Shown here: piece by piece, positions 1 through 64,000 of the stretch
How the letters are laid out: every line of letters starts with the position of its first letter
Numbering within the stretch: the first letter of the stretch is position 1
Virus record (IMG/VR): IMGVR_UViG_3300028883_000032
Coordinates: 124,001 to 188,000 of that record
DNA: 64,000 nucleotides
Direction: 5' to 3' (one strand)
Notes under the pieces: model-generated
The model's database searches: none
Told to the model about the DNA's origin: nothing
The model's input: the letters and a program-made list of their open reading frames with translations, nothing else
Position numbers and translations under genes: made by a program

Positions 1-16
1 TACTTTGACATAACAT

Positions 17-664
17 TTGAGTTTTAAAATGTATACAATTCCAACAGCACAAGAAGTGGTATTAGCAATTAGAACACGTAAATTTGTCTCATACAATGAG
101 AGTGAACTACCCGATATTTGCTTAGACCTATTAGAGTCCCTTACAGAGGGTAAATTTTACATTATCAAAAATGCAGGAAGTTTCGATGTTCCCGAAATAG
201 AGGACTTGGGGTTTGAAGTTTTCGTGTATCCTGATGGTAACGCTCATATATCGTGTAGAAATCCTCTTCCCGCTAAGAACAGTAATGCTCTTATCACAGC
301 TACCCAACTCCATCTTTATGGTAAGATAATTGGAATACCAAGGGATGTATCAGCCAATCATTCCTATATTTCAGATGATACTAGAGAATATGGGATAAGC
401 GACGAATATTGGCTATATGCCCACGCTTTTTCATCATACATGAGTGAAATTAGAAGTGTGTCAATTCACGGAAGTAAGGAATCTGAGGACATTCTAGAGA
501 ACACAGATCCAGCAAAATTTATATTGGAAGGACAGCGAGGAGAAGAATTCACTGCGGCTGAAACACTAGAAGGGATATTGCCGGGATTGGGTTATACTTA
601 TGAATTTAACAGAAATCCCGCTTATATTACATTATGTATACGATACCATCAAAGACAGAGCTAG
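17..664 (+). CDS. hypothetical protein (215 aa; likely start ATG 29, MYTIPT)
   Basis: Long ORF in a co-oriented, tightly packed run; no catalytic motif recognised. Confidence 0.65.
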   Translation: MSFKMYTIPTAQEVVLAIRTRKFVSYNESELPDICLDLLESLTEGKFYIIKNAGSFDVPEIEDLGFEVFVYPDGNAHISCRNPLPAKNSNALITATQLHLYGKIIGIPRDVSANHSYISDDTREYGISDEYWLYAHAFSSYMSEIRSVSIHGSKESEDILENTDPAKFILEGQRGEEFTAAETLEGILPGLGYTYEFNRNPAYITLCIRYHQRQS

Positions 665-984
665 ATTTAATACACGACATGTGGGATAGAATTGTAGGAA
701 ATAAAGCGGAACATTCCCTTTATAAGCAAAGCATTCGACTTAGAAGCGAAAGAGCCCCAACTCAACAGGAATTAGACGCCGAATACCACCATTTATTAAA
801 TAATATTATTTCCAAGTATTTAAGCACGGATTATGCGGAGGTGTCCGTCGCCCAACATAAAAATCTTAATGCCACACCATTAGGGAGCAGCTTTAATAAG
901 GTAGTGCAGACACTCACTGAATCTGGATTTAAGGTAACCGTTATTGAAGAATCCGACAGAATGCGGATAAAGATTAGGAGATGA
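634..984 (+). CDS. hypothetical protein (116 aa), MYTIP N-terminus shared with the upstream ORF
   Basis: ORF track; C-terminal helix-GF-strand-strand pattern like its neighbours. Confidence 0.6.
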   Translation: MYTIPSKTELDLIHDMWDRIVGNKAEHSLYKQSIRLRSERAPTQQELDAEYHHLLNNIISKYLSTDYAEVSVAQHKNLNATPLGSSFNKVVQTLTESGFKVTVIEESDRMRIKIRR

Positions 985-985
985 C

Positions 986-1414
986 ATGGCAACAAAAAAG
1001 GCAAGTAGTGGTTTAATTCCTACAATGGAAGAGGCTGCCAAAAAGTACGAGATAAACCATCGTATAGTGTTGGAGCAATTTGAAATTTCTTACTTCAACA
1101 GAGTTTACCAAGTAGCCAATGAATTTGTAGAGGAAGTTGTTAAAAAAATAACAGAAGAAATAATGTCTGGAAAATCCACCAGTATTAAAATTACTGCGAG
1201 CGATTTGGGTGAAGCGATAAGGGAAGTCCCGGACGAATATAATAACATCGCCGGTGAGTTAAAAGCAGAAGCCCGAAGAAGAGTTGTTACACCATTTCTT
1301 GAAGCAGGATGGGTTGTAGAACTCGAAGACAGGGATTGGAATCCAGATTTTACTTTAGCCATACTAGAAAAAAGTGCAGAGATACATAAAAGTGGGGACG
1401 AAGGTAGTTCTTAG
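986..1414 (+). CDS. hypothetical protein (142 aa)
   Basis: ORF track; SD-like AGGAG upstream. Confidence 0.7.
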   Translation: MATKKASSGLIPTMEEAAKKYEINHRIVLEQFEISYFNRVYQVANEFVEEVVKKITEEIMSGKSTSIKITASDLGEAIREVPDEYNNIAGELKAEARRRVVTPFLEAGWVVELEDRDWNPDFTLAILEKSAEIHKSGDEGSS

Positions 1415-1643
1415 GTATAAACGGCCCAAGAGTTTACATAAGTTTGAGCCGGGAATTTACACAATAAAAGCTTTCTATACAGCTAGAGGGGATAGAAGGC
1501 GTTGTAAAAATGTCCGTTACCTAAAACTTCAACACCCCGCAACACAAGAAACATTTTGGGCTCCCCATTGGTGTATTTTCATGGGTAGAAATACAGGATT
1601 ATCCATACTCGATGACGCTTTAGCATTTAGGGGGCTGCCTTGA
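1374..1643 (+). CDS. hypothetical basic protein (89 aa)
   Basis: ORF track; converges on the - strand ORF. Confidence 0.5.
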   Translation: MQRYIKVGTKVVLRYKRPKSLHKFEPGIYTIKAFYTARGDRRRCKNVRYLKLQHPATQETFWAPHWCIFMGRNTGLSILDDALAFRGLP

Positions 1644-2172
1644 GACCAAATGGGGTTGAATTTATAACTCTAGACTCGTCGGCCGGACCAAGGTCGGCGA
1701 GTCCGGAGTTTTGTAATTCACTAAGTCTTTTTAACCCATAATTTGTTTCGTCGGAATACAAGGATGCAAAAGATTCCCCCACATTACCGCAGGATTCCAG
1801 TATCCTATAAAATTGTTTTTGTTTCTTATTTAATTTAATGTCTTTCCATAGTTTAAACCTCGCGTCCCATACTCCTTTTATATCTTTAAACTTGTTTCTC
1901 GTACATAGTATTATTTTCATGTACCTATTTTCCAAACCATGTTTAATAGCAAAAGTAATTTTTATACTACTACCATGCTTTGTAGTATAGAATGGGCCGC
2001 GTATTCCAAAGGAAAGCTTGAACAACAATTTTCCTGCCAGATAATTTACATTCTTACCAACATCATATGGAATGACTACGGTAAGTCCCGCTTCTCCGGA
2101 TTTATATCCGTCAAGACTTGCCAAGCCGCAAGTATAAACTTTCTTAACTTCTAAAACGTCTGTAATCTTCAT
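1627..2172 (-). CDS. hypothetical protein (181 aa)
   Basis: Only long ORF over this interval; ATG start. Confidence 0.65.
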   Translation of the reverse strand: MKITDVLEVKKVYTCGLASLDGYKSGEAGLTVVIPYDVGKNVNYLAGKLLFKLSFGIRGPFYTTKHGSSIKITFAIKHGLENRYMKIILCTRNKFKDIKGVWDARFKLWKDIKLNKKQKQFYRILESCGNVGESFASLYSDETNYGLKRLSELQNSGLADLGPADESRVINSTPFGLKAAP

Positions 2173-2193
2173 ACCTAAATATACACATTTTAA

Positions 2194-2202
2194 GGCATAA
2201 GA
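2194..2202 (+). promoter_or_regulatory. GGHATAAGA promoter-like motif (GGCATAAGA)
   Basis: Intergenic copy upstream of ORF 2234. Confidence 0.6.
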
Positions 2203-2233
2203 TCAAGACTAGCGTATTTACGAGGACATCAAA

Positions 2234-2767
2234 ATGCTACTTAGTGAATTTAATGATTTTTGTAAATTGGGATCAACAGTATACATGGACCCCAACAGCC
2301 GATATTGCCCTTCACAAGCTGCAGCACACGAACAAGGACGGGTCTTAAATATCAGAAGTAAGGATGAAATAACCGTTAAATGGCTTGGACATAGCGACAA
2401 TGGCACACACTATTATAGTCATAAGGATTTACTTATTAGTCCTGACGCCGAAGAACTTCTTGTACCATACTTATCTCATGATGAATTCAGGCGACTAAAA
2501 CCGAGAGACAGGGTAGCAATGCACCCTAATAGTAGATATGCCGGTACACAAGCAGCTGCTTTTGAGGAAGGTACAGTAATTAATCACGCCAAGGGTAGTG
2601 CAATTGCAAGCATTAAATGGGACAATGGACATAAAAACGCATACAGTCGGGACGACCTAACTTCTACTACTACCAATACAATATCCACTAACAAGCGTAT
2701 AGAAGAAATTTCTGGGAATTTTCAAAACGCTCTTCAATTTATGGGAGAAATACTATGCCGTATTTAA
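2234..2767 (+). CDS. hypothetical protein with an internal tandem duplication (SH3-like beta domains)
   Basis: MDPNSRYCPSQAAAHEQGRV and MHPNSRYAGTQAAAFEEGTV repeats, each followed by V/IKW. Confidence 0.7.
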   Translation: MLLSEFNDFCKLGSTVYMDPNSRYCPSQAAAHEQGRVLNIRSKDEITVKWLGHSDNGTHYYSHKDLLISPDAEELLVPYLSHDEFRRLKPRDRVAMHPNSRYAGTQAAAFEEGTVINHAKGSAIASIKWDNGHKNAYSRDDLTSTTTNTISTNKRIEEISGNFQNALQFMGEILCRI

Positions 2768-3165
2768 AGATAGAAACAATGGATTGTGTTACTCATTCTG
2801 GGTTTGACACTCCCTCTGTGTCTCTTACTGATAAAATGGCTGTTATTTCAACAGCGCACCATTTAAGTGTAACCAGAGATGTTAATCCACACATACCTCG
2901 CAGCATAATATTTCCTCTAACGAAGTTTGTGGATACACATGGGACGGAGGTCGGTCCCCCTGATTCGCCAACACATCGTGAAGGCAATAAAATCTTTATT
3001 GCCCATCAAGACGCATATACAAAAATTTGGTACATGATTTGTGAAAATGGGTCATTTTTCATCGATTCATATGTTCCAGAGAAATTACAAATGTTTACTC
3101 CTGATGAAACAACACAGATGTTTAAAATATGTGAGGAAATCATCGATGCTATTACAATTTCTTGA
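2755..3165 (+). CDS. hypothetical protein (136 aa)
   Basis: ORF track; GGAG upstream; overlaps the previous stop. Confidence 0.65.
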   Translation: MPYLKIETMDCVTHSGFDTPSVSLTDKMAVISTAHHLSVTRDVNPHIPRSIIFPLTKFVDTHGTEVGPPDSPTHREGNKIFIAHQDAYTKIWYMICENGSFFIDSYVPEKLQMFTPDETTQMFKICEEIIDAITIS

Positions 3166-3340
3166 TTGGCTTAAACCACATTTAAAAGATCTGTGGTGGA
3201 AACTATTAGTGGTTATAGCAACATGTCTTGCTATGTTCTTGAGTGTATTGCTTGGATATTGGTCAGTCGCAACCTTCGGATTCGGGGCTATAATAGTTTG
3301 GGTGCTTGTGGTGGTTTGGTTTATTATAATAGTGGACTAA
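3146..3340 (+). CDS. small membrane protein (two TM segments)
   Basis: Hydrophobic C-terminal part of ORF 3041..3340; ATG 3146 follows GAGG. Confidence 0.6.
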   Translation: MLLQFLDWLKPHLKDLWWKLLVVIATCLAMFLSVLLGYWSVATFGFGAIIVWVLVVVWFIIIVD

Positions 3341-3341
3341 C

Positions 3342-3518
3342 ATGAAAATAATAATTGATACCATAGAGAGTAAACTCGCAAATTGGTCAGCTTGTCTACT
3401 AATAACTGTTTTTATTACAACAGTTGCAATTAGCGCCGTATGTAGTGGGATTCTTCTCTGGATATATATAGTTACCGTGGCTTGTTTAACAGTAATCTTT
3501 ATAGTGATCCGCCAATGA
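3342..3518 (+). CDS. small membrane protein (58 aa), MKIIID repeat 1
   Basis: Hand-translated MKIIIDTIESKLANWSACLLITVF...; ATGA overlap with the next ORF. Confidence 0.55.
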   Translation: MKIIIDTIESKLANWSACLLITVFITTVAISAVCSGILLWIYIVTVACLTVIFIVIRQ

Positions 3519-3616
3519 AAATAATAATTGACACCATAGAGCGTGACTTCCAACTATACATATTCGCGGCTGCAATGGGGCTTTTTATAATGCTATTTAA
3601 TAACGATGGCTTATGA
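3515..3616 (+). CDS. small peptide (33 aa), MKIIID repeat 2
   Basis: Hand-translated MKIIIDTIERDFQLYIFAAAMGLFIMLFNNDGL; ATGA overlaps. Confidence 0.45.
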   Translation: MKIIIDTIERDFQLYIFAAAMGLFIMLFNNDGL

Positions 3617-3663
3617 AAATAATCATTGACAGCCAAGAATTCATAAACATACTTTAAAGGAGT

Positions 3664-4542
3664 GTGGAGATGCTTTACGAGCAAGGACCGATAACGGAAC
3701 CAGTTCCCATTAACTTTGGAGCTATGTGGGAAGAATTAAAGCGTAAACCAAAAGTATTAAACCCGAAAGAGTCTACAATTCTTTTGGTAATTGACGCTCA
3801 AAATGGGTTTTGTTTGCCCAAACCTTGGGGACAGTTATACGTTCCGGGAGCGGAAAAAGACTGTGATCGCATTGCCAAGCTTATCCACACCAATGTGGAA
3901 AAGTTTAGCCAAATTGTGGCATCGATGGACAGGCATCTTATTATGGCGGCTTATCACCCGTCATTATGGGAAGATAATCCCGGGTTAAAATTCATACCTA
4001 AAGATAAGATTTTAGAACAAGCACGTAGGGACATACACACTGACCTACCAAGATCGTTGCCAACTCTTTTGGGGACACAGATTGGCATAGAGGGTGGAGT
4101 CATGGTATGGCCGTTTCATTGTTTGGGTATGGATACAAGTTCAGCACTACACCCCGCAGTTTTAGAGGCTATCACTTATTTTGCAATGGCCAAACGTGAA
4201 GAACCAATGTGGATAGAAAAAGGTACAGGTGCCTTTGCTCACCCATATTCCCCATTTCATCCAATTGTTGCTATGAGTAACATTGTTTACGGCCGTATCC
4301 AAGACACAGTTCTAAAAGCAAAGAGAATTGTGGTTGTAGGGGAAGCATCTACCCACTGTGTTCACGATACAATAGCTGACCTAGTTCCGCAACTGGAAGA
4401 AAGCACAGAGCTCATTGTATTAGAAGACTGCATGAGTCCCATACCCGGTTTCGAACAACAATGGGAGGATTTGAAAAATGAAATTTCCGGAAAAACAAGA
4501 GCCAAGGTCATCTTCACCACATCGTCCGTATTGGTTCTTTAA
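3664..4542 (+). CDS. pncA: nicotinamidase (isochorismatase/cysteine hydrolase fold)
   Basis: LLVIDAQNGF, GQLYVPGAE, WPFHC, IEKG and GEASTHCV give the D-K-C catalytic triad. Confidence 0.85.
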   Translation: MEMLYEQGPITEPVPINFGAMWEELKRKPKVLNPKESTILLVIDAQNGFCLPKPWGQLYVPGAEKDCDRIAKLIHTNVEKFSQIVASMDRHLIMAAYHPSLWEDNPGLKFIPKDKILEQARRDIHTDLPRSLPTLLGTQIGIEGGVMVWPFHCLGMDTSSALHPAVLEAITYFAMAKREEPMWIEKGTGAFAHPYSPFHPIVAMSNIVYGRIQDTVLKAKRIVVVGEASTHCVHDTIADLVPQLEESTELIVLEDCMSPIPGFEQQWEDLKNEISGKTRAKVIFTTSSVLVL

Positions 4543-4987
4543 ACCAATATATTCCATCATTCTTGTACTACTAGTAATTTTTTCACTAGTAGTATTTATG
4601 GTAGGAACGCGTTCCCTCAAAGACAAAACAATCGATGGAGTAGTTGTAATACCACACCATCAACCGGAAGGTCAGTATCATTATTCGGTAAGGTATGACA
4701 CACTAATAGCTTTTACTGCCCACGATGACAGTGTAAAAATTGTTTTTGCTACAACATGGCCAGCTGACCTTGATTCCATTTCCCTTAACTCACTCCACCG
4801 ACAGGCAATTATGTCTCTACTGGCGGAGTGTACCCAACACACTAAATATTGGTTTAAAAGCGGAAAAATTTATAAATGTAGTCGGATAGAGCAAGCAACC
4901 AATAGAAGGTTAAAGAAGTTTTGCAAGACACAACACTCTCCTCCTATAATTATTACAGTATTGCGGGCCTATTCTTTAAGCCCATAA
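4478..4987 (+). CDS. hypothetical protein with N-terminal TM segment
   Basis: ORF track; hydrophobic IILVLLVIFSLVVFMV. Confidence 0.55.
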   Translation: MKFPEKQEPRSSSPHRPYWFFKPIYSIILVLLVIFSLVVFMVGTRSLKDKTIDGVVVIPHHQPEGQYHYSVRYDTLIAFTAHDDSVKIVFATTWPADLDSISLNSLHRQAIMSLLAECTQHTKYWFKSGKIYKCSRIEQATNRRLKKFCKTQHSPPIIITVLRAYSLSP

Positions 4988-5002
4988 TCGTGGGCTTTTT
5001 TT
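4978..5002 (+). terminator. intrinsic terminator
   Basis: AAGCCC-ATAATCGT-GGGCTT followed by a T run. Confidence 0.65.
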
Positions 5003-5013
5003 ACCTTAAATAC

Positions 5014-5022
5014 GGAATAAGA
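5014..5022 (+). promoter_or_regulatory. GGHATAAGA promoter-like motif (GGAATAAGA)
   Basis: Directly after a terminator, upstream of the pgpA-like gene. Confidence 0.6.
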
Positions 5023-5055
5023 AATTATGGTACAAAAAACCGGGAGGTGGGTGTG

Positions 5056-5547
5056 GTGACCGAAATAAAGCCGTGGAAAGTGTGGCTTGTACGTGTAGTA
5101 GGCACTGGTTTTGGTATTGGGTATTTAAGGGGCGCAGGGACAATAGGGAGTGCTGTTGTTTCAGTGGTTTGGTGCCTATTATACCCATTACTTACGGTGT
5201 ATACTCAAATCACCGTATTAGCCTGGTTGGTACTACTAACTGTATTCACGGGGGACACAGCCGAGGAATTATGGGGAGCATGGAATACAAGCCGGGTCAA
5301 CCTTGGTAAATGGACGGGCATGTGGATTGTATTGATGTGCATACCTTATAACATATTCATCTACCTGTTTGCCTTTGCGGTTTTTCGTTGTTTCGACATG
5401 CTAAGAACCCTTCCCCCAACCAAATGGATGAACACCCACCTATCAGCCGGTTTGGGAATACTCTTAACTGATATACTAGCGGCAATATATACTATTATTA
5501 GCGTCAGGGTAAGCATAGCCATTGGCTTTCTTATAATGGGTGGCTAG
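5056..5547 (+). CDS. phosphatidylglycerophosphatase A (PgpA)-like membrane protein, catalytic acidic residues degenerate
   Basis: GTGFGIGY..GAGTIGS, FAVFRCFDMLRTLPP, GLGILLTDILAAIY; GTG start 5056 after GGAGG (ORF track starts at 4921). Confidence 0.7.
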   Translation: MTEIKPWKVWLVRVVGTGFGIGYLRGAGTIGSAVVSVVWCLLYPLLTVYTQITVLAWLVLLTVFTGDTAEELWGAWNTSRVNLGKWTGMWIVLMCIPYNIFIYLFAFAVFRCFDMLRTLPPTKWMNTHLSAGLGILLTDILAAIYTIISVRVSIAIGFLIMGG

Positions 5548-5568
5548 TAACCATACTCGGGAGACGTT

Positions 5569-5706
5569 ATGGATAATAATGTTGACGTTGAGAAAGAAGC
5601 AATCCTTTCTCAATTTCAGAATGGTGGGTTAGACCCACTCACGTTTGAAGCGCAGATGGCTCGCCTCGAAGCCAAGCATCGACCATTAGACGAAGATGGT
5701 GAGTAG
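5569..5706 (+). CDS. small acidic protein (45 aa)
   Basis: Hand-translated MDNNVDVEKEAILSQFQNGG...; GGAG upstream; ends before a terminator. Confidence 0.5.
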   Translation: MDNNVDVEKEAILSQFQNGGLDPLTFEAQMARLEAKHRPLDEDGE

Positions 5707-5711
5707 CAAAT

Positions 5712-5740
5712 ATCGCCCTTAATCGGGGCGGTATTTTTTT
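5712..5740 (+). terminator. intrinsic terminator, followed by the motif variant GGAATATGA (5741-5749)
   Basis: ATCGCCCT-TAATC-GGGGCGGT plus T7. Confidence 0.7.
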
Positions 5741-5779
5741 GGAATATGAATATAATAAACAAACTTTAAGGGAATAAAA

Positions 5780-6088
5780 ATGCAAGAAGGCTCACAGTTA
5801 CGTAATAGTGACATGGATACTCCCGACTGTGATATCTCAGAAGATTGGAATCCAACGCCCGTCATTAGTTCTTTTCAGTTTACTTTTACTCAAGACGGCA
5901 ATACACTAGGAACTACTAAAGAATTTGAAACTATCACAATAAAAACTGAGTATCAGATCCCCGGTGAATATCCGTTTTTTGTAATTGAAACAGAGGGATG
6001 GAGTGTAGATTCGGTAAAAGACTTGGAGACCCTGTTTAAAAATTTCCTGCATGTGGTAAAACATGCGATGGGGGAAGATAAAATCTAA
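5780..6088 (+). CDS. hypothetical protein (102 aa)
   Basis: ORF track. Confidence 0.65.
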   Translation: MQEGSQLRNSDMDTPDCDISEDWNPTPVISSFQFTFTQDGNTLGTTKEFETITIKTEYQIPGEYPFFVIETEGWSVDSVKDLETLFKNFLHVVKHAMGEDKI

Positions 6089-6094
6089 AGAGAC

Positions 6095-6565
6095 TTGGAG
6101 GAAATCATGGTAATAATTCTCATATTAATCATCTTAATTTTAGTGGTCTTACTAATTATATCATTAATAGCACATTCAAATACCAAGGAACAGGCAGAGA
6201 TAAACGAACTGAAAAAAGAACAGATAATACAAAACTTGCATGACTTAACAGATAGATATACCAACCTTAAAGTTCCCGACAATCAGGCTTCTCTACTCGG
6301 AAAAAAAATCTTGGTTACGGCCACAGTAATTGGTGAATATGGTGATCCAACAGCAAGGGAGCTCGTCGTTAAAATCAACGGACCTAAAGGGTATAAAGAG
6401 ATAAAACTTAATCAATATGTATTAAGGTATAGGCCAACCATGTATTGTTGTGGTAGTCGGTATCCGGATAAAAGCAACCCAATGGTGTTTGAATATATAG
6501 CATCTGAAAAAATAAGGCCCATCAAAAGCAGTGGGAGCTTTCAACAGGCCCTGGAGGAGGGTTAA
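6095..6565 (+). CDS. membrane-anchored hypothetical protein
   Basis: N-terminal hydrophobic helix; GGAGG upstream of ATG 6107. Confidence 0.65.
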   Translation: MEEIMVIILILIILILVVLLIISLIAHSNTKEQAEINELKKEQIIQNLHDLTDRYTNLKVPDNQASLLGKKILVTATVIGEYGDPTARELVVKINGPKGYKEIKLNQYVLRYRPTMYCCGSRYPDKSNPMVFEYIASEKIRPIKSSGSFQQALEEG

Positions 6566-6641
6566 TTAAGTATACATCAAATACTTGAAAAAATCAAGTA
6601 GGTTGTGTATATTTGTTTATCAACAAGAGGCGCGGTATATA

Positions 6642-6902
6642 ATGCCAACTTATACTTATAAATGTGAAGTTTGTGGGATTGAATCTGACCATTTTCATTC
6701 CATGAATTCAGAACCAGTAAATGTTTGTCCTGTCTGTAAGTCTGAAGGTAAGATGGAGAAATTAATAGGGCATAGCGTTTCTTTCATCTTTAAAGGGCAC
6801 GGTACCCACGACTCGGACAAAAGAATACGAATGCTTCAAGAGGAGGCTGCAAAAGGAAATGATGATCCTGAAAAGGGGTACAATATGACATTTGGAGCTT
6901 AA
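6642..6902 (+). CDS. FmdB-family zinc-ribbon protein
   Basis: MPTYTYKCEVCG...VCPVCKS...KLI...FIFKG.G is the FmdB pattern. Confidence 0.8.
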   Translation: MPTYTYKCEVCGIESDHFHSMNSEPVNVCPVCKSEGKMEKLIGHSVSFIFKGHGTHDSDKRIRMLQEEAAKGNDDPEKGYNMTFGA

Positions 6903-6903
6903 T

Positions 6904-7125
6904 ATGCCGTATGTAAATCCAAAATATCCTGAAACCTTCGTCAAACCAAGCAGAGTGCGGAGGTGGAAGCACAGTAGTAAGTTCAGGTTTTGTGAATCTG
7001 AGCCTTACAGACGAAGGGGAGATTTTGATGGAAGAAGTGTCAAATCCTCAGTTACAAGGCAAAAGTGGCCTATGTTATCAAAACCAAAAAGAAACCTGAT
7101 ACCAGAAATAGACAAATGGAATTAA
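6904..7125 (+). CDS. hypothetical basic protein
   Basis: ORF track (6892..7125); GGAG upstream of ATG 6904. Confidence 0.45.
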   Translation: MPYVNPKYPETFVKPSRVRRWKHSSKFRFCESEPYRRRGDFDGRSVKSSVTRQKWPMLSKPKRNLIPEIDKWN

Positions 7126-7406
7126 ACGAAAATCTAAATTTTCCCCTGTTTGAAAATGAGAAAGCTATGTTGGCTAATGGGAGAATAGGGGAAGAACAAA
7201 GACAGTATAATCATATTATGAAATCATGCATACAGGGGTATGATAGAGATATAAGACTAAAAAGCCAGACTATGACGTATGTCCCTATTCCTGATGATTA
7301 TTTTGAAGATGTAGTTTTGAAAGTAAGAGACCATATACGCAAGCAAGGGTGGCACTGTGAGTTGGAATCTGAGCTAGGGGCTGGTCTTATTATTCAAATA
7401 CCATAA
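7065..7406 (+). CDS. hypothetical protein
   Basis: ORF track; C-terminal helix-GW-strand-strand pattern. Confidence 0.6.
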   Translation: MAYVIKTKKKPDTRNRQMELNENLNFPLFENEKAMLANGRIGEEQRQYNHIMKSCIQGYDRDIRLKSQTMTYVPIPDDYFEDVVLKVRDHIRKQGWHCELESELGAGLIIQIP

Positions 7407-7443
7407 CAAAAATACACACTTAAGTAGCTACCATTGGTTATAT

Positions 7444-7515
7444 TGGGGTGTAGCCAAGTGGTACGGCATCGGACTTTGAATCCGATATTCGTGGGTTCGA
7501 ATCCCACCACCCCAT
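7444..7515 (+). tRNA. tRNA-Gln(TTG), CCA not encoded
   Basis: Acceptor TGGGGTG/CACCCCA, anticodon arm TCGGA-CTTTGAA-TCCGA, T arm GTGGG-TTCGAAT-CCCAC. Confidence 0.93.
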
Positions 7516-7535
7516 CACGCACTTTTGAGGAGAAA

Positions 7536-7928
7536 ATGGCAAAACAAAGTTTTATTATGCAGGCTTTTTGCAGCGACGAAATTGATGTATGGGATATGGA
7601 AAAAAGTGTTCTAGCCCAATGTTGTGAGGAAACCTGCGATAGTTGGGATACTATTCCTTCTGTTATGCAAACCCTTCTTATGGAAGGTAGTGAAGTAATG
7701 GAGCTTGGAAAGAGAAAGCTAGTAAGATTCTCGACTGACCCGCTTACACTCGTTTTACATAGACTACGCAACAACATTTGGATGTTTGAGCTACTTGATG
7801 CCGAAGATTACTCTACTGGAGAGACATACTTCTTCAAGGTGGAACAGTTGGAAGTAGCAAATGAAGTAGCATATAAATTACTGGTAGAGTACGAAGTTTT
7901 GGACGAGCTAAAAACTGAAGAAGACTGA
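7536..7928 (+). CDS. hypothetical acidic protein (MAKQSF...)
   Basis: ATG 7536 after GAGGAG; the longer 7434 start would run through the tRNA. Confidence 0.7.
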   Translation: MAKQSFIMQAFCSDEIDVWDMEKSVLAQCCEETCDSWDTIPSVMQTLLMEGSEVMELGKRKLVRFSTDPLTLVLHRLRNNIWMFELLDAEDYSTGETYFFKVEQLEVANEVAYKLLVEYEVLDELKTEED

Positions 7929-7983
7929 TTTTTATGGCAAAAGAAGATGACTTGAAATAATCTACTTAAAACGGAGTTTATTT

Positions 7984-8271
7984 ATGGCAGAGAAAAAAAC
8001 AAGGCATCAAGCTAAGAATGCGAGAAGATTGGCATACAAGTCTTCAGGTCAGGATGAAAAGAATAAAGAAAGACGAATTGTAAATTCAGTGTATTCTTTA
8101 GCTTTGGCTTTTGCTAAGAAAAATTGTTACGCTAATCATAAAGACTCCGAAGCTCGCAAAAAGCTAAAAAATAAAATACGTGCTTTGGTTTCTAAAACAC
8201 GTATCAGTCATCCCGAGCAATCGGTGTGGGTAAAAGATAACAGAGACTCAATATGTGAGCCTCTAAGATAG
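7984..8271 (+). CDS. hypothetical basic protein (95 aa)
   Basis: ORF track; GGAG upstream. Confidence 0.65.
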   Translation: MAEKKTRHQAKNARRLAYKSSGQDEKNKERRIVNSVYSLALAFAKKNCYANHKDSEARKKLKNKIRALVSKTRISHPEQSVWVKDNRDSICEPLR

Positions 8272-8279
8272 GAGGGGAT

Positions 8280-8498
8280 ATGCTAATGTCAGGATTGATT
8301 GATCCGGACGAAACCGTCCCATGTAAAAATCCAAAAAGAGGCAAGCCTCCCGTGTTTTACTCACTCGAAAAATTACAAGAATTATCTGAACATGGGCGCA
8401 CTATCATATATCACCCATCAAATCCGTGCGAACCAATCCCGCAAGACGAAAGGGATCATTATTTTCCCAATTGTCTTCCATCAGACTTGATGGGTTAG
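8280..8498 (+). CDS. hypothetical protein (72 aa)
   Basis: AGGAGG SD before ATG 8280. Confidence 0.6.
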   Translation: MLMSGLIDPDETVPCKNPKRGKPPVFYSLEKLQELSEHGRTIIYHPSNPCEPIPQDERDHYFPNCLPSDLMG

Positions 8499-8522
8499 AA
8501 CAAATCGAGAGACGACATGTCA

Positions 8523-8564
8523 CCCTCTGAAGAGAATGTAGTGCGCATAGATTCTCTTCAGGGG
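8523..8564. other. strong intergenic hairpin (possible RNA processing or regulatory site)
   Basis: CCCTCTGAAGAGAAT / ATTCTCTTCAGGGG stem, 13-nt loop. Confidence 0.6.
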
Positions 8565-8587
8565 ACTCTCATTTTCGGAGCACAATT

Positions 8588-8941
8588 ATGGCAACCAATT
8601 TAGGGCAACTACTAAGAATTAATGAAGTCGATGATCTGACGGACTGGATCAATGGTACAAACGAGTTGGAATTAAATGATGTAGAGTGGCCAGCCCCGCT
8701 AATGGTTTTAATTTTAGATGGCGCGACCGTTTTAGACTCAATACCTGTGGAAGAGCTGCCAGAGGGGTTTAAACAATCTGGAAGAATAGTAATTTACAGG
8801 TTGCGTGATGGGTCTGTACTCGAAATGAGTGAGGGTAACTCTGAATTTAGCCCAGAAGTATATTATTATTCTGCGGCTGAATGGCGGGCCATCGAGGAGC
8901 ATGCCGCCGAATTATTAAATGCGGCTTCCGAGGCCTCATAG
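8588..8941 (+). CDS. hypothetical acidic protein (117 aa)
   Basis: ORF track; GGAG upstream. Confidence 0.7.
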   Translation: MATNLGQLLRINEVDDLTDWINGTNELELNDVEWPAPLMVLILDGATVLDSIPVEELPEGFKQSGRIVIYRLRDGSVLEMSEGNSEFSPEVYYYSAAEWRAIEEHAAELLNAASEAS

Positions 8942-8949
8942 GAGGCAAA

Positions 8950-9093
8950 ATGTACTACGAACTTACGGATATGTTAATGTCGGTGTTTTTACACTACCCC
9001 GCATTAATATTGCAATACATGTATGAAGTATATAAAATGAATAGAATTAACATTGAAAGGCTTAAGCGACAATGGTTAGTGAAGGAGCAGTAG
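8950..9093 (+). CDS. small hypothetical protein (47 aa)
   Basis: AGGAGG SD before ATG 8950. Confidence 0.5.
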   Translation: MYYELTDMLMSVFLHYPALILQYMYEVYKMNRINIERLKRQWLVKEQ

Positions 9094-9353
9094 TAACTGA
9101 CAGAGTAGATCACTATGAAGTGATCAATTCTAATACAGTGTCAAGAACCTTGGATTTAAAAAGTCTGTCTACCGGAAAAATCCGCAGAAATCAACCAATT
9201 GGAAACTTCCAAGTTTTGGTTAGCGGGCGCAGGGAGACAGCAGCGGTTATCCGCCCAGAGGTAAGGTCATTTGGCACAGAACCAACATACCCGTTACACT
9301 ATGGTAGAGAACGGGCTACACAGAATGAAACTACGAAACGAGGAAAAGAAGGA

Positions 9354-10241
9354 ATGTTCGGAAGATCTTTTGAAAATCTCTTTAATTTGAATTTTGGTCC
9401 CGTGCACGGCGACCAGTTCAAAATCGCAATGACCCCGCAGGGTCCAAGAGTTGCAATTAAGAATAATGAAGGCGATTATCTCACGTTCGACGCGGAAAAT
9501 GAATCGCTGTTCAACGTTCTCAACTTTGCATTTGGTGGAAGGGATATGTTCTACATGGTCCCGGTAACGGAAGAAGGTATCAACCCCGGCGACGTCGTAC
9601 TCGTCAAGGGAAAGCCTGTTTTCCTCCATCACGTAATGGAAAATGGTAACTGGCGTGTAATTAACCCCGCTTCCAGCGCGGTTCATACACACATCAATCC
9701 GCAGAATATTCTCGGATTCCGCATCTTTACCAAGATTGTTTCAATCTCTGAGGTATTTGGTGCAGTTAACCCAGCCGAGGGCATGGATCTCGCTGGCAAT
9801 CCGCTGTTGGCCATGGCAATGATTGGAGAAGGCGGCATCGGTGAAAGCAACATGCTCAACATGCTTCTCTTAACCGGCCAGCTTAATCAGGGCGGTGACC
9901 AGAACGGTCTCATCAACTTGTTACTCATGAGCCAGCTTGTCGGGCGTGATAACGGGCGTGGTTTTGACCCGAAGATGCTGCTCTTAATGGGCGGAAATCT
10001 TGGCAACATCAATCCGATGATGCTTCTCGCCATGAGCGAAGGTGAATTTGGAATGAAAGACATGTTGCTGTTCAATGCACTGGGCGGACAAAAGGGTGAA
10101 GGAGCAGGAAACCTTTTCGGAAACTTTAAGTTCCCGTCATTCGCTGCCCCGGCACCGGCAGAAACTGATGCCAAACCGGCACCTGCCAAGAAAGCACCTG
10201 CCAAGAAAGCACCTGCCAAGAAAGCACCTGCCAAGAAGTAA
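9354..10241 (+). CDS. Gly/Met-rich conserved-type phage protein with a (PAKKA)4 histone-like tail
   Basis: MFGRSF start after GAAGGA; repeated NPMMLLAM-type helices; ORF track start is 9072. Confidence 0.75.
   Translation: MFGRSFENLFNLNFGPVHGDQFKIAMTPQGPRVAIKNNEGDYLTFDAENESLFNVLNFAFGGRDMFYMVPVTEEGINPGDVVLVKGKPVFLHHVMENGNWRVINPASSAVHTHINPQNILGFRIFTKIVSISEVFGAVNPAEGMDLAGNPLLAMAMIGEGGIGESNMLNMLLLTGQLNQGGDQNGLINLLLMSQLVGRDNGRGFDPKMLLLMGGNLGNINPMMLLAMSEGEFGMKDMLLFNALGGQKGEGAGNLFGNFKFPSFAAPAPAETDAKPAPAKKAPAKKAPAKKAPAKK
10179..10238 (+). repeat. 15-nt tandem repeat x4 (GCACCTGCCAAGAAA) encoding APAKK
   Basis: Read directly; the last copy ends in AAG. Confidence 0.95.
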
Positions 10242-10263
10242 TTTGGCAAATAACGATGTATAG

Positions 10264-10294
10264 AGTGGCCCCTTCGGGGGCCACTTATTTTTTT
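10264..10294 (+). terminator. intrinsic terminator
   Basis: AGTGGCCCC-TTCG-GGGGCCACT plus a T run. Confidence 0.9.
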
Positions 10295-10302
10295 AATTGG
10301 TT

Positions 10303-10375
10303 GCCCCTGTAGCTCAATGGATAGAGCGGGGGCCTTCTAAGCCTCAGGTTGTAGGTTCGAGCCCTACCAGGGGTA
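10303..10375 (+). tRNA. tRNA-Arg(TCT), CCA not encoded
   Basis: Acceptor GCCCCTG/CAGGGGT, D arm GCTC/GAGC, anticodon loop CTTCTAA, T arm GTAGG-TTCGAGC-CCTAC. Confidence 0.93.
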
Positions 10376-10386
10376 CTGGAGGAGAT

Positions 10387-10851
10387 ATGTGGTTGGTAGT
10401 CTGTCTAATTGTAGGATATCTCGGCCTTTGGGGCCTGTGGGTATCAATGAAAAAAGACTCGGAAACTCTTTTCGCAGTGTCATTAATTATCTTAGTCGCT
10501 TTCACAATACTGTTAATAGTAGGAGTGGTACAAATTTTTGATATAGTACCCAGCACCGATGTTAAGTATTCGTCGGAACCTTCAGTACGTTCTGAATTAC
10601 TGGATGCACTGCCATCAGGAACTCAAACCGAAACATTTGACAATGGTATGTTAATGGTTACTATCGACCCTGATAGTGCATCACACTCTGAATATTTGAG
10701 GTTCGATAATAAGTATGAGTATTGGGTAGAGGACTTTTACACCCCGCTTAACAAAGCCTACTCTAGATCGGTAAGTGGCTGGTATGGTGTTTTTATAAAG
10801 GATAGGCCGAAAATAAATTATATTGAAGTTGTAACAAAAGGTTGGAAATAA
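10387..10851 (+). CDS. membrane protein (two N-terminal TM segments)
   Basis: ATG 10387 after GGAGGAG; the 10297 start overlaps the tRNA. Confidence 0.7.
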   Translation: MWLVVCLIVGYLGLWGLWVSMKKDSETLFAVSLIILVAFTILLIVGVVQIFDIVPSTDVKYSSEPSVRSELLDALPSGTQTETFDNGMLMVTIDPDSASHSEYLRFDNKYEYWVEDFYTPLNKAYSRSVSGWYGVFIKDRPKINYIEVVTKGWK

Positions 10852-10856
10852 TACAT

Positions 10857-11186
10857 ATGAATAAAACAATTAATTTAAACATGTATGTGCATGTAATTCG
10901 GCATCTTCGAACTCTAAACGGGGATCCGTATGCTACGTTTGTGGCAATTTACCACCCAGCACATAATAAAATTACCTATGGTTGGGCTATTTCCCATGCC
11001 GAATTAGACACATTCTCTTCGAAGGATGGAGTTCAAATAGCTTTAGGAAGAGCCATTGCCAATAGACACGATCTTCTTGACAAAAAACATTTCATCCCGC
11101 CCGACTTGAGAACCTCTCTTCCAGATGCATGGAAAGATTTTCAAGAATATGCGTATGAACGTATCAATAAAGCAAGAACCAAGTAA
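10857..11186 (+). CDS. conserved-type phage hypothetical protein
   Basis: GWA.S..LDTFSSKDG..IALGRA pattern common in phage small proteins. Confidence 0.65.
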   Translation: MNKTINLNMYVHVIRHLRTLNGDPYATFVAIYHPAHNKITYGWAISHAELDTFSSKDGVQIALGRAIANRHDLLDKKHFIPPDLRTSLPDAWKDFQEYAYERINKARTK

Positions 11187-11198
11187 GGAAAATATCCT

Positions 11199-11456
11199 AT
11201 GGAGTTCTTAAAAAAGCTTTGGGTTGCGATTTCACACTCTTTAATTTTTGAAGTGTGGATAACTTTCAAAAAAATAACACAACTTGGCATTGAAGACCTG
11301 TTTATACTTATATTATTTGCCATAATAGGGGCAATTCTGTTATGGTTGGCCTTCTTCATTCTGAAGATTTTTATTCCCATTATAGGTGCCATTTTAGGTC
11401 TCTACTTTGGGATTAAGTTTCTTCTTGAATACAACGAAAAAGTAAAGAAGGAATAG
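11199..11456 (+). CDS. small membrane protein (85 aa)
   Basis: Hydrophobic segments; AAGGA upstream. Confidence 0.65.
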   Translation: MEFLKKLWVAISHSLIFEVWITFKKITQLGIEDLFILILFAIIGAILLWLAFFILKIFIPIIGAILGLYFGIKFLLEYNEKVKKE

Positions 11457-11655
11457 TTTACCTCCCGAGGGTCCCGTCCCGCTAGACTATGGGCCTCATG
11501 CATTCGTATCATCGTTAGGACAACCTTTAATTTCCACCTAATTCAGGAGGGTATCATGGAATACCCATCAGGTTTTGGTTAGTTAAAAAAAATACTACTA
11601 ACAAGAAAAAATTAAAGGTAAAACATCGATCTTTTTAATCTCGTGTAGAAGTACG

Positions 11656-11703
11656 ATTTTCCCATGTGCATGGAATGTATCCGTGGCATGGGAAAATTTT
11701 TTT
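11656..11703 (+). terminator. long hairpin/terminator
   Basis: ATTTTCCCATG / CATGGGAAAAT plus a T run. Confidence 0.65.
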
Positions 11704-11715
11704 ATCCTAAAACAT

Positions 11716-11724
11716 GGAATAAGA
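11716..11724 (+). promoter_or_regulatory. GGHATAAGA promoter-like motif
   Basis: Between the terminator and the cca gene. Confidence 0.6.
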
Positions 11725-11753
11725 CCTAAACTAACAGTTTACGGGAGATTGCA

Positions 11754-13415
11754 ATGTCTAAAAGAACACAAGCCCTTGTTCGAGCCATCAGTGCGGCAGG
11801 CGGACACGCGTTTTACACCGGTGGTTGGGTTAGGGATAAGGCTATGGGTATTCCGACCTCTGGAGATCTGGACATAGAGGTATATGGGCTTTCGAAAGAA
11901 GAATTGGAGGAAGTGCTGAAGCCATGGAATCCCGATCATGTGGGTAAGAGCTTTGGAGTTTTTAAGCTGAATGGTCTGCATGGCATTGATGTCTCCCTAC
12001 CCCGCAAGGATACTCAAGTAGACCCAAAAGATCATAAAGCTGTAATAGTCACTTATGATTCCAAGATGTCTACAAAAGAAGCATGCTTCCGTCGTGATTT
12101 TACGATGAATTCCATGTTGTTTGATCCTCTCCAAGAGAAAATTATTGATCATTGGGGAGGCCTCGTTGATATAAAGCGAGGTCAGATAAGAATGGTTTCT
12201 GAGCATTTCGGGGACGACCCATTGCGTGCATTAAGGGCTATAAAGTTTATGACCCGCACAGGATTTTCTTTGGAACCAAAAACAGCAGAAACTGTTCGAA
12301 AAATGAATACCTCTAAATTGCCCGCCGAAAGAATTTGGGGAGAGCTTTCGGACATGCTGGCAAAAGGAATATATTGGATAGATGCCTTAAACACATTAGT
12401 ATCCAGTGTCACAGGCAAATTCTGGTTTCCAGAACTTGTCGCATTGCACGGCTTGGAACAAGACCCAAGTTGGCACCCAGAGGGAGACGTGCTTACTCAT
12501 ACCGCGTTGGTGGTACAAGCAGCCTCTCAAATGAAAATTCCCAAAGACAAGAAGGTAAAATTTATGTTGGCAGCATTACTTCATGACTTGGGAAAAGCAA
12601 AAACAACGATACACAAAGATGGGCATATTAAAAGCCCTCTTCATGACCGCGTGTCCGCTGAGTTGGCCGAAGTACTTATGACCAGGTTACACGTGTCAAA
12701 AGAAATACAGAAATATGTGGTACCGATGGTGAGAAACCACATGTGGGCAGTTAGCTCCATGCCACATGGAAAGGAAGCCAAAGTTAGTGATGGTAAAATA
12801 CGCAAACTTTCTACTAAGGTTCCCAGCATCGACGATCTTATGGATTTGGCGGTGGCAGATAAAATGGGAACGACTGATGCTAGACTTAAGACCGAAACTT
12901 TGGATCATATCGAGTCAATTAGACAACGTGCTCGAAAGCTTAAGGTCCTTCATGCGGCTCCTAAGCCCATTATACAAGGTAGGCATCTTATTGATTTTGT
13001 TACTCCTGGTCCTCAGATGGGCGAGATACTCGCATGGTGTTACGAACAGCACCTGAATGGTAAAGTAACAAGCCCAGAACAGGGAATTGCCTTGTGGTGT
13101 AAACATCATAACCAAAAATTTGTAAAAGTCGGGTTCATACCGGGAGACGTACGCGGATTAATGTTGTCGTCAGATGCAACTGTGGCGCAGGTTATTTCGG
13201 CGGGACTAGTACCCACTGTCTATAACGAAGTACTGGTGCATCCAAGGCATGTAAAAATATCAAGTATCGGAGAGGATACCTACAAAAGCTGTAGTTTGTC
13301 CGATGTCCCTCGCCACATGGATAGAATATTGATTTTGGGAGTGCCTACAACTCCAAGCATGAAGTGGCAAGAAGGATTAAAAGAGCTCCTTGGGAGCCTT
13401 AAAACCACCGACTGA
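11754..13415 (+). CDS. cca: class II tRNA nucleotidyltransferase (CCA-adding type) with HD domain
   Basis: GGWVRD, DLDIE, RRDFTMN, DDPLRALR, ERIWGE, HPEGDVLTHT, LLHDLGK. Confidence 0.9.
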   Translation: MSKRTQALVRAISAAGGHAFYTGGWVRDKAMGIPTSGDLDIEVYGLSKEELEEVLKPWNPDHVGKSFGVFKLNGLHGIDVSLPRKDTQVDPKDHKAVIVTYDSKMSTKEACFRRDFTMNSMLFDPLQEKIIDHWGGLVDIKRGQIRMVSEHFGDDPLRALRAIKFMTRTGFSLEPKTAETVRKMNTSKLPAERIWGELSDMLAKGIYWIDALNTLVSSVTGKFWFPELVALHGLEQDPSWHPEGDVLTHTALVVQAASQMKIPKDKKVKFMLAALLHDLGKAKTTIHKDGHIKSPLHDRVSAELAEVLMTRLHVSKEIQKYVVPMVRNHMWAVSSMPHGKEAKVSDGKIRKLSTKVPSIDDLMDLAVADKMGTTDARLKTETLDHIESIRQRARKLKVLHAAPKPIIQGRHLIDFVTPGPQMGEILAWCYEQHLNGKVTSPEQGIALWCKHHNQKFVKVGFIPGDVRGLMLSSDATVAQVISAGLVPTVYNEVLVHPRHVKISSIGEDTYKSCSLSDVPRHMDRILILGVPTTPSMKWQEGLKELLGSLKTTD

Positions 13416-13432
13416 CAATCTGAAGCGGTGCT

Positions 13433-13480
13433 GCCTGGTACGCCGGGGACATGTTAACCTCTGTCCCCGGTAAGTCAGGC
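13433..13480. other. GC-rich intergenic hairpin with an internal loop
   Basis: GCCTG/CAGGC outer stem; CCGGGGACA/TGTCCCCGG inner stem. Confidence 0.6.
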
Positions 13481-13514
13481 TTTAATTTAACACTTAATTT
13501 AAGGGAGTGTAAAG

Positions 13515-13778
13515 ATGGAAAAATTACGAAATTATTGGTATTCGTATTGTGAAGCTATTCAAGATGCCGAAAGAACAGAGGGTAAAATTATTTCCACATC
13601 CTTGGTAATTATTACTCTTTTTATGATAGCTCTTGGTCTCATAGTAGTTTGGGAATTCCCCGGAACAGTAATAACAATTGCTGTAATAGTTATAGTTGTG
13701 GCAAAATTTAATGCATACATTTTGCAACAAGAGAGGCCTCGAGATGGAGATCGAAGTAAGGAAACATTACAAATTTAA
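13515..13778 (+). CDS. small membrane protein (87 aa)
   Basis: Two hydrophobic segments; GGGAG upstream. Confidence 0.65.
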   Translation: MEKLRNYWYSYCEAIQDAERTEGKIISTSLVIITLFMIALGLIVVWEFPGTVITIAVIVIVVAKFNAYILQQERPRDGDRSKETLQI

Positions 13779-14103
13779 ACAAACTTGCCCGTCATGTGGC
13801 GCTCGTTTGAGATCTTTTGTTCAGGAGCAGCAACACACCAATGGGTATTGGAACCAAATAGCCACCTATGAATGCGGGTATAAACTCCACTTTATACCCA
13901 ATTTCATGGGTGTACGGGTAGAATGCCGGTGTGAAAAATCCCCTGAAACTCTAGAAATCATAGAAAAGCGTAAAGAGGTGTTGGGTAGAGTCATTAACTA
14001 CGTGAGGAAGTTAAGGCTGGACGATCAGTACGCAGCCAAGATACTTCATGAGCTTGAACGTTTAGGTGAACCTCACAACATAACTCAAGGTATAAAGGTT
14101 TAA
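13744..14103 (+). CDS. zinc-finger hypothetical protein
   Basis: CPSCG ... YECG ... CRC; ATG 13744. Confidence 0.65.
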   Translation: MEIEVRKHYKFKQTCPSCGARLRSFVQEQQHTNGYWNQIATYECGYKLHFIPNFMGVRVECRCEKSPETLEIIEKRKEVLGRVINYVRKLRLDDQYAAKILHELERLGEPHNITQGIKV

Positions 14104-14125
14104 CAACCGATAGCGGAGATACATT

Positions 14126-15310
14126 ATGTGCAATGTAGTGACAGAACCAATCATAAAGTCAATTCTTGATAACGACTTATACAAGCTAAACATGCAACAG
14201 GCTGTTTGCCAGTTATACCCAAGGGCAGAAGCCGAATATAGGCTAATATTTCGTAGACCTGCAAAATTTACATATAAAATGATGCAGGAAATCTCTCAAG
14301 AAATACAGAACTTGTCAAAACTACAGCTAACAAGTGACGAAGAGTTGTTTCTTTCCACAACTTGCTACTATTTAACTCCGGTATATATTGAGTTTTTACG
14401 TGGGTTCAGATATGATCCTCGCCAAGTATCACTAAAATGGAATGAGGACAAGATAGATTTAAAAATCCATGGGCCTTGGTACCAATCGATAATGTGGGAA
14501 GTTGTACTTATGTCAATCATTTCTGAAGTTTATTTCAGACATGACACTACAAAAATCTATTCCCCCGAAGCAAGACGTGCAAATAATATTGAGAAGATTT
14601 CCAGACTTAAACAGCACGATATTCCCTTTGCAGAATTTGGAACCCGCCGTCGCCATTCTTATGCAATTCAAGAAGAATTCCTCAACCATGCCAGAGAATA
14701 TGGACCACCGCAATTTGTAGGAACTTCTAATGTACATTTTGCCCACAAATTAGACACAGTTCCAATAGGAACTACTGCCCATGAATGGTATATGTTCCAT
14801 GCAGCAAAATATGGCTATAAACTTGCCAATGTCATGGCTCTTAAGGCTTGGTCAAAAGTTTATAGAGGCCACATGGGGATTGCCCTTTCCGATACTTTTA
14901 CTACTAAAGCGTTTTTAGACGTATACGATACATACTGGGGAAAACTGTTTGATGGTGTAAGACAGGATTCCGGCGATCCTCTAAAATACTCTGATGATGT
15001 AATATCTCACTGGAGACATACTCGAGTAGACCCTGTCACCAAATCCATTGTATTTTCGGATGCTTTGAATATCGATAAGGCCATAGAGCTAAAGAGGTAT
15101 ATCGCCGATAGGTGTAGAATGTCTACCGGAATAGGTACCCATTTTACTAACGATGTTGGGGTAACTCCTCTTAACATGGTCATAAAGATGTCCAGAGCAA
15201 AACCTGAAAATATGCCATGGCAGAATACGGTTAAGCTCTCTGACAACATTGAAAAAGCCACTGGAGACGCCAGTGAGATTTCTTTTGCAAGGAGGGTATT
15301 GGGCGTATGA
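14126..15310 (+). CDS. pncB: nicotinate phosphoribosyltransferase
   Basis: LDNDLYKLNMQ, EFGTRRRHS, GTSNV, GTTAHEW, GVRQDSGDP, VFSDAL, GIGT, KLSD. Confidence 0.93.
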   Translation: MCNVVTEPIIKSILDNDLYKLNMQQAVCQLYPRAEAEYRLIFRRPAKFTYKMMQEISQEIQNLSKLQLTSDEELFLSTTCYYLTPVYIEFLRGFRYDPRQVSLKWNEDKIDLKIHGPWYQSIMWEVVLMSIISEVYFRHDTTKIYSPEARRANNIEKISRLKQHDIPFAEFGTRRRHSYAIQEEFLNHAREYGPPQFVGTSNVHFAHKLDTVPIGTTAHEWYMFHAAKYGYKLANVMALKAWSKVYRGHMGIALSDTFTTKAFLDVYDTYWGKLFDGVRQDSGDPLKYSDDVISHWRHTRVDPVTKSIVFSDALNIDKAIELKRYIADRCRMSTGIGTHFTNDVGVTPLNMVIKMSRAKPENMPWQNTVKLSDNIEKATGDASEISFARRVLGV

Positions 15311-15903
15311 ATAGTCGGATAGGAGTGTTTGGGGGATCTTTTGATCCCCCCGACAACGCTCACGGATACATAGCAGAGTATGTTCGCCAAGAGCTTAACT
15401 TTGATCGCATTATCTGGGTGCCAACACGTCAGAATCCCCAGAAACAGAAGGTAAAATCAACAATATTTGAGCGAATTCGAATGATCAGAATGGTCATAGA
15501 ATCGCTGGGATTAACAGAGTTTCATGGTTTAGACCAAAGGCAGTTATACAAAGATTTCCCCCACACTACTTACGGATTAATATCTTCCTTACAAAACGAC
15601 TTTTCACAGGACGAGTTGTTTCCAATCATTGGTTCTGATTGTGTAGAAAACTTTCCTAACTGGTCCGACTTTAACAAACTTGTGGGTATCTGTAAATTGG
15701 TTATTGTATGGAGACAACGAGAGAAACCCTCAGAGTTGGAATGTGAGGAGCTAAAAAAGTTTGGGGAATTAGTTATACCCGCTTGTAGCTTCGACATATC
15801 CTCTTCATGCATACGCAACATGGTAAAACATGCAAAGCCGATTAACGGATTGGTGCCCGATTCGGTAAGACGTTACATAAGAACAAGGAGGCTTTACAAG
15901 TGA
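15307..15903 (+). CDS. nadD: nicotinate-mononucleotide adenylyltransferase
   Basis: IGVFGGSFDPPDNAH, IIGSD, ISSSCIR, GLVPDSVRRYI; ATGA overlap with pncB. Confidence 0.88.
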   Translation: MNSRIGVFGGSFDPPDNAHGYIAEYVRQELNFDRIIWVPTRQNPQKQKVKSTIFERIRMIRMVIESLGLTEFHGLDQRQLYKDFPHTTYGLISSLQNDFSQDELFPIIGSDCVENFPNWSDFNKLVGICKLVIVWRQREKPSELECEELKKFGELVIPACSFDISSSCIRNMVKHAKPINGLVPDSVRRYIRTRRLYK

Positions 15904-16673
15904 ACAGCATTGAGATAAAGGGGCTTGAAATAATTGAACGCATTGGAGAATTTGTTGGAGACAAGCCCGTAGTAATTGGCTTGTCAGGTGGGGTAGACTC
16001 GGCATTAGTAGCCACAATGCTTTGTGATGCCCTGCCCTCCATCGACCACATTATTCCCGTATGCATGCCAAGCGACCAGTCACCTAGCCTCGATCAACAG
16101 TGTGTAGATGCTTTAGTAAAAGAATTGGGACTTAATGAGCCATTCACAATTCCCATTGGGGAATTGAATTCCGAATTCATTAAGCTCATTCTACGCACAA
16201 CGACTTATGACAAACCCACTGCCTTGGATCGCGGAAACCTGTCTGCACGACTACGGATGTCCATACTTTACTGGATTGCTGGCCACGTGAATGGCCTAGT
16301 GGCCGGTACAGGTAATCGTACCGAACATGAAATTGGTTATTTCACAAAATGGGGAGATGGTGCAAATGATTTTGAGCCCATTGCCAGCTTATGGAAATGT
16401 GAAGTTTATAGGTTAGCAAGGGCTTTGGGAGTTCCAGATATAATTCTCGATCGTCCTCCTTCAGCTTGTCTTTGGGAAGGTCAGACCGATGAAGAAGAAT
16501 TTGGGATGTCTTACGAGCAACTCGATCTACACCTTGATTGGCTGTCTGGAGACTACCATCCTTATACATGGTACCTTTCCAACAAGACAAAAATCAGTGT
16601 TGATACATTAAAACAGGTGATTCTCTTAAGGAATGGGTCTAGCCATAAAAAGCACATGCCACCAACGCTGTAA
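15900..16673 (+). CDS. nadE: NH3-dependent NAD+ synthetase
   Basis: GLSGGVDSA, NLSARLRM, GTGNRTE..IGYFTKWGDG, PPSACLWEGQTDE; no glutaminase domain. Confidence 0.93.
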   Translation: MNSIEIKGLEIIERIGEFVGDKPVVIGLSGGVDSALVATMLCDALPSIDHIIPVCMPSDQSPSLDQQCVDALVKELGLNEPFTIPIGELNSEFIKLILRTTTYDKPTALDRGNLSARLRMSILYWIAGHVNGLVAGTGNRTEHEIGYFTKWGDGANDFEPIASLWKCEVYRLARALGVPDIILDRPPSACLWEGQTDEEEFGMSYEQLDLHLDWLSGDYHPYTWYLSNKTKISVDTLKQVILLRNGSSHKKHMPPTL

Positions 16674-16692
16674 GAGAAAAACCATGAACAGT

Positions 16693-16720
16693 AAAGGGGG
16701 AACTTCGGTTCCCCCTTTTT
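16693..16720 (+). terminator. intrinsic terminator
   Basis: AAAGGGGGAAC-TTCG-GTTCCCCCTTT(TT). Confidence 0.9.
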
Positions 16721-16743
16721 AATTTTAATTTAGGAAAATAAAA

Positions 16744-17010
16744 ATGTCAATACGAGTTACTGGTAAAATAATAATTCCAGTAGAATGGGAATGGGATGAG
16801 GAGACATTTGAAGACGTCCATGCTGACGCGTATTGTTTTTCAGAAGACATAGTAAGTGACGCAAAAAGCAAGATACTGAAGCAGGTGACAGAAGTAATAA
16901 ACCCCGATTTGATTGGTCCTCTACAGTTTGAGGTTTTGTCAACAACAACGGACGAAGAATCAAGACTATATAAAGCAACTCTTACACCACTTCCACAAAA
17001 ACCCAAGTAA
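16744..17010 (+). CDS. hypothetical acidic protein (88 aa)
   Basis: ORF track. Confidence 0.65.
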   Translation: MSIRVTGKIIIPVEWEWDEETFEDVHADAYCFSEDIVSDAKSKILKQVTEVINPDLIGPLQFEVLSTTTDEESRLYKATLTPLPQKPK

Positions 17011-17016
17011 TTAATA

Positions 17017-17106
17017 GGAGGGTTGCTCGAGTGGTAAGAGGCCTGATTGCTAATCAGAGACCGGCCCGCAAGGACCGCGAGGGTTCAAATCCCTCACCCT
17101 CCTCCA
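17017..17106 (+). tRNA. tRNA-Ser(GCT), CCA encoded
   Basis: Acceptor GGAGGGT/ACCCTCC, anticodon loop TTGCTAA, long variable arm, T loop TTCAAAT, 3' TCCA. Confidence 0.9.
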
Positions 17107-17130
17107 CATAACCGACAAAACGAGAAGATA

Positions 17131-17874
17131 GTGAAAATACAAAAACCGTACTACGGCCATAAGACTAAAATACAAGAAAGACTAGCAGGGGTTAATAGAG
17201 AAAAAACAGTATTAGACAAAGATTGGGATGACATGCATATAAAACATAATGAAGTAATCCCAGTACAAGACGAGTATTGTTTAAACGCAATAGAAAAATA
17301 TAAGTTAACTCGCCCCATTGTTGAATTAACACTAACAGGCCCAACCTCTATTAGACCAGTTAGAACTTTTGCTGATAAAATGCATGTAATTGAGTACCAC
17401 GATAAAGTTGCTAACAAGTTTTTAGAGCAGTTATCAGAGTTACCACAAAAATACAAAAATAAAGTTGAAACTATTACCATTGGAGAATTCTGCCAATTAA
17501 TAAAACACCACAAACCATTTCACGAGGCTGGAATAAACTTTGTTGATTATGACGGTATGAGCTGCGGGGATTATAAAGCAATATCTGAAGTGTATAATGC
17601 CGTTATCAGTTTGTTCGATAAATCCCAAGTAGATTGGATGATACTTAGAACTACGTTTGTGGCAGCTAGATATACAACTTACTTGGATTGTGCGTATAAT
17701 CTGGACTTTTTATTTCACGATGCGACAAGGATAGGCCCACACATAAAATACAAAAATTATGTCAGTGCCGCGGTCCCCATGCTTACATCTCAATATTTGA
17801 TTAGAAGAACGGACCAAATAACGCCATTTCCAAAGTATCTAACAAAACCCCCAATACAAGGAATAATGCCATGA
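17131..17874 (+). CDS. hypothetical protein, possibly SAM-dependent methyltransferase-like fold
   Basis: GTG 17131 downstream of the tRNA; INFVDYDG strand-Asp motif is only suggestive. Confidence 0.55.
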   Translation: MKIQKPYYGHKTKIQERLAGVNREKTVLDKDWDDMHIKHNEVIPVQDEYCLNAIEKYKLTRPIVELTLTGPTSIRPVRTFADKMHVIEYHDKVANKFLEQLSELPQKYKNKVETITIGEFCQLIKHHKPFHEAGINFVDYDGMSCGDYKAISEVYNAVISLFDKSQVDWMILRTTFVAARYTTYLDCAYNLDFLFHDATRIGPHIKYKNYVSAAVPMLTSQYLIRRTDQITPFPKYLTKPPIQGIMP

Positions 17875-18128
17875 TAAAAAAGTTAGAAGGGGGCATGAAA
17901 TGGACAAAGGACAAACCACAGGTTGATGGGTGGTACTGGGTAACGAAGAACAATTTTTATAACATGGGGGTATTATTCATTAGAACGGACCCTGACGGGC
18001 GCGTTGCTATTTATTTTCCCACAGAAGACTGTAGCTACATAATTAGTGTAGTTGACACTAGTTTATATGAATTTGCCGGCCCAATTGAAATTCCTGATAC
18101 ATGGGAAACCAACTTATGCAACAAATGA
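17871..18128 (+). CDS. hypothetical protein (W..DKP.V.GWYWV type)
   Basis: ORF track; ATGA overlap. Confidence 0.65.
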   Translation: MIKKLEGGMKWTKDKPQVDGWYWVTKNNFYNMGVLFIRTDPDGRVAIYFPTEDCSYIISVVDTSLYEFAGPIEIPDTWETNLCNK

Positions 18129-18155
18129 CGGGTAATAGACAGATTGGAGCACTAA

Positions 18156-18497
18156 ATGACTAGAGGACATAAAATAGTACTTACAGTGTGCTTACTAATT
18201 ATAACGATCTTTTCTATTTACAATTTTTTGTGTGCAGTAAATAAAGTCCCATACGTTATTCAATTTAATAAATTTGACAAGCAATACTATGACGAAGAAT
18301 ATGTAGGACACGGAATAATTGTAGGCAAAGCATTGGAAGTAGATTCTAAACGAAATATAACATACCTTTATCTTTTGAGATACTCTACTAATCCCAGAAT
18401 AGAATATTGGTATGGGTGCACAGAAGACTTTTGGAATGCCATAACAGTACCAGAAGACGCTACTTGCACCCGGGGTCTTATTAAAATTGGAAAATAA
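18156..18497 (+). CDS. membrane-anchored hypothetical protein
   Basis: N-terminal TM segment; GGAG upstream. Confidence 0.65.
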   Translation: MTRGHKIVLTVCLLIITIFSIYNFLCAVNKVPYVIQFNKFDKQYYDEEYVGHGIIVGKALEVDSKRNITYLYLLRYSTNPRIEYWYGCTEDFWNAITVPEDATCTRGLIKIGK

Positions 18498-18500
18498 ACC

Positions 18501-18971
18501 ATGATAGAACGTCTTACTAGGTGCACCCATTGTGGAGATGTATACAGCTATCAAGCTTCCGGTGATGGGTGTAACAGAAATGAAAATGATCCGCATTATT
18601 GCCCAGTGTGTAAAACTACCATCAACGACGCACTATCCCAAATACCTCCAAAACGAGTTCCTAGAGACGTATTTACCAATGAGGTAACTCTTGAAACTCT
18701 CCAAATGTGGGAAAAGAATAAAACCCGTTCCAAAGGGTTTCCAGCTTTTCATAGAATAATTCCAGGAGGGATTCGCCAAATAAAAGATGGTAGTTTTGAG
18801 TATGAAACCGTACAAGAAGTTGTGGGTCAAGAAGATAAAAAGGGAAGGATATACAAATATCGTTATTGGAAAGATAAAGACGGTAAAAGAATATCTGAAC
18901 CCAAAATAACGGTACGTATGGAAATACATAAACCCACAGGAACAACAACAGGATATTGGAAAAAATACTAA
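18501..18971 (+). CDS. zinc-finger hypothetical protein
   Basis: CTHCG ... YCPVC. Confidence 0.7.
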   Translation: MIERLTRCTHCGDVYSYQASGDGCNRNENDPHYCPVCKTTINDALSQIPPKRVPRDVFTNEVTLETLQMWEKNKTRSKGFPAFHRIIPGGIRQIKDGSFEYETVQEVVGQEDKKGRIYKYRYWKDKDGKRISEPKITVRMEIHKPTGTTTGYWKKY

Positions 18972-19216
18972 TGGAAAACAAATATATAAGTTTGGACATA
19001 TGTTTAAATACTGGTTTTGAGGGAATGTATAATGGGGTTTATATATTCCCAAATAACAAGAAGGAAGACAACGCCAGGATCACTCCGGGAAAACTGCTTG
19101 GCCCAATACGCTCAACAAGGATATTAACCGTAGATGAGCGAGGAGCAAAAAATTTTATAAATGTTGCAGTTGAAGTTTTTGGAAAGGAAATATTGCATGG
19201 AAGTAGTAATAAATAG
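18956..19216 (+). CDS. hypothetical protein
   Basis: ORF track. Confidence 0.55.
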   Translation: MEKILMENKYISLDICLNTGFEGMYNGVYIFPNNKKEDNARITPGKLLGPIRSTRILTVDERGAKNFINVAVEVFGKEILHGSSNK

Positions 19217-19619
19217 ATGCTACGGTGGGTTTGGTCTTTCCCCAGAAGGTGAAAAATATTTTCTTAAGTTAAAAGGTAATGGATGCTATTTTTATAAAAG
19301 AGATTATACATCCAAAGAACCTAAATATGATCGTGTGGATAATGTAGAGAAAGATTTAACATTCACGCTTCTTGTCACATCCACAGCAGATCTTGGAAAT
19401 ACAACAAGAGACATACCACAAAACTTCTATTTTTGTTCTTATCTACTGGAAAGGGATGACCCAGATTTAGTAAAAACTGTAAGAGAGCTTGGATCAGAAA
19501 GAGCCAGCTCAAGTTTAGCAAAATTAAAAATTGTAGAAATACCAGATGGAATTTCATATGATATACAAGATTACGACGGTATTGAATGGGTAGCGGAGTC
19601 CCATCGAACTTGGAACTAA
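19197..19619 (+). CDS. conserved phage hypothetical protein (VVINRCYGGFGLS family)
   Basis: VINRCYGGFGLS ... RDDPDLV..V.ELG ... LKIVEIPD ... YDG.EW is a recurrent phage motif. Confidence 0.75.
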   Translation: MEVVINRCYGGFGLSPEGEKYFLKLKGNGCYFYKRDYTSKEPKYDRVDNVEKDLTFTLLVTSTADLGNTTRDIPQNFYFCSYLLERDDPDLVKTVRELGSERASSSLAKLKIVEIPDGISYDIQDYDGIEWVAESHRTWN

Positions 19620-19631
19620 CCAATTAATAAA

Positions 19632-19853
19632 ATGTATACAGAATTTGACGAGGTGAAAACGTCCGAAGTAAAAGTATACCCTGTGAAAGTAAGAGCATAT
19701 TGTCCTGAATGTGGTGACGAGCTTGATTTTACGGGATACAGCCATGTAAGGCAGTACACATCACATCAACATCGGTGCCATAAGTGTGAAAAATTGTACT
19801 CCCTGCGGCATCGGTACCCAATAATAGCTCACAGGGAAATAGACCAAATTTAA
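19632..19853 (+). CDS. zinc-ribbon protein
   Basis: CPECG ... HRCHKC. Confidence 0.65.
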   Translation: MYTEFDEVKTSEVKVYPVKVRAYCPECGDELDFTGYSHVRQYTSHQHRCHKCEKLYSLRHRYPIIAHREIDQI

Positions 19854-19855
19854 AC

Positions 19856-20185
19856 ATGAATTTTAATGAGTATCAATTTATGGCAACCGACTTAGCCGTA
19901 TACCCTGATGCGGGGTCTAACTTATATTATCCCGCATTGGGGCTTGCAGGAGAATCGGGAGAAGTTTGTGAACGAGTAAAAAAACTTATTCGTAATAAAG
20001 ATGGAGTTATGGATGAGTTTTTCAAAAACGGAATTAAGTTGGAACTTGGTGATGTTTTGTGGTACATTGCAAACATGGCCAGAGAAATAGGTGTTACCCT
20101 TGAAGATGTTGCACAATCAAATATTAACAAGTTAGTTGATCGCAGAAATCGCGGTGTATTAAAGGGTGAAGGTGAGAATCGATGA
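19856..20185 (+). CDS. MazG-like NTP pyrophosphohydrolase
   Basis: LGLAGESGEV..RVKK, ELGDVLWY, NINKL..R..RG. Confidence 0.88.
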   Translation: MNFNEYQFMATDLAVYPDAGSNLYYPALGLAGESGEVCERVKKLIRNKDGVMDEFFKNGIKLELGDVLWYIANMAREIGVTLEDVAQSNINKLVDRRNRGVLKGEGENR

Positions 20186-20445
20186 CGCAGAACGAAAGCG
20201 TTCAAAAAGCTCTTGATATAGCAAAAGACGCACTGCGAAAAGCTATGACTGGATATATTGGACAGTACACCGAAGAAGAAACACGGGAATTCCTTAAGCT
20301 GCTGTCTGAAAAAATTAAAGAAACTTCGGAAGAGTTAATAAACAACTTGGAAGTATTTGGTTCAGTCGAAGTAGAGGCTGATTACGATAAAGAACAGGTA
20401 GTCATTACTTACCACATAAAGCTACTAGATGACTTTAAGGAATAA
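20182..20445 (+). CDS. hypothetical protein (87 aa)
   Basis: ATGA overlap with the MazG-like gene. Confidence 0.65.
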   Translation: MTQNESVQKALDIAKDALRKAMTGYIGQYTEEETREFLKLLSEKIKETSEELINNLEVFGSVEVEADYDKEQVVITYHIKLLDDFKE

Positions 20446-20449
20446 ACAC

Positions 20450-20839
20450 ATGAAAATTGCTGTGGATTTACATGGGACAATTACTCGCTATCCTGAAAAG
20501 TTTATGTGGATGATGTCTAGTTGGATAACCGCGGGTGACGAAGTTTTTGTTTTGTCAGGACCACCAAAAGACGAAGTTCTGGCCGAATTGGAGTCCTTGG
20601 GATTTATAAGAGGTATCCACTTCAATCATGTGGTATCCATAGTAGACTACCTCATGAACGGTAAAAAAGTTCGCATGTGGCAAGATGAGAAGAATAGTTG
20701 GTGGTCTGAACCGGAACATTGGTGGTCTGCCAAAGCGGATTTGTGTGAAGAGTTTGGTGCAGATGTTCTCATCGACGATACCGCGAAATACGCTGAAAAG
20801 CTAGACACCAATAGAACCATGTTTTGGTTGGTTATTTAA
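20450..20839 (+). CDS. HAD-superfamily phosphatase-like protein
   Basis: KIAVDLHGTIT motif I (second Asp replaced by His), VLSG, K, LIDD. Confidence 0.75.
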   Translation: MKIAVDLHGTITRYPEKFMWMMSSWITAGDEVFVLSGPPKDEVLAELESLGFIRGIHFNHVVSIVDYLMNGKKVRMWQDEKNSWWSEPEHWWSAKADLCEEFGADVLIDDTAKYAEKLDTNRTMFWLVI

Positions 20840-20851
20840 CCATATAATTTA

Positions 20852-21289
20852 GTGGAAAAAATAAATATCATTTTTGAGGACAATCTCACCGGGAATGAAT
20901 ATAAGTGCATTGCTTCAGAGTGCAACATTAGCCGCACTAAAGAAATATTTACAGACCACTTCGGAGAACACGAAGTATGTGTGCCAGGAAGGACGCTTAT
21001 ATCTGGCAAGATAACAGGTCTTACCAATTTACCAATGGACGGAGTTTTAAACAAATCATTTACATGTAATATAAACAACATTGTCCTCCACGACTTATCA
21101 ATTGTTGAAGTACGTGATGAGACGCGTCTTTATCCTTATGGGTATTCAAGGAACATTGAATTTGTTGCGTGTTCTATGGAAACTGTGGACCCAAAACCAG
21201 ACTCCAAACAAAAAATAAGTATAGATGCGCTCGTAGACCTGTTTAAAACCATAGGAGTATTTTACCATGATTCGGCAATTCCGGGGTAA
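20852..21289 (+). CDS. hypothetical protein (145 aa)
   Basis: ORF track. Confidence 0.55.
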   Translation: MEKINIIFEDNLTGNEYKCIASECNISRTKEIFTDHFGEHEVCVPGRTLISGKITGLTNLPMDGVLNKSFTCNINNIVLHDLSIVEVRDETRLYPYGYSRNIEFVACSMETVDPKPDSKQKISIDALVDLFKTIGVFYHDSAIPG

Positions 21290-21698
21290 ATACAGCCCCT
21301 TTTCAAACTTTTCGTTTCATACTGTTGCTCTTGAAAACATTGTTTTTCCTACAGGTGAACATGCTTTTCAATGTTATAAGGCAAAAACGGAAGATGGTTT
21401 TGATGCTGTGTTGGAGGCACCAACCCCAAGTAATGCAAAGCGCATAGCTCGCCAAATTGATATGCGTGACGACTGGGAAGAGGTAAAAGATGAAGTCATG
21501 TACAACGTCATTAAGGCAAAGGTAGAACAGCACCGAGATGTTAAGGAACTGTTACTTTCCACGGGAGACGAAGAAATACAAGAAGGAAATACTTGGGGAG
21601 ACGAATATTGGGGAGTCTCCTTACCGTCTGGCAGGGGCCGAAACCAACTTGGAAAAACGTGGATGCGGGTAAGAAGGGAGTTACAAAATGCCCAATAA
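21267..21698 (+). CDS. NADAR (YbiA/DUF1768) family hydrolase
   Basis: FSNF, FPTGEHAFQ..K, AKRIAR, DWEEVK..VM..VIKAK, LLSTG, E.N.WGD.YWG, GRNQLGK..M.VR. Confidence 0.9.
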   Translation: MIRQFRGKYSPFSNFSFHTVALENIVFPTGEHAFQCYKAKTEDGFDAVLEAPTPSNAKRIARQIDMRDDWEEVKDEVMYNVIKAKVEQHRDVKELLLSTGDEEIQEGNTWGDEYWGVSLPSGRGRNQLGKTWMRVRRELQNAQ

Positions 21699-22170
21699 AA
21701 TAACTTGCGCTACCTTCATAATACATGATGGTTCAGTGGGAAAAGAGGTGCTTCTTGTACAACCTACAGAAAAACCATTTTGGGAACCACCGAAGGGGAT
21801 TAAGGATGTTGGAGAAAATATAAATGATGCAGCCATGAGAGAAGTTTTTGAGGAAACCGGTATCCAACTTCAGCATGACGCATTAATCCATTTAGGAAGA
21901 TACCCGTATTTAGTGGGAAAGGATATAGCGTTTTTTATGGCTTGTGGCTATAACGAGCTATTAAGGGCGCAGGAAAGGGTATGTAGAAGCTACTTCTATA
22001 AATTTGGAGAAGGGTTCATACCGGAAATCCAAAATTCTGCATGGTTTCAACTTTCCCAAGTAAAGCATCTTGTCACGGCAAACATGTTAAAAGCCATGAA
22101 GTTAATGGCGGAAAGTGTAAAACATCAAAATGAGAAAATTAGTAAGTATACAGAGAGTTTGGTCAGTTGA
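21688..22170 (+). CDS. Nudix hydrolase
   Basis: PKG(X5)E(X5)AAMREVFEETGI Nudix box. Confidence 0.9.
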   Translation: MPNKITCATFIIHDGSVGKEVLLVQPTEKPFWEPPKGIKDVGENINDAAMREVFEETGIQLQHDALIHLGRYPYLVGKDIAFFMACGYNELLRAQERVCRSYFYKFGEGFIPEIQNSAWFQLSQVKHLVTANMLKAMKLMAESVKHQNEKISKYTESLVS

Positions 22171-22231
22171 ACCGATTGAGGGCTCTGACTTTATTGAAAA
22201 AATAAAAGTCCTTGGGTGGACTTTAGTGGCT
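22130..22231 (+). CDS. RNA ligase exon 1 (34 codons, MRKLVSIQRV...LGWTLVA)
   Basis: Hand-translated; matches the missing N-terminus of Rnl2/DRB0094-type RNA ligases and ends at the P1 U.G splice site. Confidence 0.88.
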
Positions 22232-22388
22232 TAATTCTGGGTCACTTTAAACTCGCTCAATTGCTGGAAAGCTAAACCGCAGCAAACACCGTGGTAGGCC
22301 GATCAGCAGCCAGAGGTTATGGCGACATAGTCAAATGGTTCAGAGACTTATCAAAGTACTTGGCAGAGGAAATGGTAGAATTGATAGA

Positions 22389-22664
22389 ATGAAAATGAAA
22401 ACTTATAAACTAAAAGTACAGATTTTTGATAGTAAAAATCGCCCAAAATCAGATTTAAAGACAATTGCAAAATTTGATTCTAAATATGTATTAGCAAAAT
22501 ATATTGACACTTATAGTAAAGTAAAAAGGCTGACTGTAAATACTGTTCACACCGCAGATGGTAGCAAAATAATAAAAGGCCCAAAGCTTTTATACTTTGA
22601 CGAAAATGATAATATACATGAGCTATCTATCGAAGTTCAGGAAGATGGTGGTTGTGATGTATAG
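22389..22664 (+). CDS. intron-internal hypothetical protein 1
   Basis: ORF 22335..22664; ATG 22389/22395 lies just past the intron core. Confidence 0.55.
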   Translation: MKMKTYKLKVQIFDSKNRPKSDLKTIAKFDSKYVLAKYIDTYSKVKRLTVNTVHTADGSKIIKGPKLLYFDENDNIHELSIEVQEDGGCDV

Positions 22665-22893
22665 TAAATTCATAGTTGTCTTGTTTAAAACAGAATATAG
22701 TTTTACTGTGCATGTTAACAAAGACTTTTTTACAGTTAGTTTTGAATGGGAATCTAAATATATTGATTGCTTCAAAGGGTATGACAATATTGTAGGGGTT
22801 GAATTAAATTTTAAGAACAGGTATTTCTCCGCATATTGTCATATAAAAAACAAAATTTATAGCTTCACTTTTCCCCAAAATAATGAGGAATAA
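22657..22893 (+). CDS. intron-internal hypothetical protein 2
   Basis: ORF 22597..22893; MYSKF start overlaps the previous stop. Confidence 0.5.
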   Translation: MYSKFIVVLFKTEYSFTVHVNKDFFTVSFEWESKYIDCFKGYDNIVGVELNFKNRYFSAYCHIKNKIYSFTFPQNNEE

Positions 22894-22895
22894 GA
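22887..22895 (+). promoter_or_regulatory. GGHATAAGA promoter-like motif inside the intron
   Basis: GGAATAAGA 30 nt upstream of ORF 22926. Confidence 0.5.
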
Positions 22896-22925
22896 TAGTA
22901 ACCATAAAACTAACTGGGGTAAAAC

Positions 22926-23354
22926 ATGGCAGAGGAACAGGTGTTTTCTAACATTGGTAGAAAATGTTTGTTGGTGATCATGGTAATACTGTGCGGTGTT
23001 CAATTCGTGTATTCCCAGGATGCCATTAAAGTATCCGAAGATCGCGGCATAACCGCAGTGCAGTGCCTGTTGGCGTATCATGGGTATTTTACGTTCGCAG
23101 AATATGCAACTGGCAAATACAACAAAGTCACCGATTTGGCACTTAAACTCCACCTAATAAAAAATGGCATTGATCCCCATGACGAGGTTATATGCCGGAG
23201 ATTTATATACCAATCTGTCATGAAATACAAAGAATTTGTTGATTCGTCGCTAGTATCGACAGCTTTTAAGAAAAGAGTTAACGAAAGTCTGCGAGGGGTT
23301 ACTCCTTTCAACATCATAAGTGAAGAGTCTATTTGGGTTCTTGAGGAGGATTAA
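22926..23354 (+). CDS. intron-internal hypothetical protein 3 (signal/TM segment)
   Basis: ORF track; hydrophobic N-terminal segment. Confidence 0.6.
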   Translation: MAEEQVFSNIGRKCLLVIMVILCGVQFVYSQDAIKVSEDRGITAVQCLLAYHGYFTFAEYATGKYNKVTDLALKLHLIKNGIDPHDEVICRRFIYQSVMKYKEFVDSSLVSTAFKKRVNESLRGVTPFNIISEESIWVLEED

Positions 23355-23535
23355 AGTGACTCTGGAAGAAAAGTTAAAGTCAGAGACTACGGGGATGCTT
23401 CAACAAATACTGTCTTCCATTAAATTCTGCATTCGAAACAACTTGTACTCTTGGATTTCTCCAGGGCCTTACGGGTGTCCCACCATGGAGGACTGGTACT
23501 TGGAAGTCGAAGCAGAAGTTAATCAGAGGGCCTAG
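23320..23535 (+). CDS. intron-internal hypothetical protein 4
   Basis: ORF track; likely GTG start 23356 after GAGGAGG. Confidence 0.5.
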   Translation: MKSLFGFLRRIKVTLEEKLKSETTGMLQQILSSIKFCIRNNLYSWISPGPYGCPTMEDWYLEVEAEVNQRA

Positions 23536-23557
23536 CCCTCTTTTAACCAAAAAAATC

Positions 23558-23854
23558 ATGAAAGTAAAGCACGAAACAATAATACCTATAGGTTCCCCAT
23601 TAGTGATGACAGGTTTGCATGAAATCACCGGAGGTCCTTGGGAATGCACAGAAGAAACATTTAACTCCGTTGCCCTGCAAATTATAAACAGACAACGCGA
23701 GAACTGCGGACTTGAATGTATTGACAAGCTTCCGGTATTAAGGGAAGTTGAAGATATTCAAAAGGCTATTATTCCTCATGTGGATAAAAGGTTATTATAT
23801 GAAGCTGACGGGTTAGTTGTCAGGTTTGATTTTGACTTGGGAAATTGGGAGTAG
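23558..23854 (+). CDS. intron-internal hypothetical protein 5
   Basis: ORF track; TTAACCAAAAAAATC leader. Confidence 0.55.
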   Translation: MKVKHETIIPIGSPLVMTGLHEITGGPWECTEETFNSVALQIINRQRENCGLECIDKLPVLREVEDIQKAIIPHVDKRLLYEADGLVVRFDFDLGNWE

Positions 23855-23886
23855 TTTCACTCATTTTTATTTAACCAAAAAAAGAA

Positions 23887-24267
23887 ATGGCAAAAAAAAT
23901 AAATACCGAGCCTAGAACCATAACCGTAAAATTAAAAGAAAGTGGAGAAACAGTCCACCATATTTTAGAGTGTGGCAGTATTGATGAGTCTATTGACTTT
24001 TTACAAGATATTAAAAATAAATATCCTGAAATGTTCAATATAAGAATAGAAATTGAAAGCGAACCTGATTATTATGACAATGTTTATCAATATGTTAATT
24101 TTTATGGATCTAGGCTAGAAACAGCAGACGAAGTTGCTAAAAGAATTGGAATTGAAGAAGAGGCTGCTCGAAAGATAAGAGACCAAAGAAAAGCTAAAAA
24201 GAAAAAAACTGAAGAAGAGCAGCGGGCACTGTATGAAAAACTAAAAGAAAAGTTTGGGGATAAATAA
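23887..24267 (+). CDS. intron-internal hypothetical protein 6
   Basis: ORF track; TTAACCAAAAAAAGAA leader; charged C-terminal helix. Confidence 0.65.
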   Translation: MAKKINTEPRTITVKLKESGETVHHILECGSIDESIDFLQDIKNKYPEMFNIRIEIESEPDYYDNVYQYVNFYGSRLETADEVAKRIGIEEEAARKIRDQRKAKKKKTEEEQRALYEKLKEKFGDK

Positions 24268-24458
24268 TGTCAATAGAAATAAGTGATATTGCATTAGATA
24301 TGATTATAGATAAGAAATTTGTTGGAAAAACATTAAAAGAAGTATTAAAAAGTACACCAAAATATGAACACGAACACTTCTTAAAACATCTTGAGTACGC
24401 AGAAGAAACAGTTAATAATTGGCCTGAGTGGAAAAAAATGCATATGATGCTACAGTAG
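24267..24458 (+). CDS. intron-internal hypothetical protein 7
   Basis: TAATG overlap with the previous ORF. Confidence 0.55.
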   Translation: MSIEISDIALDMIIDKKFVGKTLKEVLKSTPKYEHEHFLKHLEYAEETVNNWPEWKKMHMMLQ

Positions 24459-24589
24459 AAGAAAAAATATTTACGAAGAATAAATAATGGAAATTATCAA
24501 TTAACACGGCGAGCTCTCGGTAGGTGCTGCCACACTGGTGACCGAGATGAAGGTATAGTCCACGCCTGCATGAAAATGTAGGGTTAGTG

Positions 24590-25570
24590 AGGAAAGGGGA
24601 ATTCAAAAAAGGTGATTTGTGTGTCTATTGCGAAATAGATTCCATCTTACCAGAACGCGAAGAATTTGAATTCCTACGCAGCAAAAAGTTTAGAATAAAA
24701 ACACAGAAGATTCGTGGGATATTGAGTCAGGGAATAGCTTTTCCCATTTCAGTGTTGAATAAAGGAAAAAGCGAAGTAATCGTGGAACTGGTATCCAGTG
24801 ATGATTCCAAAGATCCAGACCCATATATACACGTAGATGACGATTCAGGCCATGGGTCGGGCTCCACTTTCTTCTTGGGTGACGACGTAACTGCGTATTT
24901 AGGGGTAAAAAAGTATGAAGTCCCTATACAGTTTAAACAAGGCCAGTCCGCGGGGAACTTCCCAGCTTTTATACATAAAACAGATGAGACCCGCATACAG
25001 ACCTGTATAGAATGCTTGGAGGAGCTACATGGTAAGCCGTATTACATAACCACAAAAGTAGATGGAACTTCAGGAACATTTTATAGGAAAGACGACCACT
25101 TTGGGGTATGCTCGAGGAATTTCGAGAAAAAAGAAGGACAAAGCGTGTATTGGGAAGTCGCAAAAAAATACGACCTCAAATCCAAGTTGGAGAACTACGG
25201 CAAGGACGTTGCTATACAAGGAGAACTTGCGGGGCCGGGAATTCAAAAGAACAGGCTTGGGTTGGAAAGCACATCATTGTTTGTATTCAACATACAGGAT
25301 ATTTCGAAAGGTTGCTTTTTATCCTTCAACGAGGTCAAAGACCTTTGTAATGCCCTAGGTATCAACATGGTTCCCATTCTAGAAGAAGGTGAACACTTCA
25401 ATTATACTTTTGAGCAACTTTTGGAATTAGCAGAACACAAGTACCTCAATGGGAGTCATGCCGAAGGTATTGTGATAAGACCACAAGTGGAAGAATATTC
25501 TCGTACCTTACACGGTAGGCTATCATTTAAAGTTATCAACAATAAGTTTCTGTTAAAAGGCGGGGATTAA
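24590..25570 (+). CDS. RNA ligase exon 2 (Rnl2/DRB0094 family; spliced product 360 aa)
   Basis: GDLCVYCEIDS, KVDGTS (motif I), QGELAGPGIQKN, FVFNI, EGIVIR, FKVINNKFLLK. Confidence 0.9.
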   Translation, partial: RKGEFKKGDLCVYCEIDSILPEREEFEFLRSKKFRIKTQKIRGILSQGIAFPISVLNKGKSEVIVELVSSDDSKDPDPYIHVDDDSGHGSGSTFFLGDDVTAYLGVKKYEVPIQFKQGQSAGNFPAFIHKTDETRIQTCIECLEELHGKPYYITTKVDGTSGTFYRKDDHFGVCSRNFEKKEGQSVYWEVAKKYDLKSKLENYGKDVAIQGELAGPGIQKNRLGLESTSLFVFNIQDISKGCFLSFNEVKDLCNALGINMVPILEEGEHFNYTFEQLLELAEHKYLNGSHAEGIVIRPQVEEYSRTLHGRLSFKVINNKFLLKGGD

Positions 25571-25572
25571 TT

Positions 25573-25581
25573 GGAATAAGA
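25573..25581 (+). promoter_or_regulatory. GGHATAAGA promoter-like motif
   Basis: Immediately after the RNA ligase stop. Confidence 0.6.
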
Positions 25582-25700
25582 ACACATCCGGGAAGTTTAC
25601 CGCGTAGCTTTGTGTCCGGGGGTTGCGGAAACTTCCTACTCACTGATATTCTGCCGTGCGGACAGCGGCAGATGTTTTTTTGTAGTAACCAAAATTTGCC

Positions 25701-26048
25701 ATGTCGCAATATGTATATTTTATAGAAGCGACAGGACTTAATCGAGTTAAAATAGGCTATGCTACAAATCCAACAAAACGAATAAAGGACCTTGATACCG
25801 GAAGTGCGGTAAATTTGGAGTTGTTGGGAGTTGTTCCCGGCTCTTTGGCCAAGGAGCGCCAACTTCACCAAAAGTTCGCGCAGTATCGCATTAAAGGAGA
25901 ATGGTTCAATTATAGCGACGAAATAAAGGATTACGTAAAAGAGAATACTTCGTTAGAGTTGCAACAGCCTAAAAAACCGCAGACATTTAATAAAGCTAAT
26001 GCTGACATGTTTAAGGCGCTTGTAGCCTTGAGGATTCTCTCATCGTAG
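25701..26048 (+). CDS. T5orf172/MUG113 (GIY-YIG superfamily) domain protein
   Basis: VYFI....NRVKIGYA.NP.KRI..L.TG, ERQLH.KF..YRI.GEWF. Confidence 0.85.
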   Translation: MSQYVYFIEATGLNRVKIGYATNPTKRIKDLDTGSAVNLELLGVVPGSLAKERQLHQKFAQYRIKGEWFNYSDEIKDYVKENTSLELQQPKKPQTFNKANADMFKALVALRILSS

Positions 26049-26098
26049 ATCTTTGATCTACCGACGAAACGACTAATTTTTTAAACCAATTAGTTGTT

Positions 26099-26701
26099 TT
26101 GAGAAAACTACTTATTAAAGGCAATTCAAAGATGGGTAAGCAGGTTTTGATTTTTAACTTACCTCCAGGGCCACCTAAAATAGGTGGAACTTGTACCCCA
26201 TCAAGATTTTGTAATGCTGAGTGTTATGCAAGAAAAGGACAACATAATTTACCAAGCGTAATAGAGGCGAACAAATGGAGGTTAGATGAATCAAAAAAGC
26301 CGACATTTGCAGATAGTGTTATTAATGAACTTAAAGCTTCCACTAAGCCTTACGTACGCATTCATGCCTCTGGAGATTTCTATAATGTTAAGTATGTTAA
26401 TAGTTGGATAAAGATTGCAAAGGCCTGCCCAGAAAAGAAATTTAGGTTTTTTACTAAAAGAAGGAAAGGTAAAATAAAGGAGGCAATTAAAGAATTGGCC
26501 TCTTTAGACAACGTGGTTGGAAGCGAAAGTTTAGATCCGTCTAGACCTAACCCGGAACCTGATTTTCTTGACAGAACGGCAATGGTGGTCCCAGTTGGGT
26601 TTACCTCAAATATTGAAAAAGTATGTCCTGGAGGGTGTGATGACTGTGGTTATTATTGCTGGAACCAGCCTCCAGGGAATTTGAATTTGCCTTGGCATTA
26701 A
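26099..26701 (+). CDS. Gp88-like (radical-SAM-related, Cys-rich) phage protein
   Basis: GNSKMG..FNLP, TC...C...CYA, VRIHASGDFY, FFTK. Confidence 0.75.
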   Translation: MRKLLIKGNSKMGKQVLIFNLPPGPPKIGGTCTPSRFCNAECYARKGQHNLPSVIEANKWRLDESKKPTFADSVINELKASTKPYVRIHASGDFYNVKYVNSWIKIAKACPEKKFRFFTKRRKGKIKEAIKELASLDNVVGSESLDPSRPNPEPDFLDRTAMVVPVGFTSNIEKVCPGGCDDCGYYCWNQPPGNLNLPWH

Positions 26702-26702
26702 T

Positions 26703-26741
26703 TTGACAATTCTTATTCTATGTTGTATATTTGGAATAAGA
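26703..26741 (+). promoter_or_regulatory. tmRNA promoter: TTGACA-N17-TATATT overlapping GGAATAAGA
   Basis: TTGACA 26703-08, TATATT 26726-31, motif 26733-41. Confidence 0.7.
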
Positions 26742-26803
26742 ATGTGACTAGGTGGTACAGGACCTACCTACCACCGATATCATTTTTGTAGCCACTCCAG
26801 TCT

Positions 26804-27166
26804 GGGCTCGACTGGAATCGACGGGTGGATATTGAGAATTGGTTGCGTTACTAGTCCTGTCAAGGACGATAATCCATGACAATCGATAACTGGCGAAACT
26901 CCAGTCCTTAAGGCTGCCTAATCCTTCGGGATTATGCACATAAAAGCCACGTTGACCGAATCCGATTCCCGTTAGGGTTCGAATCAACGTCGAAAATACG
27001 GGATGCTGTCTTACAGGCCTCGCTATAAGACATAAGATTTAGAGGATGGGTAGGGGTGATGAAAGTCTGGTGCCTGATCCCCGCCGAGATGAAATATCCA
27101 GACTAGGTAACGTAGACGCTAATTCTTGAGCCTCTCCGGACCCGGGTTCGAATCCCGGCGAGTCCA
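26804..27166 (+). ncRNA. ssrA: tmRNA, tag (A)GETPVLKAA*, CCA not encoded
   Basis: 5' GGGCTCGACTGGAATCGACGGG; 3' CCGGGTTCGAATCCCGG-CGAGTCC-A; G3.U pair; ATAACT-GGC resume context; tag ORF 26892-26921. Confidence 0.93.
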
Positions 27167-27168
27167 CT

Positions 27169-27196
27169 AAGCCACTATTATTAGTGGCTTTTTTTT
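27169..27196 (+). terminator. intrinsic terminator after tmRNA
   Basis: AAGCCACTA-TTAT-TAGTGGCTT plus T6. Confidence 0.85.
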
Positions 27197-27238
27197 GTAC
27201 TATTAACAAACCCTTAAAATAGATTAGGAGTCACAAAC

Positions 27239-28459
27239 GTGAATAACTACTTCGTATTTCGCACGCTTAACCAAATAGCTCCGGGATTACGGGAGAATGT
27301 TCAAAAGGGCAACCCTGTTATAATATCGGGAACCATGCCACCAGCGGGGGCAACGTGGTTACAAGACAATTCCGATGAATGGCATCAAATAACACGAACC
27401 TGTCTTGATGAATCGTTGGAATTGTGCCCCTCGTTATTTGTATCCTTTAAAATAAAAAATGTAAGCGGTATATATTTTCAGCACCTCGAATATTATGATG
27501 AGAGAGAAATCTATACTATATTGTTTGGGGCTTCTGACGCCGAATATCGTGAAGTTATAAACAAAATTCTAGACGAAGAGCACCAAACCGAGGTTGAAGA
27601 AGCAAAAGAAGCAGGGGATACGAGAGAGTGGGATAACACTATTCTTGATGAAGGCACCAAGGAAGAAATTGATACAAAATTTAAAATATTTTTAGATTCG
27701 AAAGACATGTATGCAGATGAATTACGAGTTCCTTGGAAAATGGGAATGGTTTTTATAGGCCCCCCAGGCAACGGAAAAACCCGATCAATTCGTGCGATAT
27801 GTAAAAAGTATGGTTTAAGACTATCTTCCATATCTGAATATATTACCCCCAATGGGTTAAATCTCCCAAAGGCCATAGACGAGGGCAGTTCCACCGGCTT
27901 AATACCCATCATTGAAATAAATATTTGGGCAAAGTTATATGATGCCAAATATCCTGAATCTCCCAAACCTACTGTAATTGCCGCCGAGGATCTCGACAAA
28001 ACATTATACGGTTCTGGAAGAGATGCCGCAACAATAAGACTTTCTGATTTTCTAAATCAGGTGGATGGAATAAGCTCCACCCATGGAATAATACTAATTG
28101 CTACTACAAACCATCCAGGTGACTTGCCTGAAGCAATTTTCGGGAGACCGGGACGTTTTGACCATGTATGGGAATTTAATAAGCCCGGTAAAGAACAGTT
28201 ACAAAAATACTTTGAATCCCGTAATTTCACGGTAAAAGGTGAGACAGATTTGGCTGAAGTCGTAAGTGAAAACGAGATGTCAATGGCTTTTGCAGAAGCC
28301 CTAATCATTTCAGCAAAAACTACTTACAAGAAAAATGAGTTCACTGATGAGGAAATACTTCCTCTTATTCAGAGGTTAAAAGACCATCAGGAACTTGCTA
28401 AAAAGTATTGCGCTGATATAGAAAAAAGACAAAAGGATGGATTTGGTTTTTCTAATTAA
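27239..28459 (+). CDS. AAA+ ATPase
   Basis: GPPGNGKT Walker A, AEDLD Walker B, LNQVDG, ATTN, RPGRFD. Confidence 0.9.
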   Translation: MNNYFVFRTLNQIAPGLRENVQKGNPVIISGTMPPAGATWLQDNSDEWHQITRTCLDESLELCPSLFVSFKIKNVSGIYFQHLEYYDEREIYTILFGASDAEYREVINKILDEEHQTEVEEAKEAGDTREWDNTILDEGTKEEIDTKFKIFLDSKDMYADELRVPWKMGMVFIGPPGNGKTRSIRAICKKYGLRLSSISEYITPNGLNLPKAIDEGSSTGLIPIIEINIWAKLYDAKYPESPKPTVIAAEDLDKTLYGSGRDAATIRLSDFLNQVDGISSTHGIILIATTNHPGDLPEAIFGRPGRFDHVWEFNKPGKEQLQKYFESRNFTVKGETDLAEVVSENEMSMAFAEALIISAKTTYKKNEFTDEEILPLIQRLKDHQELAKKYCADIEKRQKDGFGFSN

Positions 28460-28464
28460 TTATT

Positions 28465-28743
28465 ATGGTAAATAAACAAACAAAAAATAAAACAGAATCT
28501 GAACCATCTGAAGGGAAAATATACTTTCAAGTATCTGAGGATACAGATAATCCTGATAAAATAAATGTTTACATTAACCCCGACGACCCAGGACCCCCAG
28601 ATATAATGGCTCAGATTTTAGGTAATGCCTCAAATTTTTACTTTGCGGCGTTTCACAAACAAAATAAAAATAAGATCATACCAGCCACTCCGGCTGATAT
28701 GGCAAAAATAAAATTACCACCTGTAAATCCGGGATTAAATTAG
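28465..28743 (+). CDS. hypothetical protein (92 aa)
   Basis: ORF track. Confidence 0.65.
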   Translation: MVNKQTKNKTESEPSEGKIYFQVSEDTDNPDKINVYINPDDPGPPDIMAQILGNASNFYFAAFHKQNKNKIIPATPADMAKIKLPPVNPGLN

Positions 28744-28756
28744 CCCGGATTTTTTT
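28726..28756 (+). terminator. intrinsic terminator
   Basis: AATCCGGG / CCCGGATT plus a T run. Confidence 0.8.
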
Positions 28757-28768
28757 ATCCCTAATTTT

Positions 28769-28777
28769 GGAATAAGA
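28769..28777 (+). promoter_or_regulatory. GGHATAAGA promoter-like motif
   Basis: After the terminator, upstream of the cold-shock gene. Confidence 0.6.
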
Positions 28778-28851
28778 AAATAATAAGTTGTTGGTAAAAA
28801 GCTTGGCATCGGAAGGCCAACACCAACGATAAGTTTTCACGAGGAGGTGTA

Positions 28852-29070
28852 ATGAAGGGGACAGTTGCGTGGTTTCGAGAGGACCACGGGTATGGTTTTA
28901 TCCAACCCGATGGCACAACTGAAAAGGAAAACCAGATCTTCGTACATTACTCCTCCATCAAGAGTAAAAAGAAGTTCAAAGTGTTGGTCATGGGTCAGAG
29001 GGTCGAGTTTACCAAGGAAGTGTCTCCGAAGGGGGCATCGGCAGCTCATGTAGTTGTTATTGATCAGTAG
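28852..29070 (+). CDS. cold-shock domain protein
   Basis: KGTVAWF...GYGFI (RNP1), IFVHYSSI (RNP2), GQRVEF; GAGGAGG SD. Confidence 0.92.
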   Translation: MKGTVAWFREDHGYGFIQPDGTTEKENQIFVHYSSIKSKKKFKVLVMGQRVEFTKEVSPKGASAAHVVVIDQ

Positions 29071-29614
29071 TATATTTGTGATGTTTTGGAAAATAAGGTT
29101 AAAGGGCAACAATAGAAAAACCCCCGTACATATTTTCGTTGACTGGGAAAACGTAAAAGGCGTTGTTCCTCCTCACGGGCGCTTTTCCGCAGATTTTTGG
29201 TACGAAAGGCTTTCCTCTATTGTTGGCAGTGATACCTATCCTGACATGCGTGTTTCCATATATATGCCGAAATATACCAGACATTTTCCTGTGTGGGAAA
29301 AACAGAAAAAGTTTTTGACAGAAATACGAAACCACAAAAACATGAGAGCTGTTCTAGGATACCAACTTTACGACCATTACAGGTTGAGGGAGAAACTAGT
29401 TGACACAACTCTTGTGAGAGATGTTGTTGAACTAGCCATTACCTCAAAAACAAAACTTGTTGTAATTATAGTATCCGGGGATGGTGATATGTACCCAGCT
29501 GTGGAAACTGCAAAAAAATATGGACACCGTGTAATAACGGCGTCCTCATCTTACTCCACAAGCAATTTAGTAAAAAAAGAAAGTGATTTACATGTCAGAC
29601 TTGAGCTACCTTAA
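29054..29614 (+). CDS. NYN (LabA/DUF88, PIN-like) domain protein
   Basis: IFVDWEN, EKLVDT, VSGDGDM.PAV..AK..G. Confidence 0.85.
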   Translation: MLLISSIFVMFWKIRLKGNNRKTPVHIFVDWENVKGVVPPHGRFSADFWYERLSSIVGSDTYPDMRVSIYMPKYTRHFPVWEKQKKFLTEIRNHKNMRAVLGYQLYDHYRLREKLVDTTLVRDVVELAITSKTKLVVIIVSGDGDMYPAVETAKKYGHRVITASSSYSTSNLVKKESDLHVRLELP

Positions 29615-29629
29615 CAGGTAGCTTTTTTT
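29604..29629. terminator. terminator at the convergence of the NYN gene and the RNAP gene
   Basis: AGCTACC-TTAACA-GGTAGCT plus T6. Confidence 0.7.
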
Positions 29630-32600
29630 ACCAGAATACTCCCTTTTCAGGATCAAACTGTGTAGCAAACTCGTTTGCATATAAGTATGCTGGCATGGGG
29701 TCATAGCCGTGTATATTTGTTTTGCTTGCTTTTGCTGCAGAGTCTTGAATAACCATTTTGATGTTATTACTAGTAACACGGCTTAACCAGTCGTCCCGTT
29801 CATGTGGTAAAACATTTATACTCTTGAAATAAGGTTTATATTCTATTTGTGGAAGCCCTTCTGCTTTTCTCTCTTTATTTTCCTTATCAACTACAGTTTT
29901 AAAAACTGTATCCCCCTTTATAAACCTTGAGTTATCTGGAGCATTTGTAATATAAGCGTTATCGCTTATACCCCTGATTATAGTTTCGAATGTACGCTTG
30001 TGGAATTTTCCGTCGTAAACGTTATCCATCCTATCCACAAGAGATTTTTGAGCAGTAATGAAGTCTGTTAATTCCGCTAATTCTTGCGGTTTTTTTGTAC
30101 CAGTACTTATAGGTTCTCCACGAGTAACTATATCGTCTATTTTAACCAGCAAGTCTCTTCCTGGTTTTACGTGGTGAAGTTTTGGACTATTACCATCTCC
30201 CATAATGGCAACTTCCCAACCTCCCGCCATTCCGGGTTTTATATTTATTACCCTACCTTCTATTTGTGCAAGTTCCGCTTTTCCTGGTAAAATTGCCGGG
30301 ACCTTTACAGTACGCTCTAATTCTGGGAATCCCGCTGTCACTCCTCCACCGGCTAGAGCGCTTCCCCCAGAGTGGAAAGTTTGCATGGTCAATTGTGTTG
30401 CTCTTTCAGATACAGCCTGTCCGTCTAAAACTCCAGCATTATAACCAATTTGTGGCAATTTTCCTTCAGGGGTTAGCCCATAACAAAAAGCACACATACC
30501 TCGTTCTGTTTCACAAGTTAGAGGGCTTCTAACCTTTATTAAACTGTTACCCAGTTTTTTAACCAAGTCAGGGTGGATTAAAGCCGTAATAGTATCCCCT
30601 ACTTCTACCACTCCCGGCACTCTTTGCTGGCTTATACGCCCTATAACGTTTTTGTCACTAGCAGATAACTCTATTCCATTTGTTGTACCACAATCTTGTT
30701 CGGTTATAAGCACGTCCTTCAGATTAGTTAAAAGCGCCTTATTTAAGGCACCAGTATCTTGTGTGTTTACGGCGCGATCAACGGTGCCTTTTCTTGCAGA
30801 ATACATGTGGTTCCAGAATGAAAAGTCGTCTACTCCCTCTGCCCAGGATTTTTCAACAGGAGTGGGGATTGGGCGCCCCTTAACATCCAAAAGAACCCCA
30901 GGCATGGTTAGTACTTGCCTAATACTGTCTGGTTTTCCCTGTGATCCAGAATCAAGCATGTGGAAAAACCTATTATCGCTTTTACGCGCATTTTCATATA
31001 ATTCTTTTTGAACTTTCTTGGAAGCTTCGTTATATATTTCAGCACGTTCCAGTGGAGTTTGGACACGGTTTGCTTTTTTGTGAGCAATTTCCATAATAGG
31101 ACCACGAGCACTACGGTCCATATCCAAGTCCGTTATACTCAAAGTTATAGGTTTACGATAAGAGTATTCTTTTCCAAGCTCTTTAAAGTGGTTCATCACC
31201 TCAGCAAACTTTTTAGGATGCCTATCGCTTATTTCCTTCATTATACGCTTAACCGTGTCAGCATCAAATACTAATGTTCTGTCTTTTAAGTCCTCCGGAA
31301 GCTTTTCTAAAACAAGCTCCTTACCGTAAGTTGTACGCCCTACTCCTGTTAATTCAACTTCCTCCGCTTCGTCAAGTTTGCCGTCTCTAACATCATCAGC
31401 CATTTTTTTGAATGTGCTATATTTTTTGCCATCATATTTTCTATCCACTTTTGTAAGATACCAAAGACCTTGTTGAAATATTTGACTAAATGAGCCAATG
31501 ATGGGCATAACAGGATCATCAAAATGGGGCCCATGTTGATAAATGTTTTTAGAAGGAATCATGCCAAACGCTTCACGAACGGCATCAGTGGATACAGGCA
31601 CATTAACTGACATGGCGTCACCGTCAAAGTCCGCATTAAAACCCTTAACAATAAGAGGATTTAATTTAATAGCTTGGCCATCAATGCGCTTTGGTATTGC
31701 AGCTTGTACACTATGTTTATGTAACGATGGAGCACGATTAAGTAGTACTGGTCTGTTCTCCATGGCCAAGTCTATTCCACGCAGGCCAAGTTCTGTTTCT
31801 TCTTGAATTTCCTTACGTGCAGTCAGGGGACTGTGACCACGTTTGGTCAGCTCCTGTACGGCAAATGGAAGATAAATTTCTTTTGCCATTCCTGTGGGAA
31901 TTCCTACCTCGTCTACTCCCAAGTTTGGATCAAGTGTAATGGTGCTGCGAGCAGAAAGATCCTGTCGTTTGCTCCAGACATTACTTTGTATAAAACCTTC
32001 TTTAGGTTCGGACCCAGATAGTGTGCGTAAGGCCCCCTCGTATTTTTCTTTCCCAAAGTGGGTTAGTTCTGTTAATCCCTGTAACTCCTTAAAATGATCG
32101 TAAAGCGACTTACGCACTTCATCAACTTTTATTTTCTCTGTGCCAATTTCCTTATCGCTAGCTAGGCCATCGTTAAGTTTCGATATGTCCCTATAATGAT
32201 AATTAATTGGACTTACCATTAAATCACCGGAAGGTAATGGGTAAACTGGCCTAAATACTGGAGGCATGACTGGAATTTTATTTGTGGTATAGGCTTCTTC
32301 CGCTGTCATTCCTAGTTTATCTAGAGCTTCTAAGTATCGTACGCGCTTATTAAGTTTATTTACGCGTGACTCCGGTGCGGTTTTTAATTCATTTTTTGAT
32401 TCCTGTAATTCTTTTTTTACATCTATAGCACGTAGGTCAGTAATTATTTTATCTATTCCACCCTCTTCCCCTTTAAGGCGCGCCTCATACTGAGGGCGGG
32501 TAATACCAAGCAATGATTGGATTGCTTTTTCATACATTGGAGAAGGCATGGTATCAGTTAATTCTATGTGGCTCCATTTTGTACCTCCATGTCCTCCGGT

Positions 32601-35600
32601 AATTTTTGAGTCAAACAACCCGCCTTTTAAAGTTGCTAAATTTTTACCCATTAGCATTTGTCCGGCATCGTCTAATTTACCGGCACTAATTTCAGATATT
32701 TTTTTATCCGTCAAAGGCATTAACTGAATTTCATTACCCTTTTTTTCACTATCAACCCCGGCGGCCTTCATGTAGGCTACCATTTTATCAAATACAAAAG
32801 ATTTTTGGGGAGTTGGTAGTGGCAAACCTAATTGTATTGCTCTCCACAGCTCATCATTCTTTTGTGATTTTATAGCAGTGAAATCTCTTAAATTGTGTTT
32901 TGCACCATGCGCTAGGAGAACATATGTTTGCATAGGATCGACGGATTGTCCCCCAGACTCTCCTCTACCGGGAGCCTCATTTACATTGTAGGAACCATAA
33001 CTACGGCTTTTTTCTTTATGTTCAACCACATGCATTAGTTTTAGTATGTACTGAGGACCAGTAAATACTTTCGATTTAAGAGGCTTACCGTCTTTGCCAT
33101 CTAATACCACCTCGTCAGGTTCAATTCCTTGTTTTTTAAGTTCGTTAAGGAGTATGTTTAATTTGTCCTTACCATCGAAATTACGAATGACGTAAGGTTT
33201 ACCTGTTTTTTCAGCAATTTTAGCCGCTGCTGTTTCTAACAATTGTGAGGGATTCATTCTAGAAGGTATTCCAAACGGAGACATTATCATGTCTACACGC
33301 TTACCACTAGCGGTATGTGGAGCCTCCTCGTCAGGTATGATCTTAACAACAATCCCTTTACCACCGTATCTGTTGGCTAGTTTGTCTCCCTCCACTAATG
33401 GGTGACTTACTTTCACACGAACTACAATTTTACGGCCCATTTTAGAAACATACATTACTTCCCCGGGCTCATCAAAATCATATACAACACTCCGGTCGTC
33501 ATATAATTTAGACACCTTACGGTTCATATTCTTTAGTATTCTCTGTTCGTCGGTCATTTCTCTTGGTTCAAGGTGTGCTATGAGTACATCACCCTTTTTA
33601 ACTCTTTCACCTTCTTTTATAATTCCTTCCGAATCAAGTTTATTATAACTTCCAGTATTTATAAAGGCACCTGGATATTCAGCGGCAAGCTTATCCTTAT
33701 TAAAAATACCATTAGTGGTTCTATGCGAAGTATAATTGTGCAGACTAGAATGTGTAAACTTTTTAGCAAACGAATCTGTTACCACCAACCCGTCTTCAAA
33801 TGAATAGCCCTTGTAAGGCATATAAGCTACTTGGACATTTGCGCCAAGACCTAATGTCTTTTTTCCACCAAAAGGTGGCTCAGCTTCAAAGTTATTTTTT
33901 GCTAATTCTTGTTTGGCCTTAACTACATCACCCGGTTTAACAGTAGGAGTACTGTGCAAGAACGACTCTTGGTTCATTGGAAAATAGTTATACAGCCCTA
34001 TTTTAAGGCTTTTTGACTCCCCTTCAGGTTTTATATGAATGTAGTCAGGTGTTACTTTAGTTACAACACCTGATTTAATGTCGTCGGGAACATATGGATT
34101 AAGATAGTCACCAATCGACTCATCAAAACTTTTATCGATTAATGGCCGACCAACTTGTACTAGAGGAGCTTCCCCATTATCAATGGTAAAAGCTTGTGAA
34201 GTGTTTTTAGCAGCCATTAGTGCCCTGTTTCCTTGGGTATGTTCTAAAAATGGCGTTAAGTTTGTTGGCCACCCAAACAGAGATTGAGGTTTAATGATGT
34301 AGCCATCAACATCTTTATGGGCAAAAACTTCTGCTTTTCCCTTATTATATCCCCGTATTACCCTTTTTGTAAAGTCCCCGTCATGTGGTATTGGTTTTCC
34401 ATTTTTTAAGACATACTGCTCACCAAAACCAACTCTCATGTTCCACAACTCATGCGGAGAGACGTACTTAATATCACCGTCTTTCATAATTACGGGAGTT
34501 GTCATCTGTCCTTTACTGTTTTTTTCAACAAACAGACTCAAAGGAAGAGAAATCCCCACTTTGGAACTATCCGGAGTTTGTACAGGATCAAGAAATCCAA
34601 TATGAGACGGATGGACGTTACGGGTTTCCATGGTTACCTCATGCATGGAAGGTATTCCTCCCGTACCTAATACTGAAGTTTTTCTCCATTCTGATAATAT
34701 TGAGACTGGGTTCGTTTGAGGAGGTGTCGCACTAAGGTCACTTGTAGTAAAGAAACTTTTTATGGGCTTACTATAAGTATCTGGACTTATAATATCCCTA
34801 ATCTGATCCTTTCTGTCCGTACGGAAACGTAAATTACCTGTAATTTGTTTGTCCTTTTTTTCAAGAAAGAACCCGAGTAGATCATCCACAGTCATGAGGG
34901 ACTTAAATACTAGCGAGTCACGCTCATCAGGATCTGCATCACCGCGTTGGACAGCCAGTAACTTTTTACTAACATCCATTAACGTATCTTTATTAACTTT
35001 TTTGTGTGATGCACCCAAAGTTATCAGTGTTGTATCTGGGTCGACTGCGGTTGTCTCAAAGTACTCATATAACATCTTTTTTGCTTCTTGTGGGGTTTTT
35101 GGTTTTTGATGTAAAACCTTTTCCACAAGGTTGACCCACATATCGGGCTCTTCTCCTTTATCGCTATTTTTGGCATAAAGGTCCTTGCCCCACAACTCAA
35201 GCATTTCTTGGTCTGTTACACCCAACGCCTTAAGAATGTTGTACAGTCTATAATTTTGATTCCCAGCACGCAATAGAAAAATTCCTTTTGTCGGGTCTAA
35301 AGTAAGTTTAAAATTAAAACCCTTTGCAAGATTAAATTGGGATTCAAAGTCACCATTATCTTTCATGCGTGTATATATACCAGACTTAAGGCGCAACTGA
35401 TTTGTTGTTTGGTATTCATTGCCGTCAATAATAGCACTAAATCTTTGTGTTTGTTTAGGTATATTGGCTATTTTTATTTTAGGTTTTTCATCAACAATGT
35501 CCCCTGTTTTTTTGTCGACAAGTCTTAAATGTCCGTAAACTGGAACAGACCAAGTACTACCACTAACTTTGGCTTTCTTTTGGGCTGGAAGATCGTTTGT

Positions 35601-35768
35601 GGGGGCGTCCTCGTCCCCTATGTCCAAACTAATCAATTCCAATTTTTTATTTTGTGCATCAATGGGGTATTGATTGGATATAAAATTACCAATTACATCA
35701 TAAATTTTAGAATTTTGAACATTAGGATTTAATGAGTCTTTTAATTCTCTGTCTGCATTCCTCATCAT
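29628..35768 (-). CDS. rpoBC: fused beta-beta' multisubunit DNA-directed RNA polymerase (2046 aa)
   Basis: beta motifs HPSHIGFLDPVQTPD, GDKLANRYGGKG, PFGIPSRMN, YILKLMH; beta' motifs HIEL, PVMPPVFRP, LLNRAPSLH, NADFDGD, ARKG, TQLTMQTFHSGG. Confidence 0.95.
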   Translation of the reverse strand: MMRNADRELKDSLNPNVQNSKIYDVIGNFISNQYPIDAQNKKLELISLDIGDEDAPTNDLPAQKKAKVSGSTWSVPVYGHLRLVDKKTGDIVDEKPKIKIANIPKQTQRFSAIIDGNEYQTTNQLRLKSGIYTRMKDNGDFESQFNLAKGFNFKLTLDPTKGIFLLRAGNQNYRLYNILKALGVTDQEMLELWGKDLYAKNSDKGEEPDMWVNLVEKVLHQKPKTPQEAKKMLYEYFETTAVDPDTTLITLGASHKKVNKDTLMDVSKKLLAVQRGDADPDERDSLVFKSLMTVDDLLGFFLEKKDKQITGNLRFRTDRKDQIRDIISPDTYSKPIKSFFTTSDLSATPPQTNPVSILSEWRKTSVLGTGGIPSMHEVTMETRNVHPSHIGFLDPVQTPDSSKVGISLPLSLFVEKNSKGQMTTPVIMKDGDIKYVSPHELWNMRVGFGEQYVLKNGKPIPHDGDFTKRVIRGYNKGKAEVFAHKDVDGYIIKPQSLFGWPTNLTPFLEHTQGNRALMAAKNTSQAFTIDNGEAPLVQVGRPLIDKSFDESIGDYLNPYVPDDIKSGVVTKVTPDYIHIKPEGESKSLKIGLYNYFPMNQESFLHSTPTVKPGDVVKAKQELAKNNFEAEPPFGGKKTLGLGANVQVAYMPYKGYSFEDGLVVTDSFAKKFTHSSLHNYTSHRTTNGIFNKDKLAAEYPGAFINTGSYNKLDSEGIIKEGERVKKGDVLIAHLEPREMTDEQRILKNMNRKVSKLYDDRSVVYDFDEPGEVMYVSKMGRKIVVRVKVSHPLVEGDKLANRYGGKGIVVKIIPDEEAPHTASGKRVDMIMSPFGIPSRMNPSQLLETAAAKIAEKTGKPYVIRNFDGKDKLNILLNELKKQGIEPDEVVLDGKDGKPLKSKVFTGPQYILKLMHVVEHKEKSRSYGSYNVNEAPGRGESGGQSVDPMQTYVLLAHGAKHNLRDFTAIKSQKNDELWRAIQLGLPLPTPQKSFVFDKMVAYMKAAGVDSEKKGNEIQLMPLTDKKISEISAGKLDDAGQMLMGKNLATLKGGLFDSKITGGHGGTKWSHIELTDTMPSPMYEKAIQSLLGITRPQYEARLKGEEGGIDKIITDLRAIDVKKELQESKNELKTAPESRVNKLNKRVRYLEALDKLGMTAEEAYTTNKIPVMPPVFRPVYPLPSGDLMVSPINYHYRDISKLNDGLASDKEIGTEKIKVDEVRKSLYDHFKELQGLTELTHFGKEKYEGALRTLSGSEPKEGFIQSNVWSKRQDLSARSTITLDPNLGVDEVGIPTGMAKEIYLPFAVQELTKRGHSPLTARKEIQEETELGLRGIDLAMENRPVLLNRAPSLHKHSVQAAIPKRIDGQAIKLNPLIVKGFNADFDGDAMSVNVPVSTDAVREAFGMIPSKNIYQHGPHFDDPVMPIIGSFSQIFQQGLWYLTKVDRKYDGKKYSTFKKMADDVRDGKLDEAEEVELTGVGRTTYGKELVLEKLPEDLKDRTLVFDADTVKRIMKEISDRHPKKFAEVMNHFKELGKEYSYRKPITLSITDLDMDRSARGPIMEIAHKKANRVQTPLERAEIYNEASKKVQKELYENARKSDNRFFHMLDSGSQGKPDSIRQVLTMPGVLLDVKGRPIPTPVEKSWAEGVDDFSFWNHMYSARKGTVDRAVNTQDTGALNKALLTNLKDVLITEQDCGTTNGIELSASDKNVIGRISQQRVPGVVEVGDTITALIHPDLVKKLGNSLIKVRSPLTCETERGMCAFCYGLTPEGKLPQIGYNAGVLDGQAVSERATQLTMQTFHSGGSALAGGGVTAGFPELERTVKVPAILPGKAELAQIEGRVINIKPGMAGGWEVAIMGDGNSPKLHHVKPGRDLLVKIDDIVTRGEPISTGTKKPQELAELTDFITAQKSLVDRMDNVYDGKFHKRTFETIIRGISDNAYITNAPDNSRFIKGDTVFKTVVDKENKERKAEGLPQIEYKPYFKSINVLPHERDDWLSRVTSNNIKMVIQDSAAKASKTNIHGYDPMPAYLYANEFATQFDPEKGVFW

Positions 35769-35783
35769 TTCTCCCGGATTTTT

Positions 35784-35792
35784 GGAATAAGA
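35784..35792 (+). promoter_or_regulatory. GGHATAAGA promoter-like motif, divergent from rpoBC
   Basis: 16 nt from the rpoBC start, on the opposite strand. Confidence 0.6.
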
Positions 35793-35877
35793 ATATACAT
35801 AAGGCTTTCAAATTCGAGCATTGGAAGCCCGCTTTGGGAGGGGGTATTGCCCTCTTCATAATATACAACACAGGAGG

Positions 35878-36057
35878 GGTTAATGCAAGTTCTAGCAGGC
35901 ATTTCTTCAAGAGTACGGCGTGAACACAACAGGACACGTGTTGATTCCCCAGGAAGGCTACGAAGAACATCAAGTTCCCGTGGGCCGAGAGTGAGAATTA
36001 ACGTTCCTGAAAACGTACACGCAATGTGCTTCCTGCTACAGTAAGAACTTCATTACC
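35878..36057 (+). ncRNA. candidate ~180-nt long irregular hairpin RNA (6S-like shape); alternatively a 53-aa Arg-rich ORF 35883..36044
   Basis: Nested pairings TAATG/CATTA, AAGTTCT/AGAACTT, AGCAGG/CCTGCT, GCGTG/CACGC, CAGGA/TCCTG, TTGAT/ATCAA; AGGAGG at 35872. Confidence 0.45.
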
Positions 36058-36162
36058 ACGGCTATTATATTATATTAAATTACTGGTGTGGAAAACATGT
36101 TTTCCACACTTGCTTTTTTACCTCAAAATGAGTATATTTGGGTAGGAAACCAAGTGTAAATT

Positions 36163-36501
36163 ATGGTAGACACAAAAAAAGAATTAGTAACTATAACAGA
36201 AACAGAGCTTTTACGTGAAGCATCGAAACTCATTCCTACTTCGCGGGTGGGAGATATCGCTGATAAAAGGCCCACTTATATAACAGTATTTTCTGATTCG
36301 GATGCGGAATGCTTTTTAAAATTTTGCATACCAGAAACCATACCAGAAGCCAAAAGAATTGAAATACAGGAAGTCATGACAATATATTTTGAAAACATGA
36401 TTAGCTTTCTAACATTTGGTAAATATAATAATAACTCTCTTTTAAGAGCTAAAAGGTATGTAGAAAGATCGGCCGACAACGGTAATGCCGTTCCAGAATA
36501 G
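36163..36501 (+). CDS. hypothetical protein (112 aa) upstream of the retron array
   Basis: ORF track; followed by a terminator. Confidence 0.65.
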   Translation: MVDTKKELVTITETELLREASKLIPTSRVGDIADKRPTYITVFSDSDAECFLKFCIPETIPEAKRIEIQEVMTIYFENMISFLTFGKYNNNSLLRAKRYVERSADNGNAVPE

Positions 36502-36523
36502 TCGCTTAACAGCGACTATTTTT
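36497..36523 (+). terminator. intrinsic terminator
   Basis: AATAGTCGCT-TAAC-AGCGACTATT plus T. Confidence 0.85.
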
Positions 36524-36525
36524 AT

Positions 36526-36534
36526 GGTATAAGA
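36526..36534 (+). promoter_or_regulatory. GGHATAAGA promoter-like motif (GGTATAAGA) for the retron ncRNA array
   Basis: Ends 4 nt before the first inverted repeat of unit 1. Confidence 0.7.
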
Positions 36535-36538
36535 TTTT

Positions 36539-36760
36539 AAGCTGTTAGAGCTCGCCCCTTATCCTCTAAGGGAACCATAGTGATTCGCTATGGTAATGTA
36601 CATTCAAACATAATTCAACACGGGCCTTTCGGCCCTATAACATGGTTATGTCCTCAAATTAGGATAGGATGATTTATAACGCCATCAAAGATGGCTATAA
36701 TGCGATCCTAAAAATTCTGATCGCCTCCTTCCCCGCGCCCTTCCGGCGATGTAACAGCTT
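36539..36760 (+). ncRNA. retron msr-msd unit 1 (222 nt)
   Basis: IR AAGCTGTTA/TAACAGCTT; G36548 opposite G36751; stem-loops CCCTTA/TAAGGG and ACCATAGTG-ATT-CGCTATGGT. Confidence 0.8.
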
Positions 36761-36805
36761 GTTCTAACCTGTCAATCTAACAGTTGACTACTGGTTTATA
36801 GATTA

Positions 36806-37225
36806 TGGAGAGGGGCTACCTCTAGTTTTTATACACTAGAAAGATAAGTGTTACGCTTATCTTGTCCTTTGTTCATTCCATAGCAGCATAATTCCACTTC
36901 TCATCCCCTCGACTTCGGCCGCGTTGGCCTCGTCTCAAGGATTCGAATTGGAAGCATTTACAATTTTATGCTGTTATGAATGAACTCGAGTTTTGCCCAC
37001 CAGCACCCAGTTATTTTCTGGGATCACAATTGCACACGCAGGCCGACGGCCATGGTCCCTGGGCCGGCTGCCTAACTGCAGGTATAATTCAACGTTTTGA
37101 AACGGCGCCAAAATTTAAACAAATTAAAAAGTGGCTAACGCACAATCGATGAGGATCCTCCGGATCCTTAAGGATCTAGCGCTAATGCATGCCTCTTTTA
37201 CTAAAAAAAGCGCTCGCCCTCTCCA
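36806..37225 (+). ncRNA. retron msr-msd unit 2 (420 nt)
   Basis: IR TGGAGAGGG/CCCTCTCCA; G36815 opposite G37216; stem-loops TCTAGT/ACTAGA and AAGATAAGTG-TTA-CGCTTATCTT; long hairpin 36871-36985. Confidence 0.78.
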
Positions 37226-37245
37226 ATAGAGTAACCTATGAACCG

Positions 37246-37335
37246 TCAGTTACAGAACCATTTGTGTATATTTCCCAATACACAACTGGGTGTTTCGCCC
37301 AGAAAGTGAAAAGAGTACTGATTATGTGTAACTGA
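37246..37335 (+). ncRNA. retron msr-msd unit 3 (90 nt, minimal)
   Basis: IR TCAGTTACA/TGTAACTGA; G37255 opposite G37326; stem-loops TTGTGTAT/ATACACAA and CTGGGTG-TTT-CGCCCAG. Confidence 0.78.
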
Positions 37336-37357
37336 ACCAACTTTGGTTGGTTTTTTT
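37335..37357 (+). terminator. intrinsic terminator between the ncRNA array and the RT gene
   Basis: AACCAAC-TTTG-GTTGGTT plus T5. Confidence 0.7.
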
Positions 37358-37376
37358 AGTTAACCAATTTTAACAA

Positions 37377-38306
37377 ATGACTAAACAATCTATAAGCATA
37401 TATAGTGTCCTTGATAAATCTCAAGAATATATAGAAGATATTATCTCTAACAAAGAAAAGCATTATATTACTTTTAGAATACCAAAACGTAATGGGCGTT
37501 TTCGTAAAATAGAGGCTCCTGACGACGCCTTAAAAGAGTTACAAACCACAATAAACGAAAAAGTATTTTCTATTTATAAACCCCATCGTATAGCGCACGG
37601 ATTTATTTCTAATAGATCGCCGAAAACAAATGCGGAAGCGCATGTGGGGGCAAAAATAATCGTGGAAGTGGATATAAAGGATTTTTTCCCATCCATTAAA
37701 AAAGACAGGGTTATTAAAGTACTTGAGTACTTATTTGTTCAAAAAGCTGGAATGTTTAAATCTTCCGCCCATAAGCAGGAAGCAATAAAAGTCATATCAG
37801 AATTAATTACTCACCATGATAGGCTACCCCAAGGAGCCCCAACTAGTCCACCGTTTAGTAATCTATCGGTGCTAGGAATGGATAAAGACTTATTAAAATT
37901 AGAAGAGCCTTATGGTGCAACCGTAACTAGATACGCAGATGATATCACAATGTCATCAGAATACAATGTACAATTGCCACAAGTTATCCCGGAATTACGT
38001 AAAATAGTGACCAAATATGGGTTTAAATTAAACAACGTTAAGACTCGAGTTATTCGACAAAATCGTAGGATGTTGGTAACTGGAGTAGTAGTTAACGAAA
38101 AACCGAACATTAGAAAGGATGTTCGACGTAGTTTAAGAGCTAAATTACATAATTACAATAGGGATCACACCCCTATCACCCAAGAAGAATACCAACGTAT
38201 TCAGGGGCAAATTGCTTGGATTAAGTATTTAAACCCTCTCCATGGAGATAGGCTCGGAGAACAATTGGACCGCGTTCAACGAGAAGAACCCACAGTAGTC
38301 TTATAG
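37377..38306 (+). CDS. retron-type reverse transcriptase (309 aa)
   Basis: IPKRNG..R.I.AP, AHGF, NAEAH (NAxxH), VDIKDFFPSI, LPQGAPTSP, TRYADDI, NNVKTR, VTGVVVN (VTG). Confidence 0.93.
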   Translation: MTKQSISIYSVLDKSQEYIEDIISNKEKHYITFRIPKRNGRFRKIEAPDDALKELQTTINEKVFSIYKPHRIAHGFISNRSPKTNAEAHVGAKIIVEVDIKDFFPSIKKDRVIKVLEYLFVQKAGMFKSSAHKQEAIKVISELITHHDRLPQGAPTSPPFSNLSVLGMDKDLLKLEEPYGATVTRYADDITMSSEYNVQLPQVIPELRKIVTKYGFKLNNVKTRVIRQNRRMLVTGVVVNEKPNIRKDVRRSLRAKLHNYNRDHTPITQEEYQRIQGQIAWIKYLNPLHGDRLGEQLDRVQREEPTVVL

Positions 38307-38309
38307 GCT

Positions 38310-38480
38310 ATGAAAAAACATAAGTTCTGGTGGATGTACAAATTCACTAACAGCATATTGCTGATGGTCCAGTATTTATTTTATAGAAGAGAGGGTGGTA
38401 TTGTTGCCTCATTTCAAAGCATTATTAACAATTGGGTTAAAAGAAACAGACCCGGACAACACGAGAAGAAAAAGAATTAA
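38310..38480 (+). CDS. small ORF (56 aa) directly after the RT
   Basis: Hand-translated MKKHKFWWMYKFTNSILLMVQYLFY...; starts 3 nt after the RT stop. Confidence 0.4.
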   Translation: MKKHKFWWMYKFTNSILLMVQYLFYRREGGIVASFQSIINNWVKRNRPGQHEKKKN

Positions 38481-38644
38481 TTATACGAAGGGTAGGGATA
38501 TTATAAAATGGTATCGTGCCCCTAGTATATCCGATGCAATGGGTATATCTCGTAAAACGAGATACTCAAGGATTAAATATATCACTGAAATAAGTCACGA
38601 TGATTATGTCAAAGGTGTAGCGCGCCACCACGAATATTAAAATT

Positions 38645-38653
38645 GGCATAAGA
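38645..38653 (+). promoter_or_regulatory. GGHATAAGA promoter-like motif (GGCATAAGA)
   Basis: Upstream of the structured non-coding region and tRNA-like element. Confidence 0.55.
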
Positions 38654-38777
38654 ATATGTGGCGAGGGCGGTGCCCACCAGAAACCTCGTGTTTCTGGCCC
38701 TAAAATATGTGGGACATAAAAAACATTTAGAAACTATTGAAGAAGTATTTAGTGCATTTAGAGAATATTAGATAAGT

Positions 38778-38850
38778 GTTACTGTAGCTCAATTAGTAGA
38801 GCGCCCCGCGATAAAACGGGGAGGTGTTGGAGCAAGGCCAACCAGTAATA
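38778..38850 (+). tRNA. tRNA-like element with a non-canonical T loop and an 8-nt anticodon loop (pseudo-tRNA)
   Basis: All four stems pair (GTTACTG/CAGTAAT, GCTC/GAGC, CCCCG/CGGGG, GTTGG/CCAAC); loops CGATAAAA and AGCAAGG. Confidence 0.65.
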
Positions 38851-38993
38851 GAGAGATTGTCCGCCGGGTCTAGCAAATAGATATTCGTAAAGGCAAGCTA
38901 GTACTTCCCCGCTGGGGTGGTCTCTCATTTTTTAGCCTATTGATTTTTACTACGGAAATGTGTATATTAATATACAACAACCAAGTATTATAT

Positions 38994-40340
38994 ATGGCTA
39001 GAAAACCTAGAATTTTAGCATGGTGTGATACTCCCACAGTAACTACCGGTTTTGGAAATGTGGCAAAAAATTTGCTTAGAGATGCCCATAAAGAGTTCGA
39101 TATTGATATAGTAGGTATTAATTACTGGGGGACTAAAAAATATGATACAGACAAGTGGTTCATTTATTCTACTGGACACAATATGGATCAGATGGGATAC
39201 AAAGTTCTTCCACTAGCCATGGAAAGCAGTAAACCCGATCTTGTTTTTTTATTCCAAGACTTGTTTGCTATCGATTTAGCATACCCATTAATACGCAAAG
39301 TAGATAAAGATACTCCTGTTGTCATATATTTTCCGATAGATGGTGGACCATTCAGTCGTACATGGGGAAATGTTTTAGAAGACAAAGGCATAAAGAAAAT
39401 ATTCACCTATTCTGAATTTGCAAACAGAGAAATACTTAAAGTAGTTCCAGATCTAAATAAAGAGTTAGAAATAATGTATCATGGAGTTGATGTGGATACA
39501 TTTAAACTTCTTCCCAAAGAGGAGGTGGACGAATTTAACCGTAGTAGGGGCTGGGATGGTAGGTTTGTAATGATGAATCTTAATAAATTTCAGCCTCGAA
39601 AAAATATCATGAACACAGTACTGGTGGGGTCACTGTTGGTTCATGGGTACAAGAAATGCAGATGCGGGCACTATTATTTATCAAAATATGATACTTGCGA
39701 TTTAAACGGTTGTGGTCAAGAGGACGTAATAGAAGAAGTTAAACCAAAACGTGATATAACTTTATATATGCACATGAACATAATGGAGCGTATAATGGGA
39801 CCATTAAGATCATGTGGGTTGTCTGCCATTGCATTAAATACAGGATGGACCGATGCCGATATAGACAAATATGGTACTTTGGCCCTTCTTGATCCTGAAA
39901 GGAATTTAGTATCAAACCCCTTCAGTGAAGAAGAATTAAATATGTTATATAACGCAATAAGCGTAAATATAACAACAACTTTGGGAGAAGGGTGTGGTTT
40001 ATCACTGTTAGAAAGTGCCGCCACAGGCACAACTAGTATAGCACCCAACCATAGTGCAATTCCAGAACAAATAGGTGACACCGGGCACCTTGTAAAAAAT
40101 GCAGCATACTTCTCTATGCACAATGATAATTCTCACATGCGTCCAATAGTGAGTGTTCCCGCGATGGTTGATGCGGTTGAAATTGAATATAAGAAATGGC
40201 TAGACAATGGCAGGGAAAAAATAATAAATTATGCTGCAATAGAACGGGTTCATGAGAAGTTTTTATGGGACGATAAACGTGAACAATTAATGTCTGCTTT
40301 TAGAGAATTAACCAAAGATGTAAACAATGAAAAAGAGTGA
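38994..40340 (+). CDS. glycosyltransferase, GT4 (GT-B) type
   Basis: ILAWCDTPTVTTGFGNVA, MYHGVD, NKFQPRKN, EGCGLSLLESAATG; Cys-rich insert CRCG..CDLNGC. Confidence 0.88.
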   Translation: MARKPRILAWCDTPTVTTGFGNVAKNLLRDAHKEFDIDIVGINYWGTKKYDTDKWFIYSTGHNMDQMGYKVLPLAMESSKPDLVFLFQDLFAIDLAYPLIRKVDKDTPVVIYFPIDGGPFSRTWGNVLEDKGIKKIFTYSEFANREILKVVPDLNKELEIMYHGVDVDTFKLLPKEEVDEFNRSRGWDGRFVMMNLNKFQPRKNIMNTVLVGSLLVHGYKKCRCGHYYLSKYDTCDLNGCGQEDVIEEVKPKRDITLYMHMNIMERIMGPLRSCGLSAIALNTGWTDADIDKYGTLALLDPERNLVSNPFSEEELNMLYNAISVNITTTLGEGCGLSLLESAATGTTSIAPNHSAIPEQIGDTGHLVKNAAYFSMHNDNSHMRPIVSVPAMVDAVEIEYKKWLDNGREKIINYAAIERVHEKFLWDDKREQLMSAFRELTKDVNNEKE

Positions 40341-40899
40341 ATTGTTAATTTATATACTGGGTAGAGCTAATAAGATAGTAAACATTACATATGACAAAAA
40401 TGTCGGCATAGAATATTTAGCACTCCAAGCCGCCATTGAATTATTTAATAGTTCTGATATAGGTCATAAATATAAAGCATCATATCTGGTAATGAATCCT
40501 AGTGATATTGCTGAACTAAAAAATAAAATGGGGCATGTGGAAGAAAGTTCAATAGAAGATGAGGCATATCCAATATTATTTGGTATGAAGATTATTGAAA
40601 CAAATGAAGTGTCTCCAGGATGTGTGATAGCTTCCGCATCAGAAGAATATTTGACCGAGTTTCCCAATACTGTTGCAAAAGCAGTAAAAGTTGATAAAAA
40701 CAAAATTAGTAAGTTTTACACTAACGCCACTGCCGATGAGCATGATGGGGAGGAAACTGACTTAATGGAAGTGCGTAATGTAATTTATTATCGTAAATTA
40801 GTTCCGCACAAGCCGGGATGGCGTGAAGTGATGATAGAAGGAAACCCTCCAAAGGAATTGAATGGCTGGCCTTATCGAGTTTTTAAAAAACCAGAGTAA
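40327..40899 (+). CDS. hypothetical protein with weak resemblance to an HK97-fold capsid fragment
   Basis: LVMNPSD..EL...PILFGMKIIETNEVSPG; resemblance by eye only. Confidence 0.5.
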   Translation: MKKSELLIYILGRANKIVNITYDKNVGIEYLALQAAIELFNSSDIGHKYKASYLVMNPSDIAELKNKMGHVEESSIEDEAYPILFGMKIIETNEVSPGCVIASASEEYLTEFPNTVAKAVKVDKNKISKFYTNATADEHDGEETDLMEVRNVIYYRKLVPHKPGWREVMIEGNPPKELNGWPYRVFKKPE

Positions 40900-40905
40900 C
40901 CAATT

Positions 40906-41199
40906 ATGCCTTTACCTTGTTGTGCACTATGTTATGAAAAATACTTAACTATTGATGACGTAGATATGGAGAAGTATGGTTCAGAAGGATCATTACCTTT
41001 AGAAAAGCGTAGGGATTGGTATTTTAAGGAGCACTTAAAAAAAGATGGTGAAGACTTAACTTTTCACCAAGACCAGTTCGATGAAGCTTTAGCTAGATAT
41101 CAGGAAAAATATGGCGATAGATACTGGGTCATGCACAAGGGCAAGAACGGGGTTTGTGACTGTGACTGTCATGTTCATGGGCTTAATTTACGGCATTAA
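40906..41199 (+). CDS. Cys/His-rich hypothetical protein
   Basis: CCALC ... CDCDCH. Confidence 0.65.
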   Translation: MPLPCCALCYEKYLTIDDVDMEKYGSEGSLPLEKRRDWYFKEHLKKDGEDLTFHQDQFDEALARYQEKYGDRYWVMHKGKNGVCDCDCHVHGLNLRH

Positions 41200-41204
41200 T
41201 TTAA

Positions 41205-41257
41205 GGTATAAGAATTTGTGTAACCCCACTAATTGGTGGGGTTTTTTCGGTATAAGA
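41205..41257 (+). promoter_or_regulatory. two GGTATAAGA motifs (41205, 41249) flanking a terminator (41222-41247)
   Basis: AACCCCAC/GTGGGGTT plus T4 between the two motif copies. Confidence 0.6.
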
Positions 41258-41290
41258 TTGTATCTTATACATTTACTTCTTGGAGGTCAG

Positions 41291-41476
41291 ATGTCAAAGT
41301 TTCAACCACTGCCAGCTCGTTGCCCCAATAAGAAATGTAAGGGGCGAAAACGCAAGAAATCTACGCTCGTTTGGCATGGAATCGGCATGAAATACGATGG
41401 ACACTGTACGTCGTGTGGTCATAACTTCAATATAACTCTAACCCATTCCCACCAGCAACGTTTAACAATGTGTTGA
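41291..41476 (+). CDS. small zinc-ribbon protein
   Basis: GGAGG SD; CPNKKC ... CTSCG. Confidence 0.6.
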   Translation: MSKFQPLPARCPNKKCKGRKRKKSTLVWHGIGMKYDGHCTSCGHNFNITLTHSHQQRLTMC

Positions 41477-41504
41477 GATTGGGTGAAAAAGAAAGTGAGG
41501 TCTC

Positions 41505-41846
41505 ATGGCGTCCAAAAAAAGGTGGTTGGAGGCTAGTGAAAAGATCGCTGTCCTCTGTGATAGAGAAAGTCAGCCGCGCATCTGCCCTTTTTGTTACCTT
41601 GCAAGGTACTCGAAAAATAGCTTTATTTGCGAGATGTGCGTCTATCAGTACATCTCTGAAGGGCTCGAAATAAACGAGAAGCCTGGGGTTAGCTCTCTTA
41701 ACGGCTACCACCACATCTGCCTTCATGTCGGACCCGCACTATACACCATACCGCGGGGGATATGGCACCGTACCGTTGTGCAAGAGAGGATCAAGGCCAT
41801 GCCTGACGAGCATCCGCTCTTCAAGGTGGGGAATGAAGAAACATGA
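41505..41846 (+). CDS. Cys-rich hypothetical protein
   Basis: CPFC ... CEMC ... HIC; GAGG upstream. Confidence 0.55.
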   Translation: MASKKRWLEASEKIAVLCDRESQPRICPFCYLARYSKNSFICEMCVYQYISEGLEINEKPGVSSLNGYHHICLHVGPALYTIPRGIWHRTVVQERIKAMPDEHPLFKVGNEET

Positions 41847-42018
41847 AGTTTTCGTAAGTAACCCGAAAGGGGAGAAAGGGGCCATAGGCTTAAAGCACAG
41901 TGTTTTATGCTTGGGATAAACGTCCGCCGGTAACCCCGCTGGGGCGCCCGAGAAAAATTGATCTGCGCTTCCCTACGGCATAAGGGGAAGCCTAAGACCA
42001 AATCTTGCCTACCTTACG

Positions 42019-42048
42019 AAAAAGGCTCTCATATTTGAGAGCCTTTTT
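42019..42048. terminator. bidirectional terminator between the converging arms
   Basis: AAAAAGGCTCTC-ATATTT-GAGAGCCTTTTT. Confidence 0.85.
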
Positions 42049-42233
42049 TAGTCTAAGTCTTCTTTAGCCCATTCCAAAAGAACATAGGCTTTTGGGTTGG
42101 TTCCTTGAGACATAAATATCCTTTTATCTAGAATAATAACTTCCGGATCGTTTATTAATGATTCTAACATTTGTTTTTGGTCGTCGATATCTATACAAAA
42201 TTTATCTACGAAATGGACTAAATTATCATCCAT
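42048..42233 (-). CDS. hypothetical protein (61 aa)
   Basis: ORF track; AGGAG upstream on the - strand. Confidence 0.6.
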   Translation of the reverse strand: MDDNLVHFVDKFCIDIDDQKQMLESLINDPEVIILDKRIFMSQGTNPKAYVLLEWAKEDLD

Positions 42234-42235
42234 TT

Positions 42236-42397
42236 TTACTCTCCTTCGCGGACAGCTTCGGCGAGTTTAGTTTCCTCTTGGGTGTCAGGTTTCCATTCAC
42301 CGGTTTTTTCTAGCTTTTTTTTCTCGGATGTAGAGACTTCTTTTTTTTCTCCTGTTTTGTCATTAACCATGACATTAACATCACCATATTTTTCCAT
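42236..42397 (-). CDS. small charged protein (53 aa)
   Basis: Hand-translated MEKYGDVNVMVNDKTGEKKEV...; AGGAG upstream. Confidence 0.55.
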   Translation of the reverse strand: MEKYGDVNVMVNDKTGEKKEVSTSEKKKLEKTGEWKPDTQEETKLAEAVREGE

Positions 42398-42409
42398 TGT
42401 TACTCCTGG

Positions 42410-44293
42410 TTACGGATTACCTTTTTTAGGGGCCGTATGTTTTTCTTGTTTAGCTTTAGCCACTTGTGCGTTAGCTTTTTGTTGATCTATGTCTTGCTTA
42501 CGGGACTGCTGTTCAGCTTCTATCATTTCTGGCATTGCGGCCATCATTGCATTTTGTATCATTTGTGCACGCTTCATAACAGCAGATGCAAAGTAAGGAG
42601 CACTTTTCTGCATATTTACAACAACTTGCTGTTGTTGTTTTGGTGGCATCGCGATTAATTGCAAAGCATATTTATGTATAATTTCACTAGTATCCTCGCT
42701 TGTATTTCCGGTTTCAATTTTTGTCATTTCTTCTGCCAGCTCTTCATCTATCATCTTTTCGTCGATTCTTGCTTTCTCATCAAGATACGCCCACTCTGCT
42801 CCAGCTTGTGCCCTCCCTTGTTCAATGAAGCCAATTGAAGCTGCGGCAGCATCGCCCTCCGCCACTTTTGATTTTAGCTTATTTTCAAATTCAATGTCTT
42901 TTTCTTTTCTATCTCTATCTTTATCAGGATCAATACCAAATTCTTGTAGAAGAGCAGTATTGGATATTTTCCCGGCCTCGTTAAGTTCAAAATGAAGTCT
43001 CTTCGATTCAGAATCATCGTTCATTTTAAATTTTGTCATTCTTAAACTAATTTTATTGTAGCTGAGAATCGCAGCTAGTCTTGGAATGAGAAATTGATTT
43101 ATGAAATCATGTAAATCTTCACGGTAGGCAATAAAGTCGTTTTCAACAATACGCAAGGATATACTAGACCCTGTCCATGAAGCTCCCCCTTTAACAAATT
43201 CAATAGGAACACCAAAGGAGTTAATAACAGTTTCCTCCAAAAATTTCATTTCAGGGGTGGTCATTAAAGCTCTGGCATCTCCTCCAAGAGACTGATATCC
43301 AATTGGTATTGGGAAAATTCCTATATGGTTAGGGTCCCTTTTCCATTTCTTTATCTGCTCTTCAATTTGACTTCTCCACTCACCAAGGTTCATTCCTATA
43401 ATTGGGTTATCTGAACCATTGCTGGCTGGGAATAGAGCTCGTAAAGGAACAACGTGTTCCATAGCTATCGCTTCATTACCGCGACGCAAAGTTTGCATGT
43501 AGTAAATAAGTCCAAGAGCGGGGAGAATCATTGGTTTCCCCCACGCCTCGTCGTCTTCGCTTAGTGTTGGTTGCTTGAAATGGTAAATATTTTTTGGGTC
43601 TAGTTGTATTTTCTTATTAGCCTCTATTGCCTTGATGAATAACCAAGGGGTTTTATCTACTATTGGTATGGTTCCTTTTTTTACGTCTGCCTTTAATTCC
43701 GGTTTAACATTATAAAAATAGTCGGCTTCTCCTGTAAACTCATCATAATCAATTTCAATTCTTTCTGGCGCCAAAGCGACAACTTTTACAGAATCTGCTG
43801 TTTTTTGTGGAACATCATCCACACCAAACTCGTTAATCTGGGCTTTACATTTAGGGCAAGTCCCCGAATACTTAAATTGCCTAAATTTACGATCCTTTAT
43901 TGAATGGAGTTGGTGCTTTTCTCCGCACGATGAGCATGTTAACCATCGTTTAAATTTAAGGTTAAGGAGTACAATACAGTTTCCAAACACCATAAAATCC
44001 AATCCAATTTTTTTCAATAGGGATTTTAGTTTGATTTCAAATTTTAAAAGATTCTCCCAATTCTCTTTTTCTTCTTGATCTGCGTATTTTTCTATTATTG
44101 GTTGTGTAATTGGATAACTTACCATTTTTCCTATTACACTTCTTAAAAATTCATTCCTATAAAAGAAAATTCTACAATGTTTAAAGAGAGTTTTAATATT
44201 CTTTGGCATATATGTTCGAGACATATCAAAGAATGGGCTAGGATATTTGTTACTGCTGTTTGATGATTTATCTATAAAATAACTAGTTGACAT
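42410..44293 (-). CDS. portal protein with a zinc-ribbon insertion
   Basis: Portal-like pattern (LKKIGLD..VFGN, IYHFK, WGKP, IPIGYQSLGG, INSFGVP.EF); CSSC ... CPKC insert; position at the head end of the virion module. Confidence 0.75.
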   Translation of the reverse strand: MSTSYFIDKSSNSSNKYPSPFFDMSRTYMPKNIKTLFKHCRIFFYRNEFLRSVIGKMVSYPITQPIIEKYADQEEKENWENLLKFEIKLKSLLKKIGLDFMVFGNCIVLLNLKFKRWLTCSSCGEKHQLHSIKDRKFRQFKYSGTCPKCKAQINEFGVDDVPQKTADSVKVVALAPERIEIDYDEFTGEADYFYNVKPELKADVKKGTIPIVDKTPWLFIKAIEANKKIQLDPKNIYHFKQPTLSEDDEAWGKPMILPALGLIYYMQTLRRGNEAIAMEHVVPLRALFPASNGSDNPIIGMNLGEWRSQIEEQIKKWKRDPNHIGIFPIPIGYQSLGGDARALMTTPEMKFLEETVINSFGVPIEFVKGGASWTGSSISLRIVENDFIAYREDLHDFINQFLIPRLAAILSYNKISLRMTKFKMNDDSESKRLHFELNEAGKISNTALLQEFGIDPDKDRDRKEKDIEFENKLKSKVAEGDAAAASIGFIEQGRAQAGAEWAYLDEKARIDEKMIDEELAEEMTKIETGNTSEDTSEIIHKYALQLIAMPPKQQQQVVVNMQKSAPYFASAVMKRAQMIQNAMMAAMPEMIEAEQQSRKQDIDQQKANAQVAKAKQEKHTAPKKGNP

Positions 44294-44817
44294 TATTTAA
44301 GCTCCTCAAGCTGCATCATGCGGGTATATAGCAAAAGTTCCGCTAATCTTTGTGCTTGAGTCATGGTTGGAGTATCCGCGTCTACGGGTGTTTCTGGGTC
44401 CATTATAATTTTAGCTTTTTCGTAAATAGTTGAATCTGCATCAGGTAGCCTATCACAACCGTAGGGGTAAAAAGAATGTATCGCCCCAGAATTAAAAACA
44501 TGTTTAATATAAGATTGAACTTCCCACGAAAACTCAAAATTTGTTTTTAGTAATCTACGCGCAAAGTCTATTGCATACCATATATGTTTTGGAGAAACCT
44601 CTTGAATTTCTGTGAAATCAACGGAAAGCCTGTTTATAGCTCTCACAATATTTTCAAATTGGTACATGTCCTCAAAAAAATATTGGGATTGCATAAGGGC
44701 CCTAGCAGCCATTACCCAAGCAAAATCTAGTTCATCTATATCAGGTGGAAGATTTATACGAATAGTTTCGGGCTCAAGTTCCTCTGAAGTTTCAATAAGA
44801 TCTCGAATAGTCATCAT
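44293..44817 (-). CDS. hypothetical virion-module protein (174 aa)
   Basis: Coupled to the portal gene. Confidence 0.65.
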   Translation of the reverse strand: MMTIRDLIETSEELEPETIRINLPPDIDELDFAWVMAARALMQSQYFFEDMYQFENIVRAINRLSVDFTEIQEVSPKHIWYAIDFARRLLKTNFEFSWEVQSYIKHVFNSGAIHSFYPYGCDRLPDADSTIYEKAKIIMDPETPVDADTPTMTQAQRLAELLLYTRMMQLEELK

Positions 44818-44819
44818 TA

Positions 44820-45143
44820 TTATTGGTTTTTACGTTCTACTAGCTTGTTAGATAACAAATTAAATAGAGCAAATGACGCGGCAGTTGCCGGAACATTTTT
44901 AATTACTTTGGGTATAACACCTTGATACATAACTTTTGTTTTACCAAAAGCGCCGTTTGCTTTGCGAAGTTTCTTCTGAATAATATGCCAATTACCAGTT
45001 TGCTTCGCAGTAGCATAGGTATCTATTGGGTGAGATACAAGTGTGGCTCCAGCTCCAGCTAATCCACCAATTACAGCATTCTCGGTATCAGTTAGTTCCT
45101 TCTTTTTGGTACCAACCTTGTTAAAACCTAAATTCCTAAGCAT
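44820..45143 (-). CDS. single-repeat mitochondrial carrier (SLC25)-like protein
   Basis: AVIGGLAGAGATLVSHPIDT...Q and MYQGVIPKVIKNVPATAASFALF match both helices of one carrier repeat. Confidence 0.7.
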   Translation of the reverse strand: MLRNLGFNKVGTKKKELTDTENAVIGGLAGAGATLVSHPIDTYATAKQTGNWHIIQKKLRKANGAFGKTKVMYQGVIPKVIKNVPATAASFALFNLLSNKLVERKNQ

Positions 45144-46264
45144 TATAGCTCCGAAAGCAATCCACTGCGTGTCGGCAAAGGTAAGGATTTTAACACATCT
45201 AGTCCTTCCGGCCCTGACAAGTCCTCAGCTGTATCTTTATCTACATAAGCACTAATATCTTTTTCAGATAGCTTCTGTAAATCTGCGGAAGTTACTAATT
45301 GCCCGTCCACGATAGCCTCGGCAATTTTTTCTGTCTTGAGAGTAGCAATTAACGGATCTTCAATTCTGGTATTATAAAACTTTCTCCCGCCCCACTCTTC
45401 ATCAAGTCTTTCTAAAAGTGCTGCTATTTTTATAGGACCAAATTCAGCCTTTTTCTCAATTAGTTTGTCATAGAGCCCCTGCACTTCGTGTTCTACTGGT
45501 GCGTATGACTTCCTTATATTGATGTGTTTACCAAAATTTTCGTTAAACTCATCAGCTATAAGATCGGAGTATTTATTAAATAAGCCTGCAATTTTGACGC
45601 CGTCTTCTTTAACTTCCTGCGCATCGACAGCCTTTGCCAAATTCATTGCAAATTCTAGCCTGTCTCCCAATTCTAATTCTATATAGTTATTATCAAAATA
45701 AGAATTGGCTGTTTTTACATATTCCGGGGAATCGAGTCTCCATCTTTTTTCTTTCGGTAATGCAAAGTCACTGCTGGCCTCCAAACCCGCATTTTTTTGC
45801 ATTAGCGAATTATTACGACGCTTCTTAGCCCAAGCAACTTTGTCTATTTCATCAGTATTTACAATGTTGCCATTATTGGGAATCTCCCCGACATACTGTT
45901 CAAGATCTTCAGGGAAGTCGAATCCCCAGCGTTTCGATGCCTTCTTTAAATAATAAGAAGCTGTTTTACATATCTCGTCTGGAAGACTATCGGCTTTTGC
46001 AGCTAAAAGTTTAGCATTTAATTCAGATAAATCTTTAGAAATATGTGCGAATTTATTAAAACTCCCAACCCCCGGAATTCGTAGGACAAGAGCCACGTCA
46101 TGTTTACCTAGCTCTTGTTGTTCTTCATCTGTAGGAACGTGTGCTTCTTTAATGGAATCATCCATGGAGTCCATTACTCCGATAATAAGAGTGGTGTCCC
46201 CACTAGACAGTTCATCCACTACATCGTACCTAAGCGTTGCCAGTTTGTTCATTTGATTCTCCAA
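45143..46264 (-). CDS. putative head-associated protein rich in K-x-A motifs (373 aa)
   Basis: 12 KxA tripeptides counted by hand; next to the portal. Confidence 0.6.
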   Translation of the reverse strand: MENQMNKLATLRYDVVDELSSGDTTLIIGVMDSMDDSIKEAHVPTDEEQQELGKHDVALVLRIPGVGSFNKFAHISKDLSELNAKLLAAKADSLPDEICKTASYYLKKASKRWGFDFPEDLEQYVGEIPNNGNIVNTDEIDKVAWAKKRRNNSLMQKNAGLEASSDFALPKEKRWRLDSPEYVKTANSYFDNNYIELELGDRLEFAMNLAKAVDAQEVKEDGVKIAGLFNKYSDLIADEFNENFGKHINIRKSYAPVEHEVQGLYDKLIEKKAEFGPIKIAALLERLDEEWGGRKFYNTRIEDPLIATLKTEKIAEAIVDGQLVTSADLQKLSEKDISAYVDKDTAEDLSGPEGLDVLKSLPLPTRSGLLSEL

Positions 46265-46929
46265 CTGATAAGTTCATTCATAATTATGTTTCCGGGACAA
46301 TCTGGTTTCTGGTCTTGTGCTTCACAATGCCCCTTCACATTAAGTTTACTAATAGAATATCGATTTGTCAATAGGTCCAATAGGCGTTTTAGACTTCTTA
46401 ATTGGGGAGGAGTAGGAACTTCTTTTCCTTTATAGCTAGGACCAGCAAAATCTCCTAACACTAGAACGCCTATCGCCGTGGAATTTTTACCTTTAGTGTG
46501 CCATACCAAGTCACTAACTTTGTTAGCTTGGTACAGCCTACCACTTTTACCAATAACAAAATGGTAGCAAATATGTGGACAACCATCCGGACTTATATGG
46601 TTTCTCTCCCAAGCAGCTATTGTACCATCATGGTCTCTATCGTGTGTTGGAGTAATGTGGTACTTATTAATAGCTTCTATTGTCCCTGTGGAGGCTGCTT
46701 GATGAACAATAATTGAATCTATGTTTGATACAGTCCTCTTACTCCACTTTCTTCCTTCTGGGTATTTTTCATTCCCGGAATGCCACGGCAATACATTTAT
46801 AACATTATAAATGGTTGGTTCTAGATCCCTCTTTACTTTTGGTAAAGATGGTAGTTCTTGCATGGTCTGTTCATCTTCTTTCTTATTAAATAAAACTGAC
46901 CACGGTCCTAACAAATTTCGTAAACTCAT
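46249..46929 (-). CDS. endolysin, N-acetylmuramoyl-L-alanine amidase (Amidase_2)
   Basis: IIVHQAA, ICYHFVIGKSG, WHTKGKN..AIGV..GDF, VKGHCE. Confidence 0.9.
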   Translation of the reverse strand: MSLRNLLGPWSVLFNKKEDEQTMQELPSLPKVKRDLEPTIYNVINVLPWHSGNEKYPEGRKWSKRTVSNIDSIIVHQAASTGTIEAINKYHITPTHDRDHDGTIAAWERNHISPDGCPHICYHFVIGKSGRLYQANKVSDLVWHTKGKNSTAIGVLVLGDFAGPSYKGKEVPTPPQLRSLKRLLDLLTNRYSISKLNVKGHCEAQDQKPDCPGNIIMNELISWRIK

Positions 46930-46941
46930 AACTCCCTTTGG

Positions 46942-47193
46942 TTAGTCGATAATGGTGTTTTGTTCAAAAACATCCATCTTGCGGTTGGCTAGTTTGGCAG
47001 TATCGTTTCTAGATTTATCAAGGAAAGAGTAACCTAAAAGGCTTGAAAAAATAAATACTAACGAGGTGTCTATAGCAATAGCTGGTAGAAAGGCTATGAT
47101 TATCGATGAGATAAATACAGCCCACAGCATTACTCTAGCCAAACTCCATTTTTCTCCGTCTAATGTTAATAAATCTTTTATTAGTTTCTTCAC
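46942..47193 (-). CDS. putative holin
   Basis: 83 aa, two TM segments, charged C-terminus, next to the endolysin. Confidence 0.65.
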   Translation of the reverse strand: MKKLIKDLLTLDGEKWSLARVMLWAVFISSIIIAFLPAIAIDTSLVFIFSSLLGYSFLDKSRNDTAKLANRKMDVFEQNTIID

Positions 47194-47205
47194 TGCTTAC
47201 TCCTA

Positions 47206-47979
47206 TTATCTAAATATTGGATATGTATACTCTAGTTCAACTAAAGCCTGCTTATTAGTATTTAGTTCTAACATTAATTTGGCCCTCTGAAATTCGATAC
47301 CACCTAGAGCACCGGCACCCCATATTTTGCCTTTATCCATCACCCACCCAAAATTTCCGCGGGCCCCAACAAAAAACCCCAATTGTTCCCGCCAAGACGG
47401 TTTATATGGGTTAACGGATATGTTTGTTTGTTCGAAACTTACTCCCGGTAAGTTACTTTCTATATAACCTGTCCAAGTTTTATTCCTATTTTCACTCAAG
47501 GTGAAGGAGATAGGAATACGAGCGGAAATATCCTTCAAATATACTCCATATGGGTCTTCTATTTGAAAGGCCCCTCTTATACGATACACATTTTCGTGAG
47601 CAATGTCAAATGCCCTTATCGGAATAGTATCTGATAAAGTTTCGTATGTGGTGTCGGAGGAATCGATTGGTTGGGACGAAAACCAAGAATTTATGGTTTG
47701 CTTCATCTCTGCCATTGTTTGGGCTTGAGCTCTTATAGTTCCACCATTTTTAGCAATATCATCCTTTGCTTCCTTTGTAAGAGCCTCGATATTACCAGCT
47801 TGAATTGCTAGTTTACTAATAACACCATCAGCGAGTTCTTGCTGTTCTTTTATTTGAGCAAGTTGGTTATATAACCCAATACGTTCACTATCTGCTTTTT
47901 TATTTTGGTAATACCCAATACCACCTTGAACTAATACTAGGCCTACCAATACAAGCATTATTATATATTGTAATTTCAT
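47206..47979 (-). CDS. spanin-like membrane-anchored coiled-coil protein
   Basis: N-terminal TM segment plus coiled coil; lysis cassette context. Confidence 0.45.
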   Translation of the reverse strand: MKLQYIIMLVLVGLVLVQGGIGYYQNKKADSERIGLYNQLAQIKEQQELADGVISKLAIQAGNIEALTKEAKDDIAKNGGTIRAQAQTMAEMKQTINSWFSSQPIDSSDTTYETLSDTIPIRAFDIAHENVYRIRGAFQIEDPYGVYLKDISARIPISFTLSENRNKTWTGYIESNLPGVSFEQTNISVNPYKPSWREQLGFFVGARGNFGWVMDKGKIWGAGALGGIEFQRAKLMLELNTNKQALVELEYTYPIFR

Positions 47980-47982
47980 ATT

Positions 47983-48486
47983 TTATGGATGGTTTACATA
48001 CAACGTATCGTTATCATCTATGTAGAAAAACGCATTTTTATTTGAGTCATAATGATAGCTTTTGCTATTATGCATCTCTTCTTTTAAGCCGTGCTTGCTT
48101 ATTTTATAGTCTATAAGATTAAAGAGGTTTAACCCCAATGAAACAAGTAATACGATTAATACTGACCAAAATTGACTATTAGCGCGTTTTTGGGCTTCTA
48201 TTAATTGCGTACTTTCTGTTTTCCACAATGTATTATCTTTCCCAATCCCATCAAGTTTTACCTCAAGCGGAGAGTTAGCAACACTTAAATCGATTCCGGC
48301 ATTTTTTAATGCTTCAGTTTGTGCTATCACAATAGCTTCTAACTTTGGCAAAACCGTTATCGCATTTTTAAGTTCATGCTGATTTTCAGTAATTTGTGCA
48401 ATTAATCGAGCAACTCGATTACTAACTTCTATTGATTGCACAAGGTTTTGAGGATCTATTAATATGTGATTACTAGCATCCGCCAT
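47983..48486 (-). CDS. coiled-coil protein with C-terminal TM segment
   Basis: FWSVLIVLLVSLGLNLF; lysis cassette context. Confidence 0.6.
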   Translation of the reverse strand: MADASNHILIDPQNLVQSIEVSNRVARLIAQITENQHELKNAITVLPKLEAIVIAQTEALKNAGIDLSVANSPLEVKLDGIGKDNTLWKTESTQLIEAQKRANSQFWSVLIVLLVSLGLNLFNLIDYKISKHGLKEEMHNSKSYHYDSNKNAFFYIDDNDTLYVNHP

Positions 48487-49294
48487 ATTTTAAAGATCCC
48501 TGTATTTGGTTATCCATATAAGCAATTAGCGACGACATCTCTTGAGATAATTTTGTTGGCGTATTATAAATACGTCTTCCAGAGATAGCTACGCCCCCGT
48601 TGTATTTATAGATCAGAAAATTGTAGTATCTCATTTTTTCTCCTTCTGCCGATTCCTTTAAACTTATAGGGAAGTTTGTTAACTCCCTTGATTTCCCCGT
48701 TAATAAAACTTGGGGTAAAAATTCAAGTAGGTTTTCTATTAAACTGTGCGTACATAGCGAATTTACTACATTCCATTCTCTGTTTTTAACGGAAACACGT
48801 GGCTTATCATCTACAAACTCTATAACCCCAAAAAGGTCTTCCATGTTTTCTACTATGCTGTGTAATTTTTTGTTAGCATTTATTAATTCTTGTTCAGTTA
48901 ATTTCTGTTCTGTTATGTCTTTAGAAATTACTACAAATAGACGCTCACCTCTTAAAACAGTAGGATACGCCGACATATTAAATACCTTATCACCATTTTT
49001 ACTATGATACTTATACTCTAAATTTTTAATTGGTTGACCTGTCTTTGACAGATTTTTTAAAGCTTGTTTTACTTTTGGGACGTCTTCCTCAAATACATGA
49101 TCAAACGGGTTGATGTCATCGGAGTACCCTAGAATATTATGCAACGCTGGGTTACCCCATATGGTTTCCCCATTATTGTTACAAAAACTAACCAAGTCCG
49201 TAGAGTGTTCAAACAATATTTTAAAGTTATTGTTTATCTCTTCTGCAACATCTTCAAATTTTCTTACTTGTTGGGTTTCAAGCTCTTCTGCCAT
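48473..49294 (-). CDS. PAS/PAC sensory-domain protein
   Basis: DLVSFCNNNG.TIWGNPALHNILGYS, DHVFEED, KNGD, VISKDITEQK.TEQEL; likely start MAEEL 49294 (ORF track 49351). Confidence 0.85.
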   Translation of the reverse strand: MAEELETQQVRKFEDVAEEINNNFKILFEHSTDLVSFCNNNGETIWGNPALHNILGYSDDINPFDHVFEEDVPKVKQALKNLSKTGQPIKNLEYKYHSKNGDKVFNMSAYPTVLRGERLFVVISKDITEQKLTEQELINANKKLHSIVENMEDLFGVIEFVDDKPRVSVKNREWNVVNSLCTHSLIENLLEFLPQVLLTGKSRELTNFPISLKESAEGEKMRYYNFLIYKYNGGVAISGRRIYNTPTKLSQEMSSLIAYMDNQIQGSLKYGGC

Positions 49295-49354
49295 CTTAAA
49301 ATTCTCGCACTGTTTATAATATATAATACACAATTTTAGTGTAAAAATCAAATA

Positions 49355-51337
49355 TTATTTTGCTAAATACGCTATATACTGTGTCCCACTTCCTCGACCA
49401 TGTGTTATCCACATCCTGTCTCCATCAAATGACATAGGTACCGTGTATCCTGGGGCAACTGTTCCAGCATACTTTGGGATATCGTAGCTATCTGCACATT
49501 CCAGAGTCCTAGGATTCACCACAAAAATTTTGTAAGCATCATACGTTGTTGGCCCACCAACTGCATGCGCATAAACCCACAGATTTATACCGTCAAATCC
49601 TATATTTAACGGTTCGTAGGGAGTTGAGAGGCTCCCCAAATCTATGTATGAGTTAGAGAGTTTTTCTGCCACAGCCCCACCCACTAAATTACCTACAAAT
49701 CTTCTTATATAATAACACGTTCCGGCCGCAGAGTCTTCGGTTATGCTCCAAATATACTGTCCATCAAACACACACGGCGGAGGAATTAAAAATACCTCTG
49801 TTAAGTATGGCCCAACAAATGTTCCTGTAGACGTTTTTAAATGAAAAACTGATTTACCGGCTCCCTCCGCAACTAACACCCATACAATTTGATTTCCAAC
49901 ATAAACTAGTTTTGTTATACTTGTAACAAGGGCATCAAAAGCGCTTGCAACTATACTACCGTCAGTAATGTCAAACGTAGTGACTTCTCGCCTAGTTTGA
50001 TCGTCGTTGTGCCATATTACGTACACATATTGGTCTTCCATATTAAATTGGATCAACCTACCACCACCTACAGAGGCCCCCCCGCCCAAATCTATAGCTG
50101 AAAAATCGTCCCCACCGTATGTAGTGTCAAACTCCTGATTAAATGTGAGAGAACCATCTGTGATATCAAAATCTTTAATACTGTCCATATCCAATACATA
50201 CAAATGCTTTGTATTATCGGAAGTATTTATTCCATAACACAAGGAGTGAGGCCCGTTTAAAGCCCCTGCTCCATCTGGAGTGTAGTCGGTTTCAGATATT
50301 TCTCCAGTGACCCCATTTCTAGAAAATCTAACTATTTGGTCTGTATCAAAGGCTACTCCCCAAATATACCCGTTACCATATCGTATTTCTTTTACCTCGT
50401 CACTTGCGGTTATAGCTGTGTAATCAGTTCCAAGTCCCAATCTTGATGTGGATCCGTATAACTCTACTGCCATTTCTGGAACTAATATAGACTTGTCGTC
50501 TCTGTTTTCTATTAATTTGCCGTATCTATTGAATATTTGTGAAGACGTATCTTCGTCTAATAAAACAGTTGATTTGACCCCTGTTCTGCTTCCAAGAGAA
50601 CCTACTCCAATAGTTGTCATGTCTGTTTTTAACGAGTCCAAGTCCAAGAAATCGTCTTCATGGGGATTTGTTTGTGTAGTTAATGTTAAAACAGTCGAAG
50701 CCCCCCGATTAGAACCATCAGGAGCAATACCTACTAGTCTAAAATCGTATTCTGTGTCAAATTCAACAGGAGTTACCAATGTGTTGGTCTGTAATTTATC
50801 GTATATAGTTTCAAAAGTTGACCACGTTTCAGATGTTTTAAGTTTATATTGCACTCTTACAATTGTAACGTCTCCAGTTGGACTGGGAGACCAGGTAATT
50901 CTCACAGCAGGAGTTTCACCGTCTAACTCATCCTCCACACTTAACAATCTTGGCGGCGAGGGACGCAAATATTGAGAAACAACATTAAACAAATCAGGAT
51001 TACCAATACTTATATTATACTGGTTGTTTCCTACCCACTTAATGTTTTTATAAATAACAGAATAAATGCTATCCCTTAATCCTGTTACTGCGTATTGACC
51101 ATTTTCCCCAACTGTGAAGGACCTGACGACTTGGCCAGACGCCTTTCCCGTAATACGGTTATAAACTCGCCTTAAATTGTCAACAAGAGAGGCTTGAGCA
51201 CCAGGAACTAACCCAGTAAACACATGTGAGTGAGTTTGAACTGGGTTAGTTGGGTTTAGTTTATTCGCAGCATCTGCCTGTACAACATGGTGGTCAGACC
51301 CCATTAAGGGATCTATTCCGCTAGGTGTAGTTGCCAT
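49355..51337 (-). CDS. tail fibre/receptor-binding-like protein (FN3 plus beta-propeller)
   Basis: PSPP.LL.V, ITWSP, DTEYDFRLVG (FN3); FDG..W propeller-type repeats. Confidence 0.65.
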   Translation of the reverse strand: MATTPSGIDPLMGSDHHVVQADAANKLNPTNPVQTHSHVFTGLVPGAQASLVDNLRRVYNRITGKASGQVVRSFTVGENGQYAVTGLRDSIYSVIYKNIKWVGNNQYNISIGNPDLFNVVSQYLRPSPPRLLSVEDELDGETPAVRITWSPSPTGDVTIVRVQYKLKTSETWSTFETIYDKLQTNTLVTPVEFDTEYDFRLVGIAPDGSNRGASTVLTLTTQTNPHEDDFLDLDSLKTDMTTIGVGSLGSRTGVKSTVLLDEDTSSQIFNRYGKLIENRDDKSILVPEMAVELYGSTSRLGLGTDYTAITASDEVKEIRYGNGYIWGVAFDTDQIVRFSRNGVTGEISETDYTPDGAGALNGPHSLCYGINTSDNTKHLYVLDMDSIKDFDITDGSLTFNQEFDTTYGGDDFSAIDLGGGASVGGGRLIQFNMEDQYVYVIWHNDDQTRREVTTFDITDGSIVASAFDALVTSITKLVYVGNQIVWVLVAEGAGKSVFHLKTSTGTFVGPYLTEVFLIPPPCVFDGQYIWSITEDSAAGTCYYIRRFVGNLVGGAVAEKLSNSYIDLGSLSTPYEPLNIGFDGINLWVYAHAVGGPTTYDAYKIFVVNPRTLECADSYDIPKYAGTVAPGYTVPMSFDGDRMWITHGRGSGTQYIAYLAK

Positions 51338-51340
51338 AAT

Positions 51341-53473
51341 TTATAATGATGTGATTGCATCGTTAAGTGAACGAATATTATCAACAGTTGGTAGAGATGC
51401 AATTTGTTGTGATACATCCGATACTGCTTTGCTGACTTCTGTTTTCAAAGCTGTTAATTCTGCTACTTTTGCAGTTCGTAAAACAACGGCTTCGGCATCT
51501 TTTAGATTTCTTAGCGTATTACCAGAAACATTATCAACAAGCGTGTTTGTAACTATTTTAAACCCATTACTCCAAGGGCCCGCTACTCCAAGTTCGGATA
51601 TGGCTTGGACAAAAACGATATAAACTTGATCTATATTTACATCTATCCACTGTGTTGTAGAACTTGTTGTACTTTGAAGCTCGGTGCGGTAGATAATAAT
51701 TGTATCACCGGTCTGTATATCCGATACTGACATAACCAATTCTAAAGTAGTAGAATCAACCACACTGGCTACAATATTTTTTTGAATTAGAGTGCCCGAT
51801 CTATCAACTTGGACGTAATCCCCCACTCTGGCAATGGAACTAATTACAGTATCCACTACTAAATATTTTGTTGAAGCCGTAACCGAGCTAACAGTGATGG
51901 TGGTTCCTTCATGCTGAAGCACCTTCTTTTTTTGAGCCTTTTCTGTTGTAAAGTTATCAGTACGCAATACTGTACTGACCTCGTCATCTAAAAATGTAGC
52001 TGGCTCCTTTGTGCTTGGATCCACCTCTGTGGCTGAACCAACTAATTTACAAATTTTTACATTATAATATTCAATTTTCTCATTATCTATTAAAGTGGGT
52101 TGTCCCCAAGTAATTTTTACCCTGTATCGGGGTTTAGCGAGGTCGGGTTGTTCTTGTAAAAGTTCACTATTAGCAGTTATATCCGCAGCAAGTGCATCAA
52201 GGTCACTTCTTGCATTACTGGCTTCAGTTACTTTACTGTCCGCTTGTGTATCAACGTGAGTAATAATGTCCTCTATACTATCTTCGAGCATGTATAACCC
52301 ACAAGCCTCCGCAGTAGCCCAACCCGCATCCACAATAGTTTGTGCAAATCCAGAAATTGATAACTGGTCAGGCCCATATAAACTTGTCTGATCAGTCCAT
52401 AGCTGATAACCACTAACTGATCCAGTATTTGCTGATCTCCAAGCTAATTGGTAGTTTCTTAGTCTGCGTAATTGTGTATTAGCTGTTGTTGCTTTTGTAA
52501 GATCAAATTCTTTGATTCTATGAGACGTAACTTTGTCTTGTAGAGATCTGGTAATTGTATCATCTTGCTGGACTTGATACAAGTGTCCTGAAATAGAGCT
52601 TACTTGGTTTGGCTCAGAGGGTACCTTAGTAGTGGTTATCCATCTATCACCTTCTCCATCAGAATAGTTTAAAATACCATGATTCAAGCAAAGGTTAAGA
52701 GCTGAAGCGGAAGCTTCTACATCTGAAGGATTAAAAGTATCTGTGGAATGGCTGTGTCTGTTGTCGTGTGCAAAGACCAGTCCTGATAAAGAAATATCGT
52801 AATCCGAGTCTAGTTGTCCTGCAAATGTAACAGAGTGGGCTTCTAGGCTATCGTTAATAACCAGCCCATTCATGGTTAAAGTACCGGATACGGTAGTGTC
52901 TCTATCTGTTCTAACCACATCGTCTTCGTAATACAAGGCTTCGTTCCAACGCAATAGATTTGTATCGCGTAAATCAGTAGTAACATCCATGGTGGTGCCA
53001 CTTACTGTAAATTCAGCTAGGGCCAATCCAGATATTCCCGGATCAACAGTAGTAAAATCATAATAGTCTTCTGATCTAATCGGAGTACGAGCAGAGTCTT
53101 CTCCGTACTGTATGCCAGCCACTTTTTCCGTATATTCAGTATATATGGCTCTCGGCTTTATATATAAAGTATATGAGCCATTCGTAGTTAATGTGGCAGT
53201 TTTACCGGGAGCATAAACTGTGAGTTGGTGTCCTGAAGGTGTAATAGCCGATCCGGGGTTAATGAAAAGCTCATTATTCCCATCACCAACCTCTACCTTT
53301 AAAGCAGTCTCTGTGGCCGGAATAGAACCATTTCTATATTCTGCAACTACACCAAATTCCTTGAAAAGTTTTTGGTATAGTCTTTTAAACTCACTATGAA
53401 TATTATCTTGCAGATCAGAAATATTATCTGGCATGTTTTGTTTTGTACCGGTAGCTAAAATTATTCGGTCCAT
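51341..53473 (-). CDS. tail/baseplate-associated structural protein with a C-terminal FN3-like domain
   Basis: V.ITWG.P, YIVFVQAISELGVAGPWS. Confidence 0.6.
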   Translation of the reverse strand: MDRIILATGTKQNMPDNISDLQDNIHSEFKRLYQKLFKEFGVVAEYRNGSIPATETALKVEVGDGNNELFINPGSAITPSGHQLTVYAPGKTATLTTNGSYTLYIKPRAIYTEYTEKVAGIQYGEDSARTPIRSEDYYDFTTVDPGISGLALAEFTVSGTTMDVTTDLRDTNLLRWNEALYYEDDVVRTDRDTTVSGTLTMNGLVINDSLEAHSVTFAGQLDSDYDISLSGLVFAHDNRHSHSTDTFNPSDVEASASALNLCLNHGILNYSDGEGDRWITTTKVPSEPNQVSSISGHLYQVQQDDTITRSLQDKVTSHRIKEFDLTKATTANTQLRRLRNYQLAWRSANTGSVSGYQLWTDQTSLYGPDQLSISGFAQTIVDAGWATAEACGLYMLEDSIEDIITHVDTQADSKVTEASNARSDLDALAADITANSELLQEQPDLAKPRYRVKITWGQPTLIDNEKIEYYNVKICKLVGSATEVDPSTKEPATFLDDEVSTVLRTDNFTTEKAQKKKVLQHEGTTITVSSVTASTKYLVVDTVISSIARVGDYVQVDRSGTLIQKNIVASVVDSTTLELVMSVSDIQTGDTIIIYRTELQSTTSSTTQWIDVNIDQVYIVFVQAISELGVAGPWSNGFKIVTNTLVDNVSGNTLRNLKDAEAVVLRTAKVAELTALKTEVSKAVSDVSQQIASLPTVDNIRSLNDAITSL

Positions 53474-53476
53474 TTT

Positions 53477-54613
53477 TTATACCCCTACGGTTTTCATAAA
53501 TAAATGTTTTCCTACAAACCTATCTATTGATTCGTCGTATAAAGTCGAATCATATCCAAACACCCCAGATATGGAAGTGGGTTCTGTAAATACTACGGTG
53601 TTTAATGTGTTCACTCCATATCCGTCGTCGTTTTCGATTATTAATCCACTATTACTAGTGTAATCATGAAGTTGCCAATTGTCAACAATTACTTCATATT
53701 GTTCTATTGTCCCTGAAGAACAGGCCTCCAGTACCCCATTTCCCGATTCAAAATACATAGTTTGGGAGCCGATGGTAATTTGGTCATGTGGCGTACCGGA
53801 CAACTTTGTAAGAGTACCAGAATTATAAGAGAAAGGGTAACCCTTTGCAATACCAATAGCATTTCTCACTGCCTTTAATGTTGGTTTTTGCTTTGACCAG
53901 TAATGTAAAGCCTTTATGATTTCTAGATAATGGTTGGCTCTATCCACATAACCATCGTAACCAGAAGTTGTTGTCCAAGTGTCATAGTTGGCATCTTTAA
54001 ACATTTTTGTTGTCATGCCAACTCTAGCTCCCCACAAGGAAAATAGTACAGGGTTTATTGATTCGGTTTTCCCTATATAGATCTGAGTTCTGTATAGGTT
54101 GGGGTAATCCAAACTTAAAGTAAATGGGTTGGTTGAATTTAAAAATAAAAGCGTATTTAAGTCGTGTATTATGTAATCTACACCTTCCATTAAATCTTCT
54201 TCAACCCATTCATTACTTGCATCTTGCCAATATATATTTTTAACGTCAGTAACTCTTAATATATAAGCATTTAGCGGGAACCCGATAAATCCAGAGCCAT
54301 CTGTAGCGGTGTATCCCGATACAGAAGAGTCATCAACCGTGTTGCAGTTTATCAAACTTCCATACATATCGTCGTCTGTGGTGGCATAGATAACATCATA
54401 AAAGTCGTGCCTTGAATCCCATACAGCTTCTATGTCATTAATAAACATACTATTATGAACTTGATCTAAATTACGACTTAATTCTGTTAAAACAGATTTA
54501 TAACCATCCCACACGGCTTCAATGGCGGCTTTATCGGTAACACTAAAATTACCAAATACCGTTCTGACATTGTTCCAAAGTTCCGAAACATTACTAAATG
54601 GGAAAGAAATCAT
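53477..54613 (-). CDS. putative baseplate wedge protein
   Basis: Position after the gpJ-like genes; LWG..VG, KPT...R.AIG..GYPF pattern. Confidence 0.5.
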   Translation of the reverse strand: MISFPFSNVSELWNNVRTVFGNFSVTDKAAIEAVWDGYKSVLTELSRNLDQVHNSMFINDIEAVWDSRHDFYDVIYATTDDDMYGSLINCNTVDDSSVSGYTATDGSGFIGFPLNAYILRVTDVKNIYWQDASNEWVEEDLMEGVDYIIHDLNTLLFLNSTNPFTLSLDYPNLYRTQIYIGKTESINPVLFSLWGARVGMTTKMFKDANYDTWTTTSGYDGYVDRANHYLEIIKALHYWSKQKPTLKAVRNAIGIAKGYPFSYNSGTLTKLSGTPHDQITIGSQTMYFESGNGVLEACSSGTIEQYEVIVDNWQLHDYTSNSGLIIENDDGYGVNTLNTVVFTEPTSISGVFGYDSTLYDESIDRFVGKHLFMKTVGV

Positions 54614-54615
54614 AA

Positions 54616-56457
54616 TTATCCTACTTTGGTTACACCATATAATTCAGTGGTGTCTGTAAAGAAAGCTTGAAGCCCGCTTAAGCTCACTGTATCAGTAAAA
54701 GCATTGTCCTCTAATAACAAAGTGCCAGTATAGTCATAGGCAGTATATTGTAAATCCAAACTTGTCAGATTTACGTAATCTACCCCATTATTATACAGGT
54801 GGTTAATTAAATCTGAGACTTCAATTGTGTCTTCTTTTGCATTTACCCAATTTTTTATTGCCGTCTTAACTGCCTCCTCGGAAGCAGTGCCCCTATATTC
54901 CAAAGAATTGGCTGTAATAATCAGCGGAGGTCTTATTTTTAATAAGGTGTTAAGGCCGGGGTTACGGTGAGCCCTGTCAGTCAAGAAACTCTGAACTTCC
55001 GTTCCTTGGTCATAATACCTGTAAAGTACTCTAGCGGTCATTGGAGTCCAAGCATCACTAAAGTTTATTTGAAGTGAGGCTTGGGAGCTAAACGCATATT
55101 TCGAATCAGACACACTTACGGTATAATCTGTGCCCCGTGTTAACTCGGCCCCAGTGGCGGCGGAACTAACTGAGATAATGTCCATAACTGGTAATGAAAA
55201 GCCGTTAGCCGAACTAACATTAACTGTACCAGAAGAATTTGGTACATCTATTGTAGCTTGTAATATCCTACTGGGGGCATTAACATATATATCGGACATT
55301 CCACCAATGTGTATTCCGTCCGTTTGTACATTGTCAATTTCAACATAATGGGTGTTAATTGTGCTTGAAGAGGTTGCTTCGGTAGGAACAGCAACCAAAG
55401 TAACATAGTTGTCACCATCAATGTATTCAGTTAGCTCATCGTAAGATGCTGTTATTTCTTGTTGTGAAGATGGGGAAGAAGAGGAAGCGGTATTCGATCC
55501 AACTAATTCCCAATTTCCGTCGGTGTTGTTCCATATAAATAGTTTTGCTCCCGTCCCGGACGTAACCCCATTATCGTAGGTTCCCCATCCGCGCCAATAT
55601 ACATGAAAAGGATCCCCAGCCGTAAACTTCGACGGGTCTGCATCTAGTTTCATTAAGGAAGACGGGTAGTCATTACCTAGTGAAGCCACCACTAAATCAT
55701 TATAATACCAACGACTATTTTTAGTACCTAAAACAGATATTCCAAAGTTTTCTCCTGACGCATTGGGGGAGTACAATGGGTCTGATGAGCTCTTCTTCAA
55801 TACATACCCATATTGATTATCGGGCGATCCCGTAACAGAATCTGCATCATAAGGAAGATCTACAGCTTGTGAGTAATTGGCACTATCGTCAAGTATCCAT
55901 ACCGTTACCTGGTAATTGGTGGTAATTTCTATAATAAATTTATACCAAGTGTTTATTTCTATTATTCTGCGGCCAAATGTTAAATTATTATCACCGCCAA
56001 TATAATTATTGATTCCGCCGTCCGCTAAAATTAAGTTTTCGCTGTTAATGAAAGTATCTGTACTTAAAAAACTATTATCCACAATAGCTAAGTTGTAATT
56101 TAACACGGCAGCTCCCTCTTGACTAGTGGAGCCATTAATGGTAATATCTTCAGACGTATCTACTGCATCATACGAACTTGTCCCGAAAGTACTTTTTCTC
56201 CAAGCAAGTCCAAGCCCTTCTGGTCCAAAAACTTCTGAACTTTGTCTTCCGACCGTAATATAACTCATTACTCCGTTATCTGTACTATCATCCGTGTAAA
56301 ATCTTCCACGTATTTGGATGTTACTCTTTCTTGCGATTGCTCGGTGAAATACAGGATAGTAATTTCCGGCGTTGTCGATATTAATAGTCTGTTGTATAGA
56401 CGATAATAGAGTAGTAACGCTTCGACTATCTGAAGCTGACATAATTGTAGAAGGCAT
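54616..56457 (-). CDS. baseplate protein carrying the gpJ-like C-terminal part
   Basis: HIGGMSDIYV, AVKTAIKNWVN, IEVSDLI..LY..GVDYV. Confidence 0.6.
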   Translation of the reverse strand: MPSTIMSASDSRSVTTLLSSIQQTINIDNAGNYYPVFHRAIARKSNIQIRGRFYTDDSTDNGVMSYITVGRQSSEVFGPEGLGLAWRKSTFGTSSYDAVDTSEDITINGSTSQEGAAVLNYNLAIVDNSFLSTDTFINSENLILADGGINNYIGGDNNLTFGRRIIEINTWYKFIIEITTNYQVTVWILDDSANYSQAVDLPYDADSVTGSPDNQYGYVLKKSSSDPLYSPNASGENFGISVLGTKNSRWYYNDLVVASLGNDYPSSLMKLDADPSKFTAGDPFHVYWRGWGTYDNGVTSGTGAKLFIWNNTDGNWELVGSNTASSSSPSSQQEITASYDELTEYIDGDNYVTLVAVPTEATSSSTINTHYVEIDNVQTDGIHIGGMSDIYVNAPSRILQATIDVPNSSGTVNVSSANGFSLPVMDIISVSSAATGAELTRGTDYTVSVSDSKYAFSSQASLQINFSDAWTPMTARVLYRYYDQGTEVQSFLTDRAHRNPGLNTLLKIRPPLIITANSLEYRGTASEEAVKTAIKNWVNAKEDTIEVSDLINHLYNNGVDYVNLTSLDLQYTAYDYTGTLLLEDNAFTDTVSLSGLQAFFTDTTELYGVTKVG

Positions 56458-56468
56458 ATTTAATATCC

Positions 56469-57725
56469 TTAAGTTACAGTAGAATTTACTGGTGGCAGAC
56501 CAGCTATTTGGGTAACCATACTCATAATTTGATTAGCGTCTCCTAAAGTAATTATGATTGGCTCGTCCGCTTTAATTATAGCTCCTGTGGAACTTCGCAC
56601 CTGCCTACCTAGGCGAACTTCTCCGTCCAATACCTCAATTTCATTTGGGTGCTTTAGTTCACCGGAATCGGTGTTACTATCACTGTAGCTCCAAATGACA
56701 CTGGTAGATGCTCCTGCAAAACTTTCATTTAACAAGTGCTCGATTCCGACTGTTTGGTAATAGGCATCATTGTTTTTCCAAACGGATCTATACCACGCAT
56801 CACTCCATTCAATACTCCAGCTTGAAGGATCAGGTAAATCCGTAGCGACTAAACCGCTTCCAGTTGGAACTAAAATACTCAATAAACTCCAATAGCCTAT
56901 GCTTCTATTTGCTGGCGGATCTATATACCCAGAAACAGCACCAAAAAAATCAGAAGTAGAAAAAGTTGTTGGTAGCATGTTTAGATTTTCAGAACTACCC
57001 GATACAGTATATGCAACATCTCTTGTCATTTCTTCATCTCCGACCCCCTTCACCACAACATCAGTTAGGGTTGGAAAATTTCGCATTAAAGATGCACGTA
57101 TACCATCTGATGAGGAGATGCTCTCGTTTATACCTGTTGTTAAAATTTTAGATTTAAGCTGGGTATTTGTATCTCTTGTGGTCCCTCCGGTTATACTAAC
57201 TGGATTATCAACCAGAATATAACCAGTTTTTAACCCCTTTACAATTTTTATTGTGCCCGGGTTAGTTTCTCCCGAAGAACCATAAGATTCAGCTGTAATT
57301 GGAATAGATCCAGTAGAATATAAAGGATATCTTTCAATATTCTGACGCATCTGTTCTTCAGTTATACTGAAGGTTCTAGTGGGATGATACTTCTTACCAT
57401 CTTCAGTTTCAAATGTTATATCTGTAGTGAATATTTCGGTTCGCGGAGATTGGTAGTATACATACACGTTACCGGTGGCCTTGCTCCCAACCGTACGATC
57501 AACGTAAAAGTTAGCGGAAAATTTATCCATGGCAGATTCAGATATCGCATTTTCATCTTCCATGGTCATCTCACGCATTTTTTGCTCGTGATCTTCTTCA
57601 TATGGTGCCAGTATTGTGCTTAATGGACTGACTTGAAGATCTATCAGAGGGGATGACTCGGTAACACTTATAGTGCTATCGTGTTCTTTTAGCTTCTTTT
57701 TTACATACTGTACTATATTGTTCAT
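56469..57725 (-). CDS. baseplate gpJ-like protein, N-terminal part
   Basis: FYVDR..GSKATG.V, I.AESYGSSG, VDNP..ITGG..RDTN.QL. Confidence 0.7.
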   Translation of the reverse strand: MNNIVQYVKKKLKEHDSTISVTESSPLIDLQVSPLSTILAPYEEDHEQKMREMTMEDENAISESAMDKFSANFYVDRTVGSKATGNVYVYYQSPRTEIFTTDITFETEDGKKYHPTRTFSITEEQMRQNIERYPLYSTGSIPITAESYGSSGETNPGTIKIVKGLKTGYILVDNPVSITGGTTRDTNTQLKSKILTTGINESISSSDGIRASLMRNFPTLTDVVVKGVGDEEMTRDVAYTVSGSSENLNMLPTTFSTSDFFGAVSGYIDPPANRSIGYWSLLSILVPTGSGLVATDLPDPSSWSIEWSDAWYRSVWKNNDAYYQTVGIEHLLNESFAGASTSVIWSYSDSNTDSGELKHPNEIEVLDGEVRLGRQVRSSTGAIIKADEPIIITLGDANQIMSMVTQIAGLPPVNSTVT

Positions 57726-58141
57726 AGCTTAATAACCTCAACCTTATTTGCCTCTGTTAAGACAGCTAAAATAACTTCCCAAGCTAAATTATTAGGATCG
57801 TGTCTAATGTTCACTATTTCAATTCTTCTTAATTTTTCTTCGGGATCTATGTTTTGAGTTTTTTGTTCACGCAATATTTGCTCTTCAACTTCGTCTATTG
57901 CTAAAGCTATTTCCACACGAAATATCTCTTCTTGGTCCGGCGTGTACGCTAAACCAACCATATCGCCAACCCTATTGCCGGTGGAAGGGAAATCTTTATT
58001 AGAGCCTTTAGCACTTAATAGGTTTAGATACAATTTTTGTAATAAACTTATTTTATTATTTGACCTTTTTTGACCCTTTTGGTAGTCAAGGGTTACCTTT
58101 TTAGTAACCGGGTCAATGCTGATAATGTCAATATCTTTCAT
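57722..58141 (-). CDS. gp25/gpW-like baseplate wedge protein
   Basis: LL..KGS..DFP..G, EEKL.RIEI pattern; directly upstream of the gpJ-like gene. Confidence 0.6.
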   Translation of the reverse strand: MKDIDIISIDPVTKKVTLDYQKGQKRSNNKISLLQKLYLNLLSAKGSNKDFPSTGNRVGDMVGLAYTPDQEEIFRVEIALAIDEVEEQILREQKTQNIDPEEKLRRIEIVNIRHDPNNLAWEVILAVLTEANKVEVIKL

Positions 58142-58144
58142 TAT

Positions 58145-60106
58145 TTACGCCAATTCCGGTGTGTTTGCTAACCAAGGTGATACAGAATCCTCATTACTAT
58201 CTTCAGAAAATTCAAAACCGGCATTTGGGTCTTCATCTGAAGTAAAAGACTCATTAATAGCAGTAGCCCTGTTTGATGCCAACTCATCTTGTTGTGCTAG
58301 CGCAACATTTTCTACTTCTGGAGTATGGTCTGCCATTTGCGATGCCGCTGCCTGACTTTTATTTCTAGAAGATAAATAGCATGTCGCATCAGCGGCAGCT
58401 TCCCCTATACTAACAATTTGGCCAGCTAGAGACATAGAAGCGGACATTACATTTACAGCGGTTCCAATAGCATTTCCCAAATCTCCGCTTGAAATAAATT
58501 TACCAACAGAACCTCCCATGCTTTCTAAAAATGCAATTGCTTCTCGTATTAGGGGGCTGTTTTCATCGAACTTATTCAAATAACTTAAAGTAACCTTATC
58601 TTGATTAATTCCGGCTTCTATAACCCTTCTTAAATCTGACATCCTAACGACAGCATTTATTAGGGCTTGTTTTCCCAGCCCTTCTGTCACATTACCTTTT
58701 ACATTTGATACTACTGTGGATATTAAGTCTATTATTGAACTTAAAAACATTGCTTTAAGAACATGATAATTATTATCAAAATCGTTTTGCGACTGCAAAT
58801 ACTTAATTATTTCTTTAAATTGCGCAGCTTGCTCTTGCACCGCAGCAAGATCGGCTGCCGCTGCACCGATAAACCCACCACTTTGTCCTGTTTGCCATAT
58901 AGCTTCTAAAGCAATAGTCCACCCTGGAATAGCTAAAGCAGCCTCTGTCTTTTTAGGGGGTACAGATTCTGTTTTATCTTCCATCTCTTCTCTAACGTCT
59001 TTTACTGTTCCTCTTTCTCTAATAATGAAGTTAAGTAACAAATTCATTGTTGTGCTTAATCCACTAATTGTGGCATCAAGGTTTTTCATAGAGTTTAATG
59101 TTAAGTTAACAGCTACGCCTTGGGCTTCCAAACTTGGCTCGCGGGTTTCTACTGTAATTTCGTTTAATTTATATTCTCCAGTATCCGTGATTGTCCAACT
59201 TTTGCCACCGCTTGCAAATTGCCATGTACCATCAGAAAAAAACGACTGAACTGACATATCAGGATTTGATGGTCTGTCAACAGTTAGTTTCAATAGGTTA
59301 ATAACGTCTGGAGTGGGAGTAACGCGATATGTTGCTCCTAAAGCTGCCAATCCCATCAATTTTACTGTGTCATTTAGTCTCCTAATATATTGTTTATAGT
59401 GCTCGTCTAGGAATTTTTTAGTATATGCCCAGTTTGTTTTTATATTTGGGTCTCCCTCGTCGTTATCTGTAAATTCATTAAAACCGCTCTTTAGAGTTCC
59501 TTGTATGGTATCTCCGCCCGTTTGTGTGCGTGCCCTACCTGTCCCGCCATTAAGAAAGTCAATGGCTGAACTTACATTATCCATTGCGCTACTGTGCAAA
59601 CTCGAAGCAAAAATACCGGTTGTGCGAGCTCTCTCGTATACGGCCGAAATTGTTTTTTCTGCCGATTTAAGTTTTCTCTCAGCAGCTCTTACGCGATCAA
59701 TAATGTTGGTTGCCCCATCAAAGGTTCCAAGATAGGCTAATTCACTTAATGCCCCTATTAGTGCATTCACCATTACAATTGCATCTTCCGCCGTGCTAAT
59801 TCTTTGTTGTACCTGTTGCTTCGCAACTCGGTTAGCTAGTGCAAATAATGCTAATTTCATTTGTGGTAACAAAGTCATGGCCATAGCAAACATTGCAACC
59901 CCTCCGGATATTATTTGGCCTAATCCGGTTTCTGTTAAAACTGTTTGTATAGCTTGAGATAGTAAAGTAGATGCAGCACTAGAAAGTAGACCCAACAGAG
60001 CTTCAACTCCTAACCACCCATTATCAGCAGCATTCGCTAAAAGGGAAGCTTCTCTATCACTCATGTACTCTGCATATCTCTGATTTAATCTGTCTTGGCA
60101 GGACAT
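58145..60106 (-). CDS. Ala-rich alpha-helical virion-module protein (653 aa)
   Basis: ORF track; helical composition; function not assignable. Confidence 0.6.
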   Translation of the reverse strand: MSCQDRLNQRYAEYMSDREASLLANAADNGWLGVEALLGLLSSAASTLLSQAIQTVLTETGLGQIISGGVAMFAMAMTLLPQMKLALFALANRVAKQQVQQRISTAEDAIVMVNALIGALSELAYLGTFDGATNIIDRVRAAERKLKSAEKTISAVYERARTTGIFASSLHSSAMDNVSSAIDFLNGGTGRARTQTGGDTIQGTLKSGFNEFTDNDEGDPNIKTNWAYTKKFLDEHYKQYIRRLNDTVKLMGLAALGATYRVTPTPDVINLLKLTVDRPSNPDMSVQSFFSDGTWQFASGGKSWTITDTGEYKLNEITVETREPSLEAQGVAVNLTLNSMKNLDATISGLSTTMNLLLNFIIRERGTVKDVREEMEDKTESVPPKKTEAALAIPGWTIALEAIWQTGQSGGFIGAAAADLAAVQEQAAQFKEIIKYLQSQNDFDNNYHVLKAMFLSSIIDLISTVVSNVKGNVTEGLGKQALINAVVRMSDLRRVIEAGINQDKVTLSYLNKFDENSPLIREAIAFLESMGGSVGKFISSGDLGNAIGTAVNVMSASMSLAGQIVSIGEAAADATCYLSSRNKSQAAASQMADHTPEVENVALAQQDELASNRATAINESFTSDEDPNAGFEFSEDSNEDSVSPWLANTPELA

Positions 60107-60879
60107 TAAAAGTATTCCATATGGTTTTCTACATCAACAGCTATTTGACTTCGTATTTTTCGTACTTGCGATTCAGGCATGTTCAGTCTGTCTGCTATTT
60201 CAGCGGTCGTCAATTGTGGATTACCTCCCCAACCAAAGGTATACTCCATTATTTTCTTTGTTTTATTGGGGGCCGTGTGATAAATAAGTCTAGCTATTTC
60301 CAGAGCTTTATTTTTAGAATGAAATCCTGCATCAAAGAAAGAACTGGTATCTTCTTTTCCGGTTCCTATGCTCAAATCTTGCCTTAATTCGGCATTCATT
60401 CTTTCGACTTCTTTCGGGGACCAAGCCAAGGCGTCAGCTATTTCGTAAGTTGTTGGAGGCCTGTTTAACTCATCTTCTAGATTTGATTTAATGTTCTGAA
60501 ATCTAGAAATTGCAATCCCACGATGTTCAGGTATTTTTCCGACATTTTGATATTGCAAAACGTATCTTTGAAGATGCTTTAAGTGATTAGTTACGTGTGT
60601 ATTTAAAGCTGCACCTTTATTAGGATCGTAGGTATCAAAACTTTTTACTGTAAGTCTTCTCGCCTCTGATTCTAATGCAGGTCTTGGTAATGGCGCACCA
60701 GTAAATTTATTTACATTACTTTGTATAACAGGATCGAGGCTTTTTAATAGATAAGGCACAACGGCTTTATCACCCATATGATACTGCTTCCAGAGATCAA
60801 CTTCGCGTTCTTTGAGCTGGGATCTAGACAGATCCACCGGTATTTGAAAGCTCTTCATAAATTCTATTTCCTTCATCAA
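60106..60879 (-). CDS. sigma70-family RNA polymerase sigma factor
   Basis: Region 2 (KSFDTYDPNKGAALNTHV), region 3 (LNRPPTTYEIADAL), region 4 HTH (LTTAEIADRLNMPESQVRKI). Confidence 0.85.
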   Translation of the reverse strand: MMKEIEFMKSFQIPVDLSRSQLKEREVDLWKQYHMGDKAVVPYLLKSLDPVIQSNVNKFTGAPLPRPALESEARRLTVKSFDTYDPNKGAALNTHVTNHLKHLQRYVLQYQNVGKIPEHRGIAISRFQNIKSNLEDELNRPPTTYEIADALAWSPKEVERMNAELRQDLSIGTGKEDTSSFFDAGFHSKNKALEIARLIYHTAPNKTKKIMEYTFGWGGNPQLTTAEIADRLNMPESQVRKIRSQIAVDVENHMEYF

Positions 60880-61726
60880 TGGCCGCAGTTATATCTTCAA
60901 GATATGCTGCTTGTAGGTCTTCATTTTCAAAAATAGTTTCTCCGCCGCTTGTAAACGTGGAGGAAACGACCTGTCTCCAATTAGATGTCAGTTCTGCTGA
61001 CTGTTTTTCTAAATATGTAATCTGCGCATCATACCCTATTATACTATGTATCAATTGGTTTATTAATTGCGCATCCTGTTGTCCTTTACTTTTCTCTTCT
61101 TGCAGCCTATCGTCTTCCTCCGCCCTAGCTTTAATAATATCAGGAAGTAACAAATCCTTTGAGACATCAATACCAAATTGGTACATCATGTATAATTTTT
61201 CATTATGCAGTACTTTATGTTTTGTAACAATCATTTGCATATTGAAAGACGATGTGTGAGGAGAAGCAGCAACCTTGTTAATACTAAAATTAGTTGGGTA
61301 GAAATAAATTAAGTTCTCCCCTACTACTAATATAGCAATTTTTTTCTTTCTTGCAAGTTGTGTTCCACGTAAATGTTTATCCCAAAACTCTCTCCACATG
61401 GATTCCCACCTATATTTATTATGCGGTTTAGCTTCAAGAAGTGTTCCCGACAACCCATAAACTTTTGTTTTCTCATCAAAGAAAGATAATACAGATGTGC
61501 CACTAAATGTTTCCATAACTTGAACCTTCTCTATATGCGTTTCTTGAAATTGCTGCAAAATAAAATGGTCAGTTAGGAGGATTTCAGTAGATGGCATGTC
61601 CTCTGTTACAAAAGCAGGATTTGGTACTACCAGTATCATAGCTGGTTTTTTTATCAAAGATATATTGGATAATGAAGGTTTGGAATCCCACCCATCTTGA
61701 ATTGAACTTAATGGTAGGTTAGACAT
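60824..61726 (-). CDS. tail tube-initiator/baseplate-like protein
   Basis: ET..EKVQV.ETF....SFF.EK.KVY.LSG.LL pattern; context. Confidence 0.5.
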   Translation of the reverse strand: MSNLPLSSIQDGWDSKPSLSNISLIKKPAMILVVPNPAFVTEDMPSTEILLTDHFILQQFQETHIEKVQVMETFSGTSVLSFFDEKTKVYGLSGTLLEAKPHNKYRWESMWREFWDKHLRGTQLARKKKIAILVVGENLIYFYPTNFSINKVAASPHTSSFNMQMIVTKHKVLHNEKLYMMYQFGIDVSKDLLLPDIIKARAEEDDRLQEEKSKGQQDAQLINQLIHSIIGYDAQITYLEKQSAELTSNWRQVVSSTFTSGGETIFENEDLQAAYLEDITAAIDEGNRIYEELSNTGGSV

Positions 61727-63746
61727 TATATACGTTTCCTTGTATTATAGCTTGATACACTCGATCCTGTCTTTCCTTAACAAAAGGCTTTCCTTCGGCC
61801 TCGTTTCCCCAGGAGTTATAATCCCCATCATCCACAGGAGAATCGCCAAGAGAGGTGGCCATGTATGTATGTTCTTCTGAATTTAATGGTTTAGTTGGAT
61901 CGGCTAGCACAAAATTCCAAAAATCTGATTCCTTTACCAAACTTCGTTTTAACAATGGTTTTATTGTTCTGTTAATATCTGCTTCAGATACTCCTTGAGT
62001 AATTGTTTTAATATAAGTTACAAAAGCTTGCATAACTTTCGTAGGATCATTTGTTTCTTCTGTTACTTTATCTAAGTAGTCTTTTAAGTTGGAATCCTCT
62101 AATTCTCCAGTAATTTGTGGATAAGTTTCACTGTAAATTTTGGATGCCCCATATTTTGAGTCGTCAAACAAAGCAGGAAATGAGGGTATGTAGTCATTGT
62201 AATATAACCCAACATTTTTAGTTTGTGAAGAGCCTATAACAGCATTCTCGCTTACTAGTTTTGGTGCTCTTATGCTAAGTGTTTGAGTTGCTGTTCCTCC
62301 AGCACTTATTATAGTAGTAATCCCAGCAATGGTGCCATATACAGAAGGGAATATGGGGTCAACTATTAAAGCGGGAAAGCCAACTAGCCTGTGCGGGCTA
62401 TAAACGGTTGTAATATCAAAAGTTCTGTATCTATACCTTTGGTCAAAAAATTTCAAATCAACCATTTTTTGGATAACCCCATCTCCTGCTTTGGAGTCAT
62501 CTTCTCCAGTAAAAATGTCATCAATGATGGTTAAATCATTTATACCTAGTATTGGGCCTTCGGGATCTTCTGTTGGTTCCTGATTGTTTTTCTTTGCAGA
62601 ATATACATCTGCCAAAGTATACGCTAATCCGCTGGATGCCTTTGCCCTTGTGGCATTGATTCCTCTTATCTTTTCTTCGTCGGTCATTTTTCCACTTAGC
62701 TTGTTTTCGGATTCTCTAAAAATTAACTTTGGGCTTACCCACTCATGTAAACCAAAAGCATTTTCTGCCGCTCCAAGCGATATTTGGAGTGGGTCAAGAC
62801 GCATTATGTGACGAGTTGGCTCACTAGCCATATTCCGCGCATAAGACATGCGTACGACTTCGTTTGGTAAGACTACATTGCATAAGGCAGGTAAAAAATA
62901 ATCAGTTCTTGGTTTTATGAACAAGCTTATTGGCGCTTTATTTCCTGTATCATCATCTGTATAACTTGGTGCTGCTACTGCATTGAATTCATAATTAAGA
63001 AACGATGTTAATTCTGTTAATATGGAATTTAATGGCACGTAAACTGGCCATCTAACCACATTATCTTTTAACAATTTATTTAGTGCTGCTTGACTTATAT
63101 TATCATTTCCTATATTATTGTCTAAAGTTATAATTCTATTAGAGATCTTTAGTGATTTATCCAGTAACTTTGGATAAGGGTTGTTCGCTAGAACTAGTGG
63201 TATTAAACCGTTTTCTCCTGTAAAGAATTCTTTTAGTGTTGACCCTTCATTAAGAGCGGTTACTAAAACAGATGTGGCTGTATTAGTAGGCACTTCATCT
63301 GACATCACTAGTTTTTTAGGGGGTCTGGATCTTTTGCCTCCGTCTACTCCCCCGGAATCCATATCCCCATTCATAACAACCATGTGGCCATCAAAGGTAG
63401 CTGGATTTTGAATTGTTCCCTTTTTCAAGTAAGCTCTATTTAACTCATCTACCAAACTAGTAAATGTTGCCTCAATACCCCTGTTGGATCCAGAACGAGA
63501 AAAACTTATACCGGCTAAACTCCCCTCAAAAATCAGGTAGTATTCCGGCTCTCCCCCATCGCTGGTAGCATCGCTATAAAATACATGCGCTAGTGTCTTT
63601 GGTAGCATGTATAAAAACGCATCGCTAAGAGGTAAAGATACAACAGCTGATGGCGGGCCACCAGTGCTCTCCTGAATAGAAATACTGTTAAAGGGTACTT
63701 CCAACCCTTCCAAATATAATTTACATTGTATATAACTTGCTGACAT
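61719..63746 (-). CDS. baseplate hub-like protein (gp27/gp44/VgrG-type)
   Basis: KLYLEGLEVPF.SISI, HVFY, LIFEG.L.G.S; context. Confidence 0.6.
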   Translation of the reverse strand: MSASYIQCKLYLEGLEVPFNSISIQESTGGPPSAVVSLPLSDAFLYMLPKTLAHVFYSDATSDGGEPEYYLIFEGSLAGISFSRSGSNRGIEATFTSLVDELNRAYLKKGTIQNPATFDGHMVVMNGDMDSGGVDGGKRSRPPKKLVMSDEVPTNTATSVLVTALNEGSTLKEFFTGENGLIPLVLANNPYPKLLDKSLKISNRIITLDNNIGNDNISQAALNKLLKDNVVRWPVYVPLNSILTELTSFLNYEFNAVAAPSYTDDDTGNKAPISLFIKPRTDYFLPALCNVVLPNEVVRMSYARNMASEPTRHIMRLDPLQISLGAAENAFGLHEWVSPKLIFRESENKLSGKMTDEEKIRGINATRAKASSGLAYTLADVYSAKKNNQEPTEDPEGPILGINDLTIIDDIFTGEDDSKAGDGVIQKMVDLKFFDQRYRYRTFDITTVYSPHRLVGFPALIVDPIFPSVYGTIAGITTIISAGGTATQTLSIRAPKLVSENAVIGSSQTKNVGLYYNDYIPSFPALFDDSKYGASKIYSETYPQITGELEDSNLKDYLDKVTEETNDPTKVMQAFVTYIKTITQGVSEADINRTIKPLLKRSLVKESDFWNFVLADPTKPLNSEEHTYMATSLGDSPVDDGDYNSWGNEAEGKPFVKERQDRVYQAIIQGNVYNV

Positions 63747-63747
63747 A

Positions 63748-63960
63748 TTAGTACATACTGCCTTCTGGAGACACGTAATTTTTGGTTGTTTGAGCCCATG
63801 GGGCGCGTTTAAGAATTGATATTAAATCTTCCAATTGCATGCTAAGAGTAAATTGCATTTTACCTGCTGCATCCAAATCTGCATTTTTTAATTGGTCCGC
63901 TAAAGAACCTTTAGCGGCATCTTCTGGAAGAGACTGAACCAAGCTATCAAATCTATTCAA
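63748..63960 (-). CDS. hypothetical protein (70 aa)
   Basis: ORF track; abuts the hub-like gene. Confidence 0.55.
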   Translation of the reverse strand: MNRFDSLVQSLPEDAAKGSLADQLKNADLDAAGKMQFTLSMQLEDLISILKRAPWAQTTKNYVSPEGSMY

Positions 63961-64000
63961 GGATGAAAATACTGTTTCTGCTTGCGAGGTTAGTTTTTCT

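What the first reader, a model, noticed from the sequence alone, without database searches (positions are those of the whole stretch)
3664..16673. Complete deamidating NAD+ salvage route (PncA, PncB, NadD, NadE) encoded by a phage
Seen: pncB-nadD-nadE form an overlapping operon (14126-16673) with its own terminator, and pncA lies at 3664-4542. Established: together they convert nicotinamide to nicotinate, NaMN, NaAD and NAD+. Defence systems with SIR2/TIR/SEFIR effectors cleave NAD+ to nicotinamide plus ADP-ribose. The phage NAD reconstitution pathways I know use amidated routes (Adps/Namat or Nampt/NMNAT). Inference: this may be a distinct four-step counter-defence route; the Nudix enzyme could recycle ADP-ribose towards PRPP.
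Basis: partly seen in the sequence, partly recalled or inferred. Interest (0 to 1): 0.65.

Follow-up and report, generated by a model that had tools for sequence, protein, structure and literature searches.

The report
Jumbo phage nicotinamide-to-NAD salvage genes
A 207-kb marine-sediment phage carries all four enzymes that turn nicotinamide back into NAD+ by the deamidating route, a gene set already reported by computation in other giant phages and still untested as a counter to NAD-depleting bacterial defences.

Summary
The window lies in a complete 206,856-bp jumbo myophage from a marine sediment metagenome. pncB (14126-15310), nadD (15307-15903) and nadE (15900-16673) overlap by four bases each, score above curated NCBIfam cut-offs and end at a strong terminator (16693-16718).

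The 'pncA' ORF (3664/3670-4542) falls below the Pfam and NCBIfam cut-offs. It nevertheless keeps the Asp-Lys-Cys triad and the DxH...H...WPxHC metal site of nicotinamidases. Its model matches solved nicotinamidases first, and relatives sit beside pncB in many large phages.

'NAD-jumbo phages' with pncB-nadD-nadE clusters, and the idea that they counter NAD+ depletion, were published in 2024. Among 80 PncB-bearing viral contigs I found PncA near pncB in 43, NadE in 39, NadD in 19 and all four in 6. Cultured phages Phosso and Atu_ph07 carry the parts too.

No experiment has tested the deamidating route against NADase defences.

Caveats:
- NadD has Asp where relatives have His, Thr or Ser in the HxGH motif.
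- The Nudix gene is generic. It is paired with a NADAR gene, and the phage has no PRPP synthetase.

Verdict: a real, well-formed new member of a known kind.

The parts
3670..4542 (+). pncA-like gene: long-form nicotinamidase candidate. The ORF opens at GTG 3664; the likely start is ATG 3670, giving 290 aa.
   Evidence: Pfam Isochorismatase and the NCBIfam nicotinamidase model score below their cut-offs. There are 1275 relatives among the representatives. Across 60 relatives the invariant residues are D44, D89, H91, W149, H152, K186 and C232. AF2 pLDDT is 85, and the top ten Foldseek PDB hits are all nicotinamidases. It aligns with canonical PncA encoded next to bacterial pncB. Relatives lie within 10 kb of pncB in 43 of 80 viral contigs.
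11716..11724 (+). Copy of the phage intergenic motif GGAATAAGA, with a T-rich tract upstream. Candidate promoter element 38 nt before the CCA-enzyme gene.
   Evidence: The genome holds 22 copies, at least 14 of them in intergenic regions, mostly 13-70 nt upstream of gene starts. The + strand has no strong terminator between this site and 16693; the one weak terminator-like match lies inside pncB. Promoter function is inferred.
11754..13415 (+). CCA-adding tRNA nucleotidyltransferase with HD domain. Probably the first gene of the transcription unit that ends with nadE.
   Evidence: PolyA_pol head 59.9 bits, HD 27.2 bits, NF008137 143.9 bits. Co-transcription is inferred from the absence of a strong terminator in between.
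13515..14103 (+). Two small ORFs of unknown function between the CCA-enzyme gene and pncB: an 87-aa ORF and a Cys-rich ORF of about 119 aa.
   Evidence: ORF list and sequence. No Pfam, NCBIfam or PHROG match for the second ORF.
14126..15310 (+). pncB, nicotinate phosphoribosyltransferase (394 aa).
   Evidence: NF003704 458 bits and TIGR01514 389 bits, both above cut-off. Best solved relative is 2im5, 291 bits, full length. The GTTAHEW motif is invariant among phage copies.
15307..15903 (+). nadD, nicotinate-mononucleotide adenylyltransferase (198 aa), with an unusual DNAH in place of the H/T-x-G-H motif.
   Evidence: TIGR00482 137 bits, above cut-off. Best solved relative is B. subtilis NadD 1kam. 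The ISSSCIR motif is present. Asp16 (GAC, 15352-15354) is unique among 12 homologs and about 15 phage NadDs and stands in the contig of the 44-fold-depth assembly.
15900..16673 (+). nadE, single-domain (ammonia-type) NAD+ synthetase (257 aa).
   Evidence: TIGR00552 204 bits and PF02540 207 bits. The SGGVDS P-loop is present. Best solved relatives are 2e18 and 3fiu.
16693..16718 (+). Intrinsic terminator closing the operon.
   Evidence: 11-bp stem with 6 G-C pairs, TTCG loop and a T run.
21267..21698 (+). NADAR-domain protein (143 aa), overlapping the Nudix gene by 11 nt.
   Evidence: PF08719 99.5 bits and TIGR02464 89.5 bits, both above cut-off.
21688..22170 (+). Nudix hydrolase (160 aa) of unresolved specificity.
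   Evidence: PF00293 43 bits. The Nudix box is intact. Nearest solved relatives are Ndx1, NUDT6 and Dcp2, and no NCBIfam model is near its cut-off.

Best explanation
The phage encodes a complete deamidating nicotinamide salvage pathway.

The steps are:
1. A long-form PncA deamidates nicotinamide to nicotinate and ammonia.
2. PncB joins nicotinate to host PRPP, with ATP, to give NaMN.
3. NadD adenylates NaMN to NaAD.
4. The ammonia-type NadE amidates NaAD to NAD+.

pncB-nadD-nadE are translationally coupled. They are probably transcribed from a phage promoter upstream of the CCA-adding enzyme gene and stop at the terminator after nadE. pncA lies 9.6 kb upstream in the same orientation.

Expressed during infection, the set would raise the flux from nicotinamide to NAD+ above what the host manages. 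This would keep NAD+ available when it is drained, most plausibly by SIR2, TIR or RES-type NADase defences that release nicotinamide.

Shown here: gene identities, motifs, operon anatomy, and recurrence in other large phages.
Inferred: enzyme activities, co-transcription with the CCA enzyme, timing, and the counter-defence role.
For: Family scores lie above curated cut-offs for PncB, NadD and NadE.

The PncA-like protein has the nicotinamidase-specific residues, fold and context.

The genes overlap by four bases and end at a terminator.

It is the sole NAD route in the genome.

Recurrence around pncB in 80 viral contigs: PncA 43, NadE 39, NadD 19, all four 6. One is a tight pncB-nadE-pncA-nadD operon (L145). 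Another lies in a complete 197.7-kb genome with terminal repeats.

Cultured jumbo phages Phosso and Atu_ph07 carry PncB with PncA-like, Nudix and NadE genes.

Phage PncBs sit on long basal branches and none nests inside a bacterial clade, so no recent capture from a sampled bacterium is seen.

A NADAR-Nudix pair and RNA-repair genes lie in the same region. This fits the NAD+/ADPr conflict neighbourhoods described in PMC9503650 and PMC7824862.

NAD+ rebuilding is a proven counter-defence for NARP1 and NARP2 (10.1101/2024.02.11.579819) and NARP3 (PMC13464706).
Against: There are no expression data: the only run holding the sequence is the probable source DNA run.

No known anti-defence gene lies next to the operon.

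The route needs PRPP and three ATP equivalents per NAD+, and it is the chemistry many hosts already have.

NadD carries Asp where all compared relatives have His, Thr or Ser, so its activity is uncertain.

PncA scores below the curated cut-offs.

pncA has no copy of the intergenic motif before it, so co-regulation with the operon is not shown.

The host is unknown.
Confidence: 0.6

Rival explanations
1. General metabolic booster, not a counter-defence. The pathway tops up NAD+ for the heavy redox and nucleotide metabolism of a jumbo-phage infection, or complements a host that lacks nicotinamide or nicotinate salvage, whether or not any NADase defence is present.
For: The phage carries other metabolic genes, such as RNR. 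PMC11662467 reports that phage and host NAD pathways often complement each other. By the review PMC13728456, NARP2 overproduces NAD+ even without a defence. No anti-defence gene is adjacent.
Against: The phage has no NAD-dependent DNA ligase and no Tpt1/KptA that would need extra NAD+. The neighbours are conflict-type genes: NADAR, Nudix, the CCA enzyme, RNA ligase and tRNAs. Starting from nicotinamide, the NADase product, fits recycling after cleavage. The two roles do not exclude each other.
Confidence: 0.3
2. The route is functionally incomplete or rewired. One form: the PncA-like protein hydrolyses another amide, leaving a three-step nicotinate (Preiss-Handler) pathway. Another form: NadD is crippled by Asp16, so the host NadD is used. 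A third form: NadE acts on NaMN (NMN synthetase, as I recall for Francisella NadE, PDB 3fiu) and NadD then adenylates NMN.
For: PncA is below the curated cut-offs and has an insertion of about 45 aa plus an N-terminal extension. Asp16 in NadD is unique. NadE's second-best solved relative is 3fiu. Many PncB phages lack NadD nearby (61 of 80).
Against: All catalytic and metal-binding residues of nicotinamidases are kept, and the WPxHC motif is present. The top structural hits are nicotinamidases, ranking above biuret, triuret and maleamate amidases. PncA-like genes sit directly beside pncB in other phages. The first position of the NadD motif already varies among H, T and S in phage enzymes, while the last His and the ISSxxxR motif are kept.
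Confidence: 0.15
3. Artefact: the NAD genes are bacterial DNA joined to a phage contig by misassembly, or the record is not a phage.
For: The genes have bacterial homologs at 45-51% identity. Only one sequencing run holds the sequence.
Against: Phage hallmark genes lie on both sides in one 206.9-kb contig rated 100% complete. A second assembler gives a 73-kb contig identical across 11600-17200 at even depth 44. Composition is even across the window. The phage-specific intergenic motif occurs before and after the operon. PncB lies on a long branch away from bacterial clades.
Confidence: 0.02

Closest known systems
'NAD-jumbo phages' with Preiss-Handler clusters (for example Kuafu_71, pncB-nadD-nadE; Microbiome 2024, PMC11662467)
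   Same: A jumbo phage with a clustered pncB, nadD and nadE. The proposal that phage-made NAD+ offsets host NAD+ depletion is the same, and it likewise rests on bioinformatics only.
   Different: This phage comes from marine sediment, not an animal gut. It adds a divergent long-form PncA 9.6 kb upstream, so the route starts at nicotinamide. The NadD motif is unusual. I could not compare sequences with Kuafu_71 because the paper's supplements are not held.
NARP2 / Vibrio phage KVP40 NadV-NatV (Nampt + Nmnat)
   Same: It starts from nicotinamide and PRPP, ends at NAD+, and is phage-encoded. NARP2 is experimentally shown to defeat NADase defences (10.1101/2024.02.11.579819).
   Different: NARP2 is two amidated steps via NMN. 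Here there are four steps via nicotinate, NaMN and NaAD, with release and re-addition of the amide nitrogen and a higher ATP cost. The genome has no Nampt-type gene.
NARP1 (Adps + Namat) and NARP3 (PnuC + NadR)
   Same: Phage pathways that rebuild NAD+ during infection.
   Different: NARP1 reuses ADP-ribose through a PRPS-like enzyme, and no PRPS-like gene is present here. NARP3 imports nicotinamide riboside (PMC13464706). I did not search this genome for PnuC or NadR.
Bacterial salvage pathway PncA-PncB-NadD-NadE
   Same: Identical chemistry and enzyme families. Some bacteria also place pncA directly after pncB, or have nadE-pncB-pncA.
   Different: Here the pathway is virus-encoded. PncB is only 45-51% identical to the nearest cellular copies. 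PncA belongs to a longer subfamily, roughly 240-350 aa, with an insertion between the metal-site motifs.
Cultured jumbo phages Sinorhizobium phage Phosso and Agrobacterium phage Atu_ph07
   Same: Phosso has NadE, PncB, a Nudix, an NMN adenylyltransferase and a PncA-like 'hydrolase' within 6 kb. Atu_ph07 has a PncA-like hypothetical protein, an ADP-ribose pyrophosphatase and PncB within 6 kb, with NadE elsewhere.
   Different: Their PncBs are only 30-32% identical and form a separate deep branch. Their PncA-like proteins are short-form. Phosso's adenylyltransferase is not NadD-like by my profile.

Membership tests
Nicotinamidase (PncA, isochorismatase-like hydrolase superfamily) | Score above the curated family cut-off (Pfam PF00857; NCBIfam NF008623) | tested here: not met
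   25.6 bits against 27, and 31.2 bits against 174. Only the N- and C-terminal parts match because of an insertion.
Nicotinamidase (PncA, isochorismatase-like hydrolase superfamily) | Catalytic Asp-Lys-Cys triad | tested here: met
   D44, K186 and C232 are invariant in 60 relatives and align with the triad of yeast Pnc1 and of bacterial PncA.
Nicotinamidase (PncA, isochorismatase-like hydrolase superfamily) | Metal site DxH...H plus the His of the WPxHC motif. By my knowledge of the solved enzymes, this distinguishes nicotinamidases from other isochorismatase-like hydrolases. | tested here: met
   D89, H91, H99 and W149-P150-x-H152-C153 are conserved in alignments with canonical PncA.
Nicotinamidase (PncA, isochorismatase-like hydrolase superfamily) | Fold closest to solved nicotinamidases | tested here: met
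   AF2 model pLDDT 85. Foldseek ranks 1-10 are nicotinamidases: A. baumannii (E 1e-12), yeast, P. horikoshii, Leishmania and Drosophila.
Nicotinamidase (PncA, isochorismatase-like hydrolase superfamily) | Hydrolysis of nicotinamide to nicotinate | not testable with these tools
   Needs an enzyme assay. Gene context with pncB in 43 of 80 viral contigs is indirect support.
Nicotinate phosphoribosyltransferase (PncB, ~400-aa E. coli/Salmonella-type family) | Full-length match above the equivalog cut-off, with both the N-terminal and the catalytic domain | tested here: met
   TIGR01514 389.5 bits against 269.55, NF003704 458 against 379, and PF17767 plus PF04095 both present.
Nicotinate phosphoribosyltransferase (PncB, ~400-aa E. 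coli/Salmonella-type family) | Conserved His of the ATP-coupled (phospho-His) mechanism in the GTxAHxW motif. That this His is the phosphorylated one is from memory of the Salmonella enzyme. | tested here: met
   G215-T-T-A-H219-E-W are present and invariant in seven phage copies.
NaMN adenylyltransferase (NadD) | Score above the equivalog cut-off | tested here: met
   TIGR00482 137.3 bits against 112.45.
NaMN adenylyltransferase (NadD) | (H/T)xGH and ISSTxxR nucleotidyltransferase motifs | tested here: inconclusive
   ISSSCIR is present. The first motif reads D-N-A-H: the last His is kept, but the first position is Asp, where 11 homologs have His and phage NadDs have H, T or S.
NAD+ synthetase (NadE, ammonia-dependent) | NAD_synthase domain above cut-off, SGGxDS P-loop, and no glutaminase (CN hydrolase) domain | tested here: met
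   TIGR00552 203.7 bits against 63.65. SGGVDS lies at residues 29-34. The protein is 257 aa and single-domain.
NAD+ synthetase (NadE, ammonia-dependent) | Preference for NaAD over NaMN | not testable with these tools
   The best solved relatives include both 2e18 and the Francisella enzyme 3fiu. Sequence alone does not decide.
Phage NAD+ reconstitution pathways (NARP-type counter-defence) | Phage-encoded enzymes that together make NAD+ from NADase products or imported precursors | tested here: met
   Four consecutive enzymes starting from nicotinamide are encoded in a complete phage genome.
Phage NAD+ reconstitution pathways (NARP-type counter-defence) | Restores NAD+ and phage growth in cells with an active NADase defence | not testable with these tools
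   No experiment, and no RNA run holds the sequence.
ADP-ribose pyrophosphatase (Nudix subfamily), as proposed for the Nudix gene | Match to an ADPR-specific Nudix family | tested here: not met
   Only the generic NUDIX domain matches. All NCBIfam equivalogs are far below their cut-offs, and the nearest solved chains are Ndx1, NUDT6 and Dcp2.

The most novel reading that the evidence does not exclude
The deamidating four-enzyme set is a true fourth phage NAD+ reconstitution pathway. When an NADase defence fires, PncA pulls the released nicotinamide into nicotinate, and its ammonia can feed NadE. The coupled PncB-NadD-NadE operon then rebuilds NAD+ fast enough to rescue replication. Because the set needs only nicotinamide and PRPP, it would also work against defences such as aRES that spoil ADP-ribose for NARP1. 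The neighbouring NADAR-Nudix pair and the co-transcribed CCA-adding enzyme would make this region a combined island for NAD+/ADP-ribose handling and RNA repair.
Probability: 0.35. Interest if true: 0.6.

Novelty: new member of a known kind. Interest (0 to 1): 0.38.

Why it matters
NAD+ depletion is one of the commonest abortive-infection strategies. Three phage pathways that rebuild NAD+ have been proven, and all are amidated or import-based.

The deamidating route is the one most bacteria themselves use. It is now seen repeatedly in large phages, yet nobody has tested whether a viral copy can outrun an NADase.

This genome offers a compact, complete and apparently intact example for such a test. 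It also offers an uncharacterised long-form nicotinamidase family that is frequent in giant phages. If the test fails, the genes are better read as metabolic helpers, which also bears on how jumbo phages gain independence from host metabolism.

Tried and rejected
- Megablast of the operon against 50,697 phage records found no match. The phage has no close sequenced relative there.
- The first genome-contig scan with the single PncB found nothing. The second, with an alignment, worked.
The host remains unknown. The nearest cellular PncBs are Desulfobacterota and Bacteroidota at 45-51% identity.
- The supplements of PMC11662467 are not held, so I could not count its Preiss-Handler phages or compare with Kuafu_71.
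- I searched the genome for phage NAD+ consumers or alternative routes and found none of these: NAD-dependent ligase, Tpt1/KptA, PRPP synthetase/Adps-like, Macro, or a second NAPRTase/Nampt. I did not search for SIR2, ADP-ribosyltransferases, PnuC or NadR.
- The six viral contigs first fetched through PncB share only a few distant genes with this phage, so lineage-level gain or loss of the NAD genes could not be traced.
- The careful PncB tree did not finish in the time allowed. Only the quick tree was used, and many phage rows are long branches, so no donor is claimed.
- No RNA run holds the operon, so expression is unknown.
- I looked for a shared promoter motif before pncA and the operon. 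The GGAATAAGA motif precedes the CCA-enzyme gene but not pncA.
- I considered and rejected assembly chimera.

Full report
WHAT THE WINDOW IS

The window is bases 124001-188000 of a single 206,856-bp IMG/VR virus record that CheckV rates as 100% complete. The genome encodes a terminase large subunit, a tail sheath, a baseplate wedge protein, a family-A DNA polymerase and a ribonucleotide reductase. It is therefore a jumbo myophage. G+C is 39.6% and even across the window.

The only public run that holds the operon is a marine sediment metagenome, probably the source sample, and no RNA run holds it. Logan's separate assembly of that run gives a 73-kb contig at depth 44 with no difference over 11600-17200. 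The operon is therefore not an assembly join. This is the same sample, not independent support.

THE OBSERVATION

- PncB (14126-15310) scores 458 bits on NF003704 (cut-off 379) and 389 bits on TIGR01514 (cut-off 269).
- NadD (15307-15903) scores 137 bits on TIGR00482 (cut-off 112).
- NadE (15900-16673) scores 204 bits on TIGR00552 (cut-off 64). It is a 257-aa single-domain enzyme, so ammonia-dependent.

The pncB stop and the nadD start share ATGA. nadD and nadE overlap by four bases. A strong hairpin with a T run follows at 16693-16718.

Alignments to solved enzymes show the expected motifs. PncB has GTTAHEW, and this is invariant in seven phage copies. NadE has the SGGVDS P-loop. NadD has ISSSCIR.

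THE WEAK LINK, pncA

The ORF at 3664-4542 more likely starts at ATG 3670, behind a GGAG. It is below the Pfam and NCBIfam cut-offs because only its ends match the models.

I spent the single large representative search on it. It has 1275 relatives at E <= 1e-3, and the 150 best hits are mostly about 240-350 aa. Sources that name them call them 'nicotinamidase-related amidase'. In an alignment of 60 relatives the invariant residues are D44, D89, H91, W149, H152, K186 and C232. These are the Asp-Lys-Cys triad and the DxH / WPxHC metal site of nicotinamidases, as the alignment with yeast Pnc1 and with canonical bacterial PncA shows.

The AlphaFold model has pLDDT 85 and pTM 0.83. It hits solved nicotinamidases at ranks 1-10, ahead of biuret, triuret and maleamate amidases.

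Gene context agrees:
- In a 293-kb viral contig the order is nadE-pncB-pncA(long form) with a 3-nt gap.
- Some bacteria place a short PncA directly after pncB.
- A PncA-type gene lies within 10 kb of pncB in 43 of 80 viral contigs.

I take the nicotinamidase assignment as likely (about 0.85) but unproven.

AN ODDITY IN NadD

The nucleotidyltransferase motif reads GGSFDPP-D-N-A-H. The first position is His in all 11 nearest homologs and His, Thr or Ser in about 15 phage NadD-like proteins. Asp is seen only here.

The codon is GAC, one base from a His codon, and it stands unchanged in the contig of the 44-fold-depth assembly. The invariant last His is kept. The effect on activity cannot be judged from sequence.

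SURROUNDINGS

The intergenic motif GGAATAAGA, preceded by a T-rich tract, occurs 22 times in the genome, mostly 13-70 nt before gene starts. One copy lies 38 nt before the CCA-adding enzyme gene (11754-13415).

The scan finds no strong + strand terminator between that site and 16693; the only weak match lies inside pncB. The likely transcription unit is therefore CCA enzyme - two small ORFs - pncB - nadD - nadE. This is inference. pncA has no such motif before it.

Downstream lie:
- a NADAR-domain gene (21267-21698; PF08719 99.5 bits) that overlaps the Nudix gene (21688-22170) by 11 nt;
- an RNA ligase (24587-25570);
- three tRNAs and a tmRNA.

The Nudix box is intact, but no specific Nudix family is matched. 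The genome has no PRPP synthetase or Adps-like gene, no Macro domain, no second NAPRTase/Nampt-family gene, no NAD-dependent ligase and no Tpt1.

The deamidating route is thus the only NAD route the phage encodes, and PRPP must come from the host. The pairing with NADAR points to ADP-ribose processing, as discussed for phages in PMC9503650.

HOW COMMON IT IS

By tblastn, PncB occurs in huge metagenomic phages (LR756500, LR756501, LR756511), in Atu_ph07 and in Phosso. NadE is widespread in large phages.

Phosso has NadE, PncB, a Nudix, an NMN adenylyltransferase and a PncA-like 'hydrolase' within 6 kb. Atu_ph07 has a PncA-like hypothetical protein, an ADP-ribose pyrophosphatase and PncB within 6 kb.

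A profile scan of IMG/VR found 234 PncB-encoding viral stretches. In the 80 best, within 10 kb of pncB, the counts are:
- PncA in 43
- NadE in 39
- NadD in 19
- all four in 6
- a CCA enzyme in 7
- an RNA ligase in 8

One contig has a tight pncB-nadE-pncA-nadD operon (L145). Another four-gene locus lies in a complete 197.7-kb genome with terminal repeats.

The nearest cellular PncBs, from Desulfobacterota and Bacteroidota, are 45-51% identical. In a quick tree the phage copies sit on long basal branches and none nests in a bacterial clade. No recent capture from a sampled bacterium is seen, and no donor is claimed.

WHAT IS KNOWN

- NARP1 (Adps + Namat) and NARP2 (Nampt + Nmnat) are proven counter-defences. 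That paper does not mention nicotinate, PncA, PncB or NadE (10.1101/2024.02.11.579819).
- NARP3 is PnuC + NadR (PMC13464706).
- Comparative surveys proposed phage NAD+ synthesis as a counter to NADases but described the amidated enzymes (PMC7824862, PMC9503650).
- PMC11662467 reports that 174 of 668 gut jumbo phages encode a complete salvage or Preiss-Handler pathway. It names a pncB-nadD-nadE cluster (Kuafu_71), mentions phage pncA and suggests counter-defence, all by bioinformatics.

I found no paper that tests the deamidating route experimentally.

VERDICT

The counter-defence role is plausible by analogy and by neighbourhood, but it is not shown. A general NAD+-boosting role is a serious rival and is not exclusive of it.

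The finding is a new, clean member of a kind already described in silico. Its value is as a test case for a possible fourth NAD+ reconstitution pathway and for the long-form phage nicotinamidase family.

Noticed in passing
window 21267-22170: A NADAR-domain gene (PF08719 99.5 bits; TIGR02464 above cut-off) overlaps a generic Nudix gene by 11 nt. This ADP-ribose-processing pair lies 4.6 kb downstream of nadE.
   Followed up: partly
window 5014, 11716, 22887, 25573, 26733, 28769, 35784 (22 copies in the genome): The intergenic motif GGAATAAGA, preceded by a T-rich tract, lies mostly 13-70 nt upstream of gene starts, including upstream of the CCA-enzyme gene and the tmRNA gene. It is probably part of a phage-specific promoter.
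   Followed up: partly
window 26804-27167: A phage-encoded tmRNA with the unusual tag peptide GETPVLKAA, 71 nt downstream of a copy of the motif.
   Followed up: no
window 37377-38306 and 38777-38851: A retron-type reverse transcriptase (NF038233 retron St85 family, 223.6 bits, just under the cut-off of 235) inside a jumbo phage. A tRNA-like gene with an 8-base anticodon loop (ataa) lies about 470 nt downstream.
   Followed up: no
window 15352-15354: NadD has Asp (GAC) at the first position of the H/T-x-G-H motif. All compared homologs have His, Thr or Ser there. The Asp codon stands in the contig of the 44-fold-depth assembly.
   Followed up: yes
window 11754-13415, 24587-25570, 7444-7516, 10303-10376, 17017-17106: RNA-repair and translation genes are interleaved with the NAD genes: a CCA-adding enzyme with HD domain, a DRB0094-type RNA ligase, and three tRNAs. 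CCA enzymes or RNA ligases also lie near pncB in 15 of 80 other viral contigs.
   Followed up: partly
window 3342-3660: Three tandem small ORFs just before pncA, each beginning with nearly the same 20-odd bases (ATGAAAATAAT-A/C-ATTGACA...). They look like a small paralogous membrane-protein family.
   Followed up: no
window 29628-35768 (- strand), 29054-29614, 25701-26048, 4921-5547: A 2046-aa ORF of unknown function, a NYN-domain nuclease, a T5orf172/MUG113 protein and a PgpA-like phosphatidylglycerophosphatase.
   Followed up: no
L121 (Phosso PV764938, locus 3590-9231) and L120 (Atu_ph07, locus 368-6266): In these cultured jumbo phages, proteins annotated 'hydrolase' or 'hypothetical protein' beside PncB carry the nicotinamidase signature residues. 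The deposited annotations therefore under-report a PncA step.
   Followed up: partly
L008 (IMG contig Ga0268262_10000013, 205 kb) and L013: A conserved trio, PP2C-like phosphatase - ~600-aa unknown protein - long-form PncA, recurs in two other large phage-like contigs.
   Followed up: no

What the first reader, a model, noticed from the sequence alone, without database searches (positions are those of the whole stretch)
22130..25570. RNA ligase gene split by a 2.36-kb group I intron carrying seven non-endonuclease ORFs
Seen: a 34-codon exon (22130-22231) supplies the N-terminus missing from ORF 24587. Joining 22231 to 24590 gives GWTLVA-RKGEF in frame (360 aa). A full core is readable: P1 with the U.G splice pair, P10 TTCT/AGGA, and P3, P4, P6, P7, P8, P9 and terminal G. 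The core is cut between P7 and P3' by ~2.1 kb, closed by an 8-bp stem AATTGATA (22379-86)/TATCAATT (24495-502). The insert holds seven ORFs with no GIY-YIG, HNH or LAGLIDADG motif. Established: phage group I introns usually carry none or one homing endonuclease in a peripheral loop. Inference: the intron acts as a neutral landing site for multi-gene cargo, and RNA repair capacity becomes splicing-dependent.
Basis: partly seen in the sequence, partly recalled or inferred. Interest (0 to 1): 0.8.

Follow-up and report, generated by a model that had tools for sequence, protein, structure and literature searches.

The report
Phage intron carrying seven extra genes
A phage RNA-ligase gene is split by a real self-splicing (group I) intron whose usual "endonuclease slot" holds about 2.1 kb with seven small ordinary phage genes instead, a size not seen in about 200 related introns; splicing itself is still untested.

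Summary
ORF 22130-22231 and ORF 24590-25567 are the two halves of one RNA ligase of the DRB0094/TIGR02306 type. Pfam's OB-fold model matches positions 1-30 in the first piece and 32-92 in the second, and every homologue checked is continuous across the join.

The 2,358 nt between them (22232-24589) is a group I intron with P7.1/P7.2 (IA-like). Rfam RF00028 hits both halves separately. A 3'-half covariance model built only from relatives hits the window once, at 24497-24591 (84 bits, E 2e-18).

Its nearest relatives are introns in phage rtcB genes such as that of Bacillus phage CM1. There the P7.2 loop is short or holds one HNH-like ORF of about 160 aa. Here the same loop, closed by 22379-86/24495-502, holds 2,108 nt with seven co-oriented ORFs.

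- The ORFs cover 94% of the insert.
- No homing-endonuclease signature was found in any of them.
- One ORF (23887-24264) belongs to a widespread uncharacterised phage protein family.

Among about 200 related introns none exceeds about 950 nt in this interval.

The core is not "cut", because the insert sits in a normal peripheral loop. Splicing, cargo expression and the "landing site" idea remain untested, since no RNA data exist. Verdict: a new variant of a known kind.

The parts
22130..22231 (+). Exon 1 of the RNA ligase: 34 codons, the first third of the N-terminal OB-fold. It ends in U22231, the 5' splice site.
   Evidence: PF21189 positions 1-30/92 (E 3e-6) and phrog_968 positions 7-39. 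Homologues are continuous here.
22232..24589 (+). Group I intron, 2,358 nt. It starts with an in-frame TAA and ends with G24589 (omega-G).
22232..22386 (+). 5' half of the ribozyme: P1 loop and internal guide (22240-46), P10 strand (22235-38), P3 5' strand (22252-57), P4-P5-P5a-P6-P6a (22262-22339), J6/7 and P7 5' strand (GGUUCAGAGACU, 22337-48), a weak P7.1 (22349-78) and the P7.2 5' strand (22379-86).
   Evidence: RF00028 at 22259-22351, 20.1 bits, E 0.0025. blastn 75% identity to the Proteus phage PM135 DNA-polymerase intron and 73% to the Bacillus phage CM1 rtcB intron. Fold.
22387..24494 (+). Cargo insert, 2,108 nt, in the terminal loop of P7.2. GC is 34%, with a mosaic of 27-29%, 40-46% and 29-32%.
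   Evidence: The position is homologous to the HNH-like ORF of CM1 and relatives.
22389..22664 (+). Cargo ORF c1, 91 aa from ATG 22389. The frame is open back to ATG 22335 inside the core, and the public gene call used that start (109 aa). No homologues found.
   Evidence: Best of six frames with the window's codon model. No homologue. No family hit.
22657..22893 (+). Cargo ORF c2, 78 aa. It overlaps the end of c1 by 8 nt.
   Evidence: No family hit.
22926..23354 (+). Cargo ORF c3, 142 aa, with a hydrophobic N-terminal segment. No homologues found. Its codon match to the rest of the genome is weak.
23356..23535 (+). Cargo ORF c4, 59 aa from GTG 23356 with GAGGAGG 7 nt upstream (71 aa from GTG 23320). 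A hairpin GAGGGC-CUA-GCCCUC followed by UUUU lies at 23527-45 and overlaps the end of c4 (stop codon 23533-35).
   Evidence: The hairpin did not pass the terminator scan.
23558..23854 (+). Cargo ORF c5, 98 aa. An exact 14-nt direct repeat, TTTAACCAAAAAAA, stands before its start (23542-55) and before the c6 start (23870-83).
23887..24267 (+). Cargo ORF c6, 126 aa. It belongs to a widespread family of about 115-aa uncharacterised phage proteins, with a beta-alpha-alpha-beta-beta domain and a long C-terminal helix.
   Evidence: 121 cluster representatives at E<=1e-3, including the query's own. Conserved motifs YYD...YG.RLETD.E..KR...LK.KYG. A free-standing copy sits in a phage-like contig, L134. 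AF2 pLDDT 92.8. It matches only uncharacterised phage proteins and no nuclease fold.
24267..24458 (+). Cargo ORF c7, 63 aa. Its start overlaps the c6 stop by 1 nt.
   Evidence: Weak hit to phrog_38465, E 3.5e-4. Best frame.
24495..24589 (+). 3' half of the ribozyme: P7.2 3' strand (24495-502), P3 3' strand (24508-13), P8 (24515-19/24543-47) with inner stem P8a (24523-26/24533-36), J8/7 and P7 3' strand (GAAGGUAUAGUCC; AGUC at 24557-60), P9 (24565-71/24576-82, GAAA loop) and omega-G24589.
   Evidence: RF00028 at 24495-24582, 18.8 bits, E 0.0042. Model R1, built without the window, hits 24497-24591 at 84.1 bits, E 2e-18, with no non-canonical pair. That is within the range of true clade members, 80-102 bits.
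24590..25570 (+). Exon 2 of the RNA ligase: 326 codons plus stop. It holds the rest of the OB-fold and the nucleotidyltransferase domain, with all invariant residues kept.
   Evidence: PF21189 positions 32-92 and PF09414 (E 5e-30). TIGR02306 141 bits. Residues of the KxDG, QGE and EGIVxR motifs and K315 are invariant columns.
25701..26048 (+). Neighbouring gene, outside the intron: 115-aa MUG113/T5orf172 protein of the GIY-YIG type. It is a candidate free-standing endonuclease that could mobilise the endonuclease-less intron in trans. This link is an inference only.
   Evidence: PF13455 E 1.4e-12 and PF10544 E 4.7e-9. T5orf172 is described as a GIY-YIG subfamily of phage homing endonucleases in PMC10448857.

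Best explanation
The 2,358 nt between the two ligase pieces is a group I intron of the IA-like type, with P7.1 and P7.2. It belongs to a clade otherwise found in phage rtcB genes.

Inferred history:
- It has moved into a DRB0094-type RNA ligase gene of a 207-kb phage from marine sediment.
- Its internal guide sequence now matches the new exon.
- In relatives the P7.2 loop is short or holds one HNH-like homing-endonuclease gene. Here that loop holds seven small co-oriented phage genes and no recognisable endonuclease.

Inferred working:
- The gene array is transcribed through the intron.
- P7.2 (22379-86/24495-502), P3 and P7 pair across 2.1 kb to assemble the core.
- Guanosine attacks after U22231, and exon ligation after G24589 gives a 360-codon ligase mRNA.
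- The cargo is translated from the precursor or from the excised intron.

Shown: the intron's identity, its anatomy, the location of the insert, the rarity of that size, and intact exons. Not shown: splicing, cargo expression and how the cargo arrived.
For: Split gene:
- The Pfam and PHROG profiles are colinear across the join.
- All 11 IMG/VR homologues and all 119 other database homologues listed are continuous there.

Intron identity:
- RF00028 hits both halves.
- The 5' half matches introns of phages PM135 and CM1.
- The independent 3'-half model R1 gives 84 bits, E 2e-18, as a single hit, which is as good as true clade members.
- P8, P8a and P9 covary in the clade.
- P3 and P7.2 covary across clade members, and the window fits. 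Examples for P3: CUCGCU/GGCGAG here, CUCACU/GGUGAG, CCUGCU/GGCAGG and UCCGCU/GGCGGA in relatives.
- The guide GGUCACU pairs with the ligase exon AGUGGCU. Relatives' guides pair with the rtcB exon instead.

Insert site and size:
- The insert site equals the ORF site of CM1 and others.
- Measuring the P7 to P7' interval, the largest other values were about 950 nt among 124 introns sharing the core motif and among about 90 further subfamily members from viral and metagenome contigs, and 685 nt among 23 members from genomes. The window's value is 2,213 nt.

Cargo and exons:
- The ORFs tile 94% of the insert, against a simulated maximum of 57%.
- Each cargo ORF scores best in its own frame.
- c6 has a real protein family.
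- All invariant residues of the ligase are kept.
Against: - There is no RNA evidence. No RNA run could be listed, and the only DNA run is probably the source sample.
- P7.1 is weak here, at about 4 bp.
- A hairpin plus UUUU lies inside the cargo at 23527-45, and the 2.1-kb translated loop could hinder transcription through the intron or its folding.
- The c1 start codon lies 3 nt after the P7.2 5' strand, so translation and folding may compete.
- Five of the seven cargo ORFs have no homologue, and c3 and c4 fit the genome's codon usage poorly.
- This is a single occurrence in one metagenome.
Confidence: 0.7

Rival explanations
1. Dead intron. The ribozyme was disabled by the 2.1-kb insertion, or transcription stops inside the cargo. 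On this reading the ligase is a recently inactivated pseudogene and the seven ORFs are just ordinary genes lying between two gene remnants.
For: There are no splicing data. P7.1 is weak, and there is an internal hairpin plus U-run at 23527-45. No relative tolerates more than about 950 nt in this interval.
Against: Both exons are open and keep every invariant catalytic residue. All core pairs are canonical, and the 3' half scores like working relatives. The guide sequence matches the present exon, which argues for selection for splicing at this site. The closing stem P7.2 is a perfect 8 bp.
Confidence: 0.2
2. One of the seven unassigned ORFs is a homing endonuclease of an unrecognised or very divergent family. 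On this reading the element is a conventional mobile intron plus passengers.
For: Five ORFs have no detectable relatives, so their function is open. New endonuclease families have been found in phage introns before (PMC3239194, listed).
Against: No nuclease motif or family hit appeared in four libraries. There is no similarity to the relatives' intron ORFs. The ORFs are short, 59-142 aa. The one well-modelled protein, c6, has no nuclease fold.
Confidence: 0.07
3. There is no intron function at all. This could be a gene fission with exon 2 translated on its own from GTG 24587, or an assembly chimera that joined unrelated DNA.
For: An ORF does start at GTG 24587. The sequence comes from a metagenome.
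Against: The break falls in the middle of the OB-fold domain. A ribozyme of a defined clade flanks the insert in the correct order and orientation. An independent assembly of the run gives the whole 4-kb stretch in one 73-kb contig with no differences, even depth and no alternative joints.
Confidence: 0.03

Closest known systems
Group I introns in phage rtcB genes (Bacillus phage CM1, LC785692, and about 25 metagenomic and genomic relatives)
   Same: They belong to the same ribozyme clade. The 3' half is 74% identical to CM1, and model R1 scores the window within the clade's range. They share P7.1 and P7.2, the same AACACGG(C/U)GAG junction, an in-frame stop just inside the intron, and an ORF insertion site in the P7.2 loop.
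   Different: The host gene differs: rtcB there, an ATP-dependent DRB0094-type ligase here. The guide sequence differs accordingly. Their P7.2 loop is short or holds one ORF of 155-167 aa with a C..C...CxxCH..H pattern, which looks HNH-like by eye and has no Pfam hit. Here the loop holds 2,108 nt with seven ORFs and no such protein.
Classical phage group I introns (T4 td, nrdB, nrdD; PM135 DNA-polymerase intron with a LAGLIDADG ORF)
   Same: These are self-splicing introns in phage protein-coding genes, with ORFs looped out of peripheral helices and a stop codon soon after the 5' splice site (review PMC3984707).
   Different: They carry none or one homing-endonuclease gene and are about 0.2-1 kb long. 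The T4 nrdB intron has a defunct endonuclease and is mobilised in trans by mobE (PMC2790892). That could parallel the T5orf172 neighbour here, but this was not tested.
IStrons (group I intron fused to an IS200/IS605-type insertion sequence; PMC4227781)
   Same: A bacterial group I ribozyme of about 2 kb or more that carries non-homing-endonuclease ORFs, so that the insertion is made harmless by splicing.
   Different: In IStrons the cargo consists of transposase genes (PMC4227781). From memory, not read in the paper here, the IS is attached at the 3' end of the ribozyme. In the window there is no transposase hit, and the cargo sits inside the P7.2 loop.
Fungal mitochondrial large-subunit rRNA group I intron that encodes ribosomal protein rps3 (from memory, not checked here)
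   Same: A group I intron that houses a non-endonuclease gene.
   Different: That case is a single gene in an organelle and has a long-established host function. It is not a seven-gene block in a phage.

Membership tests
Group I intron (Rfam RF00028) | Conserved catalytic core: P3-P4-P6 and P7-P8-P9 with consensus J6/7, J8/7 and P7 sequences. | tested here: met
   RF00028 hits the two halves at 20.1 and 18.8 bits. Each is below the 50-bit gathering score because the model is split. Clade model R1 gives 84.1 bits. The helices are listed and read.
Group I intron (Rfam RF00028) | U.G pair at the 5' splice site in P1, formed with an internal guide sequence, and a terminal G at the 3' splice site. 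| tested here: met
   U22231.G22240 lies within the 7-bp P1 AGUGGCU/GGUCACU. G24589 precedes exon 2. P10 is UUCU/AGGA.
Group I intron (Rfam RF00028) | Removal restores an uninterrupted host reading frame. | tested here: met
   The join is colinear with Pfam and PHROG profiles and with about 130 homologues.
Group I intron (Rfam RF00028) | Guanosine-dependent self-splicing. | not testable with these tools
   No RNA run could be listed. This needs in vitro transcription or RT-PCR.
Subgroup IA-like (P7.1/P7.2 between P7 and P3') | Two extra hairpins between the P7 5' strand and the P3 3' strand. | tested here: met
   P7.2 is a perfect 8 bp and covaries across the clade. P7.1 is present but only about 4 bp here, against 5 or more in relatives. 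Assignment to IA1, IA2 or IA3 was not attempted.
Mobile group I intron (intron plus homing endonuclease gene) | An intron-encoded LAGLIDADG, GIY-YIG, HNH, His-Cys, PD-(D/E)xK or EDxHD endonuclease. | tested here: not met
   No hit in Pfam, PHROGs, NCBIfam or PADLOC. tblastn with the CM1 and PM135 intron ORFs found nothing below E 1.9. A divergent enzyme cannot be excluded for the ORFs without homologues.
IStron | An IS200/IS605-type transposase (TnpA/TnpB) linked to the ribozyme. | tested here: not met
   No transposase family hit in the intron.
RNA ligase, DRB0094/TIGR02306 family (N-terminal OB-fold plus nucleotidyltransferase) | PF21189 OB-fold followed by PF09414, with the KxDG lysine and motifs III, IV and V. 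| tested here: met
   TIGR02306 scores 141.4 bits on exon 2 alone against a cut-off of 151.15, so it falls just short without the 34 residues of exon 1.

The most novel reading that the evidence does not exclude
The intron is a working vehicle for accessory genes. The endonuclease slot (the P7.2 loop) has become a splicing-protected site where small phage genes accumulate. The whole 2.4-kb unit is then copied into intron-less ligase alleles of co-infecting phages by a trans-acting endonuclease, for example the adjacent T5orf172 protein. Ligase production may also be tied to translation of the cargo, because ribosomes starting at c1 sit on the P7.2 and P7.1 strands.
Probability: 0.15. Interest if true: 0.8.

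Novelty: new variant of a known kind. Interest (0 to 1): 0.6.

Why it matters
Phage group I introns are regarded as carriers of at most one selfish endonuclease gene. This one would show that the looped-out slot can hold a multi-gene block of ordinary phage genes without destroying the host gene. That would add introns to the places where phage accessory genes can accumulate and perhaps spread by homing.

It also gives a practical test case for how long and how heavily translated a peripheral loop can be before a ribozyme fails to fold.

For annotation, generic intron models miss such split introns entirely. Similar cases are therefore probably under-counted, with the host genes mis-called as truncated.

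Tried and rejected
- **Rfam with the insert in place.** Scanning the whole region or the whole window found no intron. Only the separated halves match.
- **RNA evidence.** No RNA run could be listed. The single DNA run, probably the source sample, shows one allele only, with no cargo-less or intron-less form.
- **Intron-less or cargo-less alleles in close relatives.** The best ligase homologue is 52% identical, and all are continuous.
  - P0157 looked split at the same site, but it is only a mis-called start; its gene is continuous.
- **Relic of the ancestral endonuclease in the cargo.** None found.
- **Paralogues of the cargo ORFs elsewhere in the window.** None.
- **Defence or anti-defence assignment of the cargo.** None.
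- **Language-model and structure look-alikes for c1 and c5.** Only sub-threshold leads.
- **L266, an apparent 1,769-nt relative.** This is a chance pattern match inside a 798-aa bacterial ORF.
- **Truncated ligase genes in L004 and L011-L013.** No intron was detected.
- **A tRNA-like stretch inside another intron (L078).** Not confirmed.
- **TTTAACCAAAAAAA as a general promoter-like motif.** It occurs exactly only at the two cargo sites.
- **Literature.** The searches run here (five) turned up no report of a multi-gene, endonuclease-free cargo in a phage group I intron. This is absence within the held library, not proof.

Full report
**The split gene.** ORF 22130-22231 encodes MRKLVSIQRVWSVEPIEGSDFIEKIKVLGWTLVA and is followed at once by TAA. 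ORF 24587-25570 encodes 327 aa.
- Pfam's PHA02142 OB-fold model (PF21189, 92 positions) matches positions 1-30 in the short ORF and 32-92 at the start of the long one.
- The long ORF continues into PF09414 RNA_ligase, E 5e-30.
- PHROG 968 (RNA ligase) is split the same way, 7-39 and 41-393.
- NCBIfam places exon 2 in TIGR02306, the DRB0094 family.
- Eleven IMG/VR homologues and the 119 best database homologues listed (the 120th row is the window's own protein) are all continuous across this point.
- One apparent exception, P0157, is a mis-called start.
- Homologue P0201 reads KVLGWTLVASKGDF where the window reads KVLGWTLVA|RKGEF.
- Exon 2 keeps every invariant residue of the alignment, in the KxDG, QGE and EGIVxR motifs and at K315.

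**The intron.** With the insert in place Rfam finds nothing. Searched separately, both halves match RF00028:
- 22259-22351 matches model positions 57-150 (20.1 bits, E 0.0025).
- 24495-24582 matches model positions 169-253 (18.8 bits, E 0.0042).

The 5' half is 73-75% identical to unannotated gaps in two phage genes. One splits the DNA polymerase of Proteus phage PM135 and the other splits RtcB of Bacillus phage CM1. Rfam also scores both gaps as group I. The 3' half is 74% identical to CM1's.

I built a covariance model of the 3' half from 24 relatives, without the window. P8, an inner stem P8a and P9 are all supported by compensatory changes.
- The model hits the 64-kb window once, at 24497-24591, with 84.1 bits, E 2e-18, full length and no non-canonical pair.
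- Training sequences score 80-102 bits.
- Clade members that were not used score 87-101 bits.
- Other branches of the subfamily score 25-41 bits.

**Anatomy.** These were read and folded:
- P1 is AGUGGCU (22225-31) with GGUCACU (22240-46), including U22231.G22240.
- P10 is 22235-38 with 24590-93.
- P3 is CUCGCU (22252-57) with GGCGAG (24508-13).
- P4, P5, P5a, P6 and P6a span 22262-22339.
- P7 is GACU (22345-48) with AGUC (24557-60).
- P7.1 (22349-78) is weak.
- P7.2 is AAUUGAUA (22379-86) with UAUCAAUU (24495-502).
- P8 is 24515-19 with 24543-47.
- P9 is 24565-71 with 24576-82, with a GAAA loop.
- The terminal G is G24589.

P3 and P7.2 bridge the two halves, and both covary across the clade. 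P3 variants seen are CUCACU/GGUGAG, CCUGCU/GGCAGG, UCCGCU/GGCGGA, CCCGCU/GGCGGG and CACGCU/GGCGUG. P7.2 differs in nearly every member yet stays paired.

The relatives sit in rtcB, and their guide sequences pair with the rtcB exon. The window's guide pairs with the ligase exon. I take this as a sign that the ribozyme has adapted to the new site.

**Where the insert is.** In compact clade members the P7.2 hairpin is a short stem-loop followed by AACACGG(C/U)GAG. In CM1 and several others the loop holds about 500 nt with one ORF of 155-167 aa. That ORF has a zinc-finger-plus-CxxCH..H pattern; it looks HNH-like by eye, and Pfam gives no hit. The window's 2,108-nt insert is in exactly this loop.

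**How unusual the size is.** I measured the distance from the P7 5' strand to the P7 3' strand in three sets.
- *124 IMG/VR introns sharing GCAGCCA...GGTTCAGAGACT:* 93 are at most 150 nt, 6 are 150-377 nt, 24 are 500-940 nt, and the window alone is 2,213 nt.
- *The narrower subfamily (CTCAATTG...AATGGTTCAGAGACT):* 91 distinct members from viral and metagenome contigs could be measured. All but two are at most 953 nt. The two are the window itself and L266 (1,769 nt), which is a chance match inside a bacterial ORF.
- *Species-representative genomes:* 23 members, maximum 685 nt.

The measure does not see inserts in other loops, and it needs exact motif matches.

**The cargo.** Seven + strand ORFs tile the insert with overlaps or gaps of at most 32 nt. 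They are 22389-22664, 22657-22893, 22926-23354, 23356-23535, 23558-23854, 23887-24267 and 24267-24458.
- ORFs of at least 55 codons cover 94% of the strand. In 2,000 first-order Markov simulations the mean was 16% and the maximum 57%.
- With a codon model trained on 25 long ORFs elsewhere in the window, each cargo ORF scores best in its own frame.
- c3 and c4 score low, at 0.04-0.05 bits per codon against 0.22 +/- 0.04 for the training set. One antisense shadow ORF scores higher than c3.
- GC content is mosaic: 27-29%, then 40-46%, then 29-32%. An exact 14-nt repeat precedes both c5 and c6. This is compatible with piecemeal acquisition.
- c6 is a member of a real family:
  - 121 cluster representatives at E<=1e-3 (including c6 itself), of similar length and with conserved motifs.
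  - One is a free-standing gene in a phage-like contig.
  - A confident model (pLDDT 92.8) resembles only uncharacterised proteins of large phages and no nuclease.
- c7 has a weak PHROG hit.
- c1 and c3 have no homologues in 5.8 billion proteins.
- No endonuclease, transposase or defence family was detected, and there is no relic of the relatives' intron ORFs.

**Context.** The window is part of IMGVR_UViG_3300028883_000032 (206,856 bp), from marine sediment.
- The locus lies in a long co-directional array of small genes.
- NADAR and NUDIX genes lie upstream, and the NUDIX gene overlaps the ligase start.
- A T5orf172/MUG113 gene, a GP88-family gene and a tmRNA gene lie downstream.
- T5orf172 proteins are described as GIY-YIG-type free-standing homing endonucleases of phages (PMC10448857). 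This one is only 115 aa, and no DNA-binding domain was detected.
- An independent assembly of the only run that holds the sequence reproduces the 4-kb stretch without differences or alternative joints.

**Interpretation.** The best-supported reading is a splicing-competent group I intron whose endonuclease slot now holds a seven-gene block.
- Splicing is inferred from intact exons, an intact and clade-typical core, and a guide sequence matched to the present exon.
- The main rival is a recently disabled intron.
  - It is favoured by the lack of RNA data, the weak P7.1, an internal hairpin plus U-run, and the fact that no relative carries so large a loop.
- How the genes arrived is unknown, as is whether the unit is mobile. 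Replacement of an HNH gene, successive insertions, and recombination near the P7.1-like 19-mer at 22924-42 are all open.

**Literature.** The held literature describes phage introns with none or one endonuclease gene, trans-mobilised defunct ones, and IStrons that carry transposases. I found no report of a multi-gene, endonuclease-free cargo.

Noticed in passing
window 26804-27169 (+): A full-length tmRNA gene (RF00023, 111.8 bits) lies 1.2 kb downstream of the ligase. Three tRNA genes are at 7444, 10303 and 17017. The phage carries its own translation-rescue RNA next to an RNA-repair gene.
   Followed up: no
window 25701-26048 (+): A 115-aa MUG113/T5orf172 (GIY-YIG-type) protein is encoded directly after the ligase terminator. 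It may be a free-standing homing endonuclease next to an endonuclease-less intron, reminiscent of mobE and the T4 nrdB intron.
   Followed up: partly
window 21267-22170 (+): NADAR (21267-21698) and NUDIX (21688-22170) genes lie immediately upstream, and the NUDIX gene overlaps the ligase start by 41 nt. Together with the ligase and the tmRNA this looks like a nucleic-acid repair or counter-defence cluster.
   Followed up: no
L002, L172, L212, L201 and about 20 other loci: The window's nearest intron relatives all interrupt rtcB, an unrelated RNA ligase, at one site (...GUCGGGGUU|). The same intron clade thus sits in two unrelated RNA-ligase genes.
   Followed up: partly
window 23542-23555 and 23870-23883: An exact 14-nt direct repeat, TTTAACCAAAAAAA, lies just upstream of the c5 and c6 start codons and so brackets c5. 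No other exact copy exists in the 64-kb window.
   Followed up: partly
window 22358-22376 versus 22924-22942: The P7.1 loop sequence ACTTGGCAGAGGAAATGGT recurs at 84% identity at the start of c3 (ACATGGCAGAGGAACAGGT). This may be chance or a recombination scar.
   Followed up: no
window 22335-22664: The c1 reading frame is open back to the ATG inside the conserved J6/7 sequence (AAAUGGUUCAGAGACU). The public gene call uses that start (109 aa). In CM1 the same frame closes quickly, so this is probably coincidence.
   Followed up: partly
window 24770-24870 (ligase residues about 60-95 of exon 2): The ligase has a stretch of roughly 30 acidic and glycine-rich residues (…SSDDSKDPDPYIHVDDDSGHGSGS…) between the OB-fold and the catalytic domain. 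Most homologues lack it.
   Followed up: no
window 29628-35768 (-): There is a 2,046-aa ORF on the opposite strand, where the co-directional gene array ends.
   Followed up: no
L060, L069, L077, L078, L109: Another group I branch (GAGACUAACAGUUGAAACU...AGAAUAUAAUACUGACACGAG) carries variable inserts of 100-130 nt between P7 and P3'. In L078 the insert has a tRNA T-arm-like stretch, but ARAGORN finds no tRNA there.
   Followed up: partly
L299 and L308: Clade members with a roughly 500-nt P7.2 insert occur in contigs binned to Candidatus Electronema aureum and to an archaeon MAG. These may be prophage or mis-binned viral contigs.
   Followed up: no

What the first reader, a model, noticed from the sequence alone, without database searches (positions are those of the whole stretch)
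36864..37215. The unit-2 msDNA template is a natural polylinker: 20 six-base palindromes in ~350 nt
Seen (hand count): CGGCCG 36916, TTCGAA 36942, CTCGAG 36985, CAATTG 37027, CCATGG 37050, GCCGGC 37063, CTGCAG 37076, AACGTT 37091, GGCGCC 37104, AAATTT 37111, TTTAAA 37114, ATCGAT 37145, GGATCC 37153 and 37162, TCCGGA 37159, CTTAAG 37167, AGCGCT 37178 and 37209, ATGCAT 37185, GCATGC 37187. That is 18 distinct hexamers against roughly 5-6 occurrences expected at 1/64 per position. Also present are GGCC-N5-GGCC (36917-29), CGTCTC (36931), GGWCC, CCWGG and GCWGC. Most are isolated 6-mers, so hairpin folding does not explain them. Established: these are recognition sites of common type II restriction enzymes (EagI, BstBI, XhoI, MfeI, NcoI, NaeI, PstI, AclI, NarI, DraI, ClaI, BamHI, BspEI, AflII, AfeI, NsiI, SphI, SfiI), and phage genomes tend to avoid such sites. 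Inference: high-copy msDNA could be a broad-spectrum decoy that titrates host restriction enzymes or methyltransferases. Caveat: msDNA is single-stranded, so duplex sites need intramolecular pairing (GGATCC x2, AGCGCT x2, GGCC pairs), dimerisation or second-strand synthesis.
Basis: partly seen in the sequence, partly recalled or inferred. Interest (0 to 1): 0.9.

Follow-up and report, generated by a model that had tools for sequence, protein, structure and literature searches.

The report
Natural restriction-site array beside phage retron
A family of uncultured giant phages carries, next to a retron-type reverse transcriptase, a fast-changing non-coding stretch packed with almost non-repeating six-base palindromes (classic restriction-enzyme sites), which looks like a selected catalogue of such sites and may be a new way for a virus to deal with bacterial restriction enzymes.

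Summary
Window 36864-37215 holds 20 six-base palindromes, 18 of them distinct. The window-wide mean per 352 nt is 4.95, and 2000 dinucleotide shuffles give 5.6 ± 2.2 with a maximum of 14.

The array lies in an 875-nt non-coding region just upstream of a 309-aa retron-type RT. It is enclosed by a 22-bp long-range stem. A conserved promoter-like box precedes it and an intrinsic terminator follows it.

The window comes from a 207-kb viral contig. The decisive result is comparative:
- At least 22 related phage loci carry unalignable arrays with the same property (508 palindromes; the 18-array subset gives z ≈ 30).
- Duplicates are avoided (457 distinct against 405 ± 7 expected).
- The signal is specific to contiguous 6-mers.
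- Site usage is biased: GGATCC, GGCGCC and CTGCAG are the commonest.

Arrays occur essentially in one RT clade. None was found in 80 cellular retron loci or 44 RT-less related phage loci.

It is inferred, not shown, that the array is reverse-transcribed and acts on Type II restriction-modification enzymes as a decoy or a bait. Two caveats:
- Some relatives keep the array up to 4 kb from the RT and have a second, plain RNA unit.
- Genome-wide depletion of the same hexamers is not specific.

No description was found in the literature searched.

The parts
36519..36533 (+). Conserved 15-nt promoter-like box (TTTTTATGGTATAAG), directly after the terminator hairpin of the upstream ORF (36497-36520)
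   Evidence: Invariant in window, L003 and L005 although the surrounding sequence has diverged. The exact 12-mer core occurs once in the window. The upstream hairpin is I8. Promoter function is inferred.
36538..36761 (+). It is closed by an 11-bp stem, 36538-36549 with 36750-36761, and contains a GATTCGC-loop hairpin at 36574-36594.
   Evidence: MFE long-range helix; inverted repeats I10, I11 and I3. Comparable closed units occur in L003, L005, L189 and L185.
36792..36814 (+). 5' arm of the closing stem (a2-like). It is followed by G36815, the candidate priming G.
   Evidence: Helices of 13 and 9 bp with 37217-37245 (I13, 45, 61). The fold of 36785-37250 has z = -7.06 against shuffles. The branching role of the G is inferred only.
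36821..36863 (+). Two small hairpins between a2 and the array (msr-like). The second one, 36841-36863, shares the sequence TAAGYG-NNN-CGCTTA with L003.
   Evidence: msrHP match in window at 36845 and in L003 at 2679.
36871..36985 (+). Long hairpin (20-bp helix) forming the 5' part of the presumed template. It holds only 3 of the palindromes.
   Evidence: palindrome positions.
36916..37214 (.). Palindrome array: 20 six-base palindromes, 18 distinct. The densest stretch is 37027-37214. GGATCC x2 forms a 6-bp hairpin, and AGCGCT x2 pair in the predicted cDNA fold.
37217..37245 (+). 3' arm of the closing stem (a1-like)
37246..37335 (+). Small 3' domain closed by a 9-bp stem, with a UUCG-type hairpin (GGGTGTTTCGCCC, about 37286-37302). 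This hairpin recurs within 300 nt or less upstream of the RT in relatives.
   Evidence: I14, I7; motif in window, L003, L005, L169, L172, L178, L187.
37334..37360 (+). Intrinsic-terminator-like hairpin plus T-run, ending the non-coding RNA just before the RT start
   Evidence: The T-run plus TAACCA is conserved in L003 and L005.
37377..38306 (+). Retron-type reverse transcriptase, 309 aa
   Evidence: Pfam RVT_1 2.5e-23. PADLOC retron RT models, best RT_XIII at 3e-77. NCBIfam retron St85 family at 3e-66 but below the cut-off. NAxxH and VTG are invariant among relatives.
38395..38640 (+). Conserved 81-aa basic protein directly after the RT; function unknown; possible accessory component
   Evidence: 48-54% identical homologues lie in the same position in L003, L005 and L007. 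AF2 pLDDT is 86, with no PDB match at E < 0.4. No Pfam, PHROG or PADLOC hit.

Best explanation
The segment is the template part of a long retron-type non-coding RNA of a giant phage, and selection has filled it with a near non-redundant catalogue of Type IIP restriction-modification recognition sites.

Shown:
- The array is real and is bracketed by a long-range stem.
- It is flanked by a conserved promoter-like box and a terminator on the RT strand, and it lies next to a retron-clade RT.
- Related phages carry arrays of unrelated sequence but the same palindrome density. These arrays avoid duplicates, share preferred sites and turn over very fast.

Inferred:
- The RT primes at the G after the 5' stem arm and copies the array first, because the array adjoins the 3' arm. 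The product would be a multicopy DNA of roughly 200-350 nt.
- That DNA presents unmethylated sites for whatever Type II enzymes the host has. It could do so as an RNA-DNA hybrid, after second-strand synthesis, or through site-to-site pairing between copies.
- It competes with replicating phage DNA for those enzymes, that is, it acts as a decoy or sponge.

My own confidence by layer: the array is a selected feature, about 0.95. It belongs to the retron RNA and is reverse-transcribed, about 0.6. Its partners are restriction-modification enzymes, about 0.5. It acts specifically as a decoy, about 0.3.
For: Enrichment:
- Window z = 6.5.
- 17 of 18 related arrays have z between 4.5 and 10. Pooled, there are 417 sites in 6605 nt against 114.6 ± 10.2 expected, z = 29.7.

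Specific to contiguous 6-mers:
- 8-mers are only the chance extension of the 6-mers, and gapped forms are weak.
- In an unbiased scan, 29 of the 45 most over-shared 6-mers are palindromes. Most of the rest are overlaps of palindromes, or CTGAAG. CCTNAGG and GCTNAGC are also over-shared.

Catalogue property:
- 457 distinct of 508 sites against 404.8 ± 7.4 expected, z = 7.
- L172 has 38 distinct of 41, and L251 has 38 of 42.
- 63 of the 64 possible palindromes are used.

Turnover:
- L172 and L173 have close RTs and conserved flanks but unalignable arrays.
- L185 and L221 differ by 3 substitutions in about 740 nt. All three lie in the array, and two of them make or break a palindrome.

Link to the RT:
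- Arrays are confined to one RT clade (support 100/98) plus L213.
- No arrays in the other viral RT clades apart from L213, in 80 cellular retron loci or in 44 RT-less phage loci.
- The link survives rearrangement, with the array upstream or downstream of the RT.

Retron features: RT models and motifs (PMC7736814); closing stem and fold z = -7.06; terminator.

Precedent: a palindromic site on msDNA is read by a DNA methylase and cut by a restriction enzyme (10.1101/2020.06.22.160242, read).
Against: - There is no direct evidence of cDNA.
- In L172, L173, L178 and L187 a separate, strongly folded RT-proximal RNA without an array exists, and the array is 1-4 kb away. The array may therefore be a second RNA, or may not be copied at all.
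- Most sites are single. Intramolecular duplexes cannot form, and arrays are barely structured. A route to duplex sites must be assumed.
- Restriction acts on entering DNA before any phage gene is expressed, so a decoy made after infection could protect only replicating DNA, unless it is packaged.
- Cleavable decoys do not titrate a turnover enzyme well.
- Usage of a hexamer in arrays does not track its depletion in the phage genomes.
- Some clade members have little or no array.
- The RT-array association is confounded with phylogeny and synteny.
Confidence: 0.4

Rival explanations
1. Bait or sensor rather than sponge. As in defensive bacterial retrons, the RT-made DNA is a guard molecule. 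Here its many recognition sites let it report the presence of any sequence-specific DNA methylase or nuclease, from the host or from a competing phage. Modification or cleavage of the DNA then switches some phage response.
For: Retron-Sen2 msDNA is methylated at its GATC duplex by Dam, and this triggers the toxin. DpnI cuts that msDNA (10.1101/2020.06.22.160242). The catalogue property, site bias and rapid turnover fit a broad-spectrum sensor as well as a decoy. A sensor needs no stoichiometric titration.
Against: No effector or toxin gene is recognisable next to the RT in PADLOC, Pfam or PHROGs. The only conserved neighbour is an 81-aa protein of unknown fold class, and it is limited to the closest relatives. 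Most sites are single and cannot be duplex in cis.
Confidence: 0.2
2. The array is not reverse-transcribed. It acts as RNA, or as a double-stranded element of the phage genome itself, for example a regulatory or epigenetic region read by methylases. On this reading it sits near the RT only because this phage family shares gene order.
For: Array position relative to the RT varies from -1.3 to +4.1 kb. In many relatives the array directly precedes the glycosyltransferase-like gene rather than the RT. A plain RT-proximal RNA exists in several relatives. All array-bearing phages are syntenic (RNAP ... RT ... GT-like), so the co-occurrence is phylogenetically confounded.
Against: In window, L003, L005, L213 and L251 the array-bearing RNA is the only non-coding element between the upstream gene and the RT. 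The array is enclosed by a retron-like closing stem. The association persists through rearrangements. No array was seen in relatives without the RT. A cluster of unprotected restriction sites in the genome itself would be a liability.
Confidence: 0.15
3. By-product with no function for the individual sites. The palindromes arise from RNA or DNA structural needs, or from a mutational process such as template switching during reverse transcription followed by re-insertion.
For: The RNA around the array is strongly structured. One array (L172) folds far better than shuffles, z = -7.6. Interrupted palindromes show a modest excess.
Against: The signal is overwhelmingly for contiguous 6-mers (z about 30), which cannot fold on themselves. 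Arrays alone are barely structured (mean z -1.8). Duplicates, which would give stems, are avoided. The same specific hexamers recur in unalignable arrays. Other retron loci show nothing similar.
Confidence: 0.05
4. Cloning-vector contamination or assembly artefact.
For: It looks like a synthetic polylinker. The window's own contig is known from a single assembly.
Against: No match in 72,556 plasmid records at blastn sensitivity. The array is embedded in a 207-kb phage contig. Dozens of different arrays occur in independent metagenomes, and some were recovered identically from several samples.
Confidence: 0.01

Closest known systems
Bacterial retrons (RT plus msr-msd ncRNA producing msDNA), e.g. 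Retron-Sen2/Eco1; best model hits are PADLOC RT_XIII and the NCBIfam St85 family
   Same: RT of the retron clade with NAxxH and VTG. A structured ncRNA on the same strand, closed by a long-range inverted repeat next to the RT. There is a precedent that a palindromic site on msDNA is read by a DNA methylase.
   Different: It is encoded by a lytic-looking giant phage, not by a cell or prophage island. No recognisable effector or toxin is present. The presumed template is 2-4 times longer than typical msd and is not a simple hairpin. It is filled with 17-42 mostly unique six-base palindromes. It evolves by wholesale replacement. The array unit can be separated from the RT by several kb. A second, plain RNA unit is present.
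Protein DNA mimics that block restriction (T7 Ocr, ArdA) - from general knowledge
   Same: Proposed logic: occupy the DNA-binding site of restriction enzymes with a decoy so that phage DNA escapes.
   Different: Those are proteins aimed at Type I systems and are made or injected early. Here the decoy would be real nucleic acid made by reverse transcription and aimed at many Type IIP specificities at once. Nothing here has been tested biochemically.
Synthetic multiple cloning sites (polylinkers)
   Same: Dense, partly overlapping, mostly unique six-base palindromes. Density reaches about 1 site per 8-13 nt in L251 and L172.
   Different: Natural origin. No similarity to vectors. Every lineage has a different sequence.
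Defence-associated RTs whose cDNA content is the payload (DRT2, DRT9 and similar) - from general knowledge
   Same: An RT copies a dedicated ncRNA, and the sequence of the product, not mobility, is the function.
   Different: A different RT clade: Drt2 and Drt3 models score only 1e-8 to 1e-10. The product type differs. It is encoded by a phage.

Membership tests
Retron | RT belongs to the retron clade, with the NAXXH motif (region X) and the VTG triplet (region Y) | tested here: met
   80 PADLOC retron RT models hit, the best at 3e-77. N85-A86-x-x-H89 and V234-T235-G236 are invariant in 13 relatives. The motif definition is from PMC7736814.
Retron | Contiguous ncRNA on the RT strand, whose ends pair through inverted repeats (a1/a2) enclosing msr hairpins and the template | tested here: met
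   36792-36814 pairs with 37217-37245 (22 bp). It encloses two small hairpins, a long hairpin and the array. Fold z = -7.06. Bracketing stems are also predicted in L003, L005, L175, L182, L183, L185 and L192. This is prediction only; there were too few alignable sequences for covariation.
Retron | Branching G with a 2'-5' RNA-DNA link, and production of multicopy single-stranded DNA | not testable with these tools
   A G (36815) follows the 5' arm. No experimental or read-level data are available.
Retron | Template (msd) is a single inverted-repeat hairpin of up to about 160 nt (typical rather than strictly defining) | tested here: not met
   The presumed template, 36864-37216, is about 350 nt. 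Only 36871-36985 is a long hairpin. The array part folds little better than shuffles, z = -1.45.
Retron | Associated effector gene or domain (tripartite toxin-antitoxin organisation) | tested here: not met
   No PADLOC, Pfam or PHROG effector in the neighbours. The RT has no fused domain (309 aa). Stand-alone cassettes are known in some clades (PMC7736814).
Retron type XIII (PADLOC) / St85 family (NCBIfam) | Score above the curated cut-off; type XIII also has the partner proteins (winged-helix/SWIM protein and an accessory protein) and an N-terminal extension | tested here: not met
   The St85 model scores 223.6 bits, below the cut-off of 235. The RT_XIII match starts at profile position 141 of 469, and no partner proteins were found. 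These are best hits only, not membership.
Diversity-generating retroelement | Template repeat near the RT plus a near-identical variable repeat in a target gene | tested here: not met
   No second copy of 36786-37250 exists anywhere in the 64-kb window. The RT hits retron models, not DGR models.
Vector or synthetic polylinker contamination | Sequence identity to known cloning vectors; chimeric context | tested here: not met
   No plasmid match. The context is a contiguous phage genome. Many different natural versions exist.

The most novel reading that the evidence does not exclude
A clade of giant phages uses a retron-type RT to mass-produce a DNA 'polylinker'. This would be a nucleic-acid, broad-spectrum anti-restriction device, or a universal bait for sequence-specific DNA enzymes. 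Its site repertoire is continually re-written in an arms race with the Type II restriction-modification systems of the hosts. It would be the first natural anti-restriction mechanism based on decoy DNA, and the first retron with a counter-defence role.
Probability: 0.3. Interest if true: 0.95.

Novelty: new variant of a known kind. Interest (0 to 1): 0.88.

Why it matters
Retrons are known as bacterial anti-phage systems in which the msDNA is a passive sensor or scaffold. Here a phage-encoded retron-type module carries a template whose information content appears to be a selected list of restriction sites.

If the product engages restriction-modification enzymes, three things would follow:
- It would reveal a new class of counter-defence: a reverse-transcribed DNA decoy or bait that is broad-spectrum and rapidly re-programmable.
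- It would explain why a whole family of about 200-kb phages conserves an RT.
- It would give a natural read-out of which Type II specificities matter in the environment, through the strong shared bias for GGATCC, CTGCAG, GGCGCC, ATCGAT and similar sites.

It would also offer very long natural retron templates for biotechnology. Even if the mechanism differs, the statistical signature (non-redundant six-base palindromes, conserved as a property but not as a sequence) is a kind of selection I did not find described.

Tried and rejected
- Rfam: nothing in the region at gathering or E ≤ 1 except a tRNA at 38778-38850.
- GenBank phages: no DNA match, and the best RT match is 34.5% identical, so no cultured relative.
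- Specific depletion of array hexamers elsewhere: only a general palindrome avoidance (O/E 0.83-0.89) and no correlation with array usage. This predicted support failed.
- Hairpin or structure explanation: rejected.
- 8-bp sites: no enrichment beyond chance extension of the 6-mers.
- Coding: only short, unconserved ORFs cross the arrays, and stops occur in all frames.
- DGR: rejected.
- Vector contamination: rejected.
- Effector search in neighbours: nothing.
- 81-aa protein: a confident model but no structural match.
- Apparent in-frame stops in glycosyltransferase-like homologues turned out to be the ends of the alignments.
- Literature: seven full-text searches found no description of restriction-site-rich retron templates or phage RT decoys. 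That library lacks most subscription-journal papers.
- From memory, the least-used hexamers (TTGCAA, CTATAG, TAGCTA) are ones with few or no known enzymes. I could not verify this, so it is only a lead.
- I did not build a covariance model of the RNA units, because the sequences are too diverged to align.

Full report
OBSERVATION.
Eighteen are distinct. The SfiI-type GGCC-N5-GGCC and the CGTCTC are also there.

In 352-nt sliding windows the 64-kb window averages 4.95 palindromes (sd 2.54). This region is the maximum at 20, and the next best non-overlapping window has 14. Two thousand dinucleotide-preserving shuffles of 36900-37215 give 5.55 ± 2.22 and never exceed 14.

The array is GC-richer than its surroundings, 46.6% against 39.2%. 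There is no match to any plasmid record.

CONTEXT.
The window is part of IMG/VR contig UViG_3300028883_000032, 206,856 bp. It carries:
- a 2046-aa fused RNA polymerase beta-beta' gene;
- a tmRNA and several tRNAs;
- a baseplate protein and a CCA-adding enzyme.

The array lies in an 875-nt gap between a 112-aa ORF and a 309-aa ORF at 37377-38306. That ORF is a retron-type RT:
- Pfam RVT_1;
- 80 PADLOC retron RT models, the best being RT_XIII at 3e-77;
- the NCBIfam St85 family at 3e-66, just under its cut-off;
- invariant NAxxH and VTG motifs, which define retron RTs according to PMC7736814.

ANATOMY OF THE NON-CODING REGION.
After the terminator hairpin of the upstream ORF comes a 15-nt box (36519-36533). 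It is invariant in the two syntenic relatives L003 and L005, although everything around it has diverged. The rest of the region, in order:
1. A plain structured unit, 36538-36761, closed by an 11-bp stem.
2. A second unit closed by a 22-bp long-range stem, 36792-36814 with 37217-37245. It contains two small hairpins, a long hairpin (36871-36985) and the palindrome array (densest at 36988-37215).
3. A small 3' domain with a UUCG-type hairpin (37246-37335).
4. An intrinsic terminator, 37334-37360.

The fold of 36785-37250 is far better than shuffles, z = -7.06. The array part alone is not, z = -1.45.

This layout is that of a retron ncRNA: 5' arm, G, small hairpins, template, 3' arm. The array adjoins the 3' arm, which is the part a retron RT would copy first.

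The predicted cDNA can make only a few sites double-stranded in cis: the two GGATCC copies and the two AGCGCT copies.

THE COMPARATIVE RESULT.
RT relatives were collected from metagenomes and IMG/VR. Many carry a region with the same property but no sequence similarity:
- L172: 41 palindromes, 38 distinct, in 517 nt.
- L251: 42 palindromes, 38 distinct, in about 800 nt, with 33 of them in one 300-nt stretch.
- L175: 36 palindromes, 31 distinct.
- L189-191: 33 palindromes, 28 distinct.
- L192: 32 palindromes, 26 distinct.
- Also L182, L240, L184, L183, L213, L185, L005 and others.

Seventeen of eighteen non-redundant arrays have z between 4.5 and 10 against shuffles. Pooled, they hold 417 palindromes in 6605 nt against 114.6 ± 10.2 expected.

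The signal belongs to contiguous six-base palindromes:
- Eight-base palindromes occur exactly as often as chance extension predicts.
- 3-N-3 and gapped forms are only modestly raised.
- In an unbiased scan of all 6-mers, 29 of the 45 most over-shared words are palindromes. Most of the rest are overlaps of palindromes.
- CCTNAGG and GCTNAGC are also over-shared.

Within arrays the same palindrome is avoided: 457 distinct of 508 against 404.8 ± 7.4 expected from pooled usage. Sixty-three of the 64 possible palindromes are used. Usage is very uneven: GGATCC and GGCGCC occur in 16 of 22 arrays and CTGCAG in 15, while TTGCAA occurs in none.

EVOLUTION.
L172 and L173 have close RTs and conserved flanks, yet their arrays cannot be aligned. 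L185 and L221 are nearly identical. Their only three substitutions in about 740 nt fall inside the array, and two of them create or destroy a palindrome. Arrays therefore turn over much faster than their flanks while keeping the property.

SPECIFICITY.
On an RT tree the arrays fall in one well-supported clade (100/98), plus the outlier L213. The other viral RT clades have no array, apart from L213; the one further high count, L214, is a composition effect in a 64% GC locus. No array was found in 80 loci around cellular retron RTs. None was found in 44 related phage loci that have the glycosyltransferase-like gene but no RT.

All array-bearing phages are syntenic: RNAP fusion, then the RT, then the glycosyltransferase-like gene. 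The association is therefore partly confounded with phylogeny. However, it survives rearrangement. The array is found in three positions:
- directly upstream of the RT (window, L003, L005, L213, L251);
- about 1.2 kb upstream, behind an ORF (L172, L173, L178, L184);
- 2-4 kb downstream, just before the glycosyltransferase-like gene (L175, L181-183, L185, L187-192, L240).

A T-run follows the array on the RT strand in 14 of 18 loci.

CAVEATS.
- L172, L173, L187 and L169 have a separate, strongly folded RNA unit without an array immediately upstream of the RT. The window also has a plain unit. Which unit the RT uses is unknown.
- Some clade members have the RNA but little or no array: L408 and L169/L170 (which retain only a short 10-site stretch about 870 nt upstream), L171, L174 and L176.
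Palindromes are mildly avoided in the rest of the window (O/E 0.83-0.86, against 1.00 for non-palindromes) and in 347 kb of family sequence (0.89). Array usage does not correlate with depletion (rho 0.15, p 0.23).
- No effector gene is recognisable. The conserved 81-aa protein after the RT gives a confident model with no structural match.

INTERPRETATION.
Contiguous six-base palindromes are the hallmark of Type IIP restriction-modification recognition (general knowledge). A selected, non-redundant, fast-changing catalogue of them next to an RT points to an interaction with such enzymes.

The best-supported mechanism is that the RT copies the array into multicopy DNA that presents unmethylated sites. 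Whether this DNA acts as a decoy (my preferred reading) or as a bait or sensor cannot be decided here. The sensor reading is analogous to Dam methylation of the GATC duplex of Retron-Sen2 msDNA, which DpnI can cut (10.1101/2020.06.22.160242).

The decoy reading has three difficulties:
- Duplex sites are needed.
- Restriction acts at DNA entry, before phage genes are expressed.
- Restriction enzymes turn over, so cleavable decoys titrate them poorly.

The sensor reading has the missing effector as its difficulty.

A role without reverse transcription remains possible, because array and RT are sometimes separated. Structural, mutational and artefact explanations are poorly compatible with the data.

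NOVELTY.
Seven full-text searches found no description of such arrays or of RT-made anti-restriction DNA. No cultured relative exists in the phage collection.

I file it as a new variant of a known kind: a retron-type RT plus ncRNA. The content of the template, the phage host and the lack of an effector are new. If the decoy reading is right, the mechanism would be categorically new.

Noticed in passing
window 26804-27169 (+): A full-length tmRNA gene (Rfam 111.8 bits; tag peptide GETPVLKAA) is encoded by the phage, alongside tRNA-Gln, tRNA-Arg and tRNA-Ser and a CCA-adding enzyme (11754-13415).
   Followed up: no
window 29628-35768 (-): A single 2046-aa ORF fuses RNA polymerase beta and beta' domains (Rpb2_6 at 1e-62; Rpb1 domains). 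It is conserved at 42-61% identity in all array-bearing relatives and serves as a marker of this phage family.
   Followed up: partly
window 38777-38851 (+): A tRNA (Rfam 44.7 bits) that ARAGORN reads with an odd four-base anticodon (ataa). It lies between the RT module and the glycosyltransferase-like gene, exactly where many relatives have the palindrome array.
   Followed up: no
window 38940-40340 (+): A 466-aa glycosyltransferase-like gene (PHROG 2170). It is conserved in the whole family and, in many relatives, lies immediately downstream of the array's terminator. I did not examine whether it modifies DNA, which would bear on restriction.
   Followed up: partly
L185 9590-9720 and L221 (aligned in A4): The 5' unit of the array-bearing RNA contains a 29-nt tandem repeat. 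Each copy holds a CCTAGG site. There are 4 copies in L185 and 5 in the otherwise near-identical L221.
   Followed up: no
window 36519-36533; L003 2451-2465; L005 2287-2301; L408 about 175-190: An invariant box (TTTTTATGGTATAAG, or ...TATAAT in L408) directly after the upstream terminator. It is probably a phage promoter. A near-match occurs at window 41201.
   Followed up: partly
window 37286-37302; L003 2959; L005 2928; L169 9722; L172 9734; L178 9732; L187 9716: A small hairpin with a UUCG-type loop (consensus GYGYTTCGCNC) recurs within 300 nt upstream of the RT, whatever the position of the array. It is a candidate RT recognition or regulatory element.
   Followed up: partly
L172 8781-9297: Unlike the other arrays, this one folds far better than shuffles (z = -7.6) although 38 of its 41 palindromes are distinct. 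This is unexplained.
   Followed up: no
L169 9559-9643: A relative without a full array keeps two GGATCC sites that pair as the base of a long hairpin (CCAGGATCC ... GGATCCTGG). GGATCCTGA/G also recurs near the end of several arrays (L005, L183, L192, L240).
   Followed up: no
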